Positions 1 to 64,000 of a stretch of DNA of 64,000 nucleotides are shown here, in pieces. The stretch covers positions 1,568,001 through 1,632,000 of the forward strand of contig CAVUDW010000003.1 in NCBI GenBank assembly GCA_963740355.1. Reading direction: 5' to 3'. This stretch comes from an uncultured Gemmatimonadaceae bacterium (GTDB lineage: Bacteria > Gemmatimonadota > Gemmatimonadetes > Gemmatimonadales > Gemmatimonadaceae). The position numbers were made by a program, and so were the translations under genes. Numbering within the stretch: the first letter of the stretch is position 1; the number at the start of each line of letters is the position of its first letter. The notes beneath the pieces were generated by a model, which searched no databases, was not told the origin of the DNA, and saw nothing but the letters and a program-made list of their open reading frames with translations.

Positions 1-427
1 AGAACACGATGTCGATCACGGTGATCTGCGCCACGACAGCCCACAGGCCCTTGCCCGAGTCCTTGCTCTTCTTCGCCAGCTCGCTGCGTTCGTCCTCTTC
101 CAGCTTGTGATGGATTTCGGTGGTCGCCTTGCCGATCAGGAACAGGCCGCCGACGATCAGGATCAGGTCCTTGCCGGTGATCTCGCGTCCCAGCACCGCG
201 AACAGTGGCGTGGTCAACTTCATGATCCACGTGATGCTGAACAGCAGCGCCATTCGCGACACGAACGCCCCGGCCAGGCCGAGGCGTCGCCCGCGCGGCT
301 GCTCGTTCACCGGCAGCGAACCCGCCAGGATCGAGATGAAGATGATGTTGTCGATCCCGAGCACGATCTCGAGCAACGTCAGCGTCGCGAGACCGATCAG
401 GGCGTCGGCGGTGAGCAGGTGCGACAT
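1..427 (-). CDS. TerC family membrane protein (runs off window start)
   Basis: Manual translation MSHLLTADALIGLATLTLLEIVLGIDNIIFISIL...GKDLILIVGGLFLIGKATTEIH matches the TerC signature LEIVLGIDN; not in the ORF track because it is partial. Confidence 0.9.
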   Translation of the reverse strand, partial: MSHLLTADALIGLATLTLLEIVLGIDNIIFISILAGSLPVNEQPRGRRLGLAGAFVSRMALLFSITWIMKLTTPLFAVLGREITGKDLILIVGGLFLIGKATTEIHHKLEEDERSELAKKSKDSGKGLWAVVAQITVIDIVF

Positions 428-566
428 GGCATGCGGGTGGGAGATGAAGCACGCGCGGCATCACCAAAGGGATGACGCCGCGCGAAAATGAAGCTAACGC
501 AGCTCGCTCAGCGCCCAGAACAGGCCGGGTCTGTCACGAGCAGTGCGGTGCCGCGAAGAACAGGGC

Positions 567-1382
567 TCAGGGGCTGGTGCCGGGCACACGCCATTGCGAC
601 GACGAGAAGAGTCGCGCATCGAGTGCCGTGTTCAGCAGTACCTCGGTGTACTGCTCCTTGAAGAACGGCTGTCCCTCGCGAAGAAACACGATTTCGTGAA
701 CGACTGGTACACCGCTGAGTACGCGATAGTCACCGAGCCTGAATTCCGTTGAGGGACGCGGTCCTTGCGATGATCCGAGTGCTGCGCGATCGATCACGCG
801 GTGCACTACCCACGTCTCGGCGTCGACCCAGAACTGTGGCGAGCCAAGGTCGGTCGGGCCCGTCGCGCCCACCACCCACACGGCGCGACCATTCCAGTTG
901 TCGCGGCGGAGCTTGGTAAGATCGACGCCCAAGCCCGTCAGCTGCCTTACGCTGGTGGTGACCGGCTGCGCGTAGACGTCAGCCGTGAGCACCAACAGGA
1001 TGTTCACCTGAGCGACGGTGCGCGCGAGCTTCCCGCCCTCGAATGAATAGACGTTGCCGTCCGCGTAGATCGCGCCGTTGCCACCGCTCGCGGGCAGGAA
1101 CTCGATCCGCAGCCGGCCCGGCACCAGCATGTATTCCTTCCACTGCGAGCGCTCGGTACGGCCGTTCGCCGCGTAGCGCGTGTTCTCCTGTGTGAACTGC
1201 AGTGTCTGAAACCACTTGCCCTCATACTTCGAGTACATCCGCTGCACGACATCGGTACCGGTGGTCGGCGGTGGCGGCGCGGAGGGACCACCGGACGAAA
1301 GGCTCACGCAGCCTGACGCAGTGAGCGTAGCACCGATCAGCAGTGGGCGGATCAGGCGCTGGAGTGAACGAAGTCGAATCAT
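567..1382 (-). CDS. Lipoprotein, probable LolA-like / outer-membrane lipoprotein-sorting fold
   Basis: ATG at 1382 overlaps the chrA stop (ATGA); signal peptide with lipobox (LTASGC); beta-rich W...PGRLRIE pattern. Confidence 0.6.
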   Translation of the reverse strand: MIRLRSLQRLIRPLLIGATLTASGCVSLSSGGPSAPPPPTTGTDVVQRMYSKYEGKWFQTLQFTQENTRYAANGRTERSQWKEYMLVPGRLRIEFLPASGGNGAIYADGNVYSFEGGKLARTVAQVNILLVLTADVYAQPVTTSVRQLTGLGVDLTKLRRDNWNGRAVWVVGATGPTDLGSPQFWVDAETWVVHRVIDRAALGSSQGPRPSTEFRLGDYRVLSGVPVVHEIVFLREGQPFFKEQYTEVLLNTALDARLFSSSQWRVPGTSP

Positions 1383-2521
1383 GAAGAAAAGAGGTGAGAG
1401 ACTGCTGCGAGAATGCCGACCGACGCGGCACCGAGCAAGAGCATCGTGGCAGACCATCGCACCAGCAGCACCAATGCGGCCGCGAGCAGACAGACCGGCC
1501 ACTGCCACGGTAGCATCGGCCACGCGAAACCAACCACCGCGCGGCCGAGCAGCGCCACGCTCGCGAGTACTACGCCGTCGAGTGCGGCACGTGTCAGTCT
1601 CGATCGTTGCACGAGCCGTCGCACCGGCTCACCTGCCAACGGGCTGAGAAACGCAGGCAGGAAAATTCCGACCGTCGCTGCCAGCGCACCGATGTGCCCG
1701 CCGATCGAGAACCCGGCGGCGGTCGCAGTCGTGAACAGGGGCCCCGGGGTCACCTGCGCCAGTGCCGATGCCTGTGTCAGCGCCCCCAGACCAAGCCACC
1801 CTCGCTCGCCCACGAGATCCTTCTGCAGCCACGCAAACAACACGTAGCCACTGCCGAAGACACTCACGCCAGCGCGCAGGAAGTAGAGGAAGATCTCCAG
1901 CGCATCGGGTGTCGCAGAGTGCGCCGGCGGCACCAACTGCGCCCAGACAGTGCCGGCGCCAAGGAGCGTCATCGAGGCGACCGCCACACTGCGCACTATT
2001 CCCTTGCCGCCGCTCGCCGCGAGCATCGAAGCCACGGCGCCAACAACCAAAACCGCCAAGTCGGACGGCAGCAGCGCAGCGGCGATGGCCGTGACCGGAA
2101 TCACCACCCAGGCAGCGGGGCGCTCCGAGGCCTGTCGGCCAAATTTCCAGAGCGCCTCGACCAGCACAGCGACCACCACCGGCGTGAGCCAGAGCAGCAC
2201 CGACGACACGATCGGCGCGACGGCCGGCCCGCTCACCAGCACCGACAGCAGCCAGACCAGCAGTGCACTTGGCCCCACAAAACAGAGTCCGGCCACGATC
2301 GCGCCGCGCCAGCCGGCCTGCGCGTGACCAACGTGGATCGCCAGTTCGGTGGAGTTCGGCCCTGGCAGCAGCTGGACCACGCCCAGATGATCGAGAAACT
2401 CGGCACGGGTCATCCAGCCGCGGCGTGTCACCACTTCGGCCTCCATCACGGCCACGTGGGCCGCTGGACCGCCAAATGCGCTCACGCCAAGGCGCAGAAA
2501 CAGACGTGCGATCTCTTGCAC
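1379..2521 (-). CDS. chrA: Chromate efflux transporter (CHR family)
   Basis: [32 protein letters not shown] and QVTPGP motifs in two homologous halves; start uncertain (GTG 2521 or 2587). Confidence 0.9.
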
Positions 2522-2573
2522 CGTCCCGCGACTGTTTCCGGGGCCGTCCGGGGCCGTTAGCCTTGAACCTACG

Positions 2574-3308
2574 ATGTCATCACTCACGCACTCACCCGCT
2601 CCGCGACCGGCCGTCGTGCTGCTCAGCGGTGGACTCGATTCCACCACCGTCCTCGCCCATGCTATCGCCGAGGGCTTCGCCGCGCATGCGCTGACCTTTC
2701 GCTACGGCCAGCGCCACCAGCACGAAATCGTGGCCGCCCAGCGCATCGCCACCACCCTGGGCGCCAGCGGGCACGCGATCCTCGACATCAACCTGCGCGG
2801 TTTCGGCGGTTCAGCGCTCACCGACGCGTCGATCGAGGTGCCGAAGGACCGGAGCGCCGACGACCTCTCACATGGCATCCCGGTGACGTACGTGCCGGCG
2901 CGCAACACGATCTTCCTCTCGTTCGCGCTCGCCTACGCCGAAGTGCTCGGCGCCAGCGACATCTTCATCGGCGTGAATGCGCTCGACTACTCCGGCTATC
3001 CCGATTGCCGGCCCGAGTTCATCAGCGCCTTCGAAACGCTTGCCAACCTTGCCACGGCGTCCGCGGTGGAGGGGCGCACACGGGTCAAGATTCGCGCGCC
3101 GCTGCAGCAGATGACGAAGAAGCAGATCGTGGAGTTCGGCGTCAGCCTTGGCGTCGACTACACGGCGACCATCAGCTGCTACGACCCGTCGGACGATGGT
3201 GCGGCGTGCGGGCATTGCGACGCCTGCCAGTTGCGGCACAAGGGTTTTCGCGAGGCGGGGGTGACGGACCCGACACGCTACTCCGTGTTGCCGGCCGAGC
3301 TCACCTGA
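2574..3308 (+). CDS. queC: 7-cyano-7-deazaguanine synthase
   Basis: SGGLDS PP-loop, [19 protein letters not shown]...CGHCDAC zinc site. Confidence 0.97.
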
Positions 3309-3952
3309 TGTCGTACGCGGTGAAGGAGTGCTTCTACACGCTGCAGGGCGAGGGCGCGCAGAGTGGGCGGCCGGCGGTGTTTCTGCGCTTTGCCGGCTGC
3401 AACCTGTGGACCGGCCGTGAGGCAGATCGTGCGACGGCCGTCTGCAAATTCTGCGATACCGACTTCGTCGGCATCGGGCCCGATGGCGGCAAGTTCGCCG
3501 ATGCCGCGGCGCTGGCAGCACATGTCGATGCACGGTGGCCGGCCAACGCGTCGCCGCGCGCGCGCAAGCTGGTGGTGTGCACGGGCGGTGAACCGTTGCT
3601 ACAGCTGGATGAAGCGGCGATCGACGCGTTGCACGCGCGCGGATTCGAAGTGGCCGTCGAGACCAATGGCACGCAGCCCGCACCACGCGGGCTCGATCAC
3701 ATCTGCGTCAGCCCGAAAGCCAACGCCCCGCTGGTGCTGACGCACGGCACGGAGTTGAAGCTGGTGTATCCGCAGCTGGAAGCCGATGCCCAGCCGGAGC
3801 GCTTCGCCGATCTCGATTTTGAGCAGTTCCGTCTGCAGCCGATGGATGGACCGAACGCCGAAGCGAACACGCGCGCGGCGCTCGCCTATTGCCTCGCACA
3901 TCCGCAATGGCGCCTGAGCCTGCAGACACACAAATGGCTGGAGATTCGATGA
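3308..3952 (+). CDS. queE: 7-carboxy-7-deazaguanine synthase (radical SAM, Cx14CxxC type)
   Basis: [13 protein letters not shown] (Cx14CxxC), TGGEP, ETNG, LSLQTHK; TGATG coupling to queC. Confidence 0.95.
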
Positions 3953-4338
3953 GTACAGCAGGCCAACCCAGTGGGCACATCGTCGAGTTGCACCGCGACG
4001 TCACGTTCGAGGCGGCGCACCGGCTGCCGAACGTGCCCGAGGGGCACAAGTGTGCACGCTTGCACGGGCATTCCTTTCGCATTCGCCTCGTTGTGCGCGG
4101 GCCGGTCGATGCGCACACCGGCTGGCTGATGGACTTCGGCGAGATCAAGGCCGCCTGGGCCCCGCTCGACGCGCAGCTCGATCATTTCTACCTGAACGAC
4201 ATCACCGGCCTCGAGAATCCCACCAGCGAAGTGTTGGCGAAGTGGATCTGGGATCGCCTGATCGTGACGCTGCCGCAACTGAGTGCGGTGCAGGTGCACG
4301 AGACCTGCACGTCGGGGTGTGTGTACCGCGGGGAGTGA
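3949..4338 (+). CDS. queD: 6-carboxy-5,6,7,8-tetrahydropterin synthase
   Basis: [25 protein letters not shown] motifs; ATGA overlap with queE. Confidence 0.95.
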
Positions 4339-4345
4339 CCCCTGC

Positions 4346-4725
4346 CCTCCGATCAAGGGGTCGGAGATCTTGATCGGAGAATTTCGGGCGTAACCCGTTG
4401 ACCGGCATCGGCTTGGCCTCCGATCAAGGGGTCAGAGATCTTGATCAATCAATGGGTCAGAGATCTTGGTCGGCGAATTTTGGGCGTAACCCGTTGACGG
4501 GCATCGACTTGGCCTCCGATCAAGGGGTCAGAGATCTTGATCAATCAAGGGGTCAGAGATCTTGATCGGCGAATTTCGGGCGTAACCCGTTGACCGGCAT
4601 CGACTTGGCCTCCGATCAAGGGGTCAGAGATCTTGATCGGCGAATTTCGGGCGTAACCCGTTGACGGGCATCGGCTTGGCCTCCGATCAAGGGGTCAGAC
4701 CCCTTGATCGAGATCTCGATCAGCT
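4346..4725. repeat. Tandem REP/BIME-like palindromic repeat cluster (71/96/96/71-bp units plus terminal perfect hairpin)
   Basis: Units start at 4346, 4417, 4513, 4609 and 4680. Core CCGATCAAGGGGTCAGAGATCTTGATCGG; near-identical linkers; last unit CGATCAAGGGGTC-A-GACCCCTTGATCG is a perfect inverted repeat. Confidence 0.9.
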
Positions 4726-4764
4726 GATGGCTTCGCGACACGGATACCGCCCGCCTGTCGCCAC

Positions 4765-7311
4765 TTACGCGATCTTCTTCTCCAACCGCGTCTGCCACGA
4801 CGCCGCCTCGGCCGGCTTACCCCACATCCGGTACAACGCCACCAGGCGCTTGCGCTGGTCGGCCACGGGACCGCTCTCCACCCCCCGCGCCTCACGCACC
4901 CGCGCCTCGGCCGAGAGCAGCAACTTCTCCGCCTCGGCATAGCGACCATCGAGTGCAATCACCTCGCCCAGCGCGCCATCCGTCGACGCCAGCAACCAGT
5001 GGCCCGCAGGCAGGCTCTTCTCGCGCAACGCACGCGCCTCACGGACCAACAACTCGCCCGCCTTGGCGGAATCCAAGTGCGCCAGGGCACGGCCGAGGTG
5101 CATCAGGCAGCCCTGCACCGGATAACTCGACTCCTCCAGCGACGTACCGCGCAGCGCGAGGATCTCGCGCGCCATCGTCGCCGCGTCGCGCCACTTCTCG
5201 CTCCGAATCAGGTGATCGGTGTAGTTGACACCGCTCACCGCGTAACTGATGTGCGTCGGACCAAGGATGCGGCGCTTGATGGCCAACGTTGCCAGGTACG
5301 CGGCCGTCGACTCGTCCATCCGATTCTGCATCTCGAGAATCCCGGCACGAATCGAATACGCGTTGGCCACCATCGGATGGTTCATCCCATGTGCGCGCTT
5401 CGCCGTCTCGATGCTCAGCAACGAAAAGGTGTCGGCCGCGGCCAGCTCGCCGGCCTCAGAAAAGATCACTGCCGCATTGGCAAAGGACGGAGCGCGCGCA
5501 GAATCATCCGCTGCGAAATAGCGCGCGCCGAGTGCCAGCGACTTGCGCATCTGCGACAGCGCCTCGGGCACACGACCCAGCTGGTACAGCACGCGCGCGC
5601 GATTTTCGATCGCGGTGCTCTCCTCACGCCGATCGGGATGCGGGAAGCGCGCATACATCAATTCGGCGACACGCAGCAGCGAGTCCGCCGCCGCCATGTT
5701 GCCGCGCGTTTCCTCTACGAGTGATAGCTGCGAGTACGTCACCGCTGCCCCATAACTCCCACCCGGGGCCAACCGGCGATGCGCTTCGAGGTCGAGTTCG
5801 AACTGCTTCTGTGCGATGTCGAGCTCACCCAGTGCGAGATAGGCACCACCCATGATGCCGCGGATCTCCGTCGCCAGCTCCGGTGACAACTTCGACGAGT
5901 CCGCGCGCAACACGGCGGAATCGAGCACCGTGCGCATCGTGACGTCCTTCCCGAACGATTCCGGGTTGGACGAATTGAGCATCGAGGTGAGGAATGACGT
6001 CACCTCGGTAGCACGCGCACTCTGTGCGGTCGCCACCACCCGCTGCGCCTCGGCACGACGCGCCTGCAACACGGCCGCCGCCGTGCCACCAATCAGCGAG
6101 AATGCCGCTACCGCCGCCGCGATCACCTCGAGCTTTCGACGACGCACCAGCTTGCGTACCCGGTAGCCCAGGCTGTCCGGACGTGCCTGCACCGGCTGCT
6201 GTTCGAGATGCTGCGTCACATCACGCGCCAGCGCGTCGACCGACGGATAGCGACGCTCGGGTTCCTTGCGCAGCGCCATCAGTGCGATCGCGTCGAGGTC
6301 GCCCTCGATGCGCTTGCGCGCGCGCGCAGCGGACCGCTCGCTGAGCACACGCCAGCGATTGACACCCAGCACACTGCTCGGGCGTGGGGCCGCCTGGTCG
6401 CAGACGATGCGCTCGATCTCGGCTAGCGACTTCCCCGTCAGGTCGAACGGGCGCTGGCCTGCCAGCAGTTCGAACAACACCACACCGAGCGCGTAGACGT
6501 CGGCCGTCGTGTCCACCGGCGTACCGCGGAGTTGCTCCGGTGCCGCGTACTCCGGCGTGAAGGCGCGATGCCCGTATTGCGTTGCGGTCGGCAGGTCCGG
6601 CACCTGCTCGTCGCGCATCAGCTTCGCAATGCCGAAGTCGAGCAGCTTCACCGTGCCGTCGGTGGTGACGAGGATGTTGCCCGGCTTGAGGTCGCGATGC
6701 ACGATCAGCTTCTGGTGCGCCGCGCGTACCGCCGCACACACCTGTCCGAAGAGCGCGAGGCGCGCCTCGACCGAGAGGCTGCGACCGTCACACCAGCGCG
6801 TGATCGGCTCGCCCTCGATGTACTCCATCACGAAGTACGGCAGTCCATCGGGCGTCATTCCCCCATCGACCAGCGACGCGATGTTCGGATGGTGCAAGCT
6901 GGCGAGCATCTGTCGCTCGGCCCGGAAGCGTCGCACGGCCACGCCGCCTTCCGTGGCGCGGCTGAGGAACTTCACGGCCACTCGCTGCCGGTATTGGTCA
7001 TCGGCGCGAATCGCCTCGTGCACCGTCCCCATGCCGCCCGATCCGATCTGCCGACCGATCTCGTAGGCACCCAATCGCGCACCAACCCAGCGTTCACTAA
7101 GATCCCGATCCTGACGCAGCGGGCTCGCGAAAACAGAATCGCTCAGTGCATGCGCTGAGAGCAGGGCGCGCAGTTCCGCCGCCAGTGCTGGGTCGTGTGA
7201 CGTGCTTTCATCGATGAACGACTCACGCGACGTCTCGGGCAGCCCGAGCGCCGCATCGAACAGCGACTCGAGGAGAGCGAGCCGCGTGGGGGTCATCGGT
7301 GCTTCAGCCAT
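4765..7311 (-). CDS. Hanks-type Ser/Thr protein kinase with TM segment and C-terminal TPR repeats
   Basis: GSGGMG, VAVK, HRDLKPGN, DFG, TPEYAAPE motifs; TM (VIAAAVAAFSLIGGTAAAVL); TPR-like helices. Confidence 0.95.
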   Translation of the reverse strand: MAEAPMTPTRLALLESLFDAALGLPETSRESFIDESTSHDPALAAELRALLSAHALSDSVFASPLRQDRDLSERWVGARLGAYEIGRQIGSGGMGTVHEAIRADDQYRQRVAVKFLSRATEGGVAVRRFRAERQMLASLHHPNIASLVDGGMTPDGLPYFVMEYIEGEPITRWCDGRSLSVEARLALFGQVCAAVRAAHQKLIVHRDLKPGNILVTTDGTVKLLDFGIAKLMRDEQVPDLPTATQYGHRAFTPEYAAPEQLRGTPVDTTADVYALGVVLFELLAGQRPFDLTGKSLAEIERIVCDQAAPRPSSVLGVNRWRVLSERSAARARKRIEGDLDAIALMALRKEPERRYPSVDALARDVTQHLEQQPVQARPDSLGYRVRKLVRRRKLEVIAAAVAAFSLIGGTAAAVLQARRAEAQRVVATAQSARATEVTSFLTSMLNSSNPESFGKDVTMRTVLDSAVLRADSSKLSPELATEIRGIMGGAYLALGELDIAQKQFELDLEAHRRLAPGGSYGAAVTYSQLSLVEETRGNMAAADSLLRVAELMYARFPHPDRREESTAIENRARVLYQLGRVPEALSQMRKSLALGARYFAADDSARAPSFANAAVIFSEAGELAAADTFSLLSIETAKRAHGMNHPMVANAYSIRAGILEMQNRMDESTAAYLATLAIKRRILGPTHISYAVSGVNYTDHLIRSEKWRDAATMAREILALRGTSLEESSYPVQGCLMHLGRALAHLDSAKAGELLVREARALREKSLPAGHWLLASTDGALGEVIALDGRYAEAEKLLLSAEARVREARGVESGPVADQRKRLVALYRMWGKPAEAASWQTRLEKKIA

Positions 7312-7314
7312 GCG

Positions 7315-7881
7315 TCACACCGCCTCGAGCGTCTTCAAGAGGAAGGCCCTCGCGAATGTCCAGTCACGCTTCACCGTCGCTGGCGAGACATCGAGCGCAA
7401 TCGCCGTCTCCTCGATGTCGAGTCCACCGAAGAAGCGCAGCTCCACCACCCGCGCCTGACGCGGCGCCATCGCTTCCAGTTGCTGCATGGCGTCGTCGAG
7501 CGCGATCAGGTCGAGTGAGCGCCCAGGTGCTTCTGCAACACCTTCGTCCAGCGTCACGCGCACGCCATGATCGCGCTTGATGCGTCGGCGCTGTCGTGCA
7601 TGATCGACGAGGATGCGCCGAATCATCTGCGACGCGACGGCATAGAACTGCGAGCGATTCGTCCACGAAGCCTGACGCTGGCCGAGCAGGCGCATCAGCG
7701 CCTCATCCACCAACTCCGTGGGTTGCAGCGTGTGCCCGTCGACTTCGCGACGCATGGCGCTTTCCGCGATGCGGTGCAACTCCGCCATCACCACGGCCGC
7801 CAGGCGATCTGCCGCGCCGGGCACGCCGGCACTCAGGTCGGCCAGCAACACGGTGACGTCAGAGTGTCCTGCATCGGTCAT
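7315..7881 (-). CDS. ECF sigma factor, TIGR02999-like (kinase-associated)
   Basis: HTLQPT.LV.EA, MIRRILVDHAR, VVELRFFGGL, SPATVKRDW.FARAFL; directly upstream of the kinase. Confidence 0.92.
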   Translation of the reverse strand: MTDAGHSDVTVLLADLSAGVPGAADRLAAVVMAELHRIAESAMRREVDGHTLQPTELVDEALMRLLGQRQASWTNRSQFYAVASQMIRRILVDHARQRRRIKRDHGVRVTLDEGVAEAPGRSLDLIALDDAMQQLEAMAPRQARVVELRFFGGLDIEETAIALDVSPATVKRDWTFARAFLLKTLEAV

Positions 7882-8054
7882 CCGGTGCTGCCTCCAGGTG
7901 CGGTGAGCCAACCAGACCGTGATGCCGATCCCGGATCTACATTAAGAGATACTCAGCAGTCTCGGCCGGGGCCATATCCCCCGCGTGATTTCCGTCGCAT
8001 CATTCCGTCTGCGACTCGCTCCTGAGCCGCGCCGACCAATCGCCGGAGACTCCC

Positions 8055-10118
8055 ATGCGTCGTGACACATCACAACTCCTGACAGCAAGCCTGCTCCTGC
8101 TTGCCGTCACGAGCACCATCCCAGCTCAGCAAACGGGCGCACCGCCGGCCAGCCGAAAAGTCACGGTCGCCGACTACCTCGAGTGGGAGGATGTTGGCGA
8201 TCCGCAGCTCTCGCCCGACGGCAAGCAGATCGCATTCACGCGGCGCAGCGTCGACAAGGTGAACGACAAGTGGGACACCGCGATCTGGGTGATGAACGCC
8301 GACGGCACACGGCAGCACAGCGTGGTCGCCGGTTCGGCACCTCGTTGGTCGCCCGATGGCAGCCGACTGCTCTACATCGCAACGGGCCAGCCCAGCGGCA
8401 TGCAACTCTGGGTGCGCTTCATGGATGGCGACGGAGGCACGACGCAGCTCACGCGATTGACCGAGGCGCCGACCGAACCAGAATGGGCGCCCGACGGAAC
8501 GCAGATCGCCTTCCGCATGAACGTGCCGACCAAGGAATCGTGGAACATCGCGCTCCCCGCGGCACCGAAGGGCGCCAAGTGGACGGACGCACCGCGCATC
8601 GTGCAGCGCCTCAACTATCGCTCCGATCGCGTCGGGTTCACCGATGATGGCTACCAGCACCTGTTCGTGATGTCCGCTGACGGCGGCCAGGCGCGACAGG
8701 TGACCAACGGCAACTGGAACCACAGTGCCGCACGATGGACGCCCGACAGCAAGGCGCTGCTGTTCAGCAGCCTCCGCACGCCGGATTCGGAAGGGGCGTG
8801 GCGTGAGTCAGAGATCTATCGCGCCGACATCAGCTCCGGCACGATCAGCGCGCTCACCCGTCGCAAGGGTCCTGACAACAACCCCGTCGCATCGCCCGAT
8901 GGCAAGCTGATCGCGTACACCGGATACGACTCCACCGATGCCACGTGGAAGGACGCAACGATCTACCTGATGAGCAGTGACGGTAGCAACCCGCGCGCGC
9001 TGAACGCCGCACTCGATCGTTCACCGCAGGGCATGATGTGGGCGCCTGATGGCAGCGGCGTGTACTACAACGTCGAGAACGAAGGCTACCGTCACCTGTA
9101 CTTCACATCGACCGCAGGACAGACGCGGCAGATCACGACGGGCAAGCAGGTGCTCAGCGTCACCGACGTCGATCGCCTCGGCAACATGGTCGGCATCCAG
9201 TCCACCGAGATGCAGCCCAACGACATCGTGCGCTTCAACGTGCGCACACCGGCCACCATCACGCGCCTCACGCACGTGAATGACGACGTGCTGGCCGGCA
9301 AGGAACTCGGTCGCACCGAAGAGATCTGGCTCACCAGCGTCGACGGATTCCGCATCCAGGGCTGGATCGTCAAGCCGGCCGACTTCGACCCGGCAAAGAA
9401 GTATCCGTTGATGCTCGAGATTCACGGCGGCCCACATGCCATGTACAACGGCGCCTTCAACATCTCGCGCCAGGATCACGTCGCCAACGGCTACGTGCTG
9501 CTCTACACCAACCCGCGCGGCTCCACCGGCTACGGCAGTGCATTCGGCAACGCGATCAAGAATGCCTATCCGGGCAAGGATTACGATGACCTGATGGCGT
9601 CGGTCGACACGGTCATCAATCGCGGCTACGTCGACACCAAGCGCATGTACGTCTTCGGCTGCTCCGGTGGTGGTGTCCTCACCTCGTGGATCGTGGGCCA
9701 CACCAATCGATTCGCCGCTGCCAGCGCCAACTGCCCGGTGATCGACTGGTTGAGCTTCGTCGGCACCACCGACGGCGCGAGCTGGTACCGCAACTTCGCG
9801 CAACTGCCGTGGGTCGATCCGTCCGAGCACCTGCGCCGTTCACCGCTGATGTACGTCGGCAACGTGAAGACCCCCACGATGCTGATGACGGGCGTGCTCG
9901 ACCTGCGCACCCCGATGCCGCAGACGGAGGAGTTCTACTCGGCCCTCAAGATGATGAAGGTCCCGACCGCCATGATCCGCTTCAACGAAGAGTGGCATGG
10001 CACCTCGTCCAAGCCGTCGAACTGGATGCGGACGCAACTCTACATGCGGAGCTGGTTCGACAAGTGGCCGGCGACGCAGACCACATCATCGCGCGACGGA
10101 CTGCGCGGACAGCAGTAA
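8055..10118 (+). CDS. Secreted S9 family peptidase (PD40 propeller + prolyl-oligopeptidase domain)
   Basis: Signal peptide, SPDG repeats, IHGGP, NPRGSTGYG, GCSGGG nucleophile, DLR and EWHG catalytic residues. Confidence 0.93.
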   Translation: MRRDTSQLLTASLLLLAVTSTIPAQQTGAPPASRKVTVADYLEWEDVGDPQLSPDGKQIAFTRRSVDKVNDKWDTAIWVMNADGTRQHSVVAGSAPRWSPDGSRLLYIATGQPSGMQLWVRFMDGDGGTTQLTRLTEAPTEPEWAPDGTQIAFRMNVPTKESWNIALPAAPKGAKWTDAPRIVQRLNYRSDRVGFTDDGYQHLFVMSADGGQARQVTNGNWNHSAARWTPDSKALLFSSLRTPDSEGAWRESEIYRADISSGTISALTRRKGPDNNPVASPDGKLIAYTGYDSTDATWKDATIYLMSSDGSNPRALNAALDRSPQGMMWAPDGSGVYYNVENEGYRHLYFTSTAGQTRQITTGKQVLSVTDVDRLGNMVGIQSTEMQPNDIVRFNVRTPATITRLTHVNDDVLAGKELGRTEEIWLTSVDGFRIQGWIVKPADFDPAKKYPLMLEIHGGPHAMYNGAFNISRQDHVANGYVLLYTNPRGSTGYGSAFGNAIKNAYPGKDYDDLMASVDTVINRGYVDTKRMYVFGCSGGGVLTSWIVGHTNRFAAASANCPVIDWLSFVGTTDGASWYRNFAQLPWVDPSEHLRRSPLMYVGNVKTPTMLMTGVLDLRTPMPQTEEFYSALKMMKVPTAMIRFNEEWHGTSSKPSNWMRTQLYMRSWFDKWPATQTTSSRDGLRGQQ

Positions 10119-10123
10119 GCGGG

Positions 10124-10306
10124 ATGGAAATTCGCTGCGGTGACTGCTCGGCCGTACTCCCGGATGGCGCCGCGAGTTGCCCCGCCTGCGGACGCACGCT
10201 CGGCTCGGCACCGAAAGGAAAGCGGCCGAAGTTGCTGATCTGGGCGGTGGTCGCCGCAGCGGTCGAGGTCGCCCTCACGCTAGTGGTGATGCGAGGGTGT
10301 CGGTGA
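10124..10306 (+). CDS. Small zinc-ribbon membrane protein
   Basis: MEIRCGDC...CPACG followed by a TM helix; starts 5 bp after the S9 stop. Confidence 0.7.
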   Translation: MEIRCGDCSAVLPDGAASCPACGRTLGSAPKGKRPKLLIWAVVAAAVEVALTLVVMRGCR

Positions 10307-10427
10307 CGACCGGTCTGGGGGGTGCAACGGAAGGGCCCCCCGGATCGTCCCTGCTCCAGCACCCTCTGACTGACACAATCAGACGGGTTTGGCGTAGAAT
10401 GTCAGTCACCCTTTTCACGGAGTTCCG

Positions 10428-11153
10428 ATGTCCCGTACTGCCATCCGCCGCGCGTTCCTGTCGGCGGCGCTGGTTGTTCCGACTGCACTCTTCGCCCAGA
10501 AGCCGAGCGCGCAGTCGATCTTCGATAAACATGCGGCCGCCGTTGGTGGCGTCGCTGCGTTCAAGGCAGCAACTGCCCGCACAGAGATTGGCACCGCCGA
10601 CATCACGTTCGCTGGCGTCAGCGCCGGATACGAGCGCAAGGTCGCTGGCGGCAAGATGCTGATGACGATCGACGTGGCAGGCTTCGGGCAGGTCGTGCAG
10701 GGCTTTGACGGCACCATCGCGTGGGCGATGGATCCGCAGTCCGGTGCACGCAAGATGGATCCGGCAACCGCAGCCGATGCAGCATCGAGCACGTCGCCGA
10801 CGGCAGGCCTGTGGGAAGCTGGTAGCTACACGAGCGCGGAAGTGCTCGAGGCCGCAGACTTCGAAGGCACGAAGGTCTGGCCCGTGAAGGTCGTCAGCAA
10901 GAGCGGCAAGTCACGCATCGTCTACTACAGCCAGGAGACGGGCCTCAAGGTCGGCGAGGTGATCCAGCAGGATGGCGCCGAGCAGAAGGTCGTGTACGCC
11001 GACTACAAGCCGTTCGGTGCATTGAAGGTGCCCACCAAGGTCACGCAGGGTACGCCGAATGGTGACATCGTGCTCAACATCACCGCGGTCAAGTTCGACC
11101 CGATCGATGCGGCTGCATTCGCGCTGCCTGACGCAGTGAAGGCGCTGCCGTAG
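10428..11153 (+). CDS. Secreted protein, LolA-like / DUF620-like fold
   Basis: Signal peptide (ALFAQ), GG.AA.K, QGFDG..AW, YADYK..G.LKVP, FALP pattern; GGAG RBS. Confidence 0.65.
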   Translation: MSRTAIRRAFLSAALVVPTALFAQKPSAQSIFDKHAAAVGGVAAFKAATARTEIGTADITFAGVSAGYERKVAGGKMLMTIDVAGFGQVVQGFDGTIAWAMDPQSGARKMDPATAADAASSTSPTAGLWEAGSYTSAEVLEAADFEGTKVWPVKVVSKSGKSRIVYYSQETGLKVGEVIQQDGAEQKVVYADYKPFGALKVPTKVTQGTPNGDIVLNITAVKFDPIDAAAFALPDAVKALP

Positions 11154-11180
11154 TCTGGTGTTGCGGTTCGTACCTGAAAG

Positions 11181-11223
11181 AACAGCGGGGCCGGCTTCGC
11201 GAGAATGCCGGCCCCGCTGTTTT
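11181..11223. terminator. Intrinsic terminator between convergent genes
   Basis: 15-bp stem AACAGCGGGGCCGGC / GCCGGCCCCGCTGTT with T run. Confidence 0.85.
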
Positions 11224-11237
11224 GCACGATGCGCCCG

Positions 11238-12578
11238 CTATTCGGTGTCGTCCGGCGCGTGCAGGTGTTCGAGTCGTCGCAAGGTCGGCGACAGCACCGC
11301 CATCGACAGCACGACGACGATCGTCACCACGCCGCCCATCAGCACACTGTTGACCGCGCCGAACAATCGTGCCGTCAACCCACTTTCGAAGGCGCCGATT
11401 TCATTTGCGCTGCCGATGAAGATCGAGTTCACGGCCATCACGCGTCCCATCACGTGCGGCGGCGTGCGTGCCTGCAGCAGCGTAGACCGGATCACCACGC
11501 TGATGCCGTCAACCGCGCCACCCATCGCCAGCAGTGCGCAGCTGAGCCAGACATTTCGCGACAGGGCGAAGCCGATGATGCTCAGTCCCCACGCGAACAC
11601 GGCCATCAACAGGGTGCGGCCGGCCCGTCGCATCGGCGGCTGGTGCGCCAGCAGCAACGCCATGCACACCGCACCGACCGCCGGCGCTGCGCGCAGGTAG
11701 CCAAGCCACTCGGGCGAGACATGCAGGACAGTCTTCGTGAACACTGGCAGCAGCGCGGTCGCGCCGCCGAACAACACGGCAAACATGTCGAGCGAGAGTG
11801 CGGCCAGCACCAACTTGTCGCGCAGCACGAACCGGACGCCTTCGAGGATGCCGGCACCCGCGCTCGATGCCGCAACTACGCTTGGCTCGCGACGAGGCGC
11901 GGTCACAGCCGCCATCGCCCACCACGCAAGCAACAGCAGCGCGAACGTCACCGAGTACGTCGCCGTCGGGCCCGCAAAGGCGAAGATCAATCCACCAATT
12001 GCCGGACCGAGCACCGACGCGAATTGCCAGATCGAACTGCGCCAGGTGGCAGCGTTCGCGTACAGCGATGCCGGCACGATCATCGTCCCGAGGGCCTGCC
12101 GCGCCGGCTGCAGGATTGCGCGTGACACGCCAGACACGGCCAGCACCGCGTAGATCGCCATCGGCGACGACCACGCCGTGGACCCGATCGTTCGCGCGCC
12201 AGCGCCCTCACCACTCGTCATGTGAAGCGCAAACGTCATCGCGAGAAACAACGCGGCACAGAGCACGAGAACCACGATCCCGAGCAGTGCCAGTCGTTTG
12301 CGATCGTAGCGATCAGCCCAGTGTCCCGCAGGCAGTGACAGCGCCAGGAAGGGGAGCACTTCCGCCAGGCCTGCAAGGCCCAGCGCGAGTGGATCGTTCG
12401 TTGCCGCATACAACTGCCACGCGACGGCAATGCCCTGGATCTGTACACCGACCGTCATCGCCATCAGGCTGATGACGAACCACCGAAACGCCGGCACGCG
12501 CAACGCGCCGTAGGGGTCGTGCTTGGGCGTCGGCGGCAAGCCCCCTGCCGTGATGCCGGTATTGTCGCTGTCGCTCAA
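11238..12578 (-). CDS. MFS transporter (EntS/DHA3-like)
   Basis: About 12 TM segments, GHWADRYDRKR motif A, LDMFAVLFGGATALLP; TTG start overlapping the upstream stop is inferred. Confidence 0.88.
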   Translation of the reverse strand: MSDSDNTGITAGGLPPTPKHDPYGALRVPAFRWFVISLMAMTVGVQIQGIAVAWQLYAATNDPLALGLAGLAEVLPFLALSLPAGHWADRYDRKRLALLGIVVLVLCAALFLAMTFALHMTSGEGAGARTIGSTAWSSPMAIYAVLAVSGVSRAILQPARQALGTMIVPASLYANAATWRSSIWQFASVLGPAIGGLIFAFAGPTATYSVTFALLLLAWWAMAAVTAPRREPSVVAASSAGAGILEGVRFVLRDKLVLAALSLDMFAVLFGGATALLPVFTKTVLHVSPEWLGYLRAAPAVGAVCMALLLAHQPPMRRAGRTLLMAVFAWGLSIIGFALSRNVWLSCALLAMGGAVDGISVVIRSTLLQARTPPHVMGRVMAVNSIFIGSANEIGAFESGLTARLFGAVNSVLMGGVVTIVVVLSMAVLSPTLRRLEHLHAPDDTE

Positions 12579-14284
12579 GCGACGGTCGAACCGCGCAGCG
12601 TCTCGAGTCGATCCTCGACCAGCCCGACGAGTTCGCGCATACCGTCGGCATCGAAGATCAGCCGTGCACCGGCCGCCGCGTACAGCTCGGGTAACCCGCG
12701 CGTGCCACCGAGTCGCAACGCCGCCTTGTACCCCGCCAGCGCCCCTTCGGGATCGGTCAGGCTGCGCTTCCAGATCTGGAGCGCACCGAGCTGCGCGATC
12801 CCGTATTCGATGTAGTAGAACGGCAACTCGAAGATGTGCAACTGCCGATACCAGCGCGCGGTGCGCTCGCGATCGAGCCCGGACCAGTCCACACCCGACT
12901 CGAATCGGTTGCGCAGTGCCAGCCACGCCGCGTCACGTGCATCGCGATCGTGCCCCTTGCCGCTGGTGTAGATCCAGCGCTGAAAGGCATCGACGCTGGC
13001 GATGTGCGGCAACGCGAGCAACACATCCTCGAGATGCGCTGCCTGCGCTCGACGCGCCTGATCCGGCGTGTAGTAGCCCACCGGCAATGCGAACAACGGC
13101 GCCGCCAGCAGCTCCATCGACATACTCGCCAACTCTGCCGCTTCCGAGCCTGTGCCACGCTGCCAGATCAACTCCTGGTTCGACGCCAGGTAGGCGTGGA
13201 AGCAATGCCCCGCTTCATGCACCAGCGTCGTCACGTCATCCGACACACCAACGGCGTTCATGAACACGAACGGCTGCTTGCGATGGTGCAGCGTGGTGCA
13301 GTATCCGCCCGGCGCCTTGTTCGGCCGACTCTCGAGATCGAGCAGCCCGTCGCGCGCCATGTCGGCAAACCGGCCACCAAGCTCGGGATCGAGCGCCGAG
13401 AAGAGTCGGCTGCTGGCCGCGACGAATTCTGCGGCGTCGCGAAACGGGCGCAGCGGTGCGAGACCATCAGGGTCCACCGCCAGGTCCCACGGCCGCAACG
13501 CCTCGACACCGAGGCGCTCACGTCGATACGCATGCACGCGGGCCGCGGCCGGCGTGACGACCTCCGCGACGGCATCGTGAAATCGCGCGACATCATCGGC
13601 GGTGTAGTCGTAGCGATGTTTCGCTGCGTACGAGAACGCCTGGAAGTCGTCGAAGCCGGATTCGCTGGCCACATCCTGTCGCAGTTCGAACATCCGATCG
13701 AACAACTCCGACATTTCATCGCGATGCGCCAGATAGGCATCGGCGCCGGTACGAAACGCGCGTTCGCGAGCACTGCGATCGTCGGACTCCAGCAGCGGCT
13801 GCAACTGCGGAATCGTGAGCGTGCGCCCGTCGATCTCGACACTCAGGCCGCCAGCGATCTTCTGGTAGGCAGCACTCAGTTCCTCGATCTGTGCGAAGCG
13901 CGGCACGTTAGCGGCGCGAAAGATCGAGACCGTGGTCCGGAACTCACGCAGGAGCGTCGCGATGTCGGCATCGTCGATGCCGGTTGCGATCAACAACTCG
14001 GCGAGGCCGGTCTGTCGCGCCTCGACGTTCGGCTGGATCTCGGTCACGAAGCGCAGGTATCGCGCCTCGGCCGCTGCATCAGCGGTGTTGCCGGTGTACG
14101 CGATCAGCGCCTGTGACGCCGCTTCATTCACCATCTCCTCGAGCAGCGACCACTGACGCAGCCAGGCGCGCGCCGTGCTGCGCGTGGGGGCATCCGCCGC
14201 CAACCCGTCATAGTAGGCGGCGATCTCCGGCCAGGTGGCGTCAGCGAGATCGGCCGGCGAATTCGGCAGCGAGTGCGGCATCAC
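12575..14284 (-). CDS. M3 family oligoendopeptidase (PepF-like)
   Basis: KAPGGYC, HEAGH zinc motif, ELASMSME, PFYYIEY. Confidence 0.93.
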   Translation of the reverse strand: MMPHSLPNSPADLADATWPEIAAYYDGLAADAPTRSTARAWLRQWSLLEEMVNEAASQALIAYTGNTADAAAEARYLRFVTEIQPNVEARQTGLAELLIATGIDDADIATLLREFRTTVSIFRAANVPRFAQIEELSAAYQKIAGGLSVEIDGRTLTIPQLQPLLESDDRSARERAFRTGADAYLAHRDEMSELFDRMFELRQDVASESGFDDFQAFSYAAKHRYDYTADDVARFHDAVAEVVTPAAARVHAYRRERLGVEALRPWDLAVDPDGLAPLRPFRDAAEFVAASSRLFSALDPELGGRFADMARDGLLDLESRPNKAPGGYCTTLHHRKQPFVFMNAVGVSDDVTTLVHEAGHCFHAYLASNQELIWQRGTGSEAAELASMSMELLAAPLFALPVGYYTPDQARRAQAAHLEDVLLALPHIASVDAFQRWIYTSGKGHDRDARDAAWLALRNRFESGVDWSGLDRERTARWYRQLHIFELPFYYIEYGIAQLGALQIWKRSLTDPEGALAGYKAALRLGGTRGLPELYAAAGARLIFDADGMRELVGLVEDRLETLRGSTVA

Positions 14285-14407
14285 GGCAGAGCGAGCGGAA
14301 GTGACTCAGGGCTCAGGCGGCCTCAGGCGAGCAGTGCCGCACCGAGATTCCCGATGGCTCCGGCGTCGTCGCCGTGCCGTACTCGGAGCATTCTACCCGC
14401 CCCAACC

Positions 14408-14725
14408 TCAGGCGCGTACCCCTGCGCTCCCGGCAGCCAGCCACGAGGGCGTCCGCGCCGTGACGGCCGCCAGGCGATGCCGCAGTTCCGACGGCAAAGA
14501 CGCTGCGCCTCGGGCGTCCGCTTCCTGCACCAACCGAATGGCCCGCGACTGTGCCGCAAAGGCTTCCAGCAGCGCCGTGGCGGCACCAGGCACCTCCAGC
14601 GCCTGCCGCATCAGCATCTCCAGCGTCAGGTCGGCATTGACCAGATGTGCGCGCAGCGGCGCAATCTCGTCCTGGGGCTGCTGGGTTGCATCGGTCAGCT
14701 GAACTGCTTGGAGCGGCAAAGCCAC
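14408..14725 (-). CDS. Hypothetical helical protein
   Basis: Open frame with GGAGA RBS before GTG 14725; no motif recognised. Confidence 0.45.
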   Translation of the reverse strand: MALPLQAVQLTDATQQPQDEIAPLRAHLVNADLTLEMLMRQALEVPGAATALLEAFAAQSRAIRLVQEADARGAASLPSELRHRLAAVTARTPSWLAAGSAGVRA

Positions 14726-14898
14726 GTCACGTTCTCCACACGGTGGGCGTCGGTCCAGTGTTGCCTGGAAGCACGACGATGGGTTATATGTTTCACTACG
14801 CACATTCTTTACCTGCCTGCGACCTCACCGCGACGCGCAACTCCAAGTGCCGTCGCAACTTGGTGAAGTACACCGAGGCATCCGGAGGGCCTGACGCT

Positions 14899-15783
14899 GT
14901 GACGCACGCTTCACACGCGATCTTCCCCGCGCCGCCCGCGAGCGGAGCGGACCTCGTCGATCGGCACTGGGCGGTTGACGCCATGCCGATCGCGCAGCGT
15001 CTCGCGACCCTCGCCGCCGCCGAAAAAGCGACCGTCCCCCTCACGGACTCTGGGCTTCGCGAGTCCGCGAACACGCTCGCGACCGCCTACGAACTCGCGG
15101 CGCTGCTTGGACGCGACGCCCTCCGCTCCGGATCGCCCAACACCACTGCGAGCCTCGAGCGAGCGGCGCTGCGCGTCGGTGCCGAGCGCGCCAACCTGCT
15201 GCACCGGGCCATCGGGCTGCAGCCCGGTACCGACTCGGAGGGCCTGCTGCGGCACGCGGTGCGCCTCTGTGCCCTCGCTGCGGTTGCCGGGCCCACGTGT
15301 GTGGCTCACACGCGTAGCTGGCTGCAGGCGGGCCCGGTGGCTGACCGCCTCGAGCAGGCCGCGAAGCACCAGCCCAACCCCGCCGAGGAGATGTCGCCAC
15401 AGGCGGCCGCGCCGCTCTGGCGCATCTGGCGTCATCTCCTGCTGCATCCCGACACGGCGACCCTCGAACAGCTGGTGAACGACCTCGCCGCCCTCCGCGA
15501 ACTGCGGCACGGCGTGACCGACCTCTCGCCGAGCACCAACGAGACGGAGCTCCGGCTTCGCTTTCAACAGTTCGTGCGGGAGCGGCTGGCCGACGCCGCC
15601 GGCCTCCTCGCCATCGGACTGCGTGGACGCGCCAATCCGACGACCATCGCGACCGAGATCACGGCGCAGTGCACCGCGGCCCGCTCGGCGTCCACCGGTG
15701 ATCCCAACCTCGACCTGCTGGCCGCCTGGCTCGAGCTCGCGGCGCTCACGACCCTCGCCCCGCAACTGACGGCGTCCCGCTGA
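14899..15783 (+). CDS. Hypothetical all-alpha protein
   Basis: GGAGG RBS before GTG 14899; long open frame with typical codon usage. Confidence 0.65.
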   Translation: MTHASHAIFPAPPASGADLVDRHWAVDAMPIAQRLATLAAAEKATVPLTDSGLRESANTLATAYELAALLGRDALRSGSPNTTASLERAALRVGAERANLLHRAIGLQPGTDSEGLLRHAVRLCALAAVAGPTCVAHTRSWLQAGPVADRLEQAAKHQPNPAEEMSPQAAAPLWRIWRHLLLHPDTATLEQLVNDLAALRELRHGVTDLSPSTNETELRLRFQQFVRERLADAAGLLAIGLRGRANPTTIATEITAQCTAARSASTGDPNLDLLAAWLELAALTTLAPQLTASR

Positions 15784-15971
15784 GCGGAAACCCACCCCGC
15801 CCGGCACGACTGTCAGTGTTTCATCCTGCGGTGGCTGTGGCGCTGGCATGACCCACGATCCTCACCTGCGACAAGACGAATTCGTTCTCGCGACCAGCGC
15901 CGACCGCGTGGGAACAAGCGTACACTCCGCCCGCGTCCCTCACAATCCCGAACAAACACCACGTAAGTCGT

Positions 15972-16066
15972 TGTGGGAATTGTGGATACGTTATCCACGC
16001 AGGTGTGGACAAACGCGCCAAGTCGTGATCTGACAAGCACGTCCGCGCTGTCGACCGTGTGGAAAT
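15972..16066. promoter_or_regulatory. Cluster of DnaA-box-like 9-mers
   Basis: TGTGGATAC 15981, TTATCCACG 15991 and TGTGGACAA 16004 (one mismatch each from TTATCCACA); TGTGGAAAT 16058 and TGTGGGAAT 15972 are more degenerate. Confidence 0.6.
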
Positions 16067-16156
16067 CGCCACGGTGCGCGTGCACTATTTTCGAACCACC
16101 CGGCCGCACGCCAGCGGCGCCTCGTGTTCTCTCCCCACCGCGCGGTTGGCTTCGCG

Positions 16157-19009
16157 ATGTCGTCGCTGGACGCCTCTACCTCCGAACAGCCGATTCCGGC
16201 CTTCCTCGTCACGCGCTTCGCGCGCGGGCGGTTGCTGCTGTGGATCGTGCTCAGCGCCGTCGCCGCGCTGGTCAACCCGGAGTTGCTGCAACGGCTACCG
16301 CGCTGGGTCTTCACGATCTGGGCGACGTGGATCGCCATTAGTTCCCTGCTCGTCATTGCGCTGGAGTACGTCCTCAAGCCGATCCGACGGCATTGGCTCG
16401 ATGCACTGCAGGCCAGCATCGACCTCCCCGTCATAGCGCTCCTGACGTGGTACGCGGGCGCTGGTGCATACCTGCTGGCGCCCTGCCTCGCCATCCCGAT
16501 GGCCTCGGCCACTGGCTGGTTGCCGAAGCGCCCTGCGATCATGGTCGCCGTCGCGACCGAGCTGACGATGCTGGCAGTGATCATCCTCGTCGCCAGCGGC
16601 ACGGTCGTCCCGACACCGATCAGCAGTGGTGCCGGTGGTCCGAGCCGAACCTTCCTGCTGATGGTCCTCGCCGTCCAGGCGGGGTCGCTGGCCACCATTG
16701 CCTATCTCCAGTTCTCCGCCGTGCGCGTCGCACGTGATCGGCGTGATCGCTGGCAGCGTCTCTTCGATGGCGCGCCCGATTCGATCTTCGTCCTCGATCG
16801 CAACGCGAACGTGGTGCGCATGAACGCCGCCGCGCGGCGCGTCACCGGCTATTCCGACGCCCAGATGCGCGAGGGACGGCTGGCCCGGTTCACCGCGGCC
16901 GAGGACCGCGAACGCGCCATGCAGCAGGTCAATCGCGCGCTCAATGGCGAGAACTCCACCTACGAAGCGCGCGGCGTGCGTGCCGATGGCTCACTGGCCC
17001 ACGTGCTGGTGTCGAATGCGCCGCTGGTCGAGGATGGCGTCGTCACCGGTGTGCTGAGCATCGTGCATGACATGACCGACATCCGTCGCGCCGAAGAGGA
17101 ACGTCGGCAGATGGAACAGTCGCTCGACCAGCATCGCAGACTGCTGCAAAGCATCGTGTCCACGGTCCCGACGTACCTCTACGTGCTCGACCTGCGCCTG
17201 CGGCATGTCACGTTCGCCAATGACGCGTTGCTCCAGATGCTCGGCAAGTCGCTCGAGCAGCTCGCGCAGATGCCGCGCGATGAGCTGTTTGCGCTCTACC
17301 ATCCGGATGACATCACCGCGATGCAGCAGGCGGCGCGCAGCATGCGCACGTCGAGTGTCTCGAAGGTCGACATGACCTATCGACTGCTCGGTGCCGACGG
17401 CGAATGGCGTTGGCTGAGCGACCGCATGACGGTCTTCGAGCGCGATGCCGACGGCACCGTCACGCGACTCCTCGGCTCCGCAATCGACGTCACGGAACAG
17501 CGGCGAGTGAGCGCGCAGCTGCGTTTCAGTGATGAGCTCTATCGCACACTGATCGAGAACTATCCCGGTGGCGCGGTGCTGCTGTTCGATCGTGATGCAC
17601 GCCTGCTGCTGGCTGCGGGCCGCGGCCTGCGCGATGCAGGTCTCGACGCGCCGGACATCCTCGGTGAGCCGTTCGGTCACACGCTCGATGCCCACACGGC
17701 GGCCATCCTGCAGCGCCGCTGCCGGGCCGCCCTCGATGGCAACGAACAACAGTTCGAACTCAAGCTCGGCGAGAAGACCTACGATGTTCGCGCCGTGCCA
17801 GTGCGCGACGCGGACGGAACGATTCGTTTCGGTATGGCGCTGACGCTCGATGTCACGGAACGCCGCCGGCTCGAGGCCGACGTCAGGCAGTCGCAGAAGA
17901 TGGAAGCGGTCGGCACGCTCGCCGGTGGCATCGCACACGACTTCAACAACATTCTCGCCAGTGTCATCGGGTACGCCGAGTTGGCCATGCTGGACGCCGA
18001 GTCGGAGGAATTGCAGGCGGACCTGCACCAGGTGCTGACGGCGGCCGCGCGCGGTCGGCAGATGGTGCAGCGCATCCTCGCCTTCAGCCGGCGGAGCGGC
18101 GAGGAGCTACATCCGGTGGAACTCGAGCCGATCGTCTCCGAGACGCTTCGCCTGCTGCTGCCGACGCTGCCGCCAGGAGTCACGATCGACCTGCACGACG
18201 AAGAACGTGTACCCGCCGTACTTGGCGATGCAGGGCAACTGCACCAGGTGATCCTCAACCTCTGCGGCAATGCGATCTACGCCATGCGCGAGACGGGCGG
18301 TACACTCACGGTGCGCCTGCTGCGGAGTGAGACGCTCGGCCAATCGTATCTGCGGCTGGAGGTCAGCGACAACGGCAGCGGGATGTCGCCCGAAGTGCTG
18401 GAGCGTGCGCTGGATCCCTTCTTCACTACCAAGCCACCCGACGAAGGCACCGGCATGGGCCTCGCGATGGTGCACGGCATCATCACGGGCATGGGGGGCA
18501 TCTTCCGCCTCGAGTCGGTGCTGCACCGCGGCACCACGGCGATCATCGAGCTGCCGGCGGACATCGGCCGTCCGTCGCCCTCCACACCACTGGGTGCGGT
18601 CGGTGCAGTGCCCAACGGCACCGAGCGCGTGATGGTGGTGGACGATGAACCCGCGGTTGCGGCCTTCCTCGCCAATGCGCTGGCACGATTCGGGTATCGC
18701 ACCAGCACGTTCACCAGCGCCGAGGCCGCGCTCGAGCAGCTGCGCGACGAGACGGAGCACTACGACTTGTTGATCACCGACATGACGATGCCGCGCATGT
18801 CGGGTGAGGATCTCCTGCGCGAGGCATTGCGAGTGCGACCGGAGTTGCCGGTGGTGGTGTGTACCGGCTACAGCGCCAGCATGACCCCGGAGCGCGCCTA
18901 CGAACTCGGCGCGTCGGGCTATCTCAACAAGCCGCTCTCGGTGAACGAGCTGGCGCTGCAGATCCGCCGCATCCTCGACCTCGACGCCTCGGCCGTCCGC
19001 GACTCCTGA
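16157..19009 (+). CDS. Membrane-bound hybrid histidine kinase (three PAS, HisKA, HATPase, receiver)
   Basis: TM N-terminus, PAS/PAC repeats, IAHDFNN H-box, PFFTTK...GTGMGL, VVDDE...LITDMTMP receiver. Confidence 0.93.
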   Translation: MSSLDASTSEQPIPAFLVTRFARGRLLLWIVLSAVAALVNPELLQRLPRWVFTIWATWIAISSLLVIALEYVLKPIRRHWLDALQASIDLPVIALLTWYAGAGAYLLAPCLAIPMASATGWLPKRPAIMVAVATELTMLAVIILVASGTVVPTPISSGAGGPSRTFLLMVLAVQAGSLATIAYLQFSAVRVARDRRDRWQRLFDGAPDSIFVLDRNANVVRMNAAARRVTGYSDAQMREGRLARFTAAEDRERAMQQVNRALNGENSTYEARGVRADGSLAHVLVSNAPLVEDGVVTGVLSIVHDMTDIRRAEEERRQMEQSLDQHRRLLQSIVSTVPTYLYVLDLRLRHVTFANDALLQMLGKSLEQLAQMPRDELFALYHPDDITAMQQAARSMRTSSVSKVDMTYRLLGADGEWRWLSDRMTVFERDADGTVTRLLGSAIDVTEQRRVSAQLRFSDELYRTLIENYPGGAVLLFDRDARLLLAAGRGLRDAGLDAPDILGEPFGHTLDAHTAAILQRRCRAALDGNEQQFELKLGEKTYDVRAVPVRDADGTIRFGMALTLDVTERRRLEADVRQSQKMEAVGTLAGGIAHDFNNILASVIGYAELAMLDAESEELQADLHQVLTAAARGRQMVQRILAFSRRSGEELHPVELEPIVSETLRLLLPTLPPGVTIDLHDEERVPAVLGDAGQLHQVILNLCGNAIYAMRETGGTLTVRLLRSETLGQSYLRLEVSDNGSGMSPEVLERALDPFFTTKPPDEGTGMGLAMVHGIITGMGGIFRLESVLHRGTTAIIELPADIGRPSPSTPLGAVGAVPNGTERVMVVDDEPAVAAFLANALARFGYRTSTFTSAEAALEQLRDETEHYDLLITDMTMPRMSGEDLLREALRVRPELPVVVCTGYSASMTPERAYELGASGYLNKPLSVNELALQIRRILDLDASAVRDS

Positions 19010-19137
19010 GGCGAACGGAGTCGCCGCGAGCAACGGCCGTTCATGGAGAGTTCTCTATGCGGTCAGCGCTTGAGACTTCGTGGGGTCGGAGTCCTTGAAC
19101 ACGTTCGCGCGGCTGCGCCGCTGTCGACCCACACGTC

Positions 19138-19550
19138 CTCACGCGGAGGCGCGGAGAACCGCGGAGCCGCGGAGCTTTCGCGCGCGGCAGCCAGCTTTTG
19201 CGTGGCGCGGAGGATGAACTGCAGGGGAACTGCGCTCGCGAGCACACCGCGAGCACCCGGTAGCAGCCCGCCCTCCCAAAAACTTTGCCTCGCGGGCCGA
19301 CACCCTAAAAAGCAGTTGCAGTTGCCCGTCGCCCGATGTTGACCCCTCCGCCGCCAAAGGCGTCGAGTGCTGTTCTCCGCGCCTCCGCGTCCCCCGCGCC
19401 TCCGCGTGAGGGAGTGTGGACCAGCGCCGCCGGAGGCGTCGAACGCCGTCTCCAGCCCCCCGGGTGAGGAAGCGTGGACTAGTCGAACGCCGTCTGCAGC
19501 GTCCCGGCGTGAGGGAGTGTGGACCGAAGCCGCCGAAGGCGTCGAACGCG
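19138..19550. repeat. REPIN/MITE-like inverted repeat plus internal direct repeats
   Basis: CTCACGCGGAGGCGCGGAGAAC (19138) is inverted to GTTCTCCGCGCCTCCGCGT...CCGCGCCTCCGCGTGAG (19372-19410); direct repeat CGTGAGGGAGTGTGGACC...GGCGTCGAACGC at 19405 and 19508. Confidence 0.7.
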
Positions 19551-19569
19551 AAGAACTGACGGAAAAGCA

Positions 19570-19603
19570 GAAGGGGGCACCTCCTTGCGGAGGTGCCCCC
19601 TTC
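19570..19603 (-). terminator. Intrinsic terminator of the OmpA gene
   Basis: Perfect stem GAAGGGGGCACCTCC-ttgc-GGAGGTGCCCCCTTC with TGCTTTT following on the minus strand. Confidence 0.85.
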
Positions 19604-19622
19604 CTTCCTTCAGACCGATTCC

Positions 19623-21062
19623 TTACGGGCGGATCGGCTTCAGCTCAGTGCGGCGGTTCAGAGCCTTGCCAGCCCTGGTCGCATTCGTTGCACGCGGCTG
19701 GCTCGGGCCGTAGCCCTTCGTCTCGAGGCGGCTGGCATCGATCCCAGCGGCGACGAGAGTGCGCTTCACCACTTCTGCACGAGCCAGGGACAGGCGCTCG
19801 TTCAGCTTCGCCGAACCAGTGGCGTCGGTGTGACCACCGATTTCGACACGGACATCCGACGACGTCTTCAGCAGCTCAGCAGCGCGGAGCAGGATCTGAC
19901 GTGAGCTCGGAGCGAGGACCGACGAGTTGGTGCGGAAGAGCACACCCTCGAGGACCAGCGTCTTCGCCGTGTCGAGCACCGTGCGGACGATCGTGCAGCC
20001 ATTCGCATCGACCTTGGTGCCGGCCGGAGTGTTCGGGCAGCGGTCAGCGTCATCGTTCACGCCGTCGCCATCGGAATCCTTCGGGATCGAGCAGCCTTCT
20101 GCCGTCACCTGATCACCACGCGGGGTGTTCGGGCAGCGATCGCGGAAGTCAGGCACGCCGTCCATGTCGCTGTCGATCGGGCAACCCGTCGCGTCGACCT
20201 TCACGCCAGCTGGCGTGTTGGCGCACTTGTCCTGGTAGTCCGCGACGCCGTCCTTGTCGCTGTCCACCGGGCAACCCGTGCTGTCGACCGTCACGCCAGC
20301 CGGCGTGTTCGCGCACTTGTCGAGATAATCCGCCACGCCGTCACGATCGCTGTCGAGCGGGCAGCCGGTCGCGTCAACCCGGACACCAGCCGGCGTATTC
20401 GCGCACTTGTCCATCTTGTCGGCCACACCGTCGCCGTCAGCATCCTTCGGCTTGGTGTTGAAGAGGTAGCTGACGCCGAACTGGCCGCCGATGTTCGTGC
20501 TCCGCTTGCCGTTGAAAAGGCGATTGTCCGCCGCTTCGAACTGCGAGCCGTCGACCGTCACCGCTGCGCGGAACGCAACGTTGTCGGTCAGGCCGAGGCG
20601 GGCGCCGATCAGCGTGGCCCAGCTGTATTCATTGAACTTCTTGGCAGTCTGGGCTGAGTTGGCGCCAACAGGAATGTTGGGCTCCAACCACCGCTGCTCA
20701 TTACGTACAGCGCCAAGTCCGAGGAGGAGCTCAACCTGCTCCGCCACCGGAAGAGAAAACACACCGCGGAGATGAATCGGCGTGTACGACGAAAGCGATC
20801 GCGTCCCGACTGGGACATTCGTCACGCGGCCATTCGCCGACGAGATTTCAGCCTCGACAGCAAAGTTCCGGTGCAAATACAGGCCGAGCAGGCCGGTTGG
20901 CGAGGTAACGGACGAATAGTTCTTGATGCCGACGTCCGACACGCGGACTCCAGCATTGACTTCGACCGTTCCTGCCTGGGGCGTCTGCGCAAACAGCGGC
21001 GCTGCGCTGATCGCAAGCGCGAACAGCGAGCCCGCCGAGCGCAGGCGAACAGATAGCGTCAT
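19623..21062 (-). CDS. OmpA/OprF-like outer membrane protein with five thrombospondin type-3 repeats
   Basis: Signal peptide, beta-barrel, five DxDxDGVxD..D.C.NTP.G..VD..GC units, GHTD...N..LS..RA and NRRTE OmpA-C motifs. Confidence 0.93.
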   Translation of the reverse strand: MTLSVRLRSAGSLFALAISAAPLFAQTPQAGTVEVNAGVRVSDVGIKNYSSVTSPTGLLGLYLHRNFAVEAEISSANGRVTNVPVGTRSLSSYTPIHLRGVFSLPVAEQVELLLGLGAVRNEQRWLEPNIPVGANSAQTAKKFNEYSWATLIGARLGLTDNVAFRAAVTVDGSQFEAADNRLFNGKRSTNIGGQFGVSYLFNTKPKDADGDGVADKMDKCANTPAGVRVDATGCPLDSDRDGVADYLDKCANTPAGVTVDSTGCPVDSDKDGVADYQDKCANTPAGVKVDATGCPIDSDMDGVPDFRDRCPNTPRGDQVTAEGCSIPKDSDGDGVNDDADRCPNTPAGTKVDANGCTIVRTVLDTAKTLVLEGVLFRTNSSVLAPSSRQILLRAAELLKTSSDVRVEIGGHTDATGSAKLNERLSLARAEVVKRTLVAAGIDASRLETKGYGPSQPRATNATRAGKALNRRTELKPIRP

Positions 21063-21365
21063 GCCACCTCCGAAGGGGTGTTAAGTGCGAGGATGCTGCT
21101 GAGATTCCGGAAGTTCACCCGCTAGAGCCGAATGCGCTAGCGGTCCGGAACTTATTGGTACCGCAAGGGATGGGCCCAGAAGCGAACTCATCAGAGACGC
21201 TTCCGAGACATCGCCCGACCAACATTCGGAATAGTGCCGGATTCGGGTCCATTCTGCCAGTGATCGTAAGCAAATGATCACCAGCGAAAACGGCCGAGTT
21301 CGGCAATGAATTCCGAGTCGACACACACCACCTGCGTGAGTGTTACCTGCCGCAGTATCGGCTCG

Positions 21366-23039
21366 TCACGCGCGTTTCTCAGGCCCCGGTTCACGGCGCT
21401 GCCGCCACATCGACGGCCGACGCGTTCCACGTGCCCAACCCACGACGCTCACGGCCAGCGACACTGCGCCAACCAGCACCCAGAGCGTCATCGACGCCCG
21501 GGGACCACCCGGCGTCACCGCCGCACCGAGGAAGAGCGACGCCAACACCCACCCGGCGATCAGGCACAGGTGCCCGACGATCTTCTGCTGCACCACCACG
21601 TGCACCGCCAATGACACCAACAACCACCCCCAGAACGGCACCAGCACACCACGGAACACCGCGTCCACGAATCCTGCCGCCGACAACGACTCAAACGACT
21701 CACCGGAGGAAAGCAGCGCCGTGATCGCCGCCGTCGTCGTCAGCAGTGCCACGACCATCGCCTGTGCCATCAGCACACCGAGGACGCTCCCCAGGACCCG
21801 CGCGCGATCACTGATCGGCAATGCATCGAACAAGGGAGCGGAACGGTCATCCCGTTCCCGCCACACCAACTCGCCAGCGTAGATCGTCGCGAGCAGGATC
21901 AGGAAAAGCTGCGAGTGCAAAACGAGCCCACCGATGGTGCGCTGCAGCAGTTCGGCCGACGATCGGGCCCCCGCCGCATCCAATGCAGCATGGACGCCGA
22001 CATTCACAGCGCCCAGCGCCGCCAGCACGCGCCATCCCGTATCGCGCAGCATCCATCGCGCCACATACCAGCCACTCGCACCCACTCCACGCCATGCGCC
22101 GCTGGCAATTGCATTGGCATTGGCATTGGCGCGCGCGATGCTCCCGGCCGCGCCCATACGCGCCGCACTCGTTCCCGCATCACGTGCGAGCGGCCCGACG
22201 ACAGCAACACCGTCACTCGGACCTGTCGCACGCAGGCTGCGCCGTCTTCCACCGCGAAGCACGGCGCCGAGCGCCGACACACCACCCAGTGCCAGCCAGA
22301 GTGCACGATTCCAGAGCAGCGCACCTGTCACCGGCATCGGCCGCACGACTCGCTCTGCGTCGGTCCACTCCTGCGTCGCCGCCAATAACGGCGCGCTGCC
22401 AAACGGATCGACCAGCAAGAACGTCGCGCCAGCTGCCTTCGCCGCCACCGCGTCGACCGCCGCACTCCAAAGCCAGATCAGCAGAAGCCCCTGACCGACG
22501 ATCACCCACAGCCGTCCACTCGAGACACCCACCGCGAACTGCAGCGCACCAATCGCCAGCATCGTCGGCATCGCCAGCAGCACGAACGGCGGCACGACCG
22601 CTCGCACTGCTGAGACGAACTCTCCGCCACCGACCACCGCGCCAAGCACCAATCCCAGTGGCACCGCGCTGTAGATGAGGCCCAACATCACCAGCGCCGC
22701 GATCAACTTCCCCGCCAGATATTCGCGTGACGTGAGTTGCGTGGCGGCGATCAGGTCGGCCACACGATCTGCGCGATCACGCAAGACCACCGTCGCGGCG
22801 ACCATCGTCGTGATCACCTGTCCGAACGCGGTCAAGGCGGTGCTGGCGAGCATGATCGACCACGCAGCGTCGCGAGGCACCGCACCGCGATCCCGAACCA
22901 GTTCCACCGGCCCGGCCGCAGCAAACGCGGCACCGAGTGCGATGAAGACGAGCATGTAGAGCAACGTCAGGGGCTCGCGCCGTTGTATACGCAACTCGAG
23001 ACGTAGCACCGCCGCCACGCGCTGCAAACGATCGCTCAC
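21366..23039 (-). CDS. ABC-2 type transporter permease (duplicated)
   Basis: Many TMs; DPFG, LLWNRALWL and YAGELVWRERD motifs; downstream of an ABC ATPase. Confidence 0.8.
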   Translation of the reverse strand: MSDRLQRVAAVLRLELRIQRREPLTLLYMLVFIALGAAFAAAGPVELVRDRGAVPRDAAWSIMLASTALTAFGQVITTMVAATVVLRDRADRVADLIAATQLTSREYLAGKLIAALVMLGLIYSAVPLGLVLGAVVGGGEFVSAVRAVVPPFVLLAMPTMLAIGALQFAVGVSSGRLWVIVGQGLLLIWLWSAAVDAVAAKAAGATFLLVDPFGSAPLLAATQEWTDAERVVRPMPVTGALLWNRALWLALGGVSALGAVLRGGRRRSLRATGPSDGVAVVGPLARDAGTSAARMGAAGSIARANANANAIASGAWRGVGASGWYVARWMLRDTGWRVLAALGAVNVGVHAALDAAGARSSAELLQRTIGGLVLHSQLFLILLATIYAGELVWRERDDRSAPLFDALPISDRARVLGSVLGVLMAQAMVVALLTTTAAITALLSSGESFESLSAAGFVDAVFRGVLVPFWGWLLVSLAVHVVVQQKIVGHLCLIAGWVLASLFLGAAVTPGGPRASMTLWVLVGAVSLAVSVVGWARGTRRPSMWRQRREPGPEKRA

Positions 23040-23069
23040 GGCGCGCTCATTCGTCGCCCCACGCCATCC

Positions 23070-23936
23070 TCACTCTGCCGTCGCCTCAGCGAATACATCG
23101 TCCAGCGTCGGTTCGGCCAGCGCGAATCGCGCGTCGGGTGCGGCGTCGGCGATCACCGTCATCTCGATCGCACCATGCACCAGGAACTCTCGTACGACAC
23201 GCGAATGCTGCCGCACCAGCGCCCCTTCGGCCCGCGTCAGGTGCGCCCGGTACACACGCCCGCGAAGCGCGTCGATCAACACGGAGGGTGCGCCGGATCG
23301 GACGACACGACCACGCTGCAGGATCACCGCTGAATCACAGAGGGCTTCCACGTCGGCGACGAGGTGCGTCGACAGCAGCACCGCCCGCTCTTCGGCCAAC
23401 TCCACCAGCAAGTCGAACACCCGGTACCGCTCCGACGGATCGAGCGCCACGGTCGGCTCGTCGACGATCAGGACATCCGGCCCGCCAACGAGCGCCAGCG
23501 CAATGCCGAGCCGTTGCCGCATGCCACCCGACAACGCGCGCACGGCACGATGCCGCTCGGTCCAGAGATTGACGCGCCGCAGCATCACGTCGACCGCGTC
23601 GCGGCGCTCCGACTTGCCGGAAAACCCCTTCAGTACCGCAAAGTGATCGAGCAACTCGGCTGGCGTGAGTGCCTGGGGAAACCCGAAGTCCTGCGGCAGG
23701 TACCCAAGCCGCGCGCGTGCCGCATCCGGGTCCGCCAGCGCATCGATACCCGCCAGCGTGACCGTACCGCTGTCGGGTCGCTGCAACGTGGCGAGCACAC
23801 GCAGCAACGTCGATTTGCCGGCCCCATTCGCACCCAGCAGGCCAGTCACTTCCCCGCGCGAAACCTCGATCGAGACGTCGTCGAGCGCGCGCACCCCGCC
23901 TCGATACACGACGGAAATGTGACGCCCGACAATCAT
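23070..23936 (-). CDS. ABC transporter ATP-binding protein
   Basis: GANGAGKS, LSGGMRQR, LIVDEPT, STH. Confidence 0.96.
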   Translation of the reverse strand: MIVGRHISVVYRGGVRALDDVSIEVSRGEVTGLLGANGAGKSTLLRVLATLQRPDSGTVTLAGIDALADPDAARARLGYLPQDFGFPQALTPAELLDHFAVLKGFSGKSERRDAVDVMLRRVNLWTERHRAVRALSGGMRQRLGIALALVGGPDVLIVDEPTVALDPSERYRVFDLLVELAEERAVLLSTHLVADVEALCDSAVILQRGRVVRSGAPSVLIDALRGRVYRAHLTRAEGALVRQHSRVVREFLVHGAIEMTVIADAAPDARFALAEPTLDDVFAEATAE

Positions 23937-23970
23937 CGCCCGCGACCGTTCCGCGCCGTTCCCGTCGCCT

Positions 23971-24348
23971 TCAGTCCCCGTCGCTCTCGCGATTCGTGCC
24001 CAGCACGAAATGCAACACGCCCGCCGTCACACTCACCACCAGTGAGCCGATCAACGCTGGTACGAACCCGTCCACGTGGAATCCAAAGCCCATCCGCGAC
24101 GACAGGTACGACGTCAGAAGCAGCATCAAGGCGTTGATCACGAGCAGGAACAGTCCGAGCGTCAGCAACACGACCGGGAACGAGAAGAACTGGAGGATCG
24201 GCTTCACGATCACGTTCACCACGCCGAACACGAACGCCACGCCGAGCAACGCAGCGTAGTTGTCACCAGTGAAGGAGATCCCGGTGACGAACTTCGTCGC
24301 CACCCAGAGTGACGCGGCGGTGACGAGCAGGCGCAGCAGGAGCTTCAC
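23971..24348 (-). CDS. YvlD/DUF360 (mycobacterial 4-TMS 'phage holin' family) membrane protein
   Basis: GVVNVIVKPIL..FSFP..LLTLGLFLLVINA signature. Confidence 0.88.
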   Translation of the reverse strand: MKLLLRLLVTAASLWVATKFVTGISFTGDNYAALLGVAFVFGVVNVIVKPILQFFSFPVVLLTLGLFLLVINALMLLLTSYLSSRMGFGFHVDGFVPALIGSLVVSVTAGVLHFVLGTNRESDGD

Positions 24349-24382
24349 GGTGAGACCCTCGAAAAGGAGATGTTCGACACGT

Positions 24383-25474
24383 TCAGGGAGTCGCGAGCGT
24401 GCCAAGGAAGTCGCGGAGCAGGTCGCCCCAGATCGCGGGCTGCGAATGTGTGCCGTGCCCACGCGTCTGGTCCGTGATCGGCAGCAACACGAACTTGGCG
24501 TGCGGCATTCGCGCATCCAGTTGCTCGGCAAAACGCAATTCCGGCGGATTGACCTCGTCATCCTCGGAATTGATGTGCAGCACCGGCACCCGGATCTCGC
24601 TCAGGTGCGTCGATGGATCGTAGTCGCTGCTGGCGTCGAACTGGTAGAGGAAGTCGTTCGCATCGGTGGTCGTGATGCGCGAATCGATGAACGCCCGGAT
24701 CACGGAATCAGCTGCGTCGCGCGTGGGGGCCTGCTTTTGCTGCACCAGCGGTGCGGTGCCCATCATCCAGAGAATTTCAAGGGCGCCACGCAGGCCCGCA
24801 CGCGGCGGTGCGGTGTAGTCCCCGCCGCGCCATTCCGGATCCTGGCGAATGGCATCCATCGCCAGCGTCCGCATCATGCGATTGCGTCCCGCGATCTGCG
24901 TCGGCACACACGCCATCGGCGCCAGCGCATCCGCAAAACCGGCGTACATCCAGCCCCACGTGAAAGCGTGCATGCAGCCCATCGACGTACCAATGATCAG
25001 GCGCAGGTGCGCAACGCCGAGCGCTTCGGTCAACAAGCGCTGCTGCGCCTTCACCATGTCGCGATAGCCATAGTGCGGAAAACGAGCGCGCAGCCCATCG
25101 CTTGGCTTGGACGATCCGCCATGCCCGATGCCATCCGGAAGGACGATGAAATATTTCGTCGAGTCGAGCGGCTGGCCGGGGCCGAACAATCGTCCGGCGT
25201 ACGTCGGGTTGAGGAAGCTGCGACCGGTGCCGCCGGTCCCATGCAGCACCAGCACCGCGTTCCGTACCACACCATCGGCGCCGCGGCGCGGTGCACCCAG
25301 CGTCGTGTAGTGCACGCGAAGGGTGTCCAGCCGTCCGCCGGCGCTGAACTCGAAATTGCGCAGGTTCGCGGTGCCCTGGGTACCGACGGCAGACCACGGA
25401 TTTCCCGACTGCGCCTGCATCGGCATGACGAAGGCGGCGCAGAGCGCGGCGACACAAGACAGGGATCGGATCAC
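24383..25474 (-). CDS. Secreted alpha/beta hydrolase, homoserine acetyltransferase (MetX)-like
   Basis: Signal peptide, HYTTLG, NAVLVLHG, IGTSMG nucleophile, DD.VN, GHGTH. Confidence 0.85.
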   Translation of the reverse strand: MIRSLSCVAALCAAFVMPMQAQSGNPWSAVGTQGTANLRNFEFSAGGRLDTLRVHYTTLGAPRRGADGVVRNAVLVLHGTGGTGRSFLNPTYAGRLFGPGQPLDSTKYFIVLPDGIGHGGSSKPSDGLRARFPHYGYRDMVKAQQRLLTEALGVAHLRLIIGTSMGCMHAFTWGWMYAGFADALAPMACVPTQIAGRNRMMRTLAMDAIRQDPEWRGGDYTAPPRAGLRGALEILWMMGTAPLVQQKQAPTRDAADSVIRAFIDSRITTTDANDFLYQFDASSDYDPSTHLSEIRVPVLHINSEDDEVNPPELRFAEQLDARMPHAKFVLLPITDQTRGHGTHSQPAIWGDLLRDFLGTLATP

Positions 25475-25519
25475 GGCGAGATCGGAGCAGGAGACGGTAA
25501 TGTCGGCCTGCGGGTCCGT

Positions 25520-27844
25520 TCAGGGCGTGGCGATCGCTGCGCGCGCCTCCCGAACCGCGGCATGCCGGTCGAGCACCTGACGCACCATCTCCAGCAGCTC
25601 CTGCGGTGTGAACGGCTTCTGCAGGAACATGCTCGCGGACGGGTCGTCGCTGGGCAGCGGAAAACTGCCTGCGGTGTAGCCGGAAACGAAGAGCACGGCA
25701 GCAGATGGCAGGAACTGGCGGGCCAGCTCGACCATCTCCTTGCCGCCCATCTCGGGCATCACCACATCGCTGACGATGAGGTCAATCGCGTCGCGCTCAC
25801 GCCGGGCGACCTGCACCCCGTCACGACCGTTGGTGGCTTCCAGCACCCGATACCCTGCCGAGCGCAGCGCACGAGCGGCGACGGCGCGCACCTGCGGCTC
25901 GTCTTCGACCAGCAACACCGTCTCGGTGCCCGATGTGACAGCCACCGGTGTGTCACTCCGCGGACGCTCCGCGCGGGCCGGCAACGGTCCCTCATAACGC
26001 GGCAGCAGGATGAAGACGGTCGTGCCACGCCCCGGTGACGATTCGATCCAGATCACCCCGTGGTGCTGGCGAATGATGCCGTAACACATCGCAAGGCCAA
26101 GTCCGGTGCCCTGGCCAACAGGCTTGGTGGTATAGAACGGCTCGAACACATGGGCCAGCGTCTCCTCGTCCATGCCCGAGCCGGTGTCGCTGACCACGAT
26201 CTCGACATAGTCGCCGGCAGGCATCGGACGCGGCAGCACGATGGCACCGTCGGCCAGCGTGCGATTCGCCGTGCGAATGGTGAGCCGCCCGCCATTCGGC
26301 ATCGCGTCGCGCGCATTCACCACCACGTTCACCAGCACCTGCTCCAGCTGCGGCCCATCGGCTCGCACATGCCAGAGTGATTCACCGAGCGTGACACGAA
26401 GCGCTACTTCGGGACCAACGAGTCGCGACAGCATGCGCTCCATGGTCGCCACGCGATCATTGAGTTCGATCGGCTGCTGCGACACCGGCTGCCGCCGCGC
26501 GAAGGCGAGCAACTGCTTGGTCAGCTGCGTGGCGCGTTCACCGGCCAACTGCACATCTGCGAGGTCCGCCTGCACCTCGTGGTCGGGAGGCAGGATTTCC
26601 CGCGCGACCGAGGCGCTGCTGAGAATGGCAGTCAGCAGGTTGTTGAAGTCGTGCGCGATGCCGCCGGCGAGACGCCCCACGGTGTCGAGCCGCTGTGCCT
26701 GCTGCAACTGCTGCTCGAGCTTGCGTCGTTCGGTCACGTCGCGCGCCACGATCACGCCGCCCACGATGTCGTGTGCGTCGCGACGTGGCCGTGCGCTGAC
26801 GTCGAAGAATTCCGGCGGGACATCCCCGTTCTCGAACGTCGCCTCGAACACCTGGTCGTTGCCGTTCAACAGCGCTGCGATGCGACCCGACCACTCCGCG
26901 GCGGCACTGGCGGGCAAGACATCGAGGACTGACACACCCTCGACCGGCGGCTGACCACCGTGGCGTCGAGTGAATGCGTCGAACGCCGGATTCCAGGCCA
27001 CCAGTCGTGCGTCCGTCCCAAACACCGCCACCAGGTCAGGCACTGCGGCGAGCGCCGAGATGAGGCTTGCGCCCGTGGCGCGCGCGCGGCGCTCGGCTTC
27101 GACCTGCCCCTCTGCCGCGCGCCGAATCTCCGTCTGTTCGTCCTCGACCAGCGCGATCGCGGTGCCGATGCCGAGCGCGGCGGTGAGAAGGATGTCGAGC
27201 AACGGCAGAGCCTGCAGGATGCCAGAGGCATAGACACTGTTTCGGCCTAGCTGCGAGGTCGCGACGAACGCCACGACGATGCGGTGCGCACCGAGCAGCA
27301 GCAGGATCCACCACATCCACCGCGCGCCGAGTGCGGACCCGCCCACCCGTGCGCGACGGATGAAGTAGGCGGCGGCCACCGTCAGTGTGCCGACTGCGGC
27401 GGACAGCACACCAACGCGCACCAGCAGGCGCGTTGACACCGAGTCAGGGCTGCCATCCTGTGGCACGCCGAGCGTGGCCGCGAGTGCGACGAGTCCCGCG
27501 CCGACCAGGGCAATCATCCACGCGGACGTCGCGTCACGCTGCGCGCGGTACAATGCCCACGCACCCATCACCAGCAAGGCGCCGTGGACATAACCCGCGG
27601 TCTGCGATACCCAGACCGCGATGTTCGGCCCGAACCCAACCGACATCGCGTTCGGCTCGCGCAGCATCAACGCCAGGATACCCATCGAGACGTGCAGCGC
27701 CTCGGCGACCCACGCCCCGGCCCACAAACGCAGGAAGTAGCGAGGATAGTAGCGTCCGAGCACATACAGCGCGCACGAGAGCAGCAGCGCAGTGGCAGCT
27801 TGCGTCGCGGCGGCAGAGTAGAGCACGAAATAGGACGGACGCAT
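25520..27844 (-). CDS. Hybrid sensor histidine kinase (multi-TM, PAS, HisKA, HATPase, receiver)
   Basis: IAHDFNN, NARDAM, PFYTTK...GTGLGL, LVEDE...SDVVMP. Confidence 0.93.
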   Translation of the reverse strand: MRPSYFVLYSAAATQAATALLLSCALYVLGRYYPRYFLRLWAGAWVAEALHVSMGILALMLREPNAMSVGFGPNIAVWVSQTAGYVHGALLVMGAWALYRAQRDATSAWMIALVGAGLVALAATLGVPQDGSPDSVSTRLLVRVGVLSAAVGTLTVAAAYFIRRARVGGSALGARWMWWILLLLGAHRIVVAFVATSQLGRNSVYASGILQALPLLDILLTAALGIGTAIALVEDEQTEIRRAAEGQVEAERRARATGASLISALAAVPDLVAVFGTDARLVAWNPAFDAFTRRHGGQPPVEGVSVLDVLPASAAAEWSGRIAALLNGNDQVFEATFENGDVPPEFFDVSARPRRDAHDIVGGVIVARDVTERRKLEQQLQQAQRLDTVGRLAGGIAHDFNNLLTAILSSASVAREILPPDHEVQADLADVQLAGERATQLTKQLLAFARRQPVSQQPIELNDRVATMERMLSRLVGPEVALRVTLGESLWHVRADGPQLEQVLVNVVVNARDAMPNGGRLTIRTANRTLADGAIVLPRPMPAGDYVEIVVSDTGSGMDEETLAHVFEPFYTTKPVGQGTGLGLAMCYGIIRQHHGVIWIESSPGRGTTVFILLPRYEGPLPARAERPRSDTPVAVTSGTETVLLVEDEPQVRAVAARALRSAGYRVLEATNGRDGVQVARRERDAIDLIVSDVVMPEMGGKEMVELARQFLPSAAVLFVSGYTAGSFPLPSDDPSASMFLQKPFTPQELLEMVRQVLDRHAAVREARAAIATP

Positions 27845-28059
27845 GACGATGAGCCGGAGTGAGCCAGTTCAACCACGACAACAGGGCGCCGCCGAGCGTG
27901 ACTTCTCACAAAAGGTAATTGAGTCGCAGACTGCAACTCTTAGTGCGGTCTCATCCACAAGGTGCGTCACACTCGCCTCAGCGACTGAGCTCGCCGGCTG
28001 ACATTCCAGCGCTGCGCCGCACGGCTGGACGCGCTGCGAGTCAGGCGCAATGTTGCCAC

Positions 28060-28377
28060 ATGATCATTTACGAAGTAACCACGGACGTCGCGGCTGACGG
28101 CATCGCGGCATATGAGGCGTACATGCGCGACACGCACATTCCCGCCGTGCTCTCGTCGGGCTGCTTCGTCACGGCGTCGATCGCCATGTCGTTCCGGGGA
28201 CGCTACCGGGTGCGATACGTGGCGCGGAACATGGATGTGCTCGATCGGTATCTTGCATCGTACGCTCCGCAATTCAGGGCGGACTTCGCCTCGCATCTTG
28301 GCAGCCGCGTCGAGGTGTCGCGCGAAGTCTGGACCGAGTTGCAGCACTGGGACGCGAAATCGACTGGGGCGGCCTGA
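28060..28377 (+). CDS. DUF4286 family protein
   Basis: MIIYEVT...YM...HIP.VL.SGCF...Y.V.Y...L..YL...AP..R pattern. Confidence 0.8.
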   Translation: MIIYEVTTDVAADGIAAYEAYMRDTHIPAVLSSGCFVTASIAMSFRGRYRVRYVARNMDVLDRYLASYAPQFRADFASHLGSRVEVSREVWTELQHWDAKSTGAA

Positions 28378-28464
28378 CGCCCTGACCGGCGTTCAGCGAC
28401 ATTTCACGAGCCGGCCGTCGCCGGTCGCCGGTCTCCGCCCGCCATCTGCCTTCATTCGCCAACC

Positions 28465-28908
28465 ATGCGATTTCTGCCCCTGACCGTGTGCGCACTCGCA
28501 CTGAGCACCGCCGCCTCGACCCTGTACGCGCAGGCGCCTGCCACCGCACCCGCGCCGGCTCCCGTGATCGGGATTCTCCTGCCGACCAATGGCGCGACCG
28601 TGACCAGTCCCGTCACCGTGCGATTCCGCCTCGCGAACTACGGCGTGGCGCCCGCTGGCACCCAGATGGAGCGCACCGGACATTTTCATCTGCTGATCGA
28701 TGACGAGGCCGGCGCGCCCGGCACGGTGATTCCGGCCGACAGCATGCACATCCATTACGGCAAGGGGCAGATCGAGGTCTCGGTGCCGGTTCCACTCGGC
28801 CGCCACACGCTGCGCGCGGTGCTGGGTGATTACGCGCACAAGGTGATCGGCCCCGAACTCGTCTCGGCGCCGGTCAGCATCCGGGTCGTGCCAGGCAAGT
28901 CGCGCTAA
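28465..28908 (+). CDS. DUF4399 domain secreted protein
   Basis: Signal peptide, GVAPAG, TGHFHLLID, HIHYGKGQ, G.HTL. Confidence 0.85.
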   Translation: MRFLPLTVCALALSTAASTLYAQAPATAPAPAPVIGILLPTNGATVTSPVTVRFRLANYGVAPAGTQMERTGHFHLLIDDEAGAPGTVIPADSMHIHYGKGQIEVSVPVPLGRHTLRAVLGDYAHKVIGPELVSAPVSIRVVPGKSR

Positions 28909-28938
28909 CGGCAGCCCGCAAGCCGCTGGATGTCGGGC

Positions 28939-29727
28939 TCACGCCGATGCGTGACGACTCGGCATCCAGATCCGGCCTTCGATCGCTTCGAGTGCGTCGG
29001 ATCGCGCCCACGCTTCAGAGTCGAGAGGCGTAGCCGACATCACGATCGCTGAAATGCCAGCATCGAAGGCATCCTCCGAACGCGTCATCAGCGCGCGAAA
29101 TTCTTCCGGCACGTCCGGATGGTGGCGAGCCAGGTGCTCAGCCCGCGCGCCGCTGCTGCTCTTGACCACCGCGCCCGTGAAGAACCGGGGATAGATCTCC
29201 ACCACGGTGTGCGTGTTCGCCGCATCGAATGGCCAGATCGCCCAGCCAGCGTGCCGCAACCTGCGAAGCATCGGCATGCCGCGGATCGATCCGGTGCCGA
29301 CTGAGCCCGCACCGCCGACCTGAAAGACCGACTTCGGCCGAATCGAGGCTGGCCCGTTGCGTTCCGTCGCACGCAGGCCGTCGATCGCCGGATGGCTACG
29401 TCCCTTGCCGGGACGCCCCCAGAAAGGCGGTGCGCAGTCCGTGAGCCAGCGCTCGCCGTCGGCTTCCGCCGCCGCCCAGATCGCGTCGGCGTCTCGCCAT
29501 CCGCGCTGCTCGGCGAACCAGGCCGGCAGGCTGAAGGCGAAGTCGAGGCCGACGACGCAGGGCAGCGGGCTACGTCGGCGCTCCAGCAACACCTCGCGCA
29601 CCGCTGCTCGGCTGCCCGGGGCGTCGAGCGCAGTCAACACGCCGTCTGTCGCGCGTGCGATCCAGATGCGCGCCGCTTCGCCGGTCACGGCACCCGACCA
29701 GTCGACCGCCACGAATTCCACTGCCAC
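28939..29727 (-). CDS. DUF429-like predicted RNase H-fold protein
   Basis: AVDWSG, VGLDFAFS.P, R.TE, VEIYP, DAFDA acidic motifs. Confidence 0.6.
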   Translation of the reverse strand: MAVEFVAVDWSGAVTGEAARIWIARATDGVLTALDAPGSRAAVREVLLERRRSPLPCVVGLDFAFSLPAWFAEQRGWRDADAIWAAAEADGERWLTDCAPPFWGRPGKGRSHPAIDGLRATERNGPASIRPKSVFQVGGAGSVGTGSIRGMPMLRRLRHAGWAIWPFDAANTHTVVEIYPRFFTGAVVKSSSGARAEHLARHHPDVPEEFRALMTRSEDAFDAGISAIVMSATPLDSEAWARSDALEAIEGRIWMPSRHASA

Positions 29728-29757
29728 CTGCGTGCCGCTTCGAGCGCGTTCTCGCGA

Positions 29758-31287
29758 CTACCTCCGTCGCTTGCCCATCAGCGCACCGAGCACCGAGCGT
29801 GTGATTGTGCCCGCAATCGTGACGGCAATCGTGCGCGCCACCGGTGAGCGCATGAAGGCGCCCAGTGCGCCCTCATCCTCGCGCGCCGTTCGTGCACCGC
29901 CCTTGGTTGGCGCAGCATCCGCTTCGGCGGCAGCAGCCTGCTCAGCGGCCGCGTGCTTCTTCTCCAGCACCTCGCGCGCCGACTCACGGTCCACGGCCGT
30001 TGCGTACTTCTTCGCCTGCGGTGTCTGCAGACGTGGTGCGACTTCCGCAGGCGTGAGTGGGCCCATGCGCGACGCCGGTGGCACCATGTGACAGACGAAC
30101 GGCAGTGTTGGTGTGCCTTTCGCCGTCAGGGTGGAGACCAGGGCTTCGCCGGTTCCCATCGAGGTGAGCGTGGCTTCGATGTCGTAGTACTCGGTCTTCG
30201 GGATCGTGCGAGCCGTGGTGCGGAGCTGCTTCTCGTCGTCCGGCGTGTAGGCGCGGAGTGCATGCTGCACACGATTGCCGAGCTGACCGAGCACGGTCTC
30301 CGGAATGTCGCGCGGCTGCTGCGTGATGTAGAAGACGCCGATGCCCTTCGAGCGGATGAGTCGGGTCACCTTCTCGATTTCATCACGCATCGCATCACTG
30401 GCATCGTTGAAGAGGAGGTGCGCTTCGTCGAAGAAGAACACCAGCTTCGGCTTCGCCAGGTCGCCCACTTCCGGCAGGGTCGCATAGAGCTCGGCCAACA
30501 TCCAGAGCATGAAGGTGGAGAACAGGGCCGGCTTGTCCTGCACATCGGAGAGCACCAGCACCGACACCAGCCCACGACCATCGCGCTCGATCGAGAAGAG
30601 GTCGTCGAGGTCGAACTCCGGCTCGCCGAAGAACTTGTCGGCGCCCTGCGCTTCGAGTCCGATGATGTTGCGCAGCAGCACGCCGACGGTGGCCTTCGAC
30701 ATGCCGCCGTATTCCTTCAATTCCGCCGCGCCGTCCTCGGTCAGGTACTGCAGCACCTCGCGCAGGTCACTCAGGTCGAGCAGCAACAGGCCCTTGTCAT
30801 CGCAGTACTTGAAGACCAGTGCCAGCACGCTCGCTTGCGTCTCGTTGAGATCGAGCACCTTCGCCATCAGCAACGGGCCGAAGCTGGAGACCGTGGCGCG
30901 CAGCTGGCCGCCGGTGGTGCCAGTGAGCGAGAGCAGCTCCACCGGGAACGACGCGGACTGCCACTTGTGTCCCGTGGCAGTTGCGCGCTCCTCGATCTTT
31001 GCGTTGCTCTCGCCCGCCATCGCGATGCCGCTGACGTCGCCCTTCACATCCGCGAGAAAGACCGGCACCCCCTGCGCGGAGAGCTGCTCAGCCATCAGCT
31101 GCAGCGTTTTCGTCTTGCCCGTGCCGGTGGCGCCGGCGATCAGGCCGTGACGCGTCATCATCGACAGCGGCAGGCGCACCAGCGGCTGCGGATCGATGGC
31201 GCCTTCGTGGACGACGGCTCCGAGCGTGATGCCCGGCAAGTCGGTCGGGAACGCGGCCTGTGCGGCGGCGATGAGGGCTTCGTTCAT
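29758..31287 (-). CDS. HerA-like ATPase, DUF853/YjgR family
   Basis: RHGLIAGATGTGKT, DVKGD, LPEVGD..KPKLVFFFDEAH, QLGNRVQHALRA. Confidence 0.92.
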   Translation of the reverse strand: MNEALIAAAQAAFPTDLPGITLGAVVHEGAIDPQPLVRLPLSMMTRHGLIAGATGTGKTKTLQLMAEQLSAQGVPVFLADVKGDVSGIAMAGESNAKIEERATATGHKWQSASFPVELLSLTGTTGGQLRATVSSFGPLLMAKVLDLNETQASVLALVFKYCDDKGLLLLDLSDLREVLQYLTEDGAAELKEYGGMSKATVGVLLRNIIGLEAQGADKFFGEPEFDLDDLFSIERDGRGLVSVLVLSDVQDKPALFSTFMLWMLAELYATLPEVGDLAKPKLVFFFDEAHLLFNDASDAMRDEIEKVTRLIRSKGIGVFYITQQPRDIPETVLGQLGNRVQHALRAYTPDDEKQLRTTARTIPKTEYYDIEATLTSMGTGEALVSTLTAKGTPTLPFVCHMVPPASRMGPLTPAEVAPRLQTPQAKKYATAVDRESAREVLEKKHAAAEQAAAAEADAAPTKGGARTAREDEGALGAFMRSPVARTIAVTIAGTITRSVLGALMGKRRR

Positions 31288-31558
31288 GGCGCAAGCAGAG
31301 GAAGGGGATCGCAGGCGGCGAGCCGCTCGGCGGACGGCGAATGATACCGAGGGGTGCGGGGTCTCGCTTCGGGAAGGACGCCACGACGCGGCGGCGTGTC
31401 TGGATTGGGGCCCGCACGGCGAGGCTGAAATCCGCATGAGCAGGCGCCAACGGAATCGGGCACCGCAATTGCTTTTTGTGGCAGGGCGTGATCGGTGCCT
31501 TGTGTGCCGAGCATCAGCCGCCGTCATGTCCGACGCCCATTCCCGCCCTGCAATGCGT

Positions 31559-34500
31559 ATGTCTCACGCTCCCCAGCACCAGATCCGCCGTCCCTCCACC
31601 CGGCAGCTTTTGTCGGCACTAGTTGCCGTCGCTGCAGTTTCTGCCTGCTCCGGCGGGAAGAAATCGACGGTCGGCATCACCGAACCAAACGGCTCGCTGG
31701 CGCTGACGGTGTCCGGTAGCGGTACGGGCAGCGGTCGCATCATGTCGACACCAGCGGGCATCGACTGCGCGCTGTCGGCGGGTGCGGTGAGCGGCACCTG
31801 CTCCGCACGATTCGCGGCCGGTGCGGTCGTCACACTGCGCCCCGAACCCGGGACGACATCGGTGTTCCTCGCATTCGGCGGTGACTGCACACTGACCTCC
31901 TGCCAGACCACCATGCAGGCGCCACGCACGGTGACGGCGACCTTCGTTCCGAACTTCCTCTCAGTGGTGGCGAATGCCACATCGGTCGGCGGCGGGCGCA
32001 TCGTCAGCACACCGGCAGGCATCGACTGCATACTGAATGGCACGGCCGCTGGCACGGGAGCGTGCAGCGCCAGCTTTCCGCTTGGCACTGAAGTGTCGCT
32101 CGTTCAGGAAGCGTCGGGCGGGGCAATCTTCCACGGCTGGAGCGCCAACTGCACGGGCGATCCGTGCGTGGTGACGATGAATGGTCAGCGCACCGTCGAC
32201 GCGACGTTTCGTACGCCGCAGGCCGCTGGTACACTCGCCGTGGGCGGCTTCGGGACCGGCGCCGGCACCGTAACGAGTGTGCCGGAAGGAATCAATTGCA
32301 GCATCTCGGCGGGAGTCGCCACTGGTAGCTGCTCGGCGGTGTTCCCAGGCGGCATGGCAGTCGCGTTGAATGCGGCGAGCAGTGGCAGCAGTTCGTTCAG
32401 CGGTTTCACCGGTGCCTGTGCCGGCATGGCGTGCAGCGCTGTCGTCGCACCGGGCACGACGACCACTGTCGCCGCAGGCTTTGCCGGCGCATCGATGCCA
32501 GCCACACTCGTCATCGCACCGACGGCAGGCTCGCGCGGTGGTGGTGTGATCACGAGTTCACCAGCGGGCATCAACTGCACCGTCAACGATGGCGTGACGA
32601 CCGGTGTCTGCAGCGTGACCTTCGCAACCAACACCGCGGTCGTGCTGACGCAGACCGCATCCGGCAGCGCCGTGTTTCAGGGATGGAGTGGTGACTGCAT
32701 CGGCAACCCATGCCAGGTCACCGTGACGCAGAATCATGTGGCCGAGGTGACGTATCGGTTGCCGCCTGGCGGGATCGTATCGGTGAGTGCCGTCGGCACC
32801 GGCTCGGGCACTGTCACCAGCACACCGGCCGGGATCGCGTGCACGATCACCAACGGAGTGGCAGGTGGTGGGTGCAGCGCATCGTTCGATGCCGGTGTGG
32901 CCGTCACCTTGAGCGCAGTCAGCGCAGGAACGACCGCGTTCTCCGGATTCTCCGGCGCCTGCAGTGGCAGTAGCTGCACCGTGATCGCAGCCACCGGTGC
33001 CACCACTGCGGTTGGCGCCAGCTTCACCGCGTCGATCCCGGCCACGCTGACAGTCCGGGCTTCGCCGGCATCACGCGGCACCGGCACGATCACCAGCTCG
33101 CCGGCGGGCCTCAATTGCACCGTCACCGACGGCGTGGCGTCCGGGGTCTGCAGCGGCGCGTTTGCCAGCAATACCATCGTCACGCTGACACAACTCCCTG
33201 GTGGTGCCAGCATCTTCCAGGGATGGAGCGGAGACTGCGTCGGCAACCCCTGCCAGATCTCGATGACGGCTCCACGCGTCGGTGAGATCACCTACCGCGT
33301 CCCACCGCCCGGTATCGTGATGGTGTCCGGCACGGGCACCGGCAACGGTAGCGTGACCAGTTCACCCTCAGGCATCACCTGCACCGTGACGGCGGGCGTC
33401 ACCAGCGGAATCTGCAGTGCGACCTTCGACGCCGGCAGCACGGTGACACTCATCGGCGGCAGCTCGAACAACGGCAGCTTCGATGGCTTCACCGGCGCAT
33501 GCACCGGTTCCAGCTGCGCCATCGCGGTCGTGAGCAACACCACCGCCGCCGTGAGTGCCGCGTTCAATGCAGCGCCGCAGCGCCTGACGGTCACCGCAGG
33601 TCCTGGTTCGGCAGGCGGTGGGGTCATCACCAGTTCGCCGGCGGGCATCAACTGCATTCTCAGCGGCACGACCACCAGCGGCACCTGCACGGCGTTCTTC
33701 GCCTACGGCAGTGTGGTCACGTTGCAGCAGACCACGACCGGCAACGCCGTGTTCGCGAGCTGGGCCGGTGATTGTGTATCGGATCCCTGTCAGGTAGCCA
33801 TGTCGCAGGGCCGCACCGCGCTAGCGATCTTCCAGACGCAGGTGGTCACCGTCGCAGGTGGCGGCACCGGCAGCGGCGTGGTGACCAGCGTGCCATCCGG
33901 AATCAGCTGCACGATCACGAATGGCGTCACCGGCGGCACCTGCAGCACGTCGTTCCCACCGAACACCGTCGTCTCGCTGACGGCCACACCATCCGGGCTG
34001 GCGTCGTTCTCCGGCTACTCCGGTGCCTGTACCGCGTCGACGTGCACGATGACGATGGCGCCCGGTGTCACCAACAGCGTCACGGCGCAATTCACCGCAC
34101 CGCCGCAACTCTCGCTCTCAGCCGGCACTGGCTCCCAGGGCGGCGGTACCCTCACCAGCGCACCGTCCGGCCTGTCCTGCACGTTGAGCAACGCGGCCAG
34201 CAGCGGGTCGTGCACCTTCGCCTATGCGCTCAATACCGTCGTGACAGTGACGCAGACGCCCACCAATGGCAGCGTCTTCCTCAACTGGGCTGGCGCGTGC
34301 AGCGGCAGTGGCGCGTGCACCGTGCCGCTGACGGCATCACGATCGGTGCAAGCCGTGTATCGCCTGGCCGTTCCCGGCTCGGTGACCGTGAATTCCGGTG
34401 CGGGGAGCGGCAATGGCTCGGTTTCGAGTTCGCCCGGTGGCATCGCCTGCGCGATCGCCAACGGTGTGAAGTCAGGGATCTGTCGTGCCATCTTCCCCGT

Positions 34501-34642
34501 TGGCTCCACGGTGACCCTGCTCCCGATCGCGAACTCGGGCTACACCTTCACTGGCTTCAGCGGGTCGTGCACCGGCATGACGTGTACCCTGACGGTGCCG
34601 GAGAATGGCGACCTCACGGTGACGGCGAATTTCACGCCCTGA
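31559..34642 (+). CDS. Large surface lipoprotein of 11 Cys-rich divergent InlB-B/Flg_new-like repeats
   Basis: Lipobox AVSAC; 11 units of ~87-90 aa, each G.G.V.S.P.GI.C...C...F.G[WF].G.C...C...V.A.F; start may be 31553. Confidence 0.85.
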   Translation: MSHAPQHQIRRPSTRQLLSALVAVAAVSACSGGKKSTVGITEPNGSLALTVSGSGTGSGRIMSTPAGIDCALSAGAVSGTCSARFAAGAVVTLRPEPGTTSVFLAFGGDCTLTSCQTTMQAPRTVTATFVPNFLSVVANATSVGGGRIVSTPAGIDCILNGTAAGTGACSASFPLGTEVSLVQEASGGAIFHGWSANCTGDPCVVTMNGQRTVDATFRTPQAAGTLAVGGFGTGAGTVTSVPEGINCSISAGVATGSCSAVFPGGMAVALNAASSGSSSFSGFTGACAGMACSAVVAPGTTTTVAAGFAGASMPATLVIAPTAGSRGGGVITSSPAGINCTVNDGVTTGVCSVTFATNTAVVLTQTASGSAVFQGWSGDCIGNPCQVTVTQNHVAEVTYRLPPGGIVSVSAVGTGSGTVTSTPAGIACTITNGVAGGGCSASFDAGVAVTLSAVSAGTTAFSGFSGACSGSSCTVIAATGATTAVGASFTASIPATLTVRASPASRGTGTITSSPAGLNCTVTDGVASGVCSGAFASNTIVTLTQLPGGASIFQGWSGDCVGNPCQISMTAPRVGEITYRVPPPGIVMVSGTGTGNGSVTSSPSGITCTVTAGVTSGICSATFDAGSTVTLIGGSSNNGSFDGFTGACTGSSCAIAVVSNTTAAVSAAFNAAPQRLTVTAGPGSAGGGVITSSPAGINCILSGTTTSGTCTAFFAYGSVVTLQQTTTGNAVFASWAGDCVSDPCQVAMSQGRTALAIFQTQVVTVAGGGTGSGVVTSVPSGISCTITNGVTGGTCSTSFPPNTVVSLTATPSGLASFSGYSGACTASTCTMTMAPGVTNSVTAQFTAPPQLSLSAGTGSQGGGTLTSAPSGLSCTLSNAASSGSCTFAYALNTVVTVTQTPTNGSVFLNWAGACSGSGACTVPLTASRSVQAVYRLAVPGSVTVNSGAGSGNGSVSSSPGGIACAIANGVKSGICRAIFPVGSTVTLLPIANSGYTFTGFSGSCTGMTCTLTVPENGDLTVTANFTP

Positions 34643-34797
34643 TAGCGATGGGCGGCGTGACGCGGTTCGAGGGCAGCAGGAATAGTGACCGCAGTGCGTC
34701 GTGGCGGTGACGGTCCCGTGGCCGCGCACCGATAGCTTGCAGCATCCAGTGAGTCAGGGAGTTCGTTCCTCGATCGCTGCCCCCTGACCACGTCCTG

Positions 34798-36795
34798 ATG
34801 CTCCCGCCCGCGTCTCTGCCGACCGACTCCAGTTCAACTGATGCGCGACGTGCGGGTCACCGTGTCGCAGCGCCGCTGCGGCTCGTCGGTGGCGCTGTCC
34901 GCGTTTTCGTCATGGCGTTGGTCTCGGTGCTCGTGCTGCCGTATGTCGTCGTGCCCGTGTACGAATCGCGCGCCTCGGTGCCGTTTCACGGCCCCTCGCT
35001 CTACAACCCGTACCACGATGCCGGCGCCGCATGGCAGCGGGCGAACTTCCATGCACACAGCAAGGCCTGGGGTGGCATCACGTCGGGCAAGCAGTCACCC
35101 GCCGAGGTCCGCGCGGCGTACGTCAGCCGCGGGTACGACGTGATCGGGCTCTCCAATTATCACCAGATCGCGCGCGTCGCTGGCGACACGAGTTTCCTCC
35201 CGATCTACGAGCACGGGTTCAGCATCAAGAAGACGCACCAGCTCGTGATTGGCGCACGTCATGTCACGGCCATCGACTTCCCGATCTGGCAGACGACCAA
35301 CGCCAAGCAGTACCTGCTGGCGGCACTACACGACTCGCTCTCACTCACCGCCATTGCGCACCCATATCTGCGCATGGGGTACGACACGGCGCAGTTGGCG
35401 CAGCTGGGCGGGTTCGACCTGCTCGAGGTGCGCAGCCACTGGAACGACGCATCCCCGTGGTGGGACGCGGCACTTACGACCGGCAATGCCGTGTGGGCGA
35501 TCGGCAATGATGATGTGCACGACATCACCAAGCCGCGCGAGACCGGTGTGGTCTGGACGATGGTGAATGCTCCGGACAATCGGGCGAACTCGATCCTCGC
35601 CGCCTTGCGGCAGGGCCGGATGTACGTCGTTGCCGCCGCAGCAGGCGCCGCAGTGGGCGCACCGCCACCGCGACTGTCACGCGTCGTCGTGCGCGGTGAC
35701 ACCGTGACAACGACCTTCAGTGAGCCGATGCAGCAGCTCCGCGTGATCGTTGACCGCGGGGTGGTTCGCGCCGACACAACCAACAGCACCGAAATGCGCT
35801 ACGTGATGCAGGCGAGTGACACATATGCCCGGGTCGTTGCCACGTCCAGCGCAGGCACCATCTACGTGAACCCCGTGATTCGTGCGTCCGTCGAGCCGCG
35901 GCCCGCTGCGGTACCACCGATCCGGCCGCTGGCCAGCCTGTTCAGTCGCGCGGCGGCGGCGATCGTCTGGCTGTTGGCGATGGTGTTGCTCATGCCAGGC
36001 CGCCTGGCGCGGCGCATGCGTGCGAGCGTTCGGCCGACACCGGTGCCCTCGCTACGCGCTGCGGTGTTGCTGGCGGGAGTGCTCGCATTGCCCGAGCCCG
36101 CCCACGCGCAGGGGTTGCACACCCCCGCGGCGTCCCTGCCCTTCCGCATCGGCGAGTATCACGAGTACGACCTCAAGTTCGGCGCCTTGACGGTCGGCAG
36201 CGGGTCGTTGTCCGTAACGGGACCGGACACGCTACGGGGGCGTGAAGTGCTACGCCTGCGGTACGAGATCAATGGCGGTATTCCGTTCTTCCGTGTACAC
36301 GACGTGATGGAGAGCTGGTTCGATCCGGTCAACCTGCTCAGCATGCGATTCACGCAGGACCTGAACGAAGGCCCGAAGCACTACAATCGCTTCTACGACT
36401 TCTATCCGGCCGAGTCGATCGTGCTGGAGCGAGGGAAGCCCCGCGCCGCCACGGTGGCCGCGCCGCTCGACGATGCCGCCTTCATCTTCTTCGTTCGCAC
36501 ACTCGACCTTCAGGTCGGGCAGACGCTGAGTTTTTCGCGCTATTTCCGGCCCAGCGCCAACCCGGTCACGATCCAGGTGCTGCGAAAGGAGAGCATCACG
36601 GTGCCAGCCGGCACATTCAACACGATCGTCGTGAAGCCGATCATCCGGACGTCCGGCATCTTTTCCGAGGGCGGCCAGGCCGAGCTCTGGTTCACCGATG
36701 ACGCGGCCCACACGCTGGTGCAGATGAAGGCGAAGCTGTCGTTCGGGTCACTGAACCTCTACCTCCGGCCGTCGAGACGAAAGCCGCCGGCCTAG
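34798..36795 (+). CDS. PHP-family metallohydrolase fused to a DUF3108-like domain
   Basis: NFHAHS, SNYH, YEHG, AHP and GNDDVH PHP motifs; C-terminal PFRIGE..Y.LKFG...TVPAGTF.T...LWFTDD. Confidence 0.8.
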   Translation: MLPPASLPTDSSSTDARRAGHRVAAPLRLVGGAVRVFVMALVSVLVLPYVVVPVYESRASVPFHGPSLYNPYHDAGAAWQRANFHAHSKAWGGITSGKQSPAEVRAAYVSRGYDVIGLSNYHQIARVAGDTSFLPIYEHGFSIKKTHQLVIGARHVTAIDFPIWQTTNAKQYLLAALHDSLSLTAIAHPYLRMGYDTAQLAQLGGFDLLEVRSHWNDASPWWDAALTTGNAVWAIGNDDVHDITKPRETGVVWTMVNAPDNRANSILAALRQGRMYVVAAAAGAAVGAPPPRLSRVVVRGDTVTTTFSEPMQQLRVIVDRGVVRADTTNSTEMRYVMQASDTYARVVATSSAGTIYVNPVIRASVEPRPAAVPPIRPLASLFSRAAAAIVWLLAMVLLMPGRLARRMRASVRPTPVPSLRAAVLLAGVLALPEPAHAQGLHTPAASLPFRIGEYHEYDLKFGALTVGSGSLSVTGPDTLRGREVLRLRYEINGGIPFFRVHDVMESWFDPVNLLSMRFTQDLNEGPKHYNRFYDFYPAESIVLERGKPRAATVAAPLDDAAFIFFVRTLDLQVGQTLSFSRYFRPSANPVTIQVLRKESITVPAGTFNTIVVKPIIRTSGIFSEGGQAELWFTDDAAHTLVQMKAKLSFGSLNLYLRPSRRKPPA

Positions 36796-38414
36796 TGCTT
36801 CATGTCCGGCAAGTGCATCGGCATCGTCATCGGTACCGGTTGCGATGACGGGAGCTCCTTCACACGTTCGCTCCACGGACGTCGCAGGTGCGAGGTGGCG
36901 AACAGTGCCACCGTGAGTGCGGTGTCAGCGCCACGAAGCACCGGCACGGTGCGCACCAATCGCACGGTGTCGAACACCGCGAGGAACGGCTCGGCGGTAA
37001 TCCAGAGTTCGGGATTCGTGACCGGCGTTGGGATCTTCAACACCAGCACACCGTCCGTGCCGATCAGGGACCTGATGTCCGACGCAAACTGAAAGTGTCG
37101 TGCGTCGTCATTCAACACCACGGTGGGGAGAGCGCCGCCGAGCGCGTACCCGATCTTCGCGCCCCGGATCCAGTCGGCCGTAGCCACATAACGCGCGTTG
37201 GTGAGCATCCCGCTGCTGTCGAGCGCCGCACGAATGGATCGATACTCGAGCAACTCGAAGGCGGGGTCTCGATGGCGGAGCGACGGGACGAATCGCGCGA
37301 GCCAGCCGGTGGCGGCGTGACTGACGACGATTGCCAGCAGGAACGCAAAGACGCCGCCGGCTGCCTTCATGCGAGCTGGCGCAACGGTTGGTGCGCGCTG
37401 CTCCCAGCGTGCGATGGCGGCGCCGAGCAGCGGGAGGAGCAGGAAGAATCCGGGGGCCGGCCAATGCGGGAGGCCCGCCCGTCCGCCAAGCGAGGCCAGT
37501 GTGAACACGATCACCGGTGCCGCACCGAGGCACACGCAGAACCAGGTCGCGCGATCGCGCGGGCCGCTTCGCACACCCTTGTACAGCAGCACCACAAGCG
37601 GCACCCAGAACCACGGGAAGAGATAACCCGCCTGACCGGCGATGTTTTGGAGCAGTGCCGTCAGCGCGTTGCCGTGGCCGGCGGCACGTCCCGCCTGAAA
37701 GCGGAACGAGATCCAGTCGTGCTGCGCATTCCAGATAAAGACTGGCAGGACGCAGAGTGCCGCCACGGCAACCGCGGCGTATGGCTGCGGGCGTGTGAAC
37801 CAGCGCCGCGCCGTGCCGTCCGTGACCATGAAGACCGCAACGCCCGCACCGAGCAATGCCGCGTGGTACTTCGACAGGCCTGCGCAGCCGAGCGCGATAC
37901 CTAGCGCGAGCCACGGCATCCACGTCGAATCAGCATCAGCGGCCGCAGGGTCGCTCGCGGTAGCCGGCGCGTGTGGTGCGACCGGCACCGCGTACGACAG
38001 GGCCAGCGCGGCAGCGATGCTGGCACAAAGCAACGGGCCATCGGGCAATACCCAGCTCCCGCTGCTGAGGCTGAACACCGGGATGCACTGCGCTGCAGCG
38101 GTGGCCCACAACCCGGCGCGCTCGCCGAACAATCGTGACGTGAGCCGGAAGAGCAGCCAGGACGTCAGCGCAAACAGCAGCACGAACGGCCATCGCAGGG
38201 CCAACGGTGATTCGCCGCCGAGCGCCGAGGCGGCGTGTGCGAGCCAGAAGACTGCGGGTGGATGATCGAAGTAGCTGAGCGCCAGGCGTCGCGAGACGAC
38301 TACCGCGTAGGACTCATCGATACCCAGCGGGAGTAGCGCGGCAACGAGGAGGCGGAGAGCTGTGGATGCAGCGATCAGCCATTGGGTGCGGCGGGTGTCG
38401 GCGGTGGCGGCCAT
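36792..38414 (-). CDS. Glycosyltransferase family 39 (ArnT/PMT-like)
   Basis: DESY, LSYFDHPP, PDGP, LSKY, WNAQHDW.SF.FQ, HWPAP. Confidence 0.9.
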   Translation of the reverse strand: MAATADTRRTQWLIAASTALRLLVAALLPLGIDESYAVVVSRRLALSYFDHPPAVFWLAHAASALGGESPLALRWPFVLLFALTSWLLFRLTSRLFGERAGLWATAAAQCIPVFSLSSGSWVLPDGPLLCASIAAALALSYAVPVAPHAPATASDPAAADADSTWMPWLALGIALGCAGLSKYHAALLGAGVAVFMVTDGTARRWFTRPQPYAAVAVAALCVLPVFIWNAQHDWISFRFQAGRAAGHGNALTALLQNIAGQAGYLFPWFWVPLVVLLYKGVRSGPRDRATWFCVCLGAAPVIVFTLASLGGRAGLPHWPAPGFFLLLPLLGAAIARWEQRAPTVAPARMKAAGGVFAFLLAIVVSHAATGWLARFVPSLRHRDPAFELLEYRSIRAALDSSGMLTNARYVATADWIRGAKIGYALGGALPTVVLNDDARHFQFASDIRSLIGTDGVLVLKIPTPVTNPELWITAEPFLAVFDTVRLVRTVPVLRGADTALTVALFATSHLRRPWSERVKELPSSQPVPMTMPMHLPDMKH

Positions 38415-38610
38415 CACTCGCCTGCACACCAGCGCACGTGCATCATGCGGCGTTCAATCATCATCGCGAGAAGGATAGCCAGGTCTCTACAGCGCCTTGC
38501 GAGAAGAGAGCAAGCCGCTGCATTTCTGTCTCTTGCACTGAGTCTCTCCCGCGCTCCATCGGAATGCGGGAAGGTGCCACGAAGTTCGCCAGCGGCGTGG
38601 TCCGCATCGA

Positions 38611-39078
38611 TCAGGACGGGCGCGCCGTCAGTTCGATCCCGTCATCCCTCGCGTTGGAGACGATCCGCTCGAGGGTGCTGCGCAGTGCTGCTGCGTTCGC
38701 GGCGCCTACCTGGGTCGTCAGCTGCGCTTCGAAGTCCGCGTGGAATCGACGTGCCGCCTGCAGGGCTTTTCGACCACGGGTCGTGAGCGCCACCGTGCGC
38801 ACGCGCGCGTCGTCAGGATCATCGCGCCGCTCGACATAGCCCTTTGCCTCCATCTCGGCCACGATCTTGAGGGCGCCCTGCGACGTGATCTGCAGGCGCG
38901 TCGCGAGCGAAACGAGGCTTGCGGGCCCTGCATCGAGCAGCCGGAAGACATAGCCGAACGACCGGCCCAGATCCTGGAATCCGGCCTTCGCCATGGCTGC
39001 GTGCAGGCGGGCAACGAAGGCGCCATAGGCGAGGTTGAACAGCACGCCGAGGTCGACGTCAGACTGGGGGGTTGTCAT
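38611..39078 (-). CDS. MarR family transcriptional regulator
   Basis: Winged HTH with LA..L.ITSQ, GYVERRDDPDDARVR...LT.RG. Confidence 0.92.
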   Translation of the reverse strand: MTTPQSDVDLGVLFNLAYGAFVARLHAAMAKAGFQDLGRSFGYVFRLLDAGPASLVSLATRLQITSQGALKIVAEMEAKGYVERRDDPDDARVRTVALTTRGRKALQAARRFHADFEAQLTTQVGAANAAALRSTLERIVSNARDDGIELTARPS

Positions 39079-39132
39079 ATCATTCACTAAGGTTTATAAT
39101 CTGCAGTGAACAATAACCTCATGGAGGCTTTT

Positions 39133-39507
39133 ATGCCACTGCTTCACCCTGCTGACCACCGCTCCTTCGATGTTGCTGGTACCACCTTCACAAGCCTCGC
39201 GGCGCCCAGTCGAGGCGCGTCAGAAAATGCGGCCTGGCGACTGCACGTCGTGCCGGGGACCGTGGGGACTCCCCACCGTGTCACTCGCGAGGAGATCGTC
39301 ATCGCCCTTTCCGGGCGCGCGCAGGCCACGGTGAACGGCGAGGTACTGGAGATCGAGAACGGCGGCGCCTTGGTCGTTCCGGCGTCAAGCACGTTCGCAC
39401 TCGGGAATCCGTACGACGCCTCGTTCGAGGCCATTGCCATTTATCCCGTCGGCGGCGAGGTCGTTGTCGGGGACGCTGCGCCCTTTACGCCACCGTGGGC
39501 GCGATGA
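39133..39507 (+). CDS. Cupin domain protein
   Basis: SLAAPSRG, PH...REE....LSG, FTPPWA; GGAGG RBS; divergent from MarR. Confidence 0.85.
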   Translation: MPLLHPADHRSFDVAGTTFTSLAAPSRGASENAAWRLHVVPGTVGTPHRVTREEIVIALSGRAQATVNGEVLEIENGGALVVPASSTFALGNPYDASFEAIAIYPVGGEVVVGDAAPFTPPWAR

Positions 39508-39588
39508 CGCATGACTGTCTCTCCGGTGCCAGGTGGTGTCGGAGAGACAGACGTCGTCGGCGCGCCGTGGCTCCGGTCACGACGAGCA

Positions 39589-39978
39589 TCAATTCGAAGC
39601 ATTACGCCACTCCGAGAATGGAATCACCAGCGGCAGCAGCAGTATCCAGATGAGGAAGAACGTTGCGATGCCGCTTGGCACCGGCCTTCCGTCACGAGCC
39701 ATGATCGCCGGTACTGCGACGATTGCCAGCCACAGGCCCTTGTAGACCAGTTGCAGCACGAGCACCGGTGCCATCGCGACGGGCCACCGAATCCCCGCGA
39801 CAGAGAGGATCGCGATTGCGGTCCAGAGCGCACCGGTCACCCTGATCGCCGCATCGTTCGGCATCGCGCTCTGCTGCCACACCGTCCTCGCCGCCGTCAC
39901 GGGCGCGAGCAGTGACGTGAGTCCGACCGCGCCTGCGACGATCACGTTGGCGGCGTACACAAGACGGAGGAGTGTCAC
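39589..39978 (-). CDS. Small 4-TM membrane protein
   Basis: Hydrophobic, PVLVLQLVYKGLWL motif; GTGA overlap with the SRPBCC gene. Confidence 0.75.
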   Translation of the reverse strand: MTLLRLVYAANVIVAGAVGLTSLLAPVTAARTVWQQSAMPNDAAIRVTGALWTAIAILSVAGIRWPVAMAPVLVLQLVYKGLWLAIVAVPAIMARDGRPVPSGIATFFLIWILLLPLVIPFSEWRNASN

Positions 39979-40520
39979 GGCTCTCGTGCCTGTGCCGCGA
40001 GGCGTTGCATCGCCTGCGGCAGCGCTCGACGAAATGAAGGTCCGAAGCGTGACGCGAAGATCCGGCCCAGCGGCCCGTGGAAGCTCACGTCGTGCGTAAA
40101 TCGGCTACCGCGCTCGGTTGCGATGACGCTGCGCACGATGCGGAGAGTGGCGCCCGGCAGCAGTGTCTCGAACGTGTAGCTGACACCCGGTTCGAGAGTC
40201 GTCACCCGAAAGCGCGATGCACGCCCGCGCACCGGCACGAGGCGTCCCTCGACTCCGACAGCAAGCGGCGCGGGTGCGGACGCCTCACGAAGTTCGGTGT
40301 CCCACGATGGCCAACGCGACACATCCATCCAGAGCGCCCAGATGCGCGCGGCTGGGGCGTCAACGGCAATGGTATGCGTGAAGTGGCGATTGTCTCCAGC
40401 TGCCAACATCGGAGATTCCGTCGATTCGACCCGCGTGGGTCTCGCGGCGCATCCGGTCGACGACAGGAAGAGCATCGCGAGCAGCGCGAGCGTGCGTGAT
40501 TGGGCCAACAGACTCTCCAT
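39975..40520 (-). CDS. SRPBCC (polyketide cyclase-like) protein with possible lipoprotein signal
   Basis: I.V.APA..IW....DV..WP.W, G..FTH.V.F.GPL. Confidence 0.85.
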   Translation of the reverse strand: MESLLAQSRTLALLAMLFLSSTGCAARPTRVESTESPMLAAGDNRHFTHTIAVDAPAARIWALWMDVSRWPSWDTELREASAPAPLAVGVEGRLVPVRGRASRFRVTTLEPGVSYTFETLLPGATLRIVRSVIATERGSRFTHDVSFHGPLGRIFASRFGPSFRRALPQAMQRLAAQAREP

Positions 40521-40554
40521 AACAGTGTTATTGAAGGTATAATAACGTCGTTAT
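40519..40554. promoter_or_regulatory. Two TetR-type operators flanking a TATAAT box
   Basis: ATAACA-G-TGTTAT (40519-40531) and ATAACG-T-CGTTAT (40542-40554); TATAAT at 40538-40543. Confidence 0.8.
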
Positions 40555-41182
40555 GACTGATGCAAGCCTGCCCCACGGATCGGATCTCCGACGAGCTGTC
40601 CTCGACGCCGCTCGCGCGCTCTTCACCGCGCATGGTGTGGAGGGTCTCGCCGTGCGACGCGTCGCCGAGCAGGCGGGCTGCACCACGATGGCGCTCTACA
40701 CGCATTTCGCTGGCAAGGACGGCCTGCTCGGCGCCCTGTTCGATGAAGGGTTTGCTGAGCTGGCGCGGGCGCAACGCGAGGTGCCCCGAACGTCCGACGC
40801 CGTCGCGTACGTGCGCGCACTCTGCCTCGCCTATCGCGAGACGGCGCATCGATTTCCGCATCACTACGCACTCATGCTTGGTCGCTTCAGCGGGGCACAC
40901 ACCCCGTCCGCAGCCAGTGCAGCGGCGGCGCGCCAGACCCTCGACGTCCTGGTGCATGCCATCGAGTCAACGCGTCCACGCACGCGTGACCGTCGCGCGC
41001 GCGCCGCTGAGTCGGCGCAAGCGATCTTTGCGTTCTGTCACGGCTGGGTGTCGCTCGAGGCACTGCAGTTCATCCAGCCGGCGGCGGCGACGGAACGCCA
41101 GTTCCTGAATGCCGTCAGCGCCTTGCTGCATGCAGACGCGTTGCCCGCGCCGTCACCGTCGCGCGCACCCATCCCTCGATGA
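40553..41182 (+). CDS. TetR/AcrR regulator (WHG-type C-terminus)
   Basis: VRRVAEQAGCTTMALYTHFAGKDGL HTH; FAFCHGWVSLE. Confidence 0.92.
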   Translation: MTDASLPHGSDLRRAVLDAARALFTAHGVEGLAVRRVAEQAGCTTMALYTHFAGKDGLLGALFDEGFAELARAQREVPRTSDAVAYVRALCLAYRETAHRFPHHYALMLGRFSGAHTPSAASAAAARQTLDVLVHAIESTRPRTRDRRARAAESAQAIFAFCHGWVSLEALQFIQPAAATERQFLNAVSALLHADALPAPSPSRAPIPR

Positions 41183-41279
41183 CAGCGGTCGCCTCGGTCC
41201 CGCGGACTGTGACGAGTGGTAACCACAGTCGCGAACGGAGCCGGCTGAGTGCTGGGGCCCAGGCGACTAGCTTCAGGTT

Positions 41280-41684
41280 ATGTCTTCGGCTGCCATGATC
41301 TGGCTCCTCCTGCTGCACCTGTTCGCGCCGACGCGGGAACAGCCCGCGGCGTGGGGTGCGGCCGTCACAGGGCAGTCGCGATCGGCCGGTGTGCATGCGT
41401 CCATGCAGCCGACGAGTTCGCTGGATAGGGCGCACGAAAGGACGCCGGAGGAATTCGTTCGCGCGTCCGCACGGGTCGCGGCCGCGACGGGTCTGCGCCA
41501 ATCGTGGCCCGTGCCATTCGCAGGGCGGACAGGTGGTGGCCTCAAAGCGAGCGCTGCAGGACTCCAGCATCTCGCAGGAACAGCACGTCAAGTTCTGCTG
41601 ACCCACGGCACCGAGACCCACCGCCTCGCATCCCGCGGTTCCGTACTGCCGTACTTCCCGACGGCCCCGCCCCGACAGGCCTAG
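41280..41684 (+). CDS. Hypothetical protein
   Basis: ORF with hydrophobic N-terminus and a PYFPTAPP C-terminus; no family recognised. Confidence 0.35.
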   Translation: MSSAAMIWLLLLHLFAPTREQPAAWGAAVTGQSRSAGVHASMQPTSSLDRAHERTPEEFVRASARVAAATGLRQSWPVPFAGRTGGGLKASAAGLQHLAGTARQVLLTHGTETHRLASRGSVLPYFPTAPPRQA

Positions 41685-41873
41685 TCGATCCGCCCTGCTC
41701 CTGACGCGCCATGCGCGCCTCAGCGGTCCAAACATCGGGCGGTCGCCCCCAATGCTCCTCTCACTGCCCCGAGCCACGCTGCACGGGGCCCTTCGGCATC
41801 GCCTCCGCCCGCGGTCAGGCTGGTGCGCCTATGCGCCCACGAACCGCCTGCTCGGGCTCCACGTGGAGTACCC

Positions 41874-42137
41874 ATGACTCATTCAATACCGCCACGCACG
41901 AACGAACTCGCCGCGCCTTGGTACCGTCGAGAGATGTGGCTCGCCGTCTGTCTCGCGTCATTCGTTCCCGTCTGCATCGCGATCGTCGCCCCGCCTGAAT
42001 GGAAGGTGCCGCTGATCGGGCTCGCCGGCGCAGTGATGATGGCCAGCATCGTGATGCTCATTCGGCAGTACCGGCAGGCTGGCGAGCAGCAGACTCGCGA
42101 GGGTGTGCGGTCGGATCAGACGACAGCAGCCGGCTGA
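41874..42137 (+). CDS. Small 2-TM membrane protein
   Basis: GGAG RBS, two hydrophobic helices. Confidence 0.6.
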   Translation: MTHSIPPRTNELAAPWYRREMWLAVCLASFVPVCIAIVAPPEWKVPLIGLAGAVMMASIVMLIRQYRQAGEQQTREGVRSDQTTAAG

Positions 42138-42230
42138 CGGCGGGACGGACGACTTTCGCGGGTGGTGGCAGTTCCGACCGAATGGCGCCGCCACCACCCC
42201 AACTCATCAACGTCTCACCTCGCACCGCCC

Positions 42231-43021
42231 ATGCCTCACGACACGGCCCTCATTGCGACCATCGCCGCGGGACTTGGGCTGGCCTTCCTGTTCGGCCTCG
42301 TAGCGACTCGATACAAACTCCCACCCATCCTCGGCTACCTGCTGGCCGGCGTCGCAGTGGGCCCCTTTACACCAGGCTTCGTCGCCGACTCCGGACTGTC
42401 GTCGCAGCTTGCCGAGATCGGCGTCATTCTGCTGATGTTCGGCGTCGGCCTGCACTTCTCGATCAGCGATCTGCTGGCGGTGCGCCGGATCGCGGTTCCC
42501 GGCGCGATCGGACTGATGGTGATCGCGACGGCCTGCGGCGCGGTGCTCACGCAATTCTGGGGATGGTCGTGGGGGTCCGGAATCGTGTTCGGCCTCTGTC
42601 TGTCCGTCGCCAGCACGGTGGTGCTGCTGCGCGCCTTCGAGGATCGTGGCATCCTTGATTCAGCCGATGGCCGCCTCGCAGTTGGGTGGCTGATCGTGGA
42701 AGACCTGGTCACCGTGCTCGCCCTCGTGCTGTTGCCGGCACTCTCGCCGGCGCTTGGCGCGCCCACCTCGAGCACACGCGGCTCGTGATCGTGGCTGCCC
42801 CCGACGCATTTCAGGCGCGCGCGATTTTGGCCCTCTGCTTCCAGCTCAACCCCGGCGTCGAGGTGCTGGTGCGGACGCACAGCGACGAGGAGCGCGAGTT
42901 CCTCGAGTCGATGGGGGCGGCCAAGGCGCTGGTCGGCGAGCGCGAGCTGGCCATCAGCCTCACCCGCGAGGCGCTGCGCCGCTACGGCGTGGCGCCAGAC
43001 ATGGAAGCCGAATTCCGGTGA
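42231..43021 (+). pseudogene. ybaL: Internally deleted Kef-type K+/H+ antiporter (YbaL-like)
   Basis: N-terminus MPHDT.LIATIA..GL...GYLLAG...GPFTPG...WLIVED stops at 42788; TrkA-N tail (HLEH.RL.IVA.PD.FQ...RTHS...GE.ELA) follows in another frame; the middle is missing. Confidence 0.85.
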
Positions 43022-43149
43022 CAGTGCACGGAATTCCCGAAATCCGGTGACAGTGCACGGAATTCGAATTCGATGACGCGGCACGAAATCGCGTCAGTAG
43101 CGGTGGCAGCGCACGAGCTCGATGGGAATGCGTGCACTGTCACCGGATT
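43011..43149. repeat. REP/BIME-like cluster (CCGGTGACAGTGCACG)
   Basis: Direct copies at 43011-43036 and 43041-43065, inverted copy at 43124-43149, degenerate copy near 43101. Confidence 0.85.
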
Positions 43150-43231
43150 GGCGGCGGTATCATCGTCCTGTGCACGCTGCCACCTTTCGGCCACTAACTC
43201 GCAGATCCACGCGCCTCAGGAGCCTCACCCG

Positions 43232-44149
43232 ATGAAGTCGTCCGTTGTCGTGAAATTGCCGCTCGCCGGCGCACTGATCCTTGCGATCGCCGCTTGCGGC
43301 GGCTCGCCCAAGCCCGCAGCTGATTCGACGGCGGCCAGCGCCGCGCCGGCTGCAACGGCGGCCGGCGACTTCCGCGCGCCGCTCGGAGTCCAGCTGTGGA
43401 GCTTTCGCACGCTCTCGAAGGATGTCCCGGCGATGCTGTCCACGGTCAGTGGCATGGGCTTCACACACGTCGAGACTGCAGGCCTCTATGGCAAGTCGCG
43501 CACGGAGTTCGCCGAGGCGCTGCGCACAGCCGGGCTGAAGGCCACGTCGATGCATGTGGGCTATGAGGACCTGAAGAACCATCCCGACAGCGTGATCGCC
43601 GACGCCAAGGCGCTCGGTGCGGAGTACGTCGGCATTGCCTGGTACCCGCATGACTCGACCGGCTTCACACCCGCCAATGCCAAGCAAGCGGTGCAGGACT
43701 TCAACGCGTTCGGGAAGACATTGAAGGCGGCGGGGCTCAAGTTCTTCTATCACAACCACGGCTACGAGCCGGTGCCGTTTGGTGACGGCACGTTGCTCGA
43801 CGTGATCATCAAGGAGACCGACCCGGCGCTGGTCAGCTTCGAGATGGATGTGCTGTGGACGTGGCTCCCCGGCCAGGACCCCGTGGGCCTGATCGCCAAG
43901 TATCCAGGTCGCTTCAAGCTGATGCACATCAAGGACATGAAGCCCGGCGTGCCGCGCGGCTCACTCGCCGGCGGCGTTGCTGACTCGCTCAAGGCGCCGA
44001 TCGGTGCTGGACAGGTGGACTGGCCTGCACTGCTGCAGGCTGCAGAGAAGGACGGGTTCGTGGAGTTCTACGTCGAGGACGAGACCACCGATCCGGTCAA
44101 GAATGCGCCGCAGAGCATCGCGTATCTGCGGGGCTTGAAGTACAAGTAG
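43232..44149 (+). CDS. Sugar phosphate isomerase/epimerase (xylose-isomerase-like TIM barrel) lipoprotein
   Basis: Lipobox IAAC; GVQLWS.R, YHNH.YE, FEMD..W, H.KD, YVE. Confidence 0.9.
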   Translation: MKSSVVVKLPLAGALILAIAACGGSPKPAADSTAASAAPAATAAGDFRAPLGVQLWSFRTLSKDVPAMLSTVSGMGFTHVETAGLYGKSRTEFAEALRTAGLKATSMHVGYEDLKNHPDSVIADAKALGAEYVGIAWYPHDSTGFTPANAKQAVQDFNAFGKTLKAAGLKFFYHNHGYEPVPFGDGTLLDVIIKETDPALVSFEMDVLWTWLPGQDPVGLIAKYPGRFKLMHIKDMKPGVPRGSLAGGVADSLKAPIGAGQVDWPALLQAAEKDGFVEFYVEDETTDPVKNAPQSIAYLRGLKYK

Positions 44150-44256
44150 TGCGTTCCGCCGCGAGCCGCTTCGGCGTTCCGCGGCGCGGTCGGATCACGC
44201 GGTCCGAGCTGCTGTCGCGCTTACAGTCCTGACGCAGCCACGCACGCACGAAACGA

Positions 44257-44288
44257 CGAACGGCGCCCGCAAACTCGGGCGCCGTTCG
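44257..44288. terminator. Hairpin / bidirectional terminator
   Basis: CGAACGGCGCCCG-caaact-CGGGCGCCGTTCG between convergent genes. Confidence 0.75.
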
Positions 44289-44373
44289 CATTTCTCCGTA
44301 TTGCTACGTCCAGCCGGTCGCGCACGGTCGTGCGCGTGGCGTGTGCGTCGCGAGCCGTTCCCCTACGTCTAGG

Positions 44374-44928
44374 CTAGAGCGCAGCCGCAAGCGCCGTCAT
44401 GCCGCGTTCAAAGCCGTCATGCGGACCACTCGCTCCAAACATGCCGGACTGTTCGAGCACCACGTAGCCGTGCAGGAACGCCCACACGGCGACGGCGCCG
44501 GCGGTGTCATCGACTTTCGCGGTGCAGTCACCAACCAGTTGCAGGAGCTGATTCCACAGTGCCTTGCGCGCATCCAGATGACCCGCTGCGTATGGCGCCA
44601 CAAGCATGCTGTATCGTGCTGGCGAGGTACGCGCGAAGCTGAGGTAGGCGTCTGCTGCCGTGCGAAGATCGTCACGCGCGCCACGAGCCACGTCCTTTCG
44701 CCGGGCGACTGCGGCTTCAATCGACGAGCGGAGCGACTCAGCGACCTGTTCCGCGATCATCGCCTCCAACGTCGCCAGATCGCCGACGTGTTTGTACAGC
44801 GAGGCCGGGCGCACGCTCAGTGACTCAGCGAGTGCACGCATGCCCAATGAGTCGCGCCCCTGTGTGTCGAGGATGGAGAGCGCCGCGTCGATGATCGCCG
44901 GCGTGGAGAGTTTGGAGGGGTAGGCCAT
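44374..44928 (-). CDS. TetR/AcrR regulator
   Basis: LGMRALAESLSVRPASLYKHV HTH; WAFLHGYV.LE. Confidence 0.92.
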   Translation of the reverse strand: MAYPSKLSTPAIIDAALSILDTQGRDSLGMRALAESLSVRPASLYKHVGDLATLEAMIAEQVAESLRSSIEAAVARRKDVARGARDDLRTAADAYLSFARTSPARYSMLVAPYAAGHLDARKALWNQLLQLVGDCTAKVDDTAGAVAVWAFLHGYVVLEQSGMFGASGPHDGFERGMTALAAAL

Positions 44929-44931
44929 AGA

Positions 44932-45001
44932 GAACACTGTACGTCTTGACATGATCCAAGGCAAGGAGTACAGTGTTCGCCATACAAGGCGTACAGTGTT
45001 C
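44932..45001. promoter_or_regulatory. Three TetR operators overlapping a sigma-70 promoter
   Basis: GAACACTGTAC at 44932 and GTACAGTGTTC at 44968 and 44991; TTGACA(44946)-17 bp-TACAGT(44969). Confidence 0.8.
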
Positions 45002-45022
45002 ACCTTACCAAGGAGCGTGCAT

Positions 45023-45481
45023 ATGAGCACTCCAGATCGCGTTCACGACACCGCGCCACGCAGCGCATTCACTGGCGCCGCAGAGTCCGACCGGGCGTCC
45101 ACGCCAAGCGCTGCGACCGGCGGCGTCCGACTCGTGCTTCAGGCTGAAGGGTTCGCGGTACTTCTGCTGGCCGCCGTGCTGTACCGTCAGGGCGGGCACG
45201 GCTGGGGACTGTTCGCTGCACTGTTCCTGGCACCGGACGTCAGCTTCGTCGCGTACCTCGCAGGACCGCGGGCGGGGGCCACCGCCTACAATGCCTTCCA
45301 CAGCTACGTCGGTCCGATCGCGTTGCTACTCGTCGCGCTCACTGTTCCCAGCGCCGGCGTCATTCCGTTTGTGCACATCTGGGCTGCGCACATCGGTTTC
45401 GACCGCCTGATGCGATACGGCCTGAAGTATCCTGGCGATTTCCATCACACGCATCTGGGCTCGAAGCGGCGGACAGTGTGA
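45023..45481 (+). CDS. DUF4260 family membrane protein
   Basis: LFLAPD.S..AY..GP..GA..YN.FH.Y, W.AHIGFDR...YGLKY...F..THLG. Confidence 0.9.
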   Translation: MSTPDRVHDTAPRSAFTGAAESDRASTPSAATGGVRLVLQAEGFAVLLLAAVLYRQGGHGWGLFAALFLAPDVSFVAYLAGPRAGATAYNAFHSYVGPIALLLVALTVPSAGVIPFVHIWAAHIGFDRLMRYGLKYPGDFHHTHLGSKRRTV

Positions 45482-45653
45482 CATCGTGTCCCTCGGTCGA
45501 ACGCAGTCGCAAGCGCACAACCCGTAGGCGGCCATGGCCGTACTTTCACTGACTAAGCGGGAGTCAGAAAGAGCATGATAAACTTTGCAAATCGGAGTTG
45601 TTTGTGCAGTCTATCAACTGCCTAGCTTGCCAATTGCTGGCTTTACTATGCTC

Positions 45654-45685
45654 TTGACTGAAGAATATGCATGGTATACCATGCA
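45654..45685 (+). promoter_or_regulatory. Sigma-70 promoter with a perfect 18-bp palindrome
   Basis: TTGACT(45654)-17 bp-TACCAT(45677); TGCATGGTATACCATGCA at 45668-45685. Confidence 0.75.
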
Positions 45686-45741
45686 GACAGCTCTAACCTC
45701 TGACCCGTCCGCTCCGCACCCTCGCACCACCCATCGCTGCC

Positions 45742-46263
45742 ATGCCCGCCCGCGCCGACACACAGTGGCTCCGACTCCGGCAGGCCATCGCCCTCCTTGA
45801 GCCGTGGGAGGGACTACAAACGGCCCGCGCCCCGATTCAGGGGTGGGTGTCGACGATCCGTCGGGCGCTCGGGATGAGCAGCGCGCAGCTCGCGGCGCGG
45901 ATGCGAATCAGTCGGCAGTCGCTCGAGGCGCTCGAGGCACGGGAAGTCACCGGCACAGCGACCGTCGATGCACTTCGCCGCGCCGCTGACGCGCTCGATT
46001 GCGACCTGGTGTACGCACTGGTTCCACGGCACGGGTCGCTCGAGTCTGTGGTCACCGCAAAGGCTCGCCGGGTCGCCGAGCGGCTCGTCGGTCGCGCGGG
46101 ACACACGATGACCCTCGAGCAGCAGACCGTGCCCGTGCGTGAGGCGGAGCACCAGATCGCAGTCCTCACCCGTCGCCTTCTGGCCGAGTGGCCGCGCGGC
46201 CTCTGGGATGAGATCGACGATCCGCCCCCCCGCGACGAACGCGCGACAGGCGACGTGGCGTGA
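45742..46263 (+). CDS. Mobile mystery protein A (XRE-type HTH)
   Basis: P..GWV..IR.ALGMS..QLA.R, E..G...L..AA.ALDC.LVYA.VP, HTM.LE.Q, LWD. Confidence 0.9.
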   Translation: MPARADTQWLRLRQAIALLEPWEGLQTARAPIQGWVSTIRRALGMSSAQLAARMRISRQSLEALEAREVTGTATVDALRRAADALDCDLVYALVPRHGSLESVVTAKARRVAERLVGRAGHTMTLEQQTVPVREAEHQIAVLTRRLLAEWPRGLWDEIDDPPPRDERATGDVA

Positions 46264-46904
46264 CGGCGCCGGACGGGCCGGCGACGCCGCCACAGAGGCG
46301 GGGCGCCTTCGCCGTCGGCGCTCACATCGCCGGCGCCACGCCGGTTGATCCCGACGAGGCGGCGGACCTCATTCCCCCCGGCATCGAGACGGTCGAGCAA
46401 CTCAATGCCTTGGAGCAGACGAACATCTTGTCTGCGACGGAGTGGGCGCTGCGTCATCGGCGGCGTCACACGCCAGCGGCGGTGCTCAGCGAAGCGTTCC
46501 TGTTCGACCTGCATCGTCGCATGTTCGACGAAACCTGGCGATGGGCGGGTAAGACTCGCCGCACCGACAAGAACATCGGCGTCCACTGGCCGACCATTCG
46601 CGTCGCGCTGCGCGAGCGCGTCAGGGATGCGCAGTTGTGGCTGACCGAATCGGTATTCTCGCTCGACGAGGTGGCCGTGCGTCTACACCACGGCATCGTG
46701 CTGGTCCATCCCTTCCCGAATGGGAACGGCCGGTGGAGCCGGTTGGTGGCTGACACCTTCATGCATGCACACCGACGTGCACCGTTCGACTGGGGCGCGA
46801 GGAACCTCACGAGCGCAGGCGAGGCACGTGCGGCGTACCTCGCCGCTCTCCGGGCAGCAGATCACGGCGACTTTGCGCCGATCCTGAAATTCGCGCGATC
46901 GTAA
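46260..46904 (+). CDS. Mobile mystery protein B (Fic domain)
   Basis: GATP.DPDE...LIP, LN..EQ.NI, LH.RMF...W.WAG..R...KNIGV, HPFPNGNGRWSR; GTGA coupling with protein A. Confidence 0.92.
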   Translation: MTAPDGPATPPQRRGAFAVGAHIAGATPVDPDEAADLIPPGIETVEQLNALEQTNILSATEWALRHRRRHTPAAVLSEAFLFDLHRRMFDETWRWAGKTRRTDKNIGVHWPTIRVALRERVRDAQLWLTESVFSLDEVAVRLHHGIVLVHPFPNGNGRWSRLVADTFMHAHRRAPFDWGARNLTSAGEARAAYLAALRAADHGDFAPILKFARS

Positions 46905-47110
46905 CTGCTGCGGACCGAGCGCGCTGCTCGAAGCTCAGGTGCGTGGCCGACCGCGCGCGGCAACAACGCGGACCAGGACACTGGCATTGCCCGTTCGTGG
47001 TTAGAGGCTGATCGGCCGAGGGCATCGCGCGCTCGCGCGTCGATCAGTGCCGAGGGTAGCTCAAAACCAAACGACCGCCAGCGCCTCTTCGGCACCGACG
47101 GTCGTTCAGC

Positions 47111-47152
47111 TATTGCCCCTCCTGGGCTCGAACCAGGACTCTTCTGATCCAG
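47111..47152 (-). repeat. att-like copy of the tRNA-Gln 3' half (42 bp)
   Basis: Identical to 54696-54737 and 50634-50675. Confidence 0.95.
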
Positions 47153-47332
47153 GAGGTGGCTAAACGGAAGACATGTGTGCCTGCTGCATCGGCTCCCAAT
47201 GCGATCTCGCTTCGGTGCGCAAGATAAGCCAGACGAGCAGAGTGCATTCCGTGGCGCGCGAGCGGCACGAGTCAACAATCCAGTTCTTCGGGACCTCTCA
47301 GGTTCACACGCTGTCACCCAATGCTGCGTGAT

Positions 47333-48748
47333 TCACGGCGCGAGCCGCACCGTGTCCAGGCTGATGACGTCGGGAATTGAGCGGTCGCCGCCGGCGATCA
47401 CCCGCGCGCAGACTACGACTTCGCGCACGCCACAGGTCACGCGATGACCTACCGCGATCCCATCGAGGTGAACGCGGCCAAGACGGCCCCCGGACGTGAC
47501 ACTGCGCCATGCACCGCCATCAGCAGACTCTCCGTCGAGCGAGGGTACTCTGGAGCGCACCTCGGACGTCGTACCGGGCAACGTGGCGTCCGGCGTCACC
47601 GCGCCGTACATCGACCCATTGCTTGCCTGCGTGATCACGACACGCGCGCCGGTACCGTCCGGAGCACGGAGCGTTACGACGTTCGTGTCACTGGAGTACG
47701 AGGCGTTCGAACCCGTCACGCTCGTATAGCCGCCAACGGCGCGAAGCACGCTGCTGTCGGCGGCGTTCCGCAACAGCTGGTACGGCGTGACCGTGAACGG
47801 CACTCCGGGGAAGATCGGCGTGACGCGCCTCCCTGTGGAGCACATTACGACGCCGCTCGCGGTGAGGCCGCAGGTCACCAGTCCGTTTTCGTCGTTGAGC
47901 AGGCGCACGATGTTTGAATCACTCGGTATCGGCAACCACGTGCGGTTTGCGAAAACGTACCCGCCACCGGTCTCACTCCCGAGCACACCCTTCCAGAGCG
48001 CGCCGCCCGCAGTGCGCCCCACTGAGCCACGGAACTCCACGAACGGTGGGTGCGTGATGTCGTTTGGCACAGTCGAGTCGGGACCGAAGCCCGTCCAGAA
48101 TGCATCGGGGCCGACTCCATTCCAGCACGCAGTGTTGCCATCGGTGAGCAGGGCGCACGCGCCCACGAGGCTAGCCGACAGCGACCGTACGGGTGCCGAG
48201 AACCGCAACCAGCGCGGCGTGGGCTGGAACTGCCCCGGACCGACGCAGGCGACGCGACCGCCCTGCTGGAAACACACTGACTCGGCGCCTGACGTCACGA
48301 CCGTGTCGGCCACCAGCGGTATGCCGCGACGAGCGAGCGTGAATCGACGCGTGAATTCCACCAGGCCGTCACCCCAGTATGTGCCGAGCGACAACACCTG
48401 CGCTGGCGAATCACTCGGCAGCCAGAGCACGCGTACGAGGCCCGTTGCCGTGTCGGCAGCAATCGATAGCGCGCGCCGTTCCCAGTCGCGCGATCGGAGC
48501 CAGCCGGTTGTCGCACTGCTGCGTGAGAGCCGCCAGAACTCTCGCACGCGCTGCCCCGACGCATCCAGCAACTCGAACAGCAACGTGTCAGGCACCGGCG
48601 TGAGGGGCTCCGCCACGCGGATCGTCCCAGGGGAGACGAGGCGCAACGTGTACGCGGAGTTGCCAGTCTGCGGCTCGCTCGCGGTTTCGCCGCATGCGGT
48701 GAATGCGACAATCGCTGCGGCCAGAACCATACGGGCTGAATAGCGCAT
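47333..48748 (-). CDS. Hypothetical lipoprotein with degenerate RCC1-like blades
   Basis: Lipobox FTAC; ACALLTDGNTACW and TCGLTASGVVMC motifs. Confidence 0.6.
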   Translation of the reverse strand: MRYSARMVLAAAIVAFTACGETASEPQTGNSAYTLRLVSPGTIRVAEPLTPVPDTLLFELLDASGQRVREFWRLSRSSATTGWLRSRDWERRALSIAADTATGLVRVLWLPSDSPAQVLSLGTYWGDGLVEFTRRFTLARRGIPLVADTVVTSGAESVCFQQGGRVACVGPGQFQPTPRWLRFSAPVRSLSASLVGACALLTDGNTACWNGVGPDAFWTGFGPDSTVPNDITHPPFVEFRGSVGRTAGGALWKGVLGSETGGGYVFANRTWLPIPSDSNIVRLLNDENGLVTCGLTASGVVMCSTGRRVTPIFPGVPFTVTPYQLLRNAADSSVLRAVGGYTSVTGSNASYSSDTNVVTLRAPDGTGARVVITQASNGSMYGAVTPDATLPGTTSEVRSRVPSLDGESADGGAWRSVTSGGRLGRVHLDGIAVGHRVTCGVREVVVCARVIAGGDRSIPDVISLDTVRLAP

Positions 48749-48967
48749 GATGATAATATACCGTCGCACTGGCCTCGAGGTCACGCCAGCCGCGCTACGG
48801 CCCGGCTCAAGAACAACACGCTTCCCCGTGCGCTGTGATATGTCGAGCGAGATGCTTCAACGAGGCCCTTGTCACGAAAGAGCCAGAAAGCGAGTTGCCC
48901 TCCTTGCACGCGCTCAGGCTCGCCGAGCAGACCTGCAGAGTTTCGCGCCGCGCTGCACATTGACCCG

Positions 48968-50371
48968 ATGATCGTCTTTCCAAATCTCTTCCCGTCGCGC
49001 GATCGCCGACGGGCACACTGGGCGCTGGCGATTGCGATCGTCACCGCGATGTCCCCTGCCCCGCCGGCCGGCGCGCAGACGGGCAGCGATAGCGGGCGGC
49101 TGGACCAACGCATCGATGTCGTGACGCCACTCGCGCCTGAACTGGCCGCCTTCGGCAGCCATTCCGTCGGCGTCCGCACCATCACCGTCACCGACCGCAA
49201 TCGCCCCGACGTCGTTCACACCAGACCCGGCGAAGCCACGGCGCGCAGCGACCGATCGCTCACACTCGAGGTGTGGTATCCAGCGCAGCCCGCGCGCGCG
49301 CCGGTCCTCGGCACGTACCGCGCCATCATGCGTGATCCCACGGTCACCGTGACGCTGATTGGCCGCGCGCAACGAGACGCGATGCCAGTTGCGGCGGGCG
49401 GCCCGTTTCCGCTGGTGATCATCTCGCACGGCTACCCCGGCAACCGGTTCCTGCTCAGTCACCTGGGAGAGAACCTGGCCAGCAAAGGGTACGTCGTTGT
49501 GTCGATCGATCACACCGGAAGCACGTACGACGATCTGCAGGCGTTCGGCAGCACGCTCTATCATCGCCCGTACGATCAGTTGTTCGTGCTGAATGAGATG
49601 GCGCGGCTGGGTGCCGCGCAGTCCGGCAGCTTCCTGGCCGGGCACGTCGACGCCGGTCGCACCGGCATCATCGGCTATTCGATGGGTGGATACGGCGCGG
49701 TGAACGTGATCGGCGGCGGATTCCGCGCGGCAGCGGCCACGATGCCCGGTGCACCGCCCAATCGCCTGCTGCTGGAGCGCAGCGCCGACAACGCGGCCTA
49801 TCGTGAACGCGGCGGTGATGCGCGTATCAAGGCCGCGGTGGCCATCGGCCCGTGGGGCCTGCCGGCCGGTGTCTGGGATTCCGCCGGGCTGGCCGGCATT
49901 CGAACGCCTACCCTGTTCGTTGCCGGCAGCGCCGACGAGGTCTCAGGCTACGAGTCCGGGACCCGCGCCATCTTCCGCGGTGCCGTGAATGCCGATCGCT
50001 ACCTGCTGACATTTCTCGGCGCGGGCCACAACGCGGGTGCGCCGATTCCCGCGCCCGCGGAGAGCTACTCGTGGTCCGACTCACTGAAGTCGTATCCCTT
50101 CACGCACTATGCCGACCCAGTCTGGGACACCCGGCGCATGAACAACATCCTTGCACACTTCGTGACCGCGCATTTCGACGTGCAACTGAAGGGAGACAGC
50201 ACGCGACTGCCGTACATGCAGGTGGTACCGGCCGGGAAGGATGCCGTGTGGGCCATCGATCGCGCGGGCACGCCGCAACCCACGCATACGTACTGGAAAG
50301 GGTTCAAGCGAGGCACGGCGACGGGATTGATGCTGGAACACGAGGCCTCCGGAGAGCGTGCACGCCGGTAG
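48968..50371 (+). CDS. Secreted alpha/beta hydrolase (dienelactone hydrolase / PAF-AH-like)
   Basis: GVRT, R.L.LEVWYP, PLVIISHG.PG, GYSMGG, G.ADEV, GAGHN. Confidence 0.88.
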   Translation: MIVFPNLFPSRDRRRAHWALAIAIVTAMSPAPPAGAQTGSDSGRLDQRIDVVTPLAPELAAFGSHSVGVRTITVTDRNRPDVVHTRPGEATARSDRSLTLEVWYPAQPARAPVLGTYRAIMRDPTVTVTLIGRAQRDAMPVAAGGPFPLVIISHGYPGNRFLLSHLGENLASKGYVVVSIDHTGSTYDDLQAFGSTLYHRPYDQLFVLNEMARLGAAQSGSFLAGHVDAGRTGIIGYSMGGYGAVNVIGGGFRAAAATMPGAPPNRLLLERSADNAAYRERGGDARIKAAVAIGPWGLPAGVWDSAGLAGIRTPTLFVAGSADEVSGYESGTRAIFRGAVNADRYLLTFLGAGHNAGAPIPAPAESYSWSDSLKSYPFTHYADPVWDTRRMNNILAHFVTAHFDVQLKGDSTRLPYMQVVPAGKDAVWAIDRAGTPQPTHTYWKGFKRGTATGLMLEHEASGERARR

Positions 50372-50633
50372 GTGCGTCACTCGCTGACAGGTTGGCCTGG
50401 TGGTGACGGTAGAGCCGTGCGACGCCGACCGAGACCGATGCGACGAGCGGCGAACACGCGGCGAAGCGAGCGATGACGCGGCCATCGAAGCGGTCTGCCC
50501 TGCTGGCGCAGGCGTAGGGTTGGCGGTTATGCCTCGCCTATGACGCTGGCCATGCATCGCATGACCAGCTGAGACCAGAGTCATAAAACAAAAAGGCTGG
50601 CGGCGCGAAGTGCTTGCGCCACCAGTCTTTCCG

Positions 50634-50675
50634 TATTGCCCCTCCTGGGCTCGAACCAGGACTCTTCTGATCCAG
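50634..50675 (-). repeat. att-like copy of the tRNA-Gln 3' half
   Basis: 42-bp core; identity with the tRNA locus extends to 50 bp (50627-50676 vs 54689-54738). Confidence 0.95.
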
Positions 50676-51128
50676 AGCGTGGCTGAACAGAAAAGGTGTG
50701 TGACTGGCTTCGGCTCCCGATGCTATCGGACGGAGGTGAGCAGGCGAGCCAAATCGGCCCATCCCCGCCAGCGCGCAGACTTCGCCGTCGACGTCCAAGC
50801 GGGATCGCTGTACACTGGTCATTCTCGACTTGGCGGAGACACAAGCACAGCGAGAACGCAATCGTCAGCGTTTCGGTCTCATTCTTGGGCTCTGTGAACC
50901 ACCAGAAGCCCCAGTGGTTCGTGAGCGCGCTGCTCCGCCGCTGGGACGCTCGCCCCAATCTGCAGGTCCGGCAACACGACGGCACAACCCGTCTCCGACA
51001 CAATCCGATGCATCGGGTCAGATCACGGCGAACTCGCACCGTCACCCCCACGGACGATCTCGCGGCTGGGTCCACCTCGGTCCGGCAGCGCGAGACTAGA
51101 ATTCGCGCATGTCCCGCGATCTCGTCGC

Positions 51129-52310
51129 ATGCTGATCCACGTCGACCTCGTCGTCGTGTACATGATCATCTGTATCGTGCAGGGCGCCACCGCTGCCGGC
51201 ATGCTGCTCGCGCACGGCCGGACACGCCCTTCCGCGCGCTGGACGGCGCTCTGGCTTCTGGCCGTGACACTGCAGGTCATCGACTACACCCTGAGCCGAA
51301 GTGGGACGTACTATCGTCACCACGAGCTGTACTTCCTGCCTCTTTTCTACACGCTGGCGCTGGGCCCCCTGCTGTTCGGTTCCGTTCGCAGCGCACGGAC
51401 GACGGAGGCTTCGCTGGGACCCGTGCACTTCATCCCAGTGGTCGTCCAGGCGGCGTTCTACGTGATCATGTGCGTGCAGCCGGTCGAGACGAAGGCGCAG
51501 GTGTGGATGTCGCTGCACAAGCCCGTCACGCGGTGGCTGGAGTATTACGGCGCGCTGGTGTCCCTCGGCCTCTACCTGGCCGCAGCGTGGCGACTAGTCG
51601 GTGGCGACGAACCGGCTGCGCGGCGCCTGCGGCAGGGTGGCAGCGTGACCGCTGTCTTTCTCGGCGCGTCCGCCATCGACCCGCTCGTGAACGCGCACTA
51701 CCTGCCCGTCGGCGCGCCGCGCTTCTGGCTGTTTTCCCTCGGGCTGCCGCTGCTCGGCGGCGCGGTGGCACTCTGGGCGATGTTCGGTGCCCAGGTCCAG
51801 CAGGCCGCCGGACTGCTCGGGCTCCGTGAGCCGTCGATGCCGTCGGATCCGGACCCCGTCGCACCCGCTGCCGCCGGAATCAATGAAGCCCGCCGGGCAC
51901 CCGATCCAGCGCTGGTGGCGCGTCTCCGTACGGCGCTCGAGCGCGACCGAGTGTACCGCGATTCCGAACTCACCCTCGATGCCTTGGCGGCGCGCGTCGG
52001 GGTGTCAGCGAACGTCGCCTCGCAGGCACTGAATGCGGGGCTGGGCGGGTCATTCAGCGAACTGATCAACCGGTTTCGCCTCGCCGATGTCATGACGGCG
52101 CTGGATCGGCAGGATGTTCGGTCACACAGTGTGCTCGCGGTGGCGTTTGCGGCGGGCTTCAACTCGAAGTCCACCTTCAATCGCGTCTTCAGGGCGCACA
52201 CGGGGATGACGCCGCGCGAGTACCGGAACCGACCGCCGGCAGGGCGCGACGCCGGCCCCGGCGACACGGCACGTCCCGCGACAGGTCCCGACTTCCACGC
52301 GAGCGCGTGA
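51129..52310 (+). CDS. Membrane-anchored AraC family regulator
   Basis: About 7 TM N-terminus; YRDSELTL..LA, SQALN...G.SF..LIN.FR, AGFNSKSTFNRVFR..TG.TP.EY. Confidence 0.92.
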   Translation: MLIHVDLVVVYMIICIVQGATAAGMLLAHGRTRPSARWTALWLLAVTLQVIDYTLSRSGTYYRHHELYFLPLFYTLALGPLLFGSVRSARTTEASLGPVHFIPVVVQAAFYVIMCVQPVETKAQVWMSLHKPVTRWLEYYGALVSLGLYLAAAWRLVGGDEPAARRLRQGGSVTAVFLGASAIDPLVNAHYLPVGAPRFWLFSLGLPLLGGAVALWAMFGAQVQQAAGLLGLREPSMPSDPDPVAPAAAGINEARRAPDPALVARLRTALERDRVYRDSELTLDALAARVGVSANVASQALNAGLGGSFSELINRFRLADVMTALDRQDVRSHSVLAVAFAAGFNSKSTFNRVFRAHTGMTPREYRNRPPAGRDAGPGDTARPATGPDFHASA

Positions 52311-52388
52311 GCACGTCCCACCCTACACATTGGGGCGCAAACGCCGCAGCACACGCGCACTGTTGGGCATGACCCCTCCACCGCCACC

Positions 52389-54299
52389 ATGCCCATGCTC
52401 CAAATGATGCACCCATGTCGCCGGACGATCACGCTCCTGACCGCCGGCACAGCCATTGTCGCCAGCGGTAGTGCCACGCCGCTCGCCGCGCAGCGAGCTG
52501 ACCTCGCGGCGGACATCCGCCGCGTCGAAACCAGCCTCGCCCCGAACGTCCCCGTGGCCAGCATGCCGGGCTGGCGACTCGAAGACCGCATGCGCGTGCA
52601 TGGGGTGCCGGGCGTCAGCATCGCCGTGATCCGGAACTATCGGGTCGTGTGGGCCAAGGGCTACGGTGTGGCCGATTCGGCCACGAAGCGTCGTGTGACA
52701 CCGTTCACCGTGTTTTCGGCCGGGTCGATCTCGAAGTTCGCCACGGCCATCGTTGCACTGCGCTTGGCGGCGGAACGCCGCGTCTCGCTCGACGCCCCGA
52801 TCAACACGATCCTCACGCACTGGAAACTGCCCGAGTCGGAGCGCACGGCCGCGCGCCCCGTCACCCTCGCGCTGCTGTTGAGTCATCGGGGTGGCACGAG
52901 CCAGTCGTCCTACTTCGGGTTTGCGCCACGCTCTGCGGGTGACCGGACGCCGTACCCGTCCGTAGTAGACGTTCTGCAGGGGGCGCCGGGCACGGAGAGC
53001 CGACCCGTCGTGGTGAACCAGCCGGTCGGGGAAGGGTTTGCGTACTCCGGCGGCGGGTACATGGTGGCTCAGCTGGCGCTCACTGACGCCACCGGCCGCG
53101 CGCCCGACGCGTACGCCGCGCTGGCGGCTGAAACGGTATTCACGCCACTCGGCATGCGTTCGAGCACCTTCGCGCAGCCGCTGCCGCCGTCGTTCGCGTC
53201 GCGCGCGGCGTGGGCCTACTCCGACGCGCCGTGGTTCCTCGGCATGCCGTACGTCTACCCGCAGCAGGCGCCGGCCGGCCTGTACGCGACCCCCACCGAT
53301 CTCGCGCAACTCGTCATCGAGGTGCAGCAGGCGTATCGCGGCCGGGGACGGCTCCTCGATTCGAGCGACGTGCATCGCATGCTGACGCCGCAGGCGGATG
53401 TCTCGCTCGGCGCGTACCGGGAGCAGATCGGCCTCGGCGCATTCCTGTTCCAGCGGGCCGACCGTTCAGGCGATGCGACGCGCTACTTCGAGCACATGGG
53501 CGTCAACGCCGGGTTCATCGCCTACGCCATGGGCAGCGTCACCGGTGGGAACGGCGTCGTCATCATGATGAACAACGACGGGGGCGCGGCGGAACTCGGA
53601 CGTGAGATCCGGCGCGCTGTCGCCAAGGCGTACGGCTGGCCGGGGTTCCTGCTGGATCCGCTGCGGCCTGTGCGCGGCGCATCGACCCTACTCGCGGACA
53701 TAGAGGGCCGCTACCAGCGAGGCCCGGACGCGGTGCTGCAGTTTCGTCGGGGACGTGGCGAGTTCGCGGCATACCTCGAGGAAGTTATCTCGGAGGGCCT
53801 CGGCGTCGGCGCGCCGATTCTTGCCGTGCCCATCGGGCATGATTCCATCGGCTTCACTGACTTTCCCGGCACCGCAGTCGTGCAGCGCGACAGCGTCGGG
53901 CGCGTCATCGGCCTGCGCATCCCGTATGCAGACCGTCCGATCCCGAAGCTGACGCCGGACCACCAGCTGCCGGGCGAGCTGTTGCGCGCGGGGCGATGGC
54001 CGGAGGCGGAGGCGGCCTACCGCGAACTCGCGCTGGACGAGTCCCGCATCACCTACATGGCGTACACACTGCTACGACGCCGACCGGCGAAGGACCATGA
54101 CCTGCAGTCGGCGCGCGTGTTGCTCACCGTGGCCGATGCGCAGCACCCCGCGTCAGCCGTCGTCCAGGTGCGCTGGGCCGAGTATCACCTGCTGCGGCAT
54201 GACACGACGTCGGCCATTGCCGCGTATCGCGTCGCACAGGCCCGTGACTCGAGCGACGCGAGCATCCGCGACGCGATCCATCGGCTCGGCAAACGCTGA
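52389..54299 (+). CDS. Secreted serine hydrolase (class C beta-lactamase-like) with TPR-like C-terminus
   Basis: VPGVSIAV, F..GSISK (SxxK), LLSH.GG, F.YSGGGY, PLGM, HMG.N.GF; start uncertain. Confidence 0.88.
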   Translation: MPMLQMMHPCRRTITLLTAGTAIVASGSATPLAAQRADLAADIRRVETSLAPNVPVASMPGWRLEDRMRVHGVPGVSIAVIRNYRVVWAKGYGVADSATKRRVTPFTVFSAGSISKFATAIVALRLAAERRVSLDAPINTILTHWKLPESERTAARPVTLALLLSHRGGTSQSSYFGFAPRSAGDRTPYPSVVDVLQGAPGTESRPVVVNQPVGEGFAYSGGGYMVAQLALTDATGRAPDAYAALAAETVFTPLGMRSSTFAQPLPPSFASRAAWAYSDAPWFLGMPYVYPQQAPAGLYATPTDLAQLVIEVQQAYRGRGRLLDSSDVHRMLTPQADVSLGAYREQIGLGAFLFQRADRSGDATRYFEHMGVNAGFIAYAMGSVTGGNGVVIMMNNDGGAAELGREIRRAVAKAYGWPGFLLDPLRPVRGASTLLADIEGRYQRGPDAVLQFRRGRGEFAAYLEEVISEGLGVGAPILAVPIGHDSIGFTDFPGTAVVQRDSVGRVIGLRIPYADRPIPKLTPDHQLPGELLRAGRWPEAEAAYRELALDESRITYMAYTLLRRRPAKDHDLQSARVLLTVADAQHPASAVVQVRWAEYHLLRHDTTSAIAAYRVAQARDSSDASIRDAIHRLGKR

Positions 54300-54697
54300 G
54301 ACGAGCGCGACGCAGTTCCGACCCCATCAGCGCTTGGAGCACCGCTGAAAGATCTCCAACGCCTGCGGCGTCCCGGGGGCATCGATCTACCAATGGGCCC
54401 AGTGCAGGACAGGCACCGCCGTCGATCTGCTGTCAGAACACTTTCGATGTCCCTTTGTCAGAGAACTTCGTGATCGACCATGCGACACTCCAGGGTCACG
54501 GCGGCGGGAACGCCATGACGGAGCACACGACGATTCGACGACCCGAGCCCGTTCCTGCCGTGCGGTGCTGCAGCAGGCGAATAAGCTGACGCACGGTGGC
54601 GACGACTGCGGTCACACAGGTTGTGACTCTTCATGATCGCAGCCGCAAACAGAAACCCCGGCGGCGCCTAAGTGCAGGCACCGCCGGGCTTTCCGTA

Positions 54698-54770
54698 TTG
54701 CCCCTCCTGGGCTCGAACCAGGACTCTTCTGATCCAGAATCAGACATGTTGCCAGTTACACCAAGGGGCA
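54698..54770 (-). tRNA. tRNA-Gln(CTG)
   Basis: TGCCCCTTGGTGTAACTGGCAACATGTCTGATTCTGGATCAGAAGAGTCCTGGTTCGAGCCCAGGAGGGGCAA forms a full cloverleaf; CCA not encoded. Confidence 0.97.
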
Positions 54771-54930
54771 CCACAACCCGACCACCTCGCGGCCGCCGGA
54801 TTCATCAAAACTAGACCCCACAACACCCGGCTTCAAGGGGACACGACAGTTCCACCACAATCCACTGCGATCCGTCACAATCCCGGCCTGCTGAGTCGGA
54901 CACCCGCCCTGCCCGGCTAACTTGCGAGCA

Positions 54931-56268
54931 GTGACCCGTCTTCTCCGATACACCCGACCCGCCGCCTTCCTCCTCCTCGGCGCTTTCCTCACTACCGCCT
55001 GCCGGCCCGGATGGGACGCCCTCGGCGCTTCCCCACCGCAGGCACAGGCCAACGGCGTCACCTTTGCCGAAGCCCTGCACCGCCGCTACCTCGGCGTCGA
55101 GCGGGCACCGTTCTACGCCGCGGCCCGCGTCAAACTCGGCAAACGCGCCCTCTCGCCATCCGGTGTGTTCGATGACACCACCGCGTGGACGTCGCGACCG
55201 GATGCGAAGAACCGCTTCCTGATGGCGGAAGGGGTCTCGACCTCGGATGGCCGCTACCGCTTCACGCCTCGCGCCAACGCACCGTTCCCTGATCGACTCG
55301 CCGATGCACGACATCTCACGCAACTCACCAAGCTCGCCAACGACGGCGAATACGAGTGGCGGACGACCGTGGACTTCGCGCTCGGCACACTGACACCAAC
55401 CGATTGGGGCAACGGCTTTCGCGCGCTGCTCGGGAGCGCCGAAGGACGCAGCGATGGTGACCTGCGCGCCGATGTGCGCAGCACGATGCCGCGCACGACT
55501 GCCGCACTCGGCCGCATGTTTTCGCTCGACACGCTGCATGCGCAACGGCTTTCCGACGGATCGACGGCAGTGACGATCGTGACTGACGTCCACCCGGAAT
55601 GGCTGAAGAAGGAATTCCCGCTGTACTCGAAGTTCATCGAGAAATACGTCGGCCCCGCGGCGTACCACATCGTGTTGCGCGATGCACGCGGCTCGCGATG
55701 GGTCGACGTCAACGCGACCGATCGCGGGCTGACGCTGAAGCTGCGTGTGCTGCACGGCGGCCTGGTGCCGCTGGACGGCACCACACAGCCGATGCCCGAC
55801 ACGCTGCGGCTGACGATGGACGCGAGCACGAAGTATTCGATCTTCACGATCGGCATGCGCGGCATGCAGGGCACGGTGGTGTTCCTGCGCAGCGCGAATG
55901 AGCGGGGCTGGGCGCTCCGGTTCGACAAGGCACCCGAATGGCAGCTACCGCTCTTCACCGGATCGATGCTGCGCACGCCATTGCGACGGCCCTTCGATCA
56001 GGGTGGCATCGTGGGCAAGGTGTCGTTCCGGCTCGGTGCGGGCGGCCAGACCTACATCACGCGAGACTTTCGCGTTGCGGTGCAGGAGTCGGCCGTCACC
56101 CGCTTTCTGGGCGGGTTGAGCGGGTCGGCCTTCAGCGAGTTCGATGGGCCAGCGGAGAAGGAAGAAAATCGCTTCAATGCCGAGCTATTCCAGGCGATGC
56201 GCGATGACCTGCGCGGGCTGCGCTACGGCGCGGGATCTCTGGTCAGTCCGTTGCGCGTAGGACCGTGA
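54931..56268 (+). CDS. Hypothetical lipoprotein
   Basis: Lipobox LTTAC; long ORF with typical codon usage; start 54922 or 54931. Confidence 0.7.
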   Translation: MTRLLRYTRPAAFLLLGAFLTTACRPGWDALGASPPQAQANGVTFAEALHRRYLGVERAPFYAAARVKLGKRALSPSGVFDDTTAWTSRPDAKNRFLMAEGVSTSDGRYRFTPRANAPFPDRLADARHLTQLTKLANDGEYEWRTTVDFALGTLTPTDWGNGFRALLGSAEGRSDGDLRADVRSTMPRTTAALGRMFSLDTLHAQRLSDGSTAVTIVTDVHPEWLKKEFPLYSKFIEKYVGPAAYHIVLRDARGSRWVDVNATDRGLTLKLRVLHGGLVPLDGTTQPMPDTLRLTMDASTKYSIFTIGMRGMQGTVVFLRSANERGWALRFDKAPEWQLPLFTGSMLRTPLRRPFDQGGIVGKVSFRLGAGGQTYITRDFRVAVQESAVTRFLGGLSGSAFSEFDGPAEKEENRFNAELFQAMRDDLRGLRYGAGSLVSPLRVGP

Positions 56269-56300
56269 CGTGGACGCCGGCGACACGACCGGATACGACG

Positions 56301-56333
56301 AGGGGCGACAAATCCATTGGATTCATCGCCCCT
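56301..56333. terminator. Hairpin between the convergent lipoprotein gene and tRNA-Ala
   Basis: AGGGGCGA...TCGCCCCT stem with inner AATCC/GGATT. Confidence 0.55.
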
Positions 56334-56421
56334 GCAATCAGCTGGGCCACGCGCGCTGTCATTGGAACTCTCCGTCCTACCGAACAGCGGCGGGCATATT
56401 TGCTCTGTCAATCACACAATG

Positions 56422-56494
56422 TGGAGCTGAGGGGAATCGAACCCCTGACCTCTGCAGTGCGATTGCAGCGCTCTACCAACTGAGCTACAGCCCC
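56422..56494 (-). tRNA. tRNA-Ala(CGC)
   Basis: GGGGCTGTAGCTCAGTTGGTAGAGCGCTGCAATCGCACTGCAGAGGTCAGGGGTTCGATTCCCCTCAGCTCCA; G3:U70 alanine identity pair. Confidence 0.97.
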
Positions 56495-56681
56495 GACTCT
56501 GTAGGCGCCTGACCGAAACATTGTATCGGCACCTCGCACAGTCAAGTGAAGCTATCCACCCAGGCCCATCCGGTCAACTGTCCCGGGTCGCTGGGGGAAC
56601 TTCAGCTGTTGCACGAACATCTGTACCCCAGACGCTCCAAGAGTTCCAAAGGAAACATCCTTTTCCCGCACGCCGGCCTCA

Positions 56682-58091
56682 ATGCACCAACTCGACTCCC
56701 AGTTCGTCCAGGATCAGCTGGCCCTCCGTACGGTCCCGATCAACGGCCTCCGGCTGGTACCCGAGGCAGAGTACGTCCTCTACTGGATGCAGAGCACGCA
56801 GCGGCTGGAGGAGAACTGGGCCCTGCGCCAGGCGACGCTCGAGGCGGACCGACTGGGCAAGCCGCTCGTGATCTACCAAGGGCTGAATCCGCACTACGAG
56901 TTTGCCAGCGACCGCACCCACGCGATGATCGTGGGCAATGCAGTGGAGCTTGAACGCCGCGCCAAGGAGCTGGGGTATACCTATCTCTTCCACCTGCGTC
57001 ACACCGTGGTGGGCGACAATCGCGTCGTGGACCGGCTAGCTGCTCGGGCCGTGATGGTCGTGACGGACGCCTTCCCGACCGCTGGAATCGACGCGCGATC
57101 GGGGCGTGTCGCCGCCCGGCTTCCCTGCCGGATGTTGGCGGTGGAGTCACATGCGGTGGTGCCCGCTGCAGCCTTCCAGAAGGAGGAATACGCGGCGCGC
57201 ACCATTCGCCCCAAGATCGCGAAGCTGCGCGACCTGTCGCTGGAGCCGGTGCAGGATCAGCCGCCGAAAAAGGCAGTCAGCGCCAAGCTGCGCGCGTCAC
57301 TGGATGTCGACGCGCTGGCCCTCTCGAAGATCGACGTCGCGAGCGAGATCGCCCGCTGTGCGATCGATCATTCGGTCGGCGCGGTAGAGGGCACAAAACC
57401 CGGCTACGCAGCGGCCCGGGCTCGCCTCGACGCCTTCTGTGGCGATGCGCTTCAGGACTACGCCGAACGCCGCAACGATCCCGGCGATACCGACGGGTCG
57501 AGCCGACTCTCGCCGTACCTGCATTTCGGTCAGATCAGCGCTGCTGAAGTCGCGCGGACCGTGCGCGATCGCGGGGCACCAGAGCAGGTGGAGAAGTTCT
57601 ACGACGAACTGCTCACGTGGCGAGAACTGTCGCTGAATTTCTGCGTTCGCAATCGTGCCTTTGCTTCGCTGGACGGGCTGCCGAACTGGGTCCGTGAGAA
57701 CATGGCACGGCACGCCGGGGACAAGCGCGACTTCGTGTATGACCTAGCCACCTTCGAGGCTGCGGCGACGCACCATCCGCTCTGGAATGCGGCACAGCGC
57801 GAGCTGATGGCGACGGGATCCATCCACAACGTGATGCGGATGTACTGGGGCAAGTACATCGTGCTCTGGAGCGCCAGCTTCGAGGAGGCGTTGTCGATCA
57901 TGATCACGCTCAACAACAAGTACGGGCTCGATGGGCGCGATCCCAGCAGCTACGGCGGGATCCAGTGGTGCCTTGGCAAGTTCGATCGGCCGTGGACGCG
58001 ACGACCGGTGCTGGGCACGATCCGTTACATGTCGATCGACCTCGCCTACAAGAAGTTCGATGCGAGGACGTACGAGCGGCGCTGGAGCTGA
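56682..58091 (+). CDS. Deoxyribodipyrimidine photolyase, class II CPD type
   Basis: VLYWM...R...NWAL, EEYAARTIRPKI, S.LSPYLHFGQIS, MRMYWGK, LDGRDP..Y.G..W. Confidence 0.92.
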   Translation: MHQLDSQFVQDQLALRTVPINGLRLVPEAEYVLYWMQSTQRLEENWALRQATLEADRLGKPLVIYQGLNPHYEFASDRTHAMIVGNAVELERRAKELGYTYLFHLRHTVVGDNRVVDRLAARAVMVVTDAFPTAGIDARSGRVAARLPCRMLAVESHAVVPAAAFQKEEYAARTIRPKIAKLRDLSLEPVQDQPPKKAVSAKLRASLDVDALALSKIDVASEIARCAIDHSVGAVEGTKPGYAAARARLDAFCGDALQDYAERRNDPGDTDGSSRLSPYLHFGQISAAEVARTVRDRGAPEQVEKFYDELLTWRELSLNFCVRNRAFASLDGLPNWVRENMARHAGDKRDFVYDLATFEAAATHHPLWNAAQRELMATGSIHNVMRMYWGKYIVLWSASFEEALSIMITLNNKYGLDGRDPSSYGGIQWCLGKFDRPWTRRPVLGTIRYMSIDLAYKKFDARTYERRWS

Positions 58092-58116
58092 GCGCGGGGC
58101 TTGGTCATGGGTATGA

Positions 58117-58153
58117 CAAAGGGCGCTCCGTCACCGAGTCGGAGCACCCTTTG
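58117..58153. terminator. Bidirectional hairpin terminator
   Basis: CAAAGGGCGCTCCG...CGGAGCACCCTTTG between convergent genes. Confidence 0.7.
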
Positions 58154-58234
58154 CAGTAGTTTCGTTCGAGACCATCGACGTCAACCTGTGGCAGTGCTGT
58201 GCGCGCAGGGTGGGTCGAGGATCATTCCAGCGAA

Positions 58235-58534
58235 CTAGCGCCGTGTCTCGTCGGTACCACCGCGACGGTTGCGGCTACGTGCGCCGCCGCCTTCCCGGCC
58301 GATCGAGGCCATGTGAGCGCGATCGCGACTGACGATCTCGCCACCCTTTTTGCCGGCATTGCGGGCTTCGTCGCGGGACCACTCGTGCGCGGTACCCTTG
58401 GCATGTGCCGCCCGACCGCCCTTGGAGGCGATTTCCTTCTGTCGGTTCGGATCCATGCTGGCGAACCCTCGCGTGCTCTTTCGCGGCTTTTCGTCGCCCA
58501 TAGGCGACGAGCCGCGGTCCATCGTCTCTGCCAT
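58235..58534 (-). CDS. KGG-repeat general stress protein
   Basis: RGFASMD..RQ.EIASKGG, AGKKGG, MA.IGREGG; AGGAGG RBS. Confidence 0.9.
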   Translation of the reverse strand: MAETMDRGSSPMGDEKPRKSTRGFASMDPNRQKEIASKGGRAAHAKGTAHEWSRDEARNAGKKGGEIVSRDRAHMASIGREGGGARSRNRRGGTDETRR

Positions 58535-58910
58535 GCAGCGTCCTCCTGCCCCGTGAAAGGTTGCCACTCGTGGCGCCTGGCTGGAGTCAGTCGTGTCACG
58601 CGCCTCCTGCGAGCCCCCTCCGCTTCCAGCTGGGGTGCAGCCGAGCCGTGCACAACCGAAAACCGCCCTGTCAGCTCCGGCGACGATGGCTGTTACACCG
58701 TCTCCAAGCTCCATGAGTGCGACTGCCAAACGCCGACCCCGACGTCTGTACAGCGTCCTACGGGGCTCATCCCATGCAGGTTGCGGGCCGCTGGCCGAGC
58801 CCGCTCACCAGTTGAGGTCGTGTCCCCTGACCAAACCGACAGATTGGCCGTTTTGCCGTCCAAATCACTTACAGCCCAGTCTGGTAGAAGCGGGGAAGTA
58901 TATTCTGCCC

Positions 58911-59852
58911 ATGTCGCTCGCCATCCGCTTCCTCGGTACCTCTGCCGCACGCCCCACGGTGGAGCGGAACGTCACATCGATTGCGCTCTCCCGTGAAGGA
59001 GAAACGCTGCTCTTCGACTGTGGCGAGGGGACCCAGCGACAGATGATGCGGTACGGCGTTGGCTTCACCACCAACGAGATCTTTTTCACGCACTTCCACA
59101 CCGACCACCTCCTTGGCCTGGTCGGCCTGACGCGCACCATGGCCCTGCAGGGCCGCACCGAGGTTTTGCGCCTCTACGGCCCGGTCGGTGGGCACAAGGC
59201 GTTGCGGGCGTGCATCGCGTTTGGGGGCGAGCGCCTCACATTCCCGGTAGAAATTGCCGAGCTGGACGGCGGCGCAGTCCTCGACCGGAAGGACTACGCC
59301 ATCCATGCCATCGAAGCCGACCATCGAGGCGCGATCGCACTGGGATACGCGCTGGTCGAAAAGACGAGATTAGGACGATTCAATCCTGAATTGGCGCGGG
59401 CCATCGGCATACCCGAAGGTCCGTTGTGGGGACAACTGCATCGCGGCCTGACCGTGACCCTGCCGGATGGCCGTGAAATCGCGGCACAGACGCTGGTCGG
59501 ACAGCCACGCGCTGGGCGCAAGATCGTGATTTCTGGCGACACGCGACCAACTCGAGCGCTGCAAATAATGGCGGAACGCGCTGATATATTGGTCCATGAA
59601 GCGACCTTTGGCGATGACGAAGCGGCGCGTGCCATCGAGACCGGGCACAGCACCGCCCGTGAGGCGGCAACGCTGGCCCGTGACGCCGATGTACGCCGCC
59701 TGCTACTGACGCATTTCTCGGCGCGCTACTCGCGTGATCCCGGCGAGCTGGTGACGCAGGCGCACGAAATCTTCGGCGCCACCGTGGCCGCCCGCGACGG
59801 CCTCGAGATCGAAGTCCCGTTCGAGGCCGAGCTCTCGACACCCGTCGGCTGA
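58911..59852 (+). CDS. rnz: Ribonuclease Z
   Basis: FLGTSAA.P...RN, FDCGEGTQ, THFHTDH, GP.W exosite arm, SGDT, HEATF, GHST, THFS.RY. Confidence 0.96.
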   Translation: MSLAIRFLGTSAARPTVERNVTSIALSREGETLLFDCGEGTQRQMMRYGVGFTTNEIFFTHFHTDHLLGLVGLTRTMALQGRTEVLRLYGPVGGHKALRACIAFGGERLTFPVEIAELDGGAVLDRKDYAIHAIEADHRGAIALGYALVEKTRLGRFNPELARAIGIPEGPLWGQLHRGLTVTLPDGREIAAQTLVGQPRAGRKIVISGDTRPTRALQIMAERADILVHEATFGDDEAARAIETGHSTAREAATLARDADVRRLLLTHFSARYSRDPGELVTQAHEIFGATVAARDGLEIEVPFEAELSTPVG

Positions 59853-59876
59853 CGGGCGTCATCGCCCCTCAGGAGA

Positions 59877-60356
59877 CTAGGATCGCGAGGGATCGTCCTC
59901 GTCGGACTCCTCGATATCCAGCACGACCTCGGCGTCACGCCCTTCCCAACGCGTCACACGCTCTTCGCCCGGCTGCCACAACAGCCGCGCCGGAATGCCG
60001 TCGACGACCGCCAGCCATTCCACCTTCCCGGAACGCGGCGAGCGGCAGGTTGCACCCAGTGGGGTCAGCTCGAGGCGCAAGGCCTCGACGTCGGCGGCAC
60101 GCGTTTTCACTTCGCGCCGGGCCGTGCGTGCCAGTGCCGAATCCATATCGACATCAAATGCGGCCAATACGGTGTCGTAGCGGGTGACGGCTGCGCGCCA
60201 CGCCTCCCATGCCACGCGAAGGTCGGCCACGATGCGCGTGACCAGTGGGAGCATCTGGGTCGCCAGCTCCATCGTCATCGGTGCGGCGTCAGGACGCGGA
60301 CCGATGGCCACGGGCAGTGGACGTGCACCCGAGCTCGAATCTCCGCCGATCGTCAT
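59877..60356 (-). CDS. DUF2203-like protein
   Basis: T.E.A..MLP.V..IV.DL, E...LG, G.V.W, L.W..GE..V..W; ATGA overlap with the upstream gene. Confidence 0.7.
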   Translation of the reverse strand: MTIGGDSSSGARPLPVAIGPRPDAAPMTMELATQMLPLVTRIVADLRVAWEAWRAAVTRYDTVLAAFDVDMDSALARTARREVKTRAADVEALRLELTPLGATCRSPRSGKVEWLAVVDGIPARLLWQPGEERVTRWEGRDAEVVLDIEESDEDDPSRS

Positions 60357-61522
60357 AGTGCCGCCTGCCTGGCTGCGGTGGGGCGCGCACGGCCACGCAG
60401 CGACGCTGCACGAACCGTTTCGGAATAATAGCCGGATTCCGTGAAGGCGCGCTCGAGCGCCCGCCGCCACGTCCCCTGCGGCTGCACCAGCGAATCACCG
60501 AGCGCGATGACTCGACGCAGGGGACCACGCATCCGCGTCACGGCACGCGCGCCCGATGGCGTACGCACCGACACCGACGCGACCTCGGCGCTGTCGTACT
60601 GCACGTCCAGCGCCAGAGTGCCGACCTCGAATCGCGAACTGGAATCCGGCATCTGCCGCGGTAGCGCCCGACGCGCGAGCGACCACCACGACGGTGTCGC
60701 GATGGCGATCGGCTCGAGGGTGAATCGGTGCGTGTCACGCGCCTCGTCGATCACCTGCTCGTCATGCACGAGGAACGCCACCGCCAGCGAATCGCCAGCG
60801 CGCGTGAGCGAGAAGCTGAGTGAGTCGACGATCAACTGCGAGAGCGCACGACTGGCAGCCTTGCCGACTGGGCCCGCGCGCCGACCGGCAAGTGCCACCG
60901 CCGCCGCGAAGTTCTGGTGCACCATCGCAAGTGTGCCTGCCGCTTGCGGTGCCGAGATCACCTGCGCCAGGGAGAGCCGGCGCGCCGTCAGCAGGTCGAC
61001 CGTCGCGCGATAGGTGTCGTGTGTGCCAAGCTCGCCAACCATGCGATCGAGGTGCACATCCATGCCGATCGTGGATCCGATCACTGCCAGCGGCGTGATG
61101 CTCGATTCACTGGACCGTGCACCTTCCTGTGGCGGCTCGTCTTCGTCGAGGCGTTCGGCCTCAGGGTGTGCCCGCACGTAGGTCATCAACTGCCGAATGA
61201 CCGACGAGTCCGCGAACACGAGCGTGCTGTCGCCGGTGACGAGGTCGCGCCGGAAGACACGGCTGACGAGAAAGGTCGCGTCCTCGAAATTGACTGGCTC
61301 CTCGGCGACGTACACCTCGATCAGCCGACCGGCGAGCGTCGCCACGAGCAGGGGCGCCCGCTGGACGATCACCGTGTCCGCAGAGGTCCGCACCCACGCC
61401 GTGGAATCATCGGATACGAGCAGGAATTCCGCCTCCGGCCGCGCACCGGTTCGCGGCGTGGGAGAGCATGCGGTCAACAACAGCCCGACGATGGCGCATC
61501 CCGCCCGCCAGAACAGACTCAC
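60353..61522 (-). CDS. Hypothetical lipoprotein
   Basis: Lipobox LLTAC; translationally coupled on both sides. Confidence 0.75.
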   Translation of the reverse strand: MSLFWRAGCAIVGLLLTACSPTPRTGARPEAEFLLVSDDSTAWVRTSADTVIVQRAPLLVATLAGRLIEVYVAEEPVNFEDATFLVSRVFRRDLVTGDSTLVFADSSVIRQLMTYVRAHPEAERLDEDEPPQEGARSSESSITPLAVIGSTIGMDVHLDRMVGELGTHDTYRATVDLLTARRLSLAQVISAPQAAGTLAMVHQNFAAAVALAGRRAGPVGKAASRALSQLIVDSLSFSLTRAGDSLAVAFLVHDEQVIDEARDTHRFTLEPIAIATPSWWSLARRALPRQMPDSSSRFEVGTLALDVQYDSAEVASVSVRTPSGARAVTRMRGPLRRVIALGDSLVQPQGTWRRALERAFTESGYYSETVRAASLRGRARPTAARQAAL

Positions 61523-62421
61523 GATCGGAGCTCGACCCCGGCCCAGCGCTCGACGAGCTTCACCGCTTCGACGTGATCGACTTCGTCGCCAAGCTCCAGA
61601 TGCGCGATCCGCATCAGGTCAGCGGCCAATTGCAGCGTCGGTGCGGGCGTCTTCTGGCTGCGCGCCATGGCGGCGGCGATGCCCGCGTCCTTGTCCAGCA
61701 GCGCCAGTCGGAAGGTGCGCGGGAAGGCTCCCGTCAGCACCCGCTCGGGAAAGAGATTCATCGAGGCGTTGGAGCGCCCCGACGAGGCATTGATCACATC
61801 GAGCGCGACCTCTGGCTTGACGCCGGCCTTCATGGCGGCGACCAGCCCTTCGGCGGTGGACCAGATGTGCAGGGCGAGCAGCGCGTTGTTCACCGCCTTC
61901 AGCGCATGACCAGCACCGACCTCGCCGCAATGCACGATCTTGCCGGCGAAACTGTCGAGGGCCGGACGCGCACGCTCCAGCGCCTCAGCTGCGCCGCCCA
62001 CCATCACCGTCAACTTGCCCGCCTCGGCACCGACCACACCGCCACTCACGGGGGCATCGATGAATGCGATGCCGCGCGTGGCGAGATCGGCAGCGATGCG
62101 ACGACTGCTGTCGGGATCGCCCGACGTACAATCCACGAACAGCATGCCGGGCTTCAGCGCGTCTCGCATGGCGTAGTCGTTCGCGGCCAGAAGCGCGTCG
62201 ACATCAGCTGATTCCGGCAAGCAGGTGATGACGATGTCTGCGCCACGGACCGCGTCGGCAGCCGACGTCGCGACACGCGCACCGCCGATGGCCGCGGCAC
62301 TGCCGCTGGCCTTCTCGATGGTGCGATTCCAGATGGTGAGCGAGTGCCCGACGCGTGCCAGATGGCCCGCCATGGGGGCGCCAATGGCGCCGAGTCCGAG
62401 AAACGCAACAGAAAGTGGCAT
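61519..62421 (-). CDS. NAD(P)-dependent oxidoreductase, 3-hydroxyisobutyrate dehydrogenase family
   Basis: GLGAIG.PMA, WNRT, DAPVSGG, K.VNN, KD. Confidence 0.93.
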   Translation of the reverse strand: MPLSVAFLGLGAIGAPMAGHLARVGHSLTIWNRTIEKASGSAAAIGGARVATSAADAVRGADIVITCLPESADVDALLAANDYAMRDALKPGMLFVDCTSGDPDSSRRIAADLATRGIAFIDAPVSGGVVGAEAGKLTVMVGGAAEALERARPALDSFAGKIVHCGEVGAGHALKAVNNALLALHIWSTAEGLVAAMKAGVKPEVALDVINASSGRSNASMNLFPERVLTGAFPRTFRLALLDKDAGIAAAMARSQKTPAPTLQLAADLMRIAHLELGDEVDHVEAVKLVERWAGVELRS

Positions 62422-62457
62422 GACCAAAGCTAGCCTCCTCGTGGAATAGCTTTGGTC

Positions 62458-62694
62458 ATGCGAACCATCGTGACTGTGGAAGGGATGCGAGCCGTGCACT
62501 GTGTGCGGGCGGTCCAGACGGCCCTGGCGATGGTCCCCGGCATTACCTGGTGCGATGTCACGATGGGCCGCGTCGAGGTGGAACACGACGGTCAGGCGAG
62601 CGACGCGGCATTCCGCGAGGCGATCGGTGTGGCGGGGTTCGCGGTGCGTGAGGTCCGGGCCGAGCGCCGCCTGCCGATCGTCGGCGAGCCGTGA
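62458..62694 (+). CDS. Heavy-metal-associated (CopZ-like) domain protein
   Basis: VEGM..HC..AV..AL..VPG...AI..AGF; first Cys of CxxC absent. Confidence 0.8.
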   Translation: MRTIVTVEGMRAVHCVRAVQTALAMVPGITWCDVTMGRVEVEHDGQASDAAFREAIGVAGFAVREVRAERRLPIVGEP

Positions 62695-62860
62695 CGGGCG
62701 CCGGGGTTACCCCACGTGGCAGGCCGGCCTAACTTGGCCCAACGCCGCTGCACCTCCGGTGCGATGGCGTTGGCTCACGGCGACCGGACGGTCGTCTTCC
62801 CTTCCGTGACGTCGGTTGTCTCGCCCCCGTTGGCCGAGCGACTGCCCGAATGACCGGCAC

Positions 62861-64000
62861 ATGATTGCCAAGAAGCGACGCGACGACGATCTGCCGATCG
62901 CCGCTCTGCTTGCACCGGACATTCTGGCGCTCCTCGACGAGGCGCCGGAAGCGGTAGCCGCGGAGACGGAGGAGATGCATCCGGCCGACCTGGCGGATGT
63001 CGCCGAGGCGATCCCGCGCGACAAGGTCGTCCCCCTCCTGAACGCACTCGGCGCCGAACGCGCGGCAGATGTGCTGGAGTACCTGGACGAGGATCTCCGC
63101 AGCGACGTCCTCGAGACGATGACGACGCGCCAGGCGGCGCAGCTCATCACCGAGATGACGCCGGACGATCGCGCCGCCGCCCTCGACGAGCTCGAGGAGG
63201 AGGTCGCCGACGAGATCCTCTCCGCCCTGCCGCCAGAGCAACAGCGCGAGACCGAGCAGCTGTTGGCGTACGACGAGGACACGGCCGGCGGCTTGATGAC
63301 GACCGAATTCGTCTCGGTGCCAAGCTCGCAGCGGGTCGAGGATGCCCTCGCCAGCGTGCGTGCCATCGCGCGCATCGGTCGCAAGGAAGCGATGTACACG
63401 ATCTACAGCACCGACGACGTGGGCCGGGTGAACGGCGTGATGTCGTTGCGCGAGTTGCTGGCCGCACCGGACGGCGCCGTTGTCTCGGAAATCGCCTGGT
63501 CCGAAGTTGTGACGGTGACCGTGCACGCCGGTCGCGAGGAGATCGTCGAACGCACCTCGAAGTACGATCTCGTGGCGGTACCGGTGGTGGACGAGAACAT
63601 GCGACTCGTGGGTGTGGTCACGGTCGACGACGTCATCGACATCGTGCAGGAAGACGCCACCGAAGACGTGCAGAAGCTCGGTGGTATGGAAGCGCTCGAT
63701 GATCCGTACATCGACACCGGCTTCTTCACGCTGCTGCGCAAGCGCGCCAGCTGGCTGACGATCCTGTTCATCGGCGAGATGTTCACCGCGGTGGCGATGG
63801 GCCGATTCGAAGGCGAGATCCAGCGCGCTGCGGTGCTCGCGCTGTTCGTGCCACTGATCATCAGTTCCGGCGGCAACTCCGGCTCGCAGGCCACCTCGCT
63901 GCTGATTCGTGCGCTGGCGCTTCGTGAAGTCCGACTTCGCGACTGGTGGCGGGTCGCCATGCGCGAGTTGCCCAGCGGCCTGCTGCTGGGCGCACTGCTT
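62861..64000 (+). CDS. mgtE: Magnesium transporter (runs off window end)
   Basis: HPADLAD, M.PDD, Y.EDTAGG.MT, CBS pair, KYD..A.PVVD, TVDD, GGNSGSQA; translated manually. Confidence 0.95.
   Translation, partial: MIAKKRRDDDLPIAALLAPDILALLDEAPEAVAAETEEMHPADLADVAEAIPRDKVVPLLNALGAERAADVLEYLDEDLRSDVLETMTTRQAAQLITEMTPDDRAAALDELEEEVADEILSALPPEQQRETEQLLAYDEDTAGGLMTTEFVSVPSSQRVEDALASVRAIARIGRKEAMYTIYSTDDVGRVNGVMSLRELLAAPDGAVVSEIAWSEVVTVTVHAGREEIVERTSKYDLVAVPVVDENMRLVGVVTVDDVIDIVQEDATEDVQKLGGMEALDDPYIDTGFFTLLRKRASWLTILFIGEMFTAVAMGRFEGEIQRAAVLALFVPLIISSGGNSGSQATSLLIRALALREVRLRDWWRVAMRELPSGLLLGALL

Follow-up and report, generated by a model that had tools for sequence, protein, structure and literature searches.

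A tandem array of integrase-less mini-elements at the 3′ half of tRNA-Gln(CTG) in Gemmatimonadaceae, some of them probably re-mobilized in trans

How do genes accumulate at a single chromosomal site when each packet that carries them lacks an insertion enzyme of its own? The array described here shows how this can happen. It lies beside tRNA-Gln(CTG) in a stretch of 64,000 nucleotides from an uncultured Gemmatimonadaceae bacterium (the window). An earlier note, made from the sequence alone, had read the locus as non-autonomous cassettes inserted serially into the tRNA gene by a recombinase supplied in trans, and had called it integron-like.

Results

Partial tRNA copies delimit two cargo-bearing units

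The intact tRNA-Gln(CTG) gene, the only one of its kind in the genome, was called by ARAGORN at 54698–54770 on the minus strand, with a concordant Rfam call; Rfam called no tRNA at either of the two partial copies. A 41-nt pattern matched exactly three times (47112–47152, 50635–50675 and 54697–54737), always in one orientation, and had no match in any of 100 shuffles. When the T before it is counted, the exact repeat reaches 42 nt and starts at 47111, 50634 and 54696, as the earlier note had reported, and the distances between consecutive repeats, 3523 and 4062 bp, agree with its unit lengths. The repeat begins with the first base of the anticodon (tRNA position 34), which supports both the claim that the copied part starts in the anticodon loop and the proposal of a crossover there. 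Copy A (47111–47152, minus strand) comprises tRNA positions 34–73 plus 2 nt, and copy B shares 50 identical nucleotides with the gene region (50627–50676). These three copies are all there are in the 5.45-Mb genome.

ORF calls and Pfam confirm two cargo genes per unit, four in all. Unit 2 holds a 483-aa ORF (47333–48784, minus strand; GC3 0.77) without a Pfam family, whose N-terminus we read as lipoprotein-like, and a PETase-like/PAF-AH alpha/beta hydrolase (48869–50371, plus strand; PF12740, 9e-16; PF03403, 5e-10). In unit 1, which adjoins the tRNA gene, a 393-aa AraC-type regulator (51129–52310, plus strand; Pfam HTH_18, 9e-18, at C-terminal residues 286–368) with an N-terminal half of hydrophobic sequence is followed by a 636-aa serine hydrolase of the beta-lactamase/transpeptidase-like family (52389–54299, plus strand; PF00144, 4e-43). 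Cargo genes lie on both strands, and the window cassettes include regulators of their own.

In front of every repeat, on the downstream side of the tRNA strand, stands a strong hairpin of its own with a U-run (−28 to −41 kcal/mol, z −5 to −6.7). The right end of unit 2 (50588–50675, minus strand) consists of a hairpin at 50588–50634 (−27.8 kcal/mol, z −5.0) and copy B at 50634–50675, with RTGAC repeats upstream of the hairpin that are common to other type-b ends. The right end of unit 1 (54590–54696, minus strand), also type b, combines RTGAC repeats with a hairpin at 54649–54696 (−41 kcal/mol, z −6.6) that now terminates the tRNA-Gln gene (14 pairs and a U-run in a terminator scan). About 110 nt of this end align with the sequence 3′ of a recombinase gene in a related genome (G132, below), and the end also aligns with tRNA-side ends in G402, G257 and G322. 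On the other side of the partial copies lie arm A (47153–47205), identified by alignment with copy B and with 35 junctions of 11 arrays, and arm B (50676–50730), identified from junction alignments; both are diverged copies of an arm found throughout the genus. The proximal flank holds a 448-aa ORF of unknown family (54922–56268, plus strand) and tRNA-Ala(CGC) (56421–56494, minus strand), and the order tRNA-Ala, ORF, tRNA-Gln is kept in most relatives fetched.

The array continues distally as eroded remnants

The earlier note had placed the array limit at 47070. The array in fact runs on distally to about 44150, and its full extent (approximately 44150–54697) adds a broken fourth repeat, a remnant with TetR and DUF4260 genes, and an HTH-Fic cassette truncated at its distal end. 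Its distal limit is a conserved chromosomal AP_endonuc_2 gene (xylose-isomerase-like TIM barrel; 43073–44149, plus strand; Pfam), 84% and 80% identical to its orthologues in G402 and G083, where a hairpin, a tRNA-half repeat and an arm follow within 30–70 nt of the stop codon. Sequence, fold and alignment to these two junctions identify a cassette-end relic in the window (44225–44303), in which a TGACGCAGCCAC box is followed by a strong hairpin (−38.3 kcal/mol, z −5.5) and then TTTCTCCGTATTGC; its tRNA-half repeat, DR0, stops after the first ~5 nt (the broken repeat at 44299–44303). The third cassette (45723–47110, plus strand), assigned by Pfam and by homology to a unit of G280 (u1), encodes an HTH_3 protein (45742–46263) and a Fic/DOC protein (46260–46904), and has a terminator-like hairpin at 47065–47111 (−38.1 kcal/mol, z −6.7). 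Over 1472 nt it matches that G280 unit, which is 1.7 kb long and repeat-bounded, at 83% identity; as this homology begins at 45723, the window copy lacks some 320 nt, among them its arm and left repeat. The HTH-Fic cassette is repeat-bounded in G201 and G010 as well. Between DR0 and this cassette, a TetR regulator (44374–45030, minus strand) and a DUF4260 protein (44951–45481, plus strand), both assigned by Pfam, probably represent a further cassette remnant (44374–45481) without surviving repeats.

The window units lack an integrase

Pfam scans of 21 ORFs at 39–62 kb detected no integrase, relaxase or phage gene, and a genome-wide PF00589 scan in six frames returned four hits, all outside this region; the claim that the units lack such genes therefore holds. 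The intergenic gaps, in which the earlier note had suggested looking for integrase remnants, yielded no fragment: tblastn with six integrases (E ≤ 1) detected no remnant in either unit, and with four further proteins (E ≤ 0.01) no recombinase match in the window. The genome encodes XerC-like and XerD-like recombinases, an integron integrase and one P4-like integrase, the last on a 15.9-kb island bounded by a 55-nt repeat of tRNA-Arg(CCT); no serine recombinase was found. The search for a tyrosine integrase beside the same att core, another of the suggested checks, came back empty in this genome, which has none for the tRNA-Gln site.

These observations bear on a literal integron reading, in which a resident dedicated integrase would capture promoterless cassettes with the tRNA as the equivalent of attI. 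Rows of up to eight one- or two-gene units, many of them toxin–antitoxin pairs as in chromosomal integrons, and an integron-type integrase in the genome speak for it. That integrase, however, lies about 720 kb from the array, at none of the loci examined is the array bordered by a recombinase gene (its proximal neighbours are always a 450-aa ORF and tRNA-Ala, and distally ordinary chromosome follows), the cassettes contain genes on both strands with their own regulators, and the repeats are tRNA halves with arms rather than attC. The literal reading has effectively failed, and we regard it as highly improbable; the integron-like label of the earlier note is not supported as family membership, and the resemblance to an integron is one of analogy only.

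Arrays of the same form recur in the family

The tRNA-Gln core was matched in 170 of 401 family genomes and was present in at least two copies in 30 of them (29 of 400 leaving out the unpublished G134), including 11 of the 15 genomes of the window's genus. The largest arrays contain eight copies (G010) and seven (G280), and the junction of core and arm occurs at 28 more metagenome loci, with up to five copies in 8 kb. Many array units are toxin–antitoxin pairs (HepT/MNT, RelE/HTH, HTH/Fic). Comparison of the locus across relatives, which the earlier note had proposed, revealed differences in cassette number, content and order; no genome with a proven empty site was found in the window's genus. 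The description of the units as foreign, discrete, serially inserted and non-autonomous is supported.

The general form of a unit is a conserved arm of ~32 nt, then cargo, then the unit's own terminator hairpin with a tRNA 3′ half. Over 35 non-tRNA junctions from 11 arrays of the genus, the mean ungapped pairwise identity of the arm is 0.68 at +1 to +20 and 0.44 at +21 to +40, and drops to a background of 0.27–0.30 beyond +40; the genus-wide consensus is AATGTGGCTGA.CgGAagaaatGtgTGAC.Gg, and window arms A and B rank with those that have diverged from it most. Of the 20 genomes of the genus, 11 contain the arm pattern, with 25 sites in all. Array-bearing contigs hold 20 of these sites and other, mostly short contigs the remaining five; two of these five (G010:C32 and G388:C469) have a core beside the arm. 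On the other side of the junction, a TGAC[CT][AG]G motif, itself derived from the arms, is in modest excess (6 in 5.7 kb versus 0.23 per kb).

The hairpins sort into about four sequence classes, and the class adjoining the tRNA gene varies by genome: b in G000, G010, G322, G257, G402 and G132, c in G280, d in G301 and G083, and a in G201. Variation of this kind would follow if every inserting element came with a 3′ half and a terminator of its own. The T-stem variants CCTGG/CCAGG and CCAGG/CCTGG coexist within the single array of G201.

Relatives retain integrases and a series of truncated putative recombinases

Among the 47 units of 19 arrays, five encode a P4-like integrase with Arm-DNA-bind_3 and Phage_integrase domains. 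These are the largest units (7.8–15.4 kb) and occur in other genera of the family; their integrases share 43–66% identity, and in every case the start codon adjoins the distal repeat. The other 42 units (0.7–6.8 kb) contain no integrase, and most array-bearing genomes are without any cognate integrase.

Within the window's genus, G132 has just two cores, 70.8 kb apart, and a 794-aa protein is encoded at the tRNA-proximal end, its gene stopping about 125 nt from the tRNA. Its PF00589 score of 26.7 bits lies just below the cut-off of 27.1, it has no NCBIfam hit and no PDB sequence hit, and its single-sequence model has a pLDDT of 42. An R...HxxR...W...Y pattern is nevertheless readable in its sequence, and a 417-aa relative with 25% identity to it scores above the PF00589 cut-off; these features hint that it may be an atypical tyrosine recombinase. 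In both G230 and G359 a homologue with 90–93% identity adjoins the core. This candidate (760–814 aa) is thus present in three of 20 genomes of the genus, where it is the sole recombinase linked to the site, and it was not found in the array-rich draft MAGs G280 (90% complete) and G010 (100%). The sequence that follows the G132 gene aligns over about 110 nt with the ends of window units 1 and 2, and the distal junction of the element opens with the arm box AATGTGGCTGA. The genes form a decay series: full length in G132, G230 and G359; 5′-truncated in L042 and L062, with stops upstream, and with residues 586–629 where the locus sequence ends; reduced to residues 728–786 in L047 and L053; and without a recombinase residue detectable by tblastn in the window.

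Because relatives have both integrase-bearing versions and this truncation series, the cassettes are best viewed as deletion derivatives of ordinary tRNA-integrating elements, similar to CIMEs (cis-mobilizable elements), most likely formed by internal deletion. Simple decay would account just as well for the fragments of integrase genes seen in some relatives.

Discrete units are exchanged between species

Full-length matches link units at different ranks from the tRNA gene: the seventh unit of G010 (u1) with the first of G280 (u6; 92%), the fourth of G201 (u1) with the first of G257 (u2; 95%) and the fifth of G010 (u3) with the first of G301b (u2; 93%). Shared units resemble each other much more closely than do the 1.65-kb stretches of chromosome beside them: 98–99% versus 77% for G010–G201, 95% versus 74% for G201–G257, 92% versus 76% for G010–G280 and 90.5% versus 76% for G280–G322. 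In four of the five pairs compared, units are 90–99% identical where the adjoining chromosome is at 73–77%; discrete shared units have been exchanged horizontally. G010 and G201 have a whole run of neighbouring cassettes in common at 98–99%, within which repeats have been lost differentially.

Pure decay would have islands with their own integrases lose them and never move again, so that genomes differ through independent insertion and differential loss. The integrase-bearing units and truncated genes of relatives, the erosion of the window array (its repeat broken at 44299–44303 and its HTH-Fic cassette without arm and left repeat), the differential loss within the G010–G201 block and the lack of a helper in the window's genome all accord with this. 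Yet an integrase-less unit with the same boundaries, arm and hairpin adjoins the tRNA in one species and lies four to seven ranks away in another, and the identity of shared units exceeds that of their flanks; decay would need identical integrase loss in each unit, or loss before transfer, and neutral remnants would not keep a ~32-nt arm across 35 otherwise unrelated junctions. We therefore consider decay alone unlikely, albeit the strongest of the alternatives.

Site-specific founding followed by RecA-dependent gain, loss and shuffling, for example after DNA uptake, would make an integrase unnecessary, because repeats, arms, hairpins and the tRNA flank are portable homology. Homologous recombination through the 42–50-nt repeats and the arms would place the unit boundaries identically; over this length the repeats match perfectly, with conserved arm and hairpin classes on either side, most array genomes lack a cognate integrase, and the G010–G201 block suits block transfer. 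The stretches of homology are short, however, the ~32-nt arm with its internal direct repeat beside every repeat is left unexplained, and integrase-bearing elements with the same ends exist. This route seems to us rather improbable, somewhat more so than decay.

Discussion

We favour, as the probable account, tandem accretion of non-autonomous CIME-like mini-elements at the tRNA-Gln 3′ half, with some re-mobilized in trans. An excised circle would bear an attP of the form hairpin–core–arm, and a tyrosine integrase would carry out the strand exchange within the anticodon loop. The element that enters would give the tRNA a new 3′ half and terminator and displace the old half outward as a direct repeat, and repeated insertion would build the row; the 3′ half of the present gene would thus come from unit 1. 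At least some cassettes would have moved again between positions and species with an integrase acting in trans. That the recombinase is supplied in trans can reasonably be inferred, and the candidate helper within the genus is the atypical 760–814-aa protein on the 70.8-kb element. As the window units and their genome lack an integrase for the site, these units are now helper-dependent or fixed; and since the window arms have diverged and the distal array is truncated, this particular array may be inert.

Chromosomal integrons likewise assemble arrays of small one- or two-gene units, rich in toxin–antitoxin pairs, at one site through a tyrosine recombinase; unlike them, the array here has no adjacent intI, attI/attC, common promoter or common orientation, and its repeat is a tRNA half. 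P4-like tRNA-integrating islands are said, in work by Williams from 2002, to cross over in the anticodon loop. The repeats here start in that loop too, and tRNA-Gln elements of other genera carry Arm-DNA-bind_3 and Phage_integrase enzymes, but the window units have no integrase and the site-linked recombinase of the genus is atypical and tRNA-proximal.

The CIME-like kind of element is already described at tmRNA and tRNA genes. In the portion of the preprint available, Prochlorococcus tycheposons integrate successively at one tRNA, pushing older elements outward, with partial tRNA copies between elements and degenerate remnants with fragmented integrases (bioRxiv 10.1101/2020.12.28.424599). 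Serial insertion at a tRNA and partial tRNA copies between units are shared with the window. Possession of integrases and replication modules of their own, by contrast, is what defines tycheposons, which also differ in phylum and integrase families; rows of intact-ended, integrase-less mini-units with a common arm are not described for them in that portion of the text (bioRxiv 10.1101/2020.12.28.424599).

The Dehalococcoides ssrA islands are multiple and tandem downstream of a single-copy small-RNA gene, with direct repeats of its 3′ end and an extra conserved motif beside each; about half (15 versus 16) lack an integration module, and the authors proposed them to be CIMEs (PMC3146451). They resemble the present arrays in their repeat-bounded tandem units, the motif beside the repeat and the integrase-less members. 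They differ in target (tmRNA rather than the tRNA-Gln anticodon loop), in their 20-bp repeat, in recombinase (the serine recombinase DsiB rather than candidate tyrosine recombinases), in their rdhA cargo and in size, the units here being far smaller (PMC3146451).

Similar too are the CIMEs related to ICESt1/ICESt3 of Streptococcus, which have lost integration and transfer genes but kept attL and attR, and stand in tandem at a tRNA 3′ end after an integrated element has decayed and another has inserted at its att site (PMC5704250). The window units likewise lack an integrase and follow one another behind a tRNA gene. Unlike those described there, units here measure 0.7–4 kb with one or two genes, rows of them reach eight, and a functional partner is absent altogether from most arrays. 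The presence of the same unit at different ranks and in different species suggests, from sequence comparison, that these mini-elements have moved independently and not just alongside a neighbouring ICE.

Anatomy of the repeats and units

The tRNA-Gln(CTG) gene, the only one in the window's genome, lies on the minus strand at 54698–54770 (ARAGORN; Rfam concurs). A 41-nt string running from its 3' end to the first anticodon base is present in three exact, co-oriented copies (47112–47152, 50635–50675 and 54697–54737); none of 100 shuffles contained any match, and the rest of the 5.45-Mb, five-contig genome holds no further copy, so that the three in the window are all there are. One extra common base extends the string to the 42-bp exact repeat claimed in an earlier note, whose unit lengths of 3523 and 4062 bp are likewise borne out by the repeat positions. 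The same applies to the proposed start in the anticodon loop: the repeat begins at tRNA position 34. Most cassettes of the genus stay identical for another 3 nt, up to position 31, and copy B (the partial copy at 50634) has 50 nt in common with the tRNA gene.

In a three-copy alignment, similarity over about 50 nt is seen between the sequences to the right of copy B and of copy A (at 47111), on the side facing away from the tRNA 3' end. To the left of each copy is a strong hairpin, different for each; on the tRNA strand it directly follows the (partial) 3' end and is itself followed by a U-run. The hairpins fold with −28 to −41 kcal/mol (z −5 to −6.7), and that beside the intact tRNA gene was also called by a terminator scan. 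Arm-like right sides and a separate hairpin on the left of each copy thus define the unit as an arm, cargo, and a terminator with the tRNA 3' half.

Composition-guided ORF calling and Pfam assigned four genes to the two units, in agreement with the earlier count of two cargo genes each. Unit 1, on the tRNA side, carries a regulator of the AraC type whose N-terminal half is hydrophobic (51129–52310) and a 636-aa serine hydrolase (PF00144; 52389–54299). Unit 2, the next outward, carries a 483-aa ORF without a family on the minus strand (47333–48784) and an alpha/beta hydrolase of the PETase/PAF-AH type (48869–50371). Cargo of the window units is found on both strands, and AraC, TetR and HTH regulators lie inside units.

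The span originally given for the array proved too short. Left of copy A, an HTH_3 and Fic gene pair (45742–46904) matches, with 83% identity across 1472 nt, a 1.7-kb unit that has repeats on both sides in another family genome, G280; homology starts abruptly at 45723, indicating that the arm and left repeat have been lost in the window. The onset of this homology coincides with an AT-rich stretch upstream of the pair (45540–45700), which contains a promoter-like site (45654–45682) and an 18-nt palindrome (45668–45685). The distal limit of the array is a conserved chromosomal flank, an AP_endonuc_2 gene (43073–44149). In the genomes with the smallest arrays of the genus, G402 (one unit) and G083 (two), the stop codon of this gene is followed within 30–70 nt by hairpin, repeat and arm; in the window, a hairpin at 44258–44290 precedes TTTCTCCGTATTGC, after which the sequence breaks off. 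Judged from the sequence, TTTCTCCGTATTGC is a repeat broken after about 5 nt, and the TetR and DUF4260 genes between it and the HTH–Fic pair are most simply explained as another remnant. Taken together, the HTH–Fic unit, the AP_endonuc_2 flank and the broken repeat place the insertion region at about 44150–54697. Outside this region, a 208-aa ORF (42162–43084) that overlaps other ORFs and matches only positions 3–161 of a 375-position Na+/H+ exchanger profile may be a truncated gene.

Recombinases in the window and its genome

Pfam identified no recombinase gene among the 21 ORFs of coding-like composition at 39–62 kb, and tblastn with six integrases (E ≤ 1) and four more proteins (E ≤ 0.01) gave no match in the window. 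The contention that the units lack an integrase therefore stands, and extends to integrase remnants, of which Pfam, six-frame and 10-query tblastn searches detected none in the window. Six-frame scanning of the whole genome with PF00589 returned four tyrosine recombinases, all outside the array: a XerD-like and a XerC-like protein, an integron-type integrase and a P4-like integrase. No serine recombinase was found in the genome; the six-frame profiles used (PF00589, PF00239 and PF13356) would let recombinases outside known families escape.

The 444-aa P4-like integrase resides in a 15.9-kb island at tRNA-Arg(CCT) (locus L004:1848–17843, equivalent to C2:2356847–2372842) with 55-nt repeats, where it adjoins the distal repeat; the island also encodes a P4-family primase and a 2075-aa ORF. 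As this island is bounded by the tRNA-Arg(CCT) repeat, its integrase serves another site. It was also rejected as a helper for the array, being not beside the 41-nt tRNA-Gln core, with an island arm devoid of any arm motif. The integron-type integrase (TIGR02249, 386 bits versus a cut-off of 265; locus L003:7145–8245, equivalent to C3:2343145–2344245) lies outside the window, on the same contig as the array but about 720 kb off. An arsenite methyltransferase gene adjoins it on the same strand, and an odd 83-nt 'tRNA-Thr(ggt)' was called by ARAGORN about 3.4 kb away. The tmRNA (tag ANNNLALAA) received two calls, one close to the end of contig C2 (C2:2543434–2543790) and one in the first few hundred bases of the 29-kb contig C5 (C5:28–384); an overlap or join of these contigs at that point is probable.

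Arrays recur across the family

The Gemmatimonadaceae are an abundant, little-studied family of soil and sediment. The core, allowing at most 2 mismatches, is present in 170 of 401 family genomes and occurs at least twice in 30 of them (29 of 400 without the unpublished G134); within the window's genus, 11 of 15 genomes have it two or more times. At up to 6 mismatches, G010 has eight copies, G280 seven and G201 five. Detailed comparison covered 19 arrays from 18 genomes, comprising 47 units after exclusion of one 155-nt assembly-gap artefact in G342. Most of these arrays conserve the order tRNA-Ala(CGC), 450-aa ORF, tRNA-Gln, array. Cassette number and rank vary between genomes, in keeping with the cassette insertion proposed earlier. 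Applied to 171 ORFs, Pfam recognized as cargo the toxin–antitoxin pairs HepT/MNT, RelE/HTH and HTH/Fic, together with dehydrogenases, hydrolases, peptidases, regulators, a kinase, a multicopper oxidase and two IS transposases. Searching metagenome contigs with a 25-nt core–arm junction added 28 further loci, in which as many as five copies fall within 8 kb; viral contigs gave no exact match to the junction.

The genus yielded no proven empty site. Five single-copy loci of other genera show no second repeat over about 8 kb, but they also lack the AP_endonuc_2 flank and do not count as proven empty sites for this genus. At two single-copy loci of other genera, kilobases downstream of tRNA-Gln are free of ORFs with host-like codon-position GC (L068:3100–8800 and L069:4900–7600), and these stretches may be foreign DNA without a recognizable second repeat.

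Conserved arms and variable hairpins

To the right of the repeat, 35 non-tRNA junctions from 11 arrays of the genus have a mean ungapped pairwise identity of 0.68 over the first 20 nt and 0.44 over the next 20; further out, the value drops to a background of 0.27–0.30. The arm consensus, AATGTGGCTGA.CgGAagaaatGtgTGAC.Gg, is an imperfect direct repeat in itself, and the window arms A and B are diverged forms of it. In the genus, the arm pattern was located at 25 sites, spread over 11 of 20 genomes. Array contigs account for 20 of the sites; the remaining 5 are on other, mostly short contigs, with the core beside the arm in 2. Small integrase-less units in G221, G048 and G062 (L008, L009 and L010) bear a second, unrelated arm family with about 70 conserved nt (AACTCCGGCAAGTTG..CAAA..CAAGTTG..TGCCGGAGTT) and internal direct and inverted repeats, and the arms of integrase-bearing units are different again. 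The motif TGAC[CT][AG]G is common in arms, but was derived from the arms themselves; on the hairpin side it shows a modest excess (6 in 5.7 kb versus 0.23 per kb). A function of the arm as promoter or small RNA was rejected, since orientation varies among the genes behind it and Rfam returned no match.

The left-side hairpins fall into about four classes, with the tRNA-adjacent class varying between genomes, and T-stem variants are mixed inside one array. Both features are expected if insertions carry their own 3' half and terminator.

Exchange of units between species

Several units have full-length equivalents, arm and hairpin included, at unlike ranks in other genomes: unit 1 of G010 (seventh from the tRNA) corresponds to unit 6 of G280 (first), unit 1 of G201 (fourth) to unit 2 of G257 (first), and unit 3 of G010 (fifth) to unit 2 of array G301b (first). 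Shared units are 90–99% identical, whereas in the same pairs of genomes the adjoining chromosomal flank (1.65 kb) reaches 73–77%; for G010 and G301b, the values are 93% for the unit and 86% for the flank. Unit identity above flank identity, combined with the differing ranks, shows at the level of sequence comparison that integrase-less units have been exchanged horizontally after species divergence, with the flank as a single yardstick whose evolutionary rate is not calibrated. Such exchange could also proceed by homologous recombination through the repeats, which would yield the same unit boundaries as site-specific recombination; we regard this route as improbable.

In public sequencing runs, the window stretch was represented by at most 0.11 of sampled words, and Logan contig pieces over it are short and mostly from relatives. 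Two backward joints in Logan contigs from four metagenome runs (50687 to 48896 and 50704 to 45723) cannot be read as circles, their 38–47-nt sides lying within the triplicated repeat.

Integrase-bearing units and a large recombinase candidate

P4-like integrases (Arm-DNA-bind_3 and Phage_integrase) are encoded in 5 of the 47 units, the largest (7.8–15.4 kb) and all from other genera. They share 43–66% mutual identity and are tRNA-distal, with their start adjoining the repeat. Searching the window's genus with one of them gave matches of at most 39% identity in 6 of 20 genomes; given this low identity and the location of none beside the Gln core, the P4-like integrases of the genus were discarded as helpers.

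Within the genus, G132 harbors a 70.8-kb element between its only two cores, with a candidate recombinase of 794 aa whose end lies some 125 nt away from the 3' end of the tRNA. This protein scores 26.7 bits against PF00589, just below the cut-off of 27.1, and R...HxxR...W...Y is readable in its sequence. A 417-aa relative in G149 (25% identity) is above the cut-off and ends about 80 nt before a repeat. Homologues of 90–93% identity beside the core in G230 and G359 bring the count to 3 of 20 genomes of the genus, with none in the window's genome. NCBIfam gave no match for the whole protein, a PDB sequence search with residues 380–720 gave none that was significant, and the model that AlphaFold built from the single sequence of the last 351 residues (pLDDT 42) is too poor to add support.

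Over about 110 nt, the sequence downstream of the recombinase gene in G132 can be aligned with the ends of window units 1 and 2, and also with tRNA-side ends in G402, G257 and G322; the distal junction of the G132 element opens with the arm box. The gene itself occurs in truncated forms on metagenome contigs: in L042 and L062 only residues 586–629 are represented, the compared sequence ending there and the upstream frame being closed by stop codons, and in L047 and L053 it is reduced to residues 728–786. The G149-type gene is represented by fragments within or next to arrays of G221, G035 and G120. These truncated genes and fragments point to deletion as the most likely origin of integrase-less units from integrase-bearing ones.

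At the distal end of the G132 element, the arm is immediately followed by a gene for a protein of about 600–675 aa without a family match, which recurs at 86–90% identity (L030:5073–7100 in G132, L012:3942–5959 in G359 and L040:880–2685 on a metagenome contig). It was considered as a recombinase and set aside; it has no family match, and its C-terminus reads like that of a PD-(D/E)xK nuclease.

Comparison with known systems

Tandem integrase-less islands at tRNA and tmRNA genes are known, and are usually seen as debris or passengers of an adjacent ICE. The present arrays stand out by the miniature scale and the number of their units, by the conserved arm, by the use of one tRNA family-wide, and by sharing between species without a resident integrase. 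Across the family, very small units with intact, conserved ends are stored in rows at one tRNA gene, each insertion renewing half of an essential tRNA gene plus its terminator. Partial tRNA-Gln copies can also be used in annotation as cassette boundary markers in array-bearing genomes. No description of such arrays in Gemmatimonadaceae was found at the level of listings and abstracts in the literature outside subscription journals.

The closest known counterpart is the cis-mobilizable element (CIME), defined in a review as having lost its integration genes while keeping attL and attR, with tandem accretion at tRNA genes (PMC5704250). In the window, 42-nt direct repeats derive from the 3' end of the target gene, each with an arm and hairpin common to other units; integrase, excisionase and transfer genes are absent from the units; and the G132 end alignment, the arm box and the truncation series link the units, by descent or by common att sites, to an integrase-bearing element. 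By structural definition, the locus can thus be classed as a CIME array. For excision or transfer with the help of another integrase, the evidence is indirect: equal units at unlike ranks, and unit identity that exceeds flank identity. Dehalococcoides is reported to have tandem islands behind ssrA with 20-bp repeats and an extra conserved motif, 15 of them without an integration module and proposed as CIMEs (PMC3146451), and Prochlorococcus islands are described as successive insertions with partial tRNAs between, plus degenerate remnants (bioRxiv 10.1101/2020.12.28.424599).

As in P4-like islands, the repeat begins in the anticodon loop; by contrast, the arm-binding integrase beside the att site is absent from the window units, although present in 5 of 47 units of relatives. 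Neither a tycheposon-type tyrosine recombinase nor a replication module was recognized by Pfam in the window units, a comparison of gene classes made without tycheposon sequences. Unlike in integrons, no intI, attI or cassette promoter is found at the array, no recombinase flanking it or the others examined; and in place of attC sites and promoterless, co-oriented cassettes, there are tRNA halves as boundaries and genes on both strands. The earlier interpretation is therefore upheld only in part: the units form a CIME-like array, but the integron-like label does not hold, the adjacent intI and attC that define an integron being missing.

A more far-reaching reading, which we offer tentatively and rate as possible rather than probable, is that Gemmatimonadaceae maintain a tRNA-anchored cassette exchange, in which traded mini-elements would be moved in trans by new, large (760–814 aa) tyrosine recombinases on rare big elements. 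The mini-elements, consisting only of one- or two-gene cargo, the arm of about 32 nt, a terminator and the tRNA-Gln 3' half, may then form a standing, horizontally traded pool. Mobilization in trans would add to integrons another means of gathering single genes, here toxin–antitoxin pairs, hydrolases and regulators, at a fixed chromosomal site. If so, the array would be an integron analogue by function, with the tRNA gene in the role of attI, and the tRNA half and arm in that of attC.

Follow-up and report, generated by a model that had tools for sequence, protein, structure and literature searches.

A shared arm beside tRNA-Gln fragments links integrase-less, CIME-like cassettes in a Gemmatimonadaceae genus

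Introduction

Genomic islands that occupy tRNA genes, among them those with att sites of the anticodon-loop type, use the classical att site of a tyrosine integrase whose gene lies within the unit, and tandem arrays of such islands are reportedly catalogued in Islander. In integron arrays and in CALINs (attC clusters without an integrase), the recombination site is attC, an imperfect inverted repeat with R''/L'' and L'/R' boxes that acts as a folded strand. CIMEs, described among the ICESt1-type elements of streptococci, have lost their integration genes but kept attL and attR, and a related integrase acting in trans mobilises them (PMC5704250). According to the account of tycheposons in Prochlorococcus, each further insertion at a given tRNA site moves the earlier elements deeper into the island; the resulting islands hold scattered partial tRNAs, integrase fragments and niche-adaptive cargo, and the elements themselves, given there as one or two per genome, are characterised by recombinases and replication modules of their own (bioRxiv 10.1101/2020.12.28.424599). 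Finally, Dehalococcoides is reported to have islands that insert site-specifically at one end of ssrA, the tmRNA gene (PMC3146451).

Here we analyse a 64,000-nt stretch of DNA (the window) from an uncultured Gemmatimonadaceae bacterium. An initial annotation had noticed that two cassettes behind a tRNA-Gln gene share a non-coding arm of about 50 bp next to tRNA fragments, and had proposed that it is an attP arm defining a family of cassettes. The units found here resemble CIMEs in their tandem accretion at a tRNA 3' end, without integration genes and with both att ends kept. They differ from the ICESt1-type CIMEs in their very small size (0.7-5 kb) and large numbers (up to eight in 20 kb), in their Gemmatimonadaceae host, in having a rare, divergent integrase and a partner that is not a recognised ICE, and in that their mobilisation is a proposal. 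As in tDNA islands, the tRNA sequence from the anticodon loop to the 3' end forms the direct repeat, the intact tRNA stands at one end, the partner tyrosine integrase probably has an arm-binding domain, and the large member of the family carries metal resistance. Unlike in those islands, every unit in the window lacks an integrase gene, and it is the shared arm, not an integrase, that links the units. The likeness to tycheposon islands, compared in layout alone, lies in stacked insertions at one tRNA, in leftover partial tRNAs and integrase fragments, and in niche-adaptive cargo, whereas the arrays described here are orderly rows of complete mini-units rather than the one or two elements per genome given in the tycheposon account. 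The ssrA islands, as far as their description goes, share site-specific insertion next to a gene for a small RNA but differ in target gene and host. Rows of small, shuffled and promiscuous cassettes, rich in toxin-antitoxin pairs and often with no adjacent recombinase, recall integron arrays and CALINs; however, what bounds the units here is no folded attC but a core taken from a tRNA, together with two sequence-specific arms, and the cassettes contain several genes, oriented both ways, and bring regulators of their own.

The tRNA-Gln array and its two arms

The repeated core of the array is the 3' 42 nt of tRNA-Gln (plus-strand positions 54696-54737, of which 2 nt lie beyond the gene). Direct repeats of this tRNA part bound the units, with three exact 42-nt copies in the window, the last within the intact tRNA-Gln (Table 1). 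On the tRNA sense strand, a strong hairpin and a U-tract lie 3' of each core. The type A terminator, which came with cassette 1, also stands beside the integrase gene of an island in a related genome, G103; type E is present at two other junctions and type B at seven, being contiguous in G101 with the mystery-A/B cassette. Cassettes 1 and 2 each retain arm, core, terminator and second-arm motifs, and therefore both att ends. The conserved flank gene directly adjoins the last tRNA-Gln fragment in G083 and G104 (84-86% identity over 944-950 nt).

Table 1. Features of the tRNA-Gln array, in window coordinates. The profile that scored the arms had the window's own two arms among its training arms.
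Feature	Position	Strand	Evidence or detail
Conserved chromosomal flank, xylose-isomerase-like TIM-barrel gene	43073..44149	+	Pfam
Segment between array and conserved flank	44150..45722	.	Pfam
TetR-family gene	44374-45030	-	
DUF4260 gene	44951-45481	+	
Third cassette, cut at arm end	45723..47064	+	
'Mobile mystery protein A', third cassette	45742-46263		TIGR02612, 146.8 bits
'Mobile mystery protein B' (Fic domain), third cassette	46260-46904		TIGR02613, 217.7 bits
Type B terminator hairpin behind fragment 2, tRNA-side end of mystery-A/B cassette	47065..47110	-	-36.7 kcal/mol, z -5.9
tRNA-Gln 3' fragment 2, cassette 2/mystery-A/B cassette junction	47111..47152	-	exact 42-nt core copy
Arm 2, element-side arm of cassette 2	47153..47185	.	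GAG GTGGCTAA ACGG ... TGTGTGCC TG; family profile 19.7 bits
Cargo of cassette 2	47186..50538	.	Pfam, NCBIfam, codon-position G+C
Putative lipoprotein, 483 aa, no family, cassette 2	47333-48784	-	
Alpha/beta hydrolase, cassette 2	48869-50371	+	
Second (terminator-side) arm of cassette 2	50539..50587	.	TATGAC 50539, CATGAC 50560, inverted GTCATA 50580
Type E terminator hairpin behind fragment 1, tRNA-side end of cassette 2	50588..50633	-	-27.8 kcal/mol, z -5.6
tRNA-Gln 3' fragment 1, cassette 1/cassette 2 junction	50634..50675	-	exact 42-nt core copy
Arm 1, element-side arm of cassette 1	50676..50708	.	AGC GTGGCTGA ACAG ... TGTGTGAC TG; family profile 17.4 bits
Cargo of cassette 1	50709..54605	+	Pfam, NCBIfam, codon-position G+C
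AraC-family regulator, cassette 1	51129-52310		
Beta-lactamase-fold serine hydrolase, cassette 1	52389-54299		
Second (terminator-side) arm of cassette 1	54606..54648	.	GTCACA 54611-54616, TGTGAC 54622-54627
Type A terminator hairpin behind intact tRNA, came with cassette 1	54649..54696	-	scan 54688-54657; fold -41 kcal/mol, z -5.9
Intact tRNA-Gln(CTG), attB/attL end of array	54698..54770	-	ARAGORN; Rfam tRNA 59.2 bits

The window's units hold cargo genes only: integration and transfer genes are absent, and no match to PF00589, PF00239 or PF07508 was found within them. The cargo had been called unrelated between the two cassettes, and it is, with an AraC regulator and a beta-lactamase fold in one and a lipoprotein and an alpha/beta hydrolase in the other; no homologs of either cargo were found in the other loci compared with them. 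The third cassette is 83% identical to a complete cassette of G101 and also matches internal cassettes in G010 and G110.

Arms 1 and 2 each begin directly after an exact copy of the tRNA-Gln(CTG) 3' part. Pairwise alignment of 47156-47206 with 50679-50727 gave 40 identities in 49 positions and a single 2-nt gap, reproducing the initial count, and a weaker likeness extends beyond these ~50 bp to about 47221-47225 and 50742-50746. The local score of 28 for 47153-47225 against 50676-50746 was reached by none of 2000 dinucleotide-preserving shuffles (mean 7.4, sd 1.3, maximum 14) and by none of 2962 random windows from the same sequence (maximum 13), so the claim of a significant alignment holds. 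TGTGAC lies at 50699-50704 in arm 1, and arm 2 has changes at two family positions. BLAST, a degenerate pattern and the nhmmer profile (trained on arms that included these two) found no further arm copies in the whole 5.4-Mb genome beyond the two fragment-adjacent sites; the arm is not a dispersed repeat. Nor does the arm family resemble the tRNA 5' half, in line with the initial view that the arm is not tRNA-derived: its mean score is 3.21, compared with 2.76 for shuffled arms. Arm 2 alone gave a somewhat high score, reached by 10 of 2000 shuffles.

An arm family in the genus

From related genomes and metagenome contigs we collected 83 fragment-arm junctions, representing 63 distinct arms with the signature AATGTGGCTGA-N15-TGAC. 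Conservation among the 63 is limited to AATGTGGCTGA, C-G and TGAC-Y-G, with none past about +32. The window's arms lie in the lower quartile against the family consensus (ranks 13 and 15 of 63), in a comparison set that is biased toward exact AATGTGGCTGA because many of its arms were collected through that exact pattern. Their GAG and AGC starts are unique to them; 53 of the 63 arms start with AAT. Some arms end in GGGGCA, which by eye could in principle pair with the acceptor 3' strand.

The association of arm and fragment is close in both directions. A recognisable arm, as judged by eye, follows all 36 non-tRNA fragments in 14 loci of the genus. When the arm alone was used as a pattern in 20 genus genomes, every match without mismatch (16/16) adjoined a tRNA-Gln fragment, as did 26 of the 31 matches with at most one mismatch, 2 of these fragments being decayed; one of the remaining matches is cut by a contig end and four are chance-like, in coding-like sequence without a fragment. 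A GTDB-wide scan found a fragment upstream of the arm in 24 of 25 Gemmatimonad stretches and in none of 52 from other taxa. The initial annotation had expected hits always beside tRNA-Gln fragments with variable cargo, which is what the matches without mismatch returned, and with 63 distinct arms at 83 junctions and varied cargo the arm does define a family of cassettes.

Family cassettes are 0.7-5 kb long, stand up to eight in a row behind tRNA-Gln (eight in 20 kb) and hold several genes in both directions, among them toxin-antitoxin pairs, hydrolases, regulators and kinases. Shared cassette types occupy differing array positions (for example third in G010, sixth in G101 and third in G110), and recurring cassettes of 1-4 kb retain both ends at these different positions. 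The terminator type beside the intact tRNA varies between genomes. Array flanks are 73-86% identical among relatives and the arrays vary in number and content; in this genus the region behind tRNA-Gln is a main site of gene turnover.

The arm might instead be read as part of a tRNA-like or regulatory RNA formed by arm, fragment and terminator, which we consider extremely improbable. Every fragment does retain its terminator, and the arms ending in GGGGCA have the pairing potential mentioned above. However, Rfam at E up to 1 reported only the two true tRNAs within 44000-57000, ARAGORN called no pseudo-tRNA, the arms are unlike the tRNA 5' half, and the sole candidate arm stem lacks covariation (11/13 versus 6/3, Fisher p 0.44). 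Among the fragments themselves, a T-stem pair is T-A in 48 of 63, A-T in 11, G-T in 2 and unpaired in 2; the fragments are working tRNA halves, which supports reading the arm as part of an att site.

A second arm beyond the terminator

An inverted GTCACACA had been noted near the far end of cassette 1. We located it at 54611-54618, inside a second conserved arm, with TTGTGAC following at 54621-54627. From 54606 to 54800 the window is 91% identical (177/195) to the G103 island, in which the homologous stretch starts 32 nt behind the stop codon of the integrase gene. The second-arm motif is enriched family-wide at its position beyond the terminator hairpin: among 56 non-redundant sites, TRTGAC/GTCAYA was found 22 times forward and 13 times in reverse in two 40-nt bins (-120 to -41 from the core), against 0-4 in other non-arm bins. 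Of 62 flanks, 19 contain GTCACA, where the background gives a mean of 2.9.

These patterns bear on a reading in which no site-specific enzyme is involved and homologous recombination acts across ~75 nt of core and arm, the arm being conserved to lengthen the homology. Core and proximal arm together do provide 50-75 nt of near-identity between junctions, and a dedicated integrase was not seen in most array genomes. Even so, we regard this reading as very unlikely, since it predicts even conservation where two short blocks flank a variable spacer, and it leaves unexplained both the motif cluster beyond the terminator and the existence of an integrase island with the same ends.

An integrase-bearing relative

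That island represents the integrase-bearing member that the initial annotation had hoped for. In G103, 70.8 kb are inserted in the same tRNA-Gln (tRNA-Gln at C23:135816, fragment at C23:65030), with the family arm after the far-end fragment and a tyrosine recombinase at the tRNA end. The open frame of this divergent tyrosine-type integrase, which stops 32 nt short of the stretch homologous to window 54606 onward, spans up to 794 aa (734 aa in the database entry). Its protein scores 26.7 bits against PF00589, just below the curated cut-off of 27.1, and its six-frame translation 29.4 bits; three database relatives carry PF00589. In an alignment of six recombinases (the candidate, XerD, IntI and three island integrases), the catalytic residues R80, H186, R189 and Y222 (numbering of the aligned piece) are invariant. 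An AlphaFold model of the candidate was too poor for use. The island's cargo is metal resistance; no conjugation genes were found in it, and it is therefore not a recognised ICE.

The same integrase lies beside tRNA-Gln in G108 and is split across two contigs in G109, making 3 of 20 genus genomes. It was not found in the other 17, which include the array-rich G010 (100% complete) and G101, nor in the window's genome (94.5% complete). No recombinase was found in or near the window's array, or in 28 metagenome loci save for short remnants of this integrase (59-82 aa, 60-72% identical) at the terminator side of four arrays. A tblastn search with the G103 integrase at E up to 10 gave no such remnant at window 54000-54800, and the window's nucleotide homology to the island starts only behind the integrase gene.

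Could the arrays be served by the genome's integron integrase, with the junction being attC-like and tRNA-Gln attI-like? A true integron integrase is encoded in the genome: it scores 385.9 bits on TIGR02249, for which the cut-off is 265, and the alignment shows the extra segment typical of the family. The arrays, too, are integron-like, since their cassettes are small, change order and often hold toxin-antitoxin pairs. However, this gene (C3:2343145-2344245) lies about 720 kb from the array (C3:1615111-1622770), at which there is no complete integron, and a dedicated integrase occupies the same site in G103. With their U-tracts, the hairpins are terminators of the ordinary kind, the fold in the arm lacks covariation, and inspection by eye showed neither attC boxes nor an RYYYAAC/GTTRRRY pair at the junctions. 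Instead, each junction has 42-45 nt of tRNA, the signature of a classical att site. The cassettes also hold several genes in both directions, and no integron-type match was seen in G101, which has six cassettes and is 90% complete. Together these observations make a role for the integron integrase highly improbable.

It is also conceivable, if unlikely, that the cassettes are mere scars of successive integrase-bearing islands that were mostly deleted, their arms being alike through kinship of the islands and read by nothing now. Accretion followed by decay is described as the textbook route to such tandems (PMC5704250). The integrase remnants at the terminator side of some metagenome arrays, the lack of the integrase in this genome and the position of the window's arms among the less typical of the family all fit with such scars. 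This reading overlaps with the one we favour, because CIMEs are themselves defined as elements that have decayed but retain their ends. Against it, the 63 distinct arms are sharply bounded and conserved block by block, being unrelated past +32, and a matching motif cluster is retained on the other arm. Moreover, identical types of 1-4 kb cassette reappear, complete with both ends, at different array positions, and the 42 nt of the window's cores are still without a mismatch. Part of the conservation of the arm could nevertheless stem from recent common descent.

Discussion

The cassettes are integrase-less, CIME-like units accreted at a tRNA gene. We think it likely that the arm is the element-side (P-type) att arm of a family that integrates into tRNA-Gln(CTG) in this Gemmatimonadaceae genus, and that the cassettes are non-autonomous and depend on an integrase in trans. 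The proposal of an attP arm that defines a cassette family is thus supported by the restriction of matches to fragments, the varied cargo and the G103 member, and what had been a puzzling pair of repeats can be explained as the ends of mobile units.

The reconstructed att site would span ~200 bp and run, on the window's plus strand, from the second arm (two or three TRTGAC/GTCAYA motifs with TATGGCT-like motifs) through the terminator hairpin and the tRNA core (the last 42-45 nt of the gene, from anticodon loop to 3' end) to the arm (GTGGCTGA, ~15 nt, then TGAC). A recombinase would bind the arm, its conserved blocks being putative protein-binding sites. Strand exchange by a tyrosine integrase would take place somewhere within the tRNA-identical core, such that a newcomer element gives the tRNA gene a new 3' half and a new terminator while the displaced old 3' half moves downstream, with the newcomer's arm now in front of it. 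Further rounds of integration would then build a tandem array in which each junction consists of terminator, fragment and arm. The window's two cassettes would be non-autonomous members or derivatives of the family, for which the best candidate enzyme in trans is the divergent tyrosine recombinase of the 70.8-kb G103 island; we infer both this assignment of an enzyme to the blocks and the crossover position.

The cassettes are probably stranded in this genome, where searches did not find the candidate integrase, and as 17 of the 20 genomes of the genus did not yield it either, many of the arrays may be inactive. Possible joints of excision or movement in metagenome contigs of relatives are ambiguous. 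We would offer only tentatively, as a possibility that we rather doubt, that the arrays are a working gene-capture platform in which a rare island-borne integrase inserts, excises and reshuffles mini-cassettes, each composed of cargo and a ~200-bp two-armed att module, behind tRNA-Gln. If true, the arrays would parallel the integron in function while being anchored at a tRNA and using classical att sites. Were the mini-cassettes mobile in trans, they would offer a compact system in which att site and integrase can be studied apart, and a way of capturing genes, similar to that of integrons, in a soil phylum that has received little study.

The order of tRNA-Gln fragment, GTGGCTGA, ~15 nt and TGAC provides an annotation signature for integrase-less islets of this kind, which island finders keyed on integrase genes would miss. 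At the distal end of the window's array, profiles detected neither core nor arm in 44150..45722, and no recognisable ends are left there. This TetR/DUF4260 segment, which is missing in G083 and G104 between the last fragment and the flank gene, is probably older inserted DNA.

Conserved arms and terminators bound the cassettes behind tRNA-Gln

The two cassettes stacked behind the intact tRNA-Gln(CTG) gene each begin beside an exact copy of the 3' part of that gene, and the initial annotation had proposed that a similar arm follows both copies. This alignment is real. Directly to the right of the fragments, 40 of 49 aligned positions are identical, with one 2-nt gap, and similarity between the arms fades on for about 15 nt past the aligned block. 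Against a local alignment score of 28, 2000 shuffles that preserve dinucleotides rose no higher than 14 (mean 7.4, sd 1.3), and 2962 windows drawn at random from this DNA no higher than 13. The cargo of the two units is indeed unrelated, comprising an AraC-type regulator and a beta-lactamase-fold protein in one, versus a putative lipoprotein and an alpha/beta hydrolase in the other. Nor does the arm family resemble the 5' half of the tRNA, in agreement with the earlier view that the arm is not tRNA-derived. The arm is not a dispersed repeat: whether sought by BLAST, by a degenerate pattern or by an nhmmer profile, it was located at only these two sites in the 5.4-Mb genome, both at tRNA-Gln fragments.

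Coordinates of the tRNA-Gln array and related features (window positions unless a contig or locus is named)
Feature	Location	Strand	Remarks
Intact tRNA-Gln(CTG)	54698-54770	minus	Rfam 59.2 bits
tRNA-Gln core copies, exact, 42 nt	50634-50675 and 47111-47152		repeats of the tRNA's last 42 nt
Cassette 1	50676-54696		arm to terminator
Cassette 2	47153-50633		arm to terminator
Second-arm motifs	54611, 54622, 50539, 50560, 50580
Conserved chromosomal flank	43073-44149		TIM-barrel gene
tRNA-Gln of genome G103	C23:135816
tRNA-Gln fragment of genome G103	C23:65030
Different-arm sites, genome G048	L035 999, 3557, 5047		three in a row
Different-arm site, genome G062	L037 468
Integron integrase, source genome	G000:C3:2343145-2344245 (L055 7145-8245)	minus	TIGR02249 385.9 bits, cut-off 265; family's extra segment

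Read along the tRNA sense strand, every core copy leads into a strong hairpin with a U-tract (-27.8 to -41 kcal/mol, z from -5.6 to -5.9), an arrangement that the standard integration model explains. According to this model, arm, core and terminator would all be supplied by the incoming element. A crossover, presumably within the core, would allow the newcomer's terminator and 3' half to complete the tRNA gene, and the displaced 3' half and its terminator would end up downstream, now preceded by the newcomer's arm. It is because of this model that each cassette is taken to span arm to terminator. The terminator beside the intact tRNA varies among genomes, as it should if it comes from the latest element to arrive.

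A third unit lies to the left of fragment 2 and carries the genes for 'mobile mystery proteins A and B' (TIGR02612, TIGR02613). Positions 45723-47193 are 83% identical to a complete cassette in the relative G101 that has both arm and terminator bounds, and the same genes form internal cassettes in G010 and G110; the window's copy has lost its arm end. In G083 and G104 the TIM-barrel gene of the chromosomal flank directly abuts the last tRNA-Gln fragment. A profile search found no decayed core or arm within 44150-45722. Between the divergent TetR-family and DUF4260 genes of this interval lie two repeats, one inverted (27 nt; 44927-44953 / 44957-44983) and one in tandem (23 nt; 44962-45007), and together (44927-45007) they are probably the operator of the TetR-family repressor. 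On the other side of the array, a conserved 448-aa gene between tRNA-Gln and tRNA-Ala (54922-56268) was considered as a hidden recombinase and rejected; it matched no family and its N-terminus resembles, by eye, a lipoprotein signal. Gene calls were our own, made from open reading frames and codon-position G+C.

The arm defines a family of tRNA-Gln junctions

A core-plus-arm search of 101 genomes of the family gave eight matches in the congener G010, of which a single contig holds seven within 20 kb. With an arm-only pattern in 20 genomes of the genus, all 16 zero-mismatch matches adjoin a tRNA-Gln fragment; when one mismatch was allowed, so did 26 of 31 (two fragments being decayed), the others being one match truncated by a contig end and four chance-like matches that lack a fragment. 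Matches at this threshold came from 12 of the 20 genomes. Judged by eye at 14 genus loci, a recognisable arm follows 36/36 fragments outside intact tRNAs. These matches, together with the variable cargo beside them and an integrase-bearing member in G103, bear out the initial suggestion of a cassette family.

The search was widened to GTDB (one genome per species) with an 18-mer spanning the core end and arm start, yielding 77 stretches. Of the 25 that come from Gemmatimonad records, 24 have a fragment upstream; none of the 52 from other taxa does, and many of these share one conserved coding context. A metagenome scan added 28 loci, again as arrays, bringing the collection to 83 junctions with 63 distinct arms. 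Their consensus reads AATGTGGCTGA, n-C-a-G, a variable spacer and TGAC-Y-G, with nothing conserved past about +32; conservation of the AATGTGGCTGA block is overstated, as many arms came from an exact pattern covering it. Fragments recovered by the core alone carry the same arm. The conserved arm motifs are GTGGCTGA and the TGAC block, which the integrase presumably binds.

A folded hairpin was also considered, and the arm offers a candidate stem (C-R-G ... C-Y-G); that stem shows no covariation (Fisher p 0.44), so a fold is not supported. Apart from the two true tRNAs, Rfam (E up to 1) detected no RNA family between window positions 44000 and 57000. An inverted repeat between CTCTTCTG in the core and CAGAAGAA in the arm matches at 6 or more of 8 positions in 31/63 arms, and its centre is off the anticodon-loop symmetry.

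These results are best read as identifying the arm with the element side of an att site, used by a family of elements specific to tRNA-Gln. On this reading, one integration after another stacked the window's cassettes, which would be members or derivatives of the family that carry no integrase and now lack their enzyme. The sequence data directly show the anatomy, the distribution, the shuffling and the integrase-bearing member; from them we infer that the integrase binds the conserved blocks, where the crossover lies, and that the cassettes may still be mobile in trans. Among described concepts the closest is the cis-mobilizable element (CIME), which accretes together with incoming elements (PMC5704250). 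Stacking with partial tRNAs likewise matches the pattern described for tycheposon islands (bioRxiv 10.1101/2020.12.28.424599). Among the titles and abstract openings retrieved for Gemmatimonadota, genomic island, tRNA and integrase, we found no account of such arrays in this phylum.

Two further sites are of separate note. The sole Gemmatimonad 18-mer match that lacks a tRNA fragment, on a second contig of G109 (L120 ~6985-7030), is a near-palindrome, CCTCAGTCACACG GATCCAGAAT GTGGCTGAGG, in which both arm motifs face each other across the anticodon-loop letters. It may be a stray att-like site; no recombinase gene was found within 7 kb. In G117:C11 (L186 ~5700-5830), two tRNA-Gln-like copies lie about 150 nt apart with Ns between them, and the arms of two more fragments, at 10108 and 14750, are just partly family-like.

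A second arm lies beyond the terminator

By eye, the terminators sort into about five recurring types. Just past them, TRTGAC/GTCAYA is concentrated between -120 and -41: over 56 non-redundant sites, the two 40-nt bins there contain 22 copies in forward and 13 in reverse orientation, and the remaining non-arm bins contain 0-4. Of 62 flanks, 19 have GTCACA/TGTGAC, where random genomic windows, a background of mostly coding DNA, would give 2.9. The inverted motif reported near the other end of cassette 1 was recovered as GTCACACA at 54611-54618, and it belongs to this second arm because second-arm hexamers sit at 54611 and 54622. The att site here is two-armed, like lambda-type attP sites, the integrases of which carry an arm-binding domain.

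The terminator types combine freely with different cargos and arms, and which terminator module accompanies the mystery A/B cargo depends on the genome. These patterns suggest an exchange of att modules between cassettes.

Cassettes are shuffled among genomes

Arrays contain up to eight cassettes of 0.7-5 kb each, and none of the cassette genes was identified as a recombinase. Among the cargo are HepT/MNT, Fic and HTH pairs, dehydrogenases, amidohydrolases, hydrolases, one aminotransferase, regulators of the MarR, AraC and GntR types, Ser/Thr and histidine kinases, and IS insertions. The ordinal position of common cassette types differs between genomes: one type is third in G010, sixth in G101 and third in G110, a second is sixth in G010 and first in G112, and a third is eighth in G010 and both first and fourth in G101 (types were defined by single-linkage clustering, with one cluster over-merged). 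A T-stem pair within the fragments is T-A in 48/63, A-T in 11/63 and G-T in 2/63. The fragments that the elements carry are thus working tRNA halves.

Public reads gave contigs of relatives only, covering at most 0.12 of words. In metagenome runs X3 and X6 (window 48645-50705), such contigs carry the cassette-2 hydrolase gene, terminator, core and arm start in another context; one continues into unlike sequence after the arm, and another (X6) joins 50687 back to 48896. In relatives the hydrolase by itself may be a cassette. A further backward joint in X6 leads from 50704 to 45723. The two X6 joints could reflect other cassette orders, tandem copies or circles, and equally assembly joins across the repeated core.

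A divergent tyrosine integrase is the candidate enzyme

A search for weak PF00589 matches in the genus revealed two directly behind tRNA-Gln, in G103 and G108. In G103 the family arm, AATGTGGCTGAGAGGGGCCGTAGAGATGACCGG, follows the tRNA-Gln fragment at the far end of a 70.8-kb island. The island's other end, at the tRNA, has an open frame of at most 794 aa; 32 nt past its stop begins a stretch with 91% identity (177/195) to window positions 54606-54800. When the encoded protein is aligned to XerD, IntI and three island integrases, the catalytic R, HxxR and Y coincide. Its PF00589 score is 26.7 bits versus a cut-off of 27.1, and 29.4 bits in a six-frame search. A word-filtered search of 5.8 billion sequences gave only three relatives at E <=1e-5, all marked PF00589; the C-terminal 433 aa of the enzyme had no match in PDB sequences at E <=1, and a structure model was too poor for use (mean pLDDT 44.8, pTM 0.26). 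The island carries arsenic, copper and RND/P-type metal-efflux genes, with no recognised conjugation genes.

The candidate integrase occurs in 3 of the 20 genus genomes, and four metagenome arrays retain remnants of it on their terminator side. It was not found in the source genome; the relatives are mostly draft MAGs, so that absence from them means 'not found'. Two other genera have distant homologs (24-28% identical) next to tRNA-Gln, and different arm families and P4-like integrases also occur at this site in other genera. There, tRNA-Gln fragments have their own conserved arm of about 60 nt (AGGGGCCCCGTTAGG...AACTCCGGCAAGTT...), and in G062 and G035 larger units have P4-like integrases (Arm-DNA-bind_3 + Phage_integrase) adjoining the arm.

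A 578-aa ORF beside an arm in G109 (L043 5933-7669) occupies the position of an island integrase. It had no Pfam match even at E 10, and in the G103 island a counterpart of it lies beside the arm; the ORF is cargo, not the integrase. By eye its C-terminus resembles a PD-(D/E)xK nuclease motif.

Other recombinases of the source genome

The tyrosine recombinases of the source genome are XerC, XerD, an integron integrase, a P4-like integrase and a divergent integrase at tRNA-Pro; no serine recombinases were found there. The 444-aa P4-like integrase (L056 7354-8688) is about 30% identical to the tRNA-Gln island integrases of other genera. It lies in a 16-kb island (G000:C2:2356850-2372859) with a 52-nt direct repeat at both bounds, and was ruled out as the tRNA-Gln-site enzyme because this repeat, read by eye, is like the 3' part of tRNA-Arg(CCT). 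The 626-aa integrase at tRNA-Pro (C3:565533-567413) was set aside, having no BLASTP similarity to the G103 enzyme.

The integron integrase, a true member of its family, lies about 720 kb from the window's array. We rejected an integron as an explanation of the array, whose boundaries are classical att sites, not attC, and no attC-like repeats were seen beside intI on the side searched. Candidate matches of like score and length occur in most genus genomes. Small genes on the same strand beside the integron integrase encode DUF433, DUF6933, glyoxalase and beta-lactamase-fold proteins.
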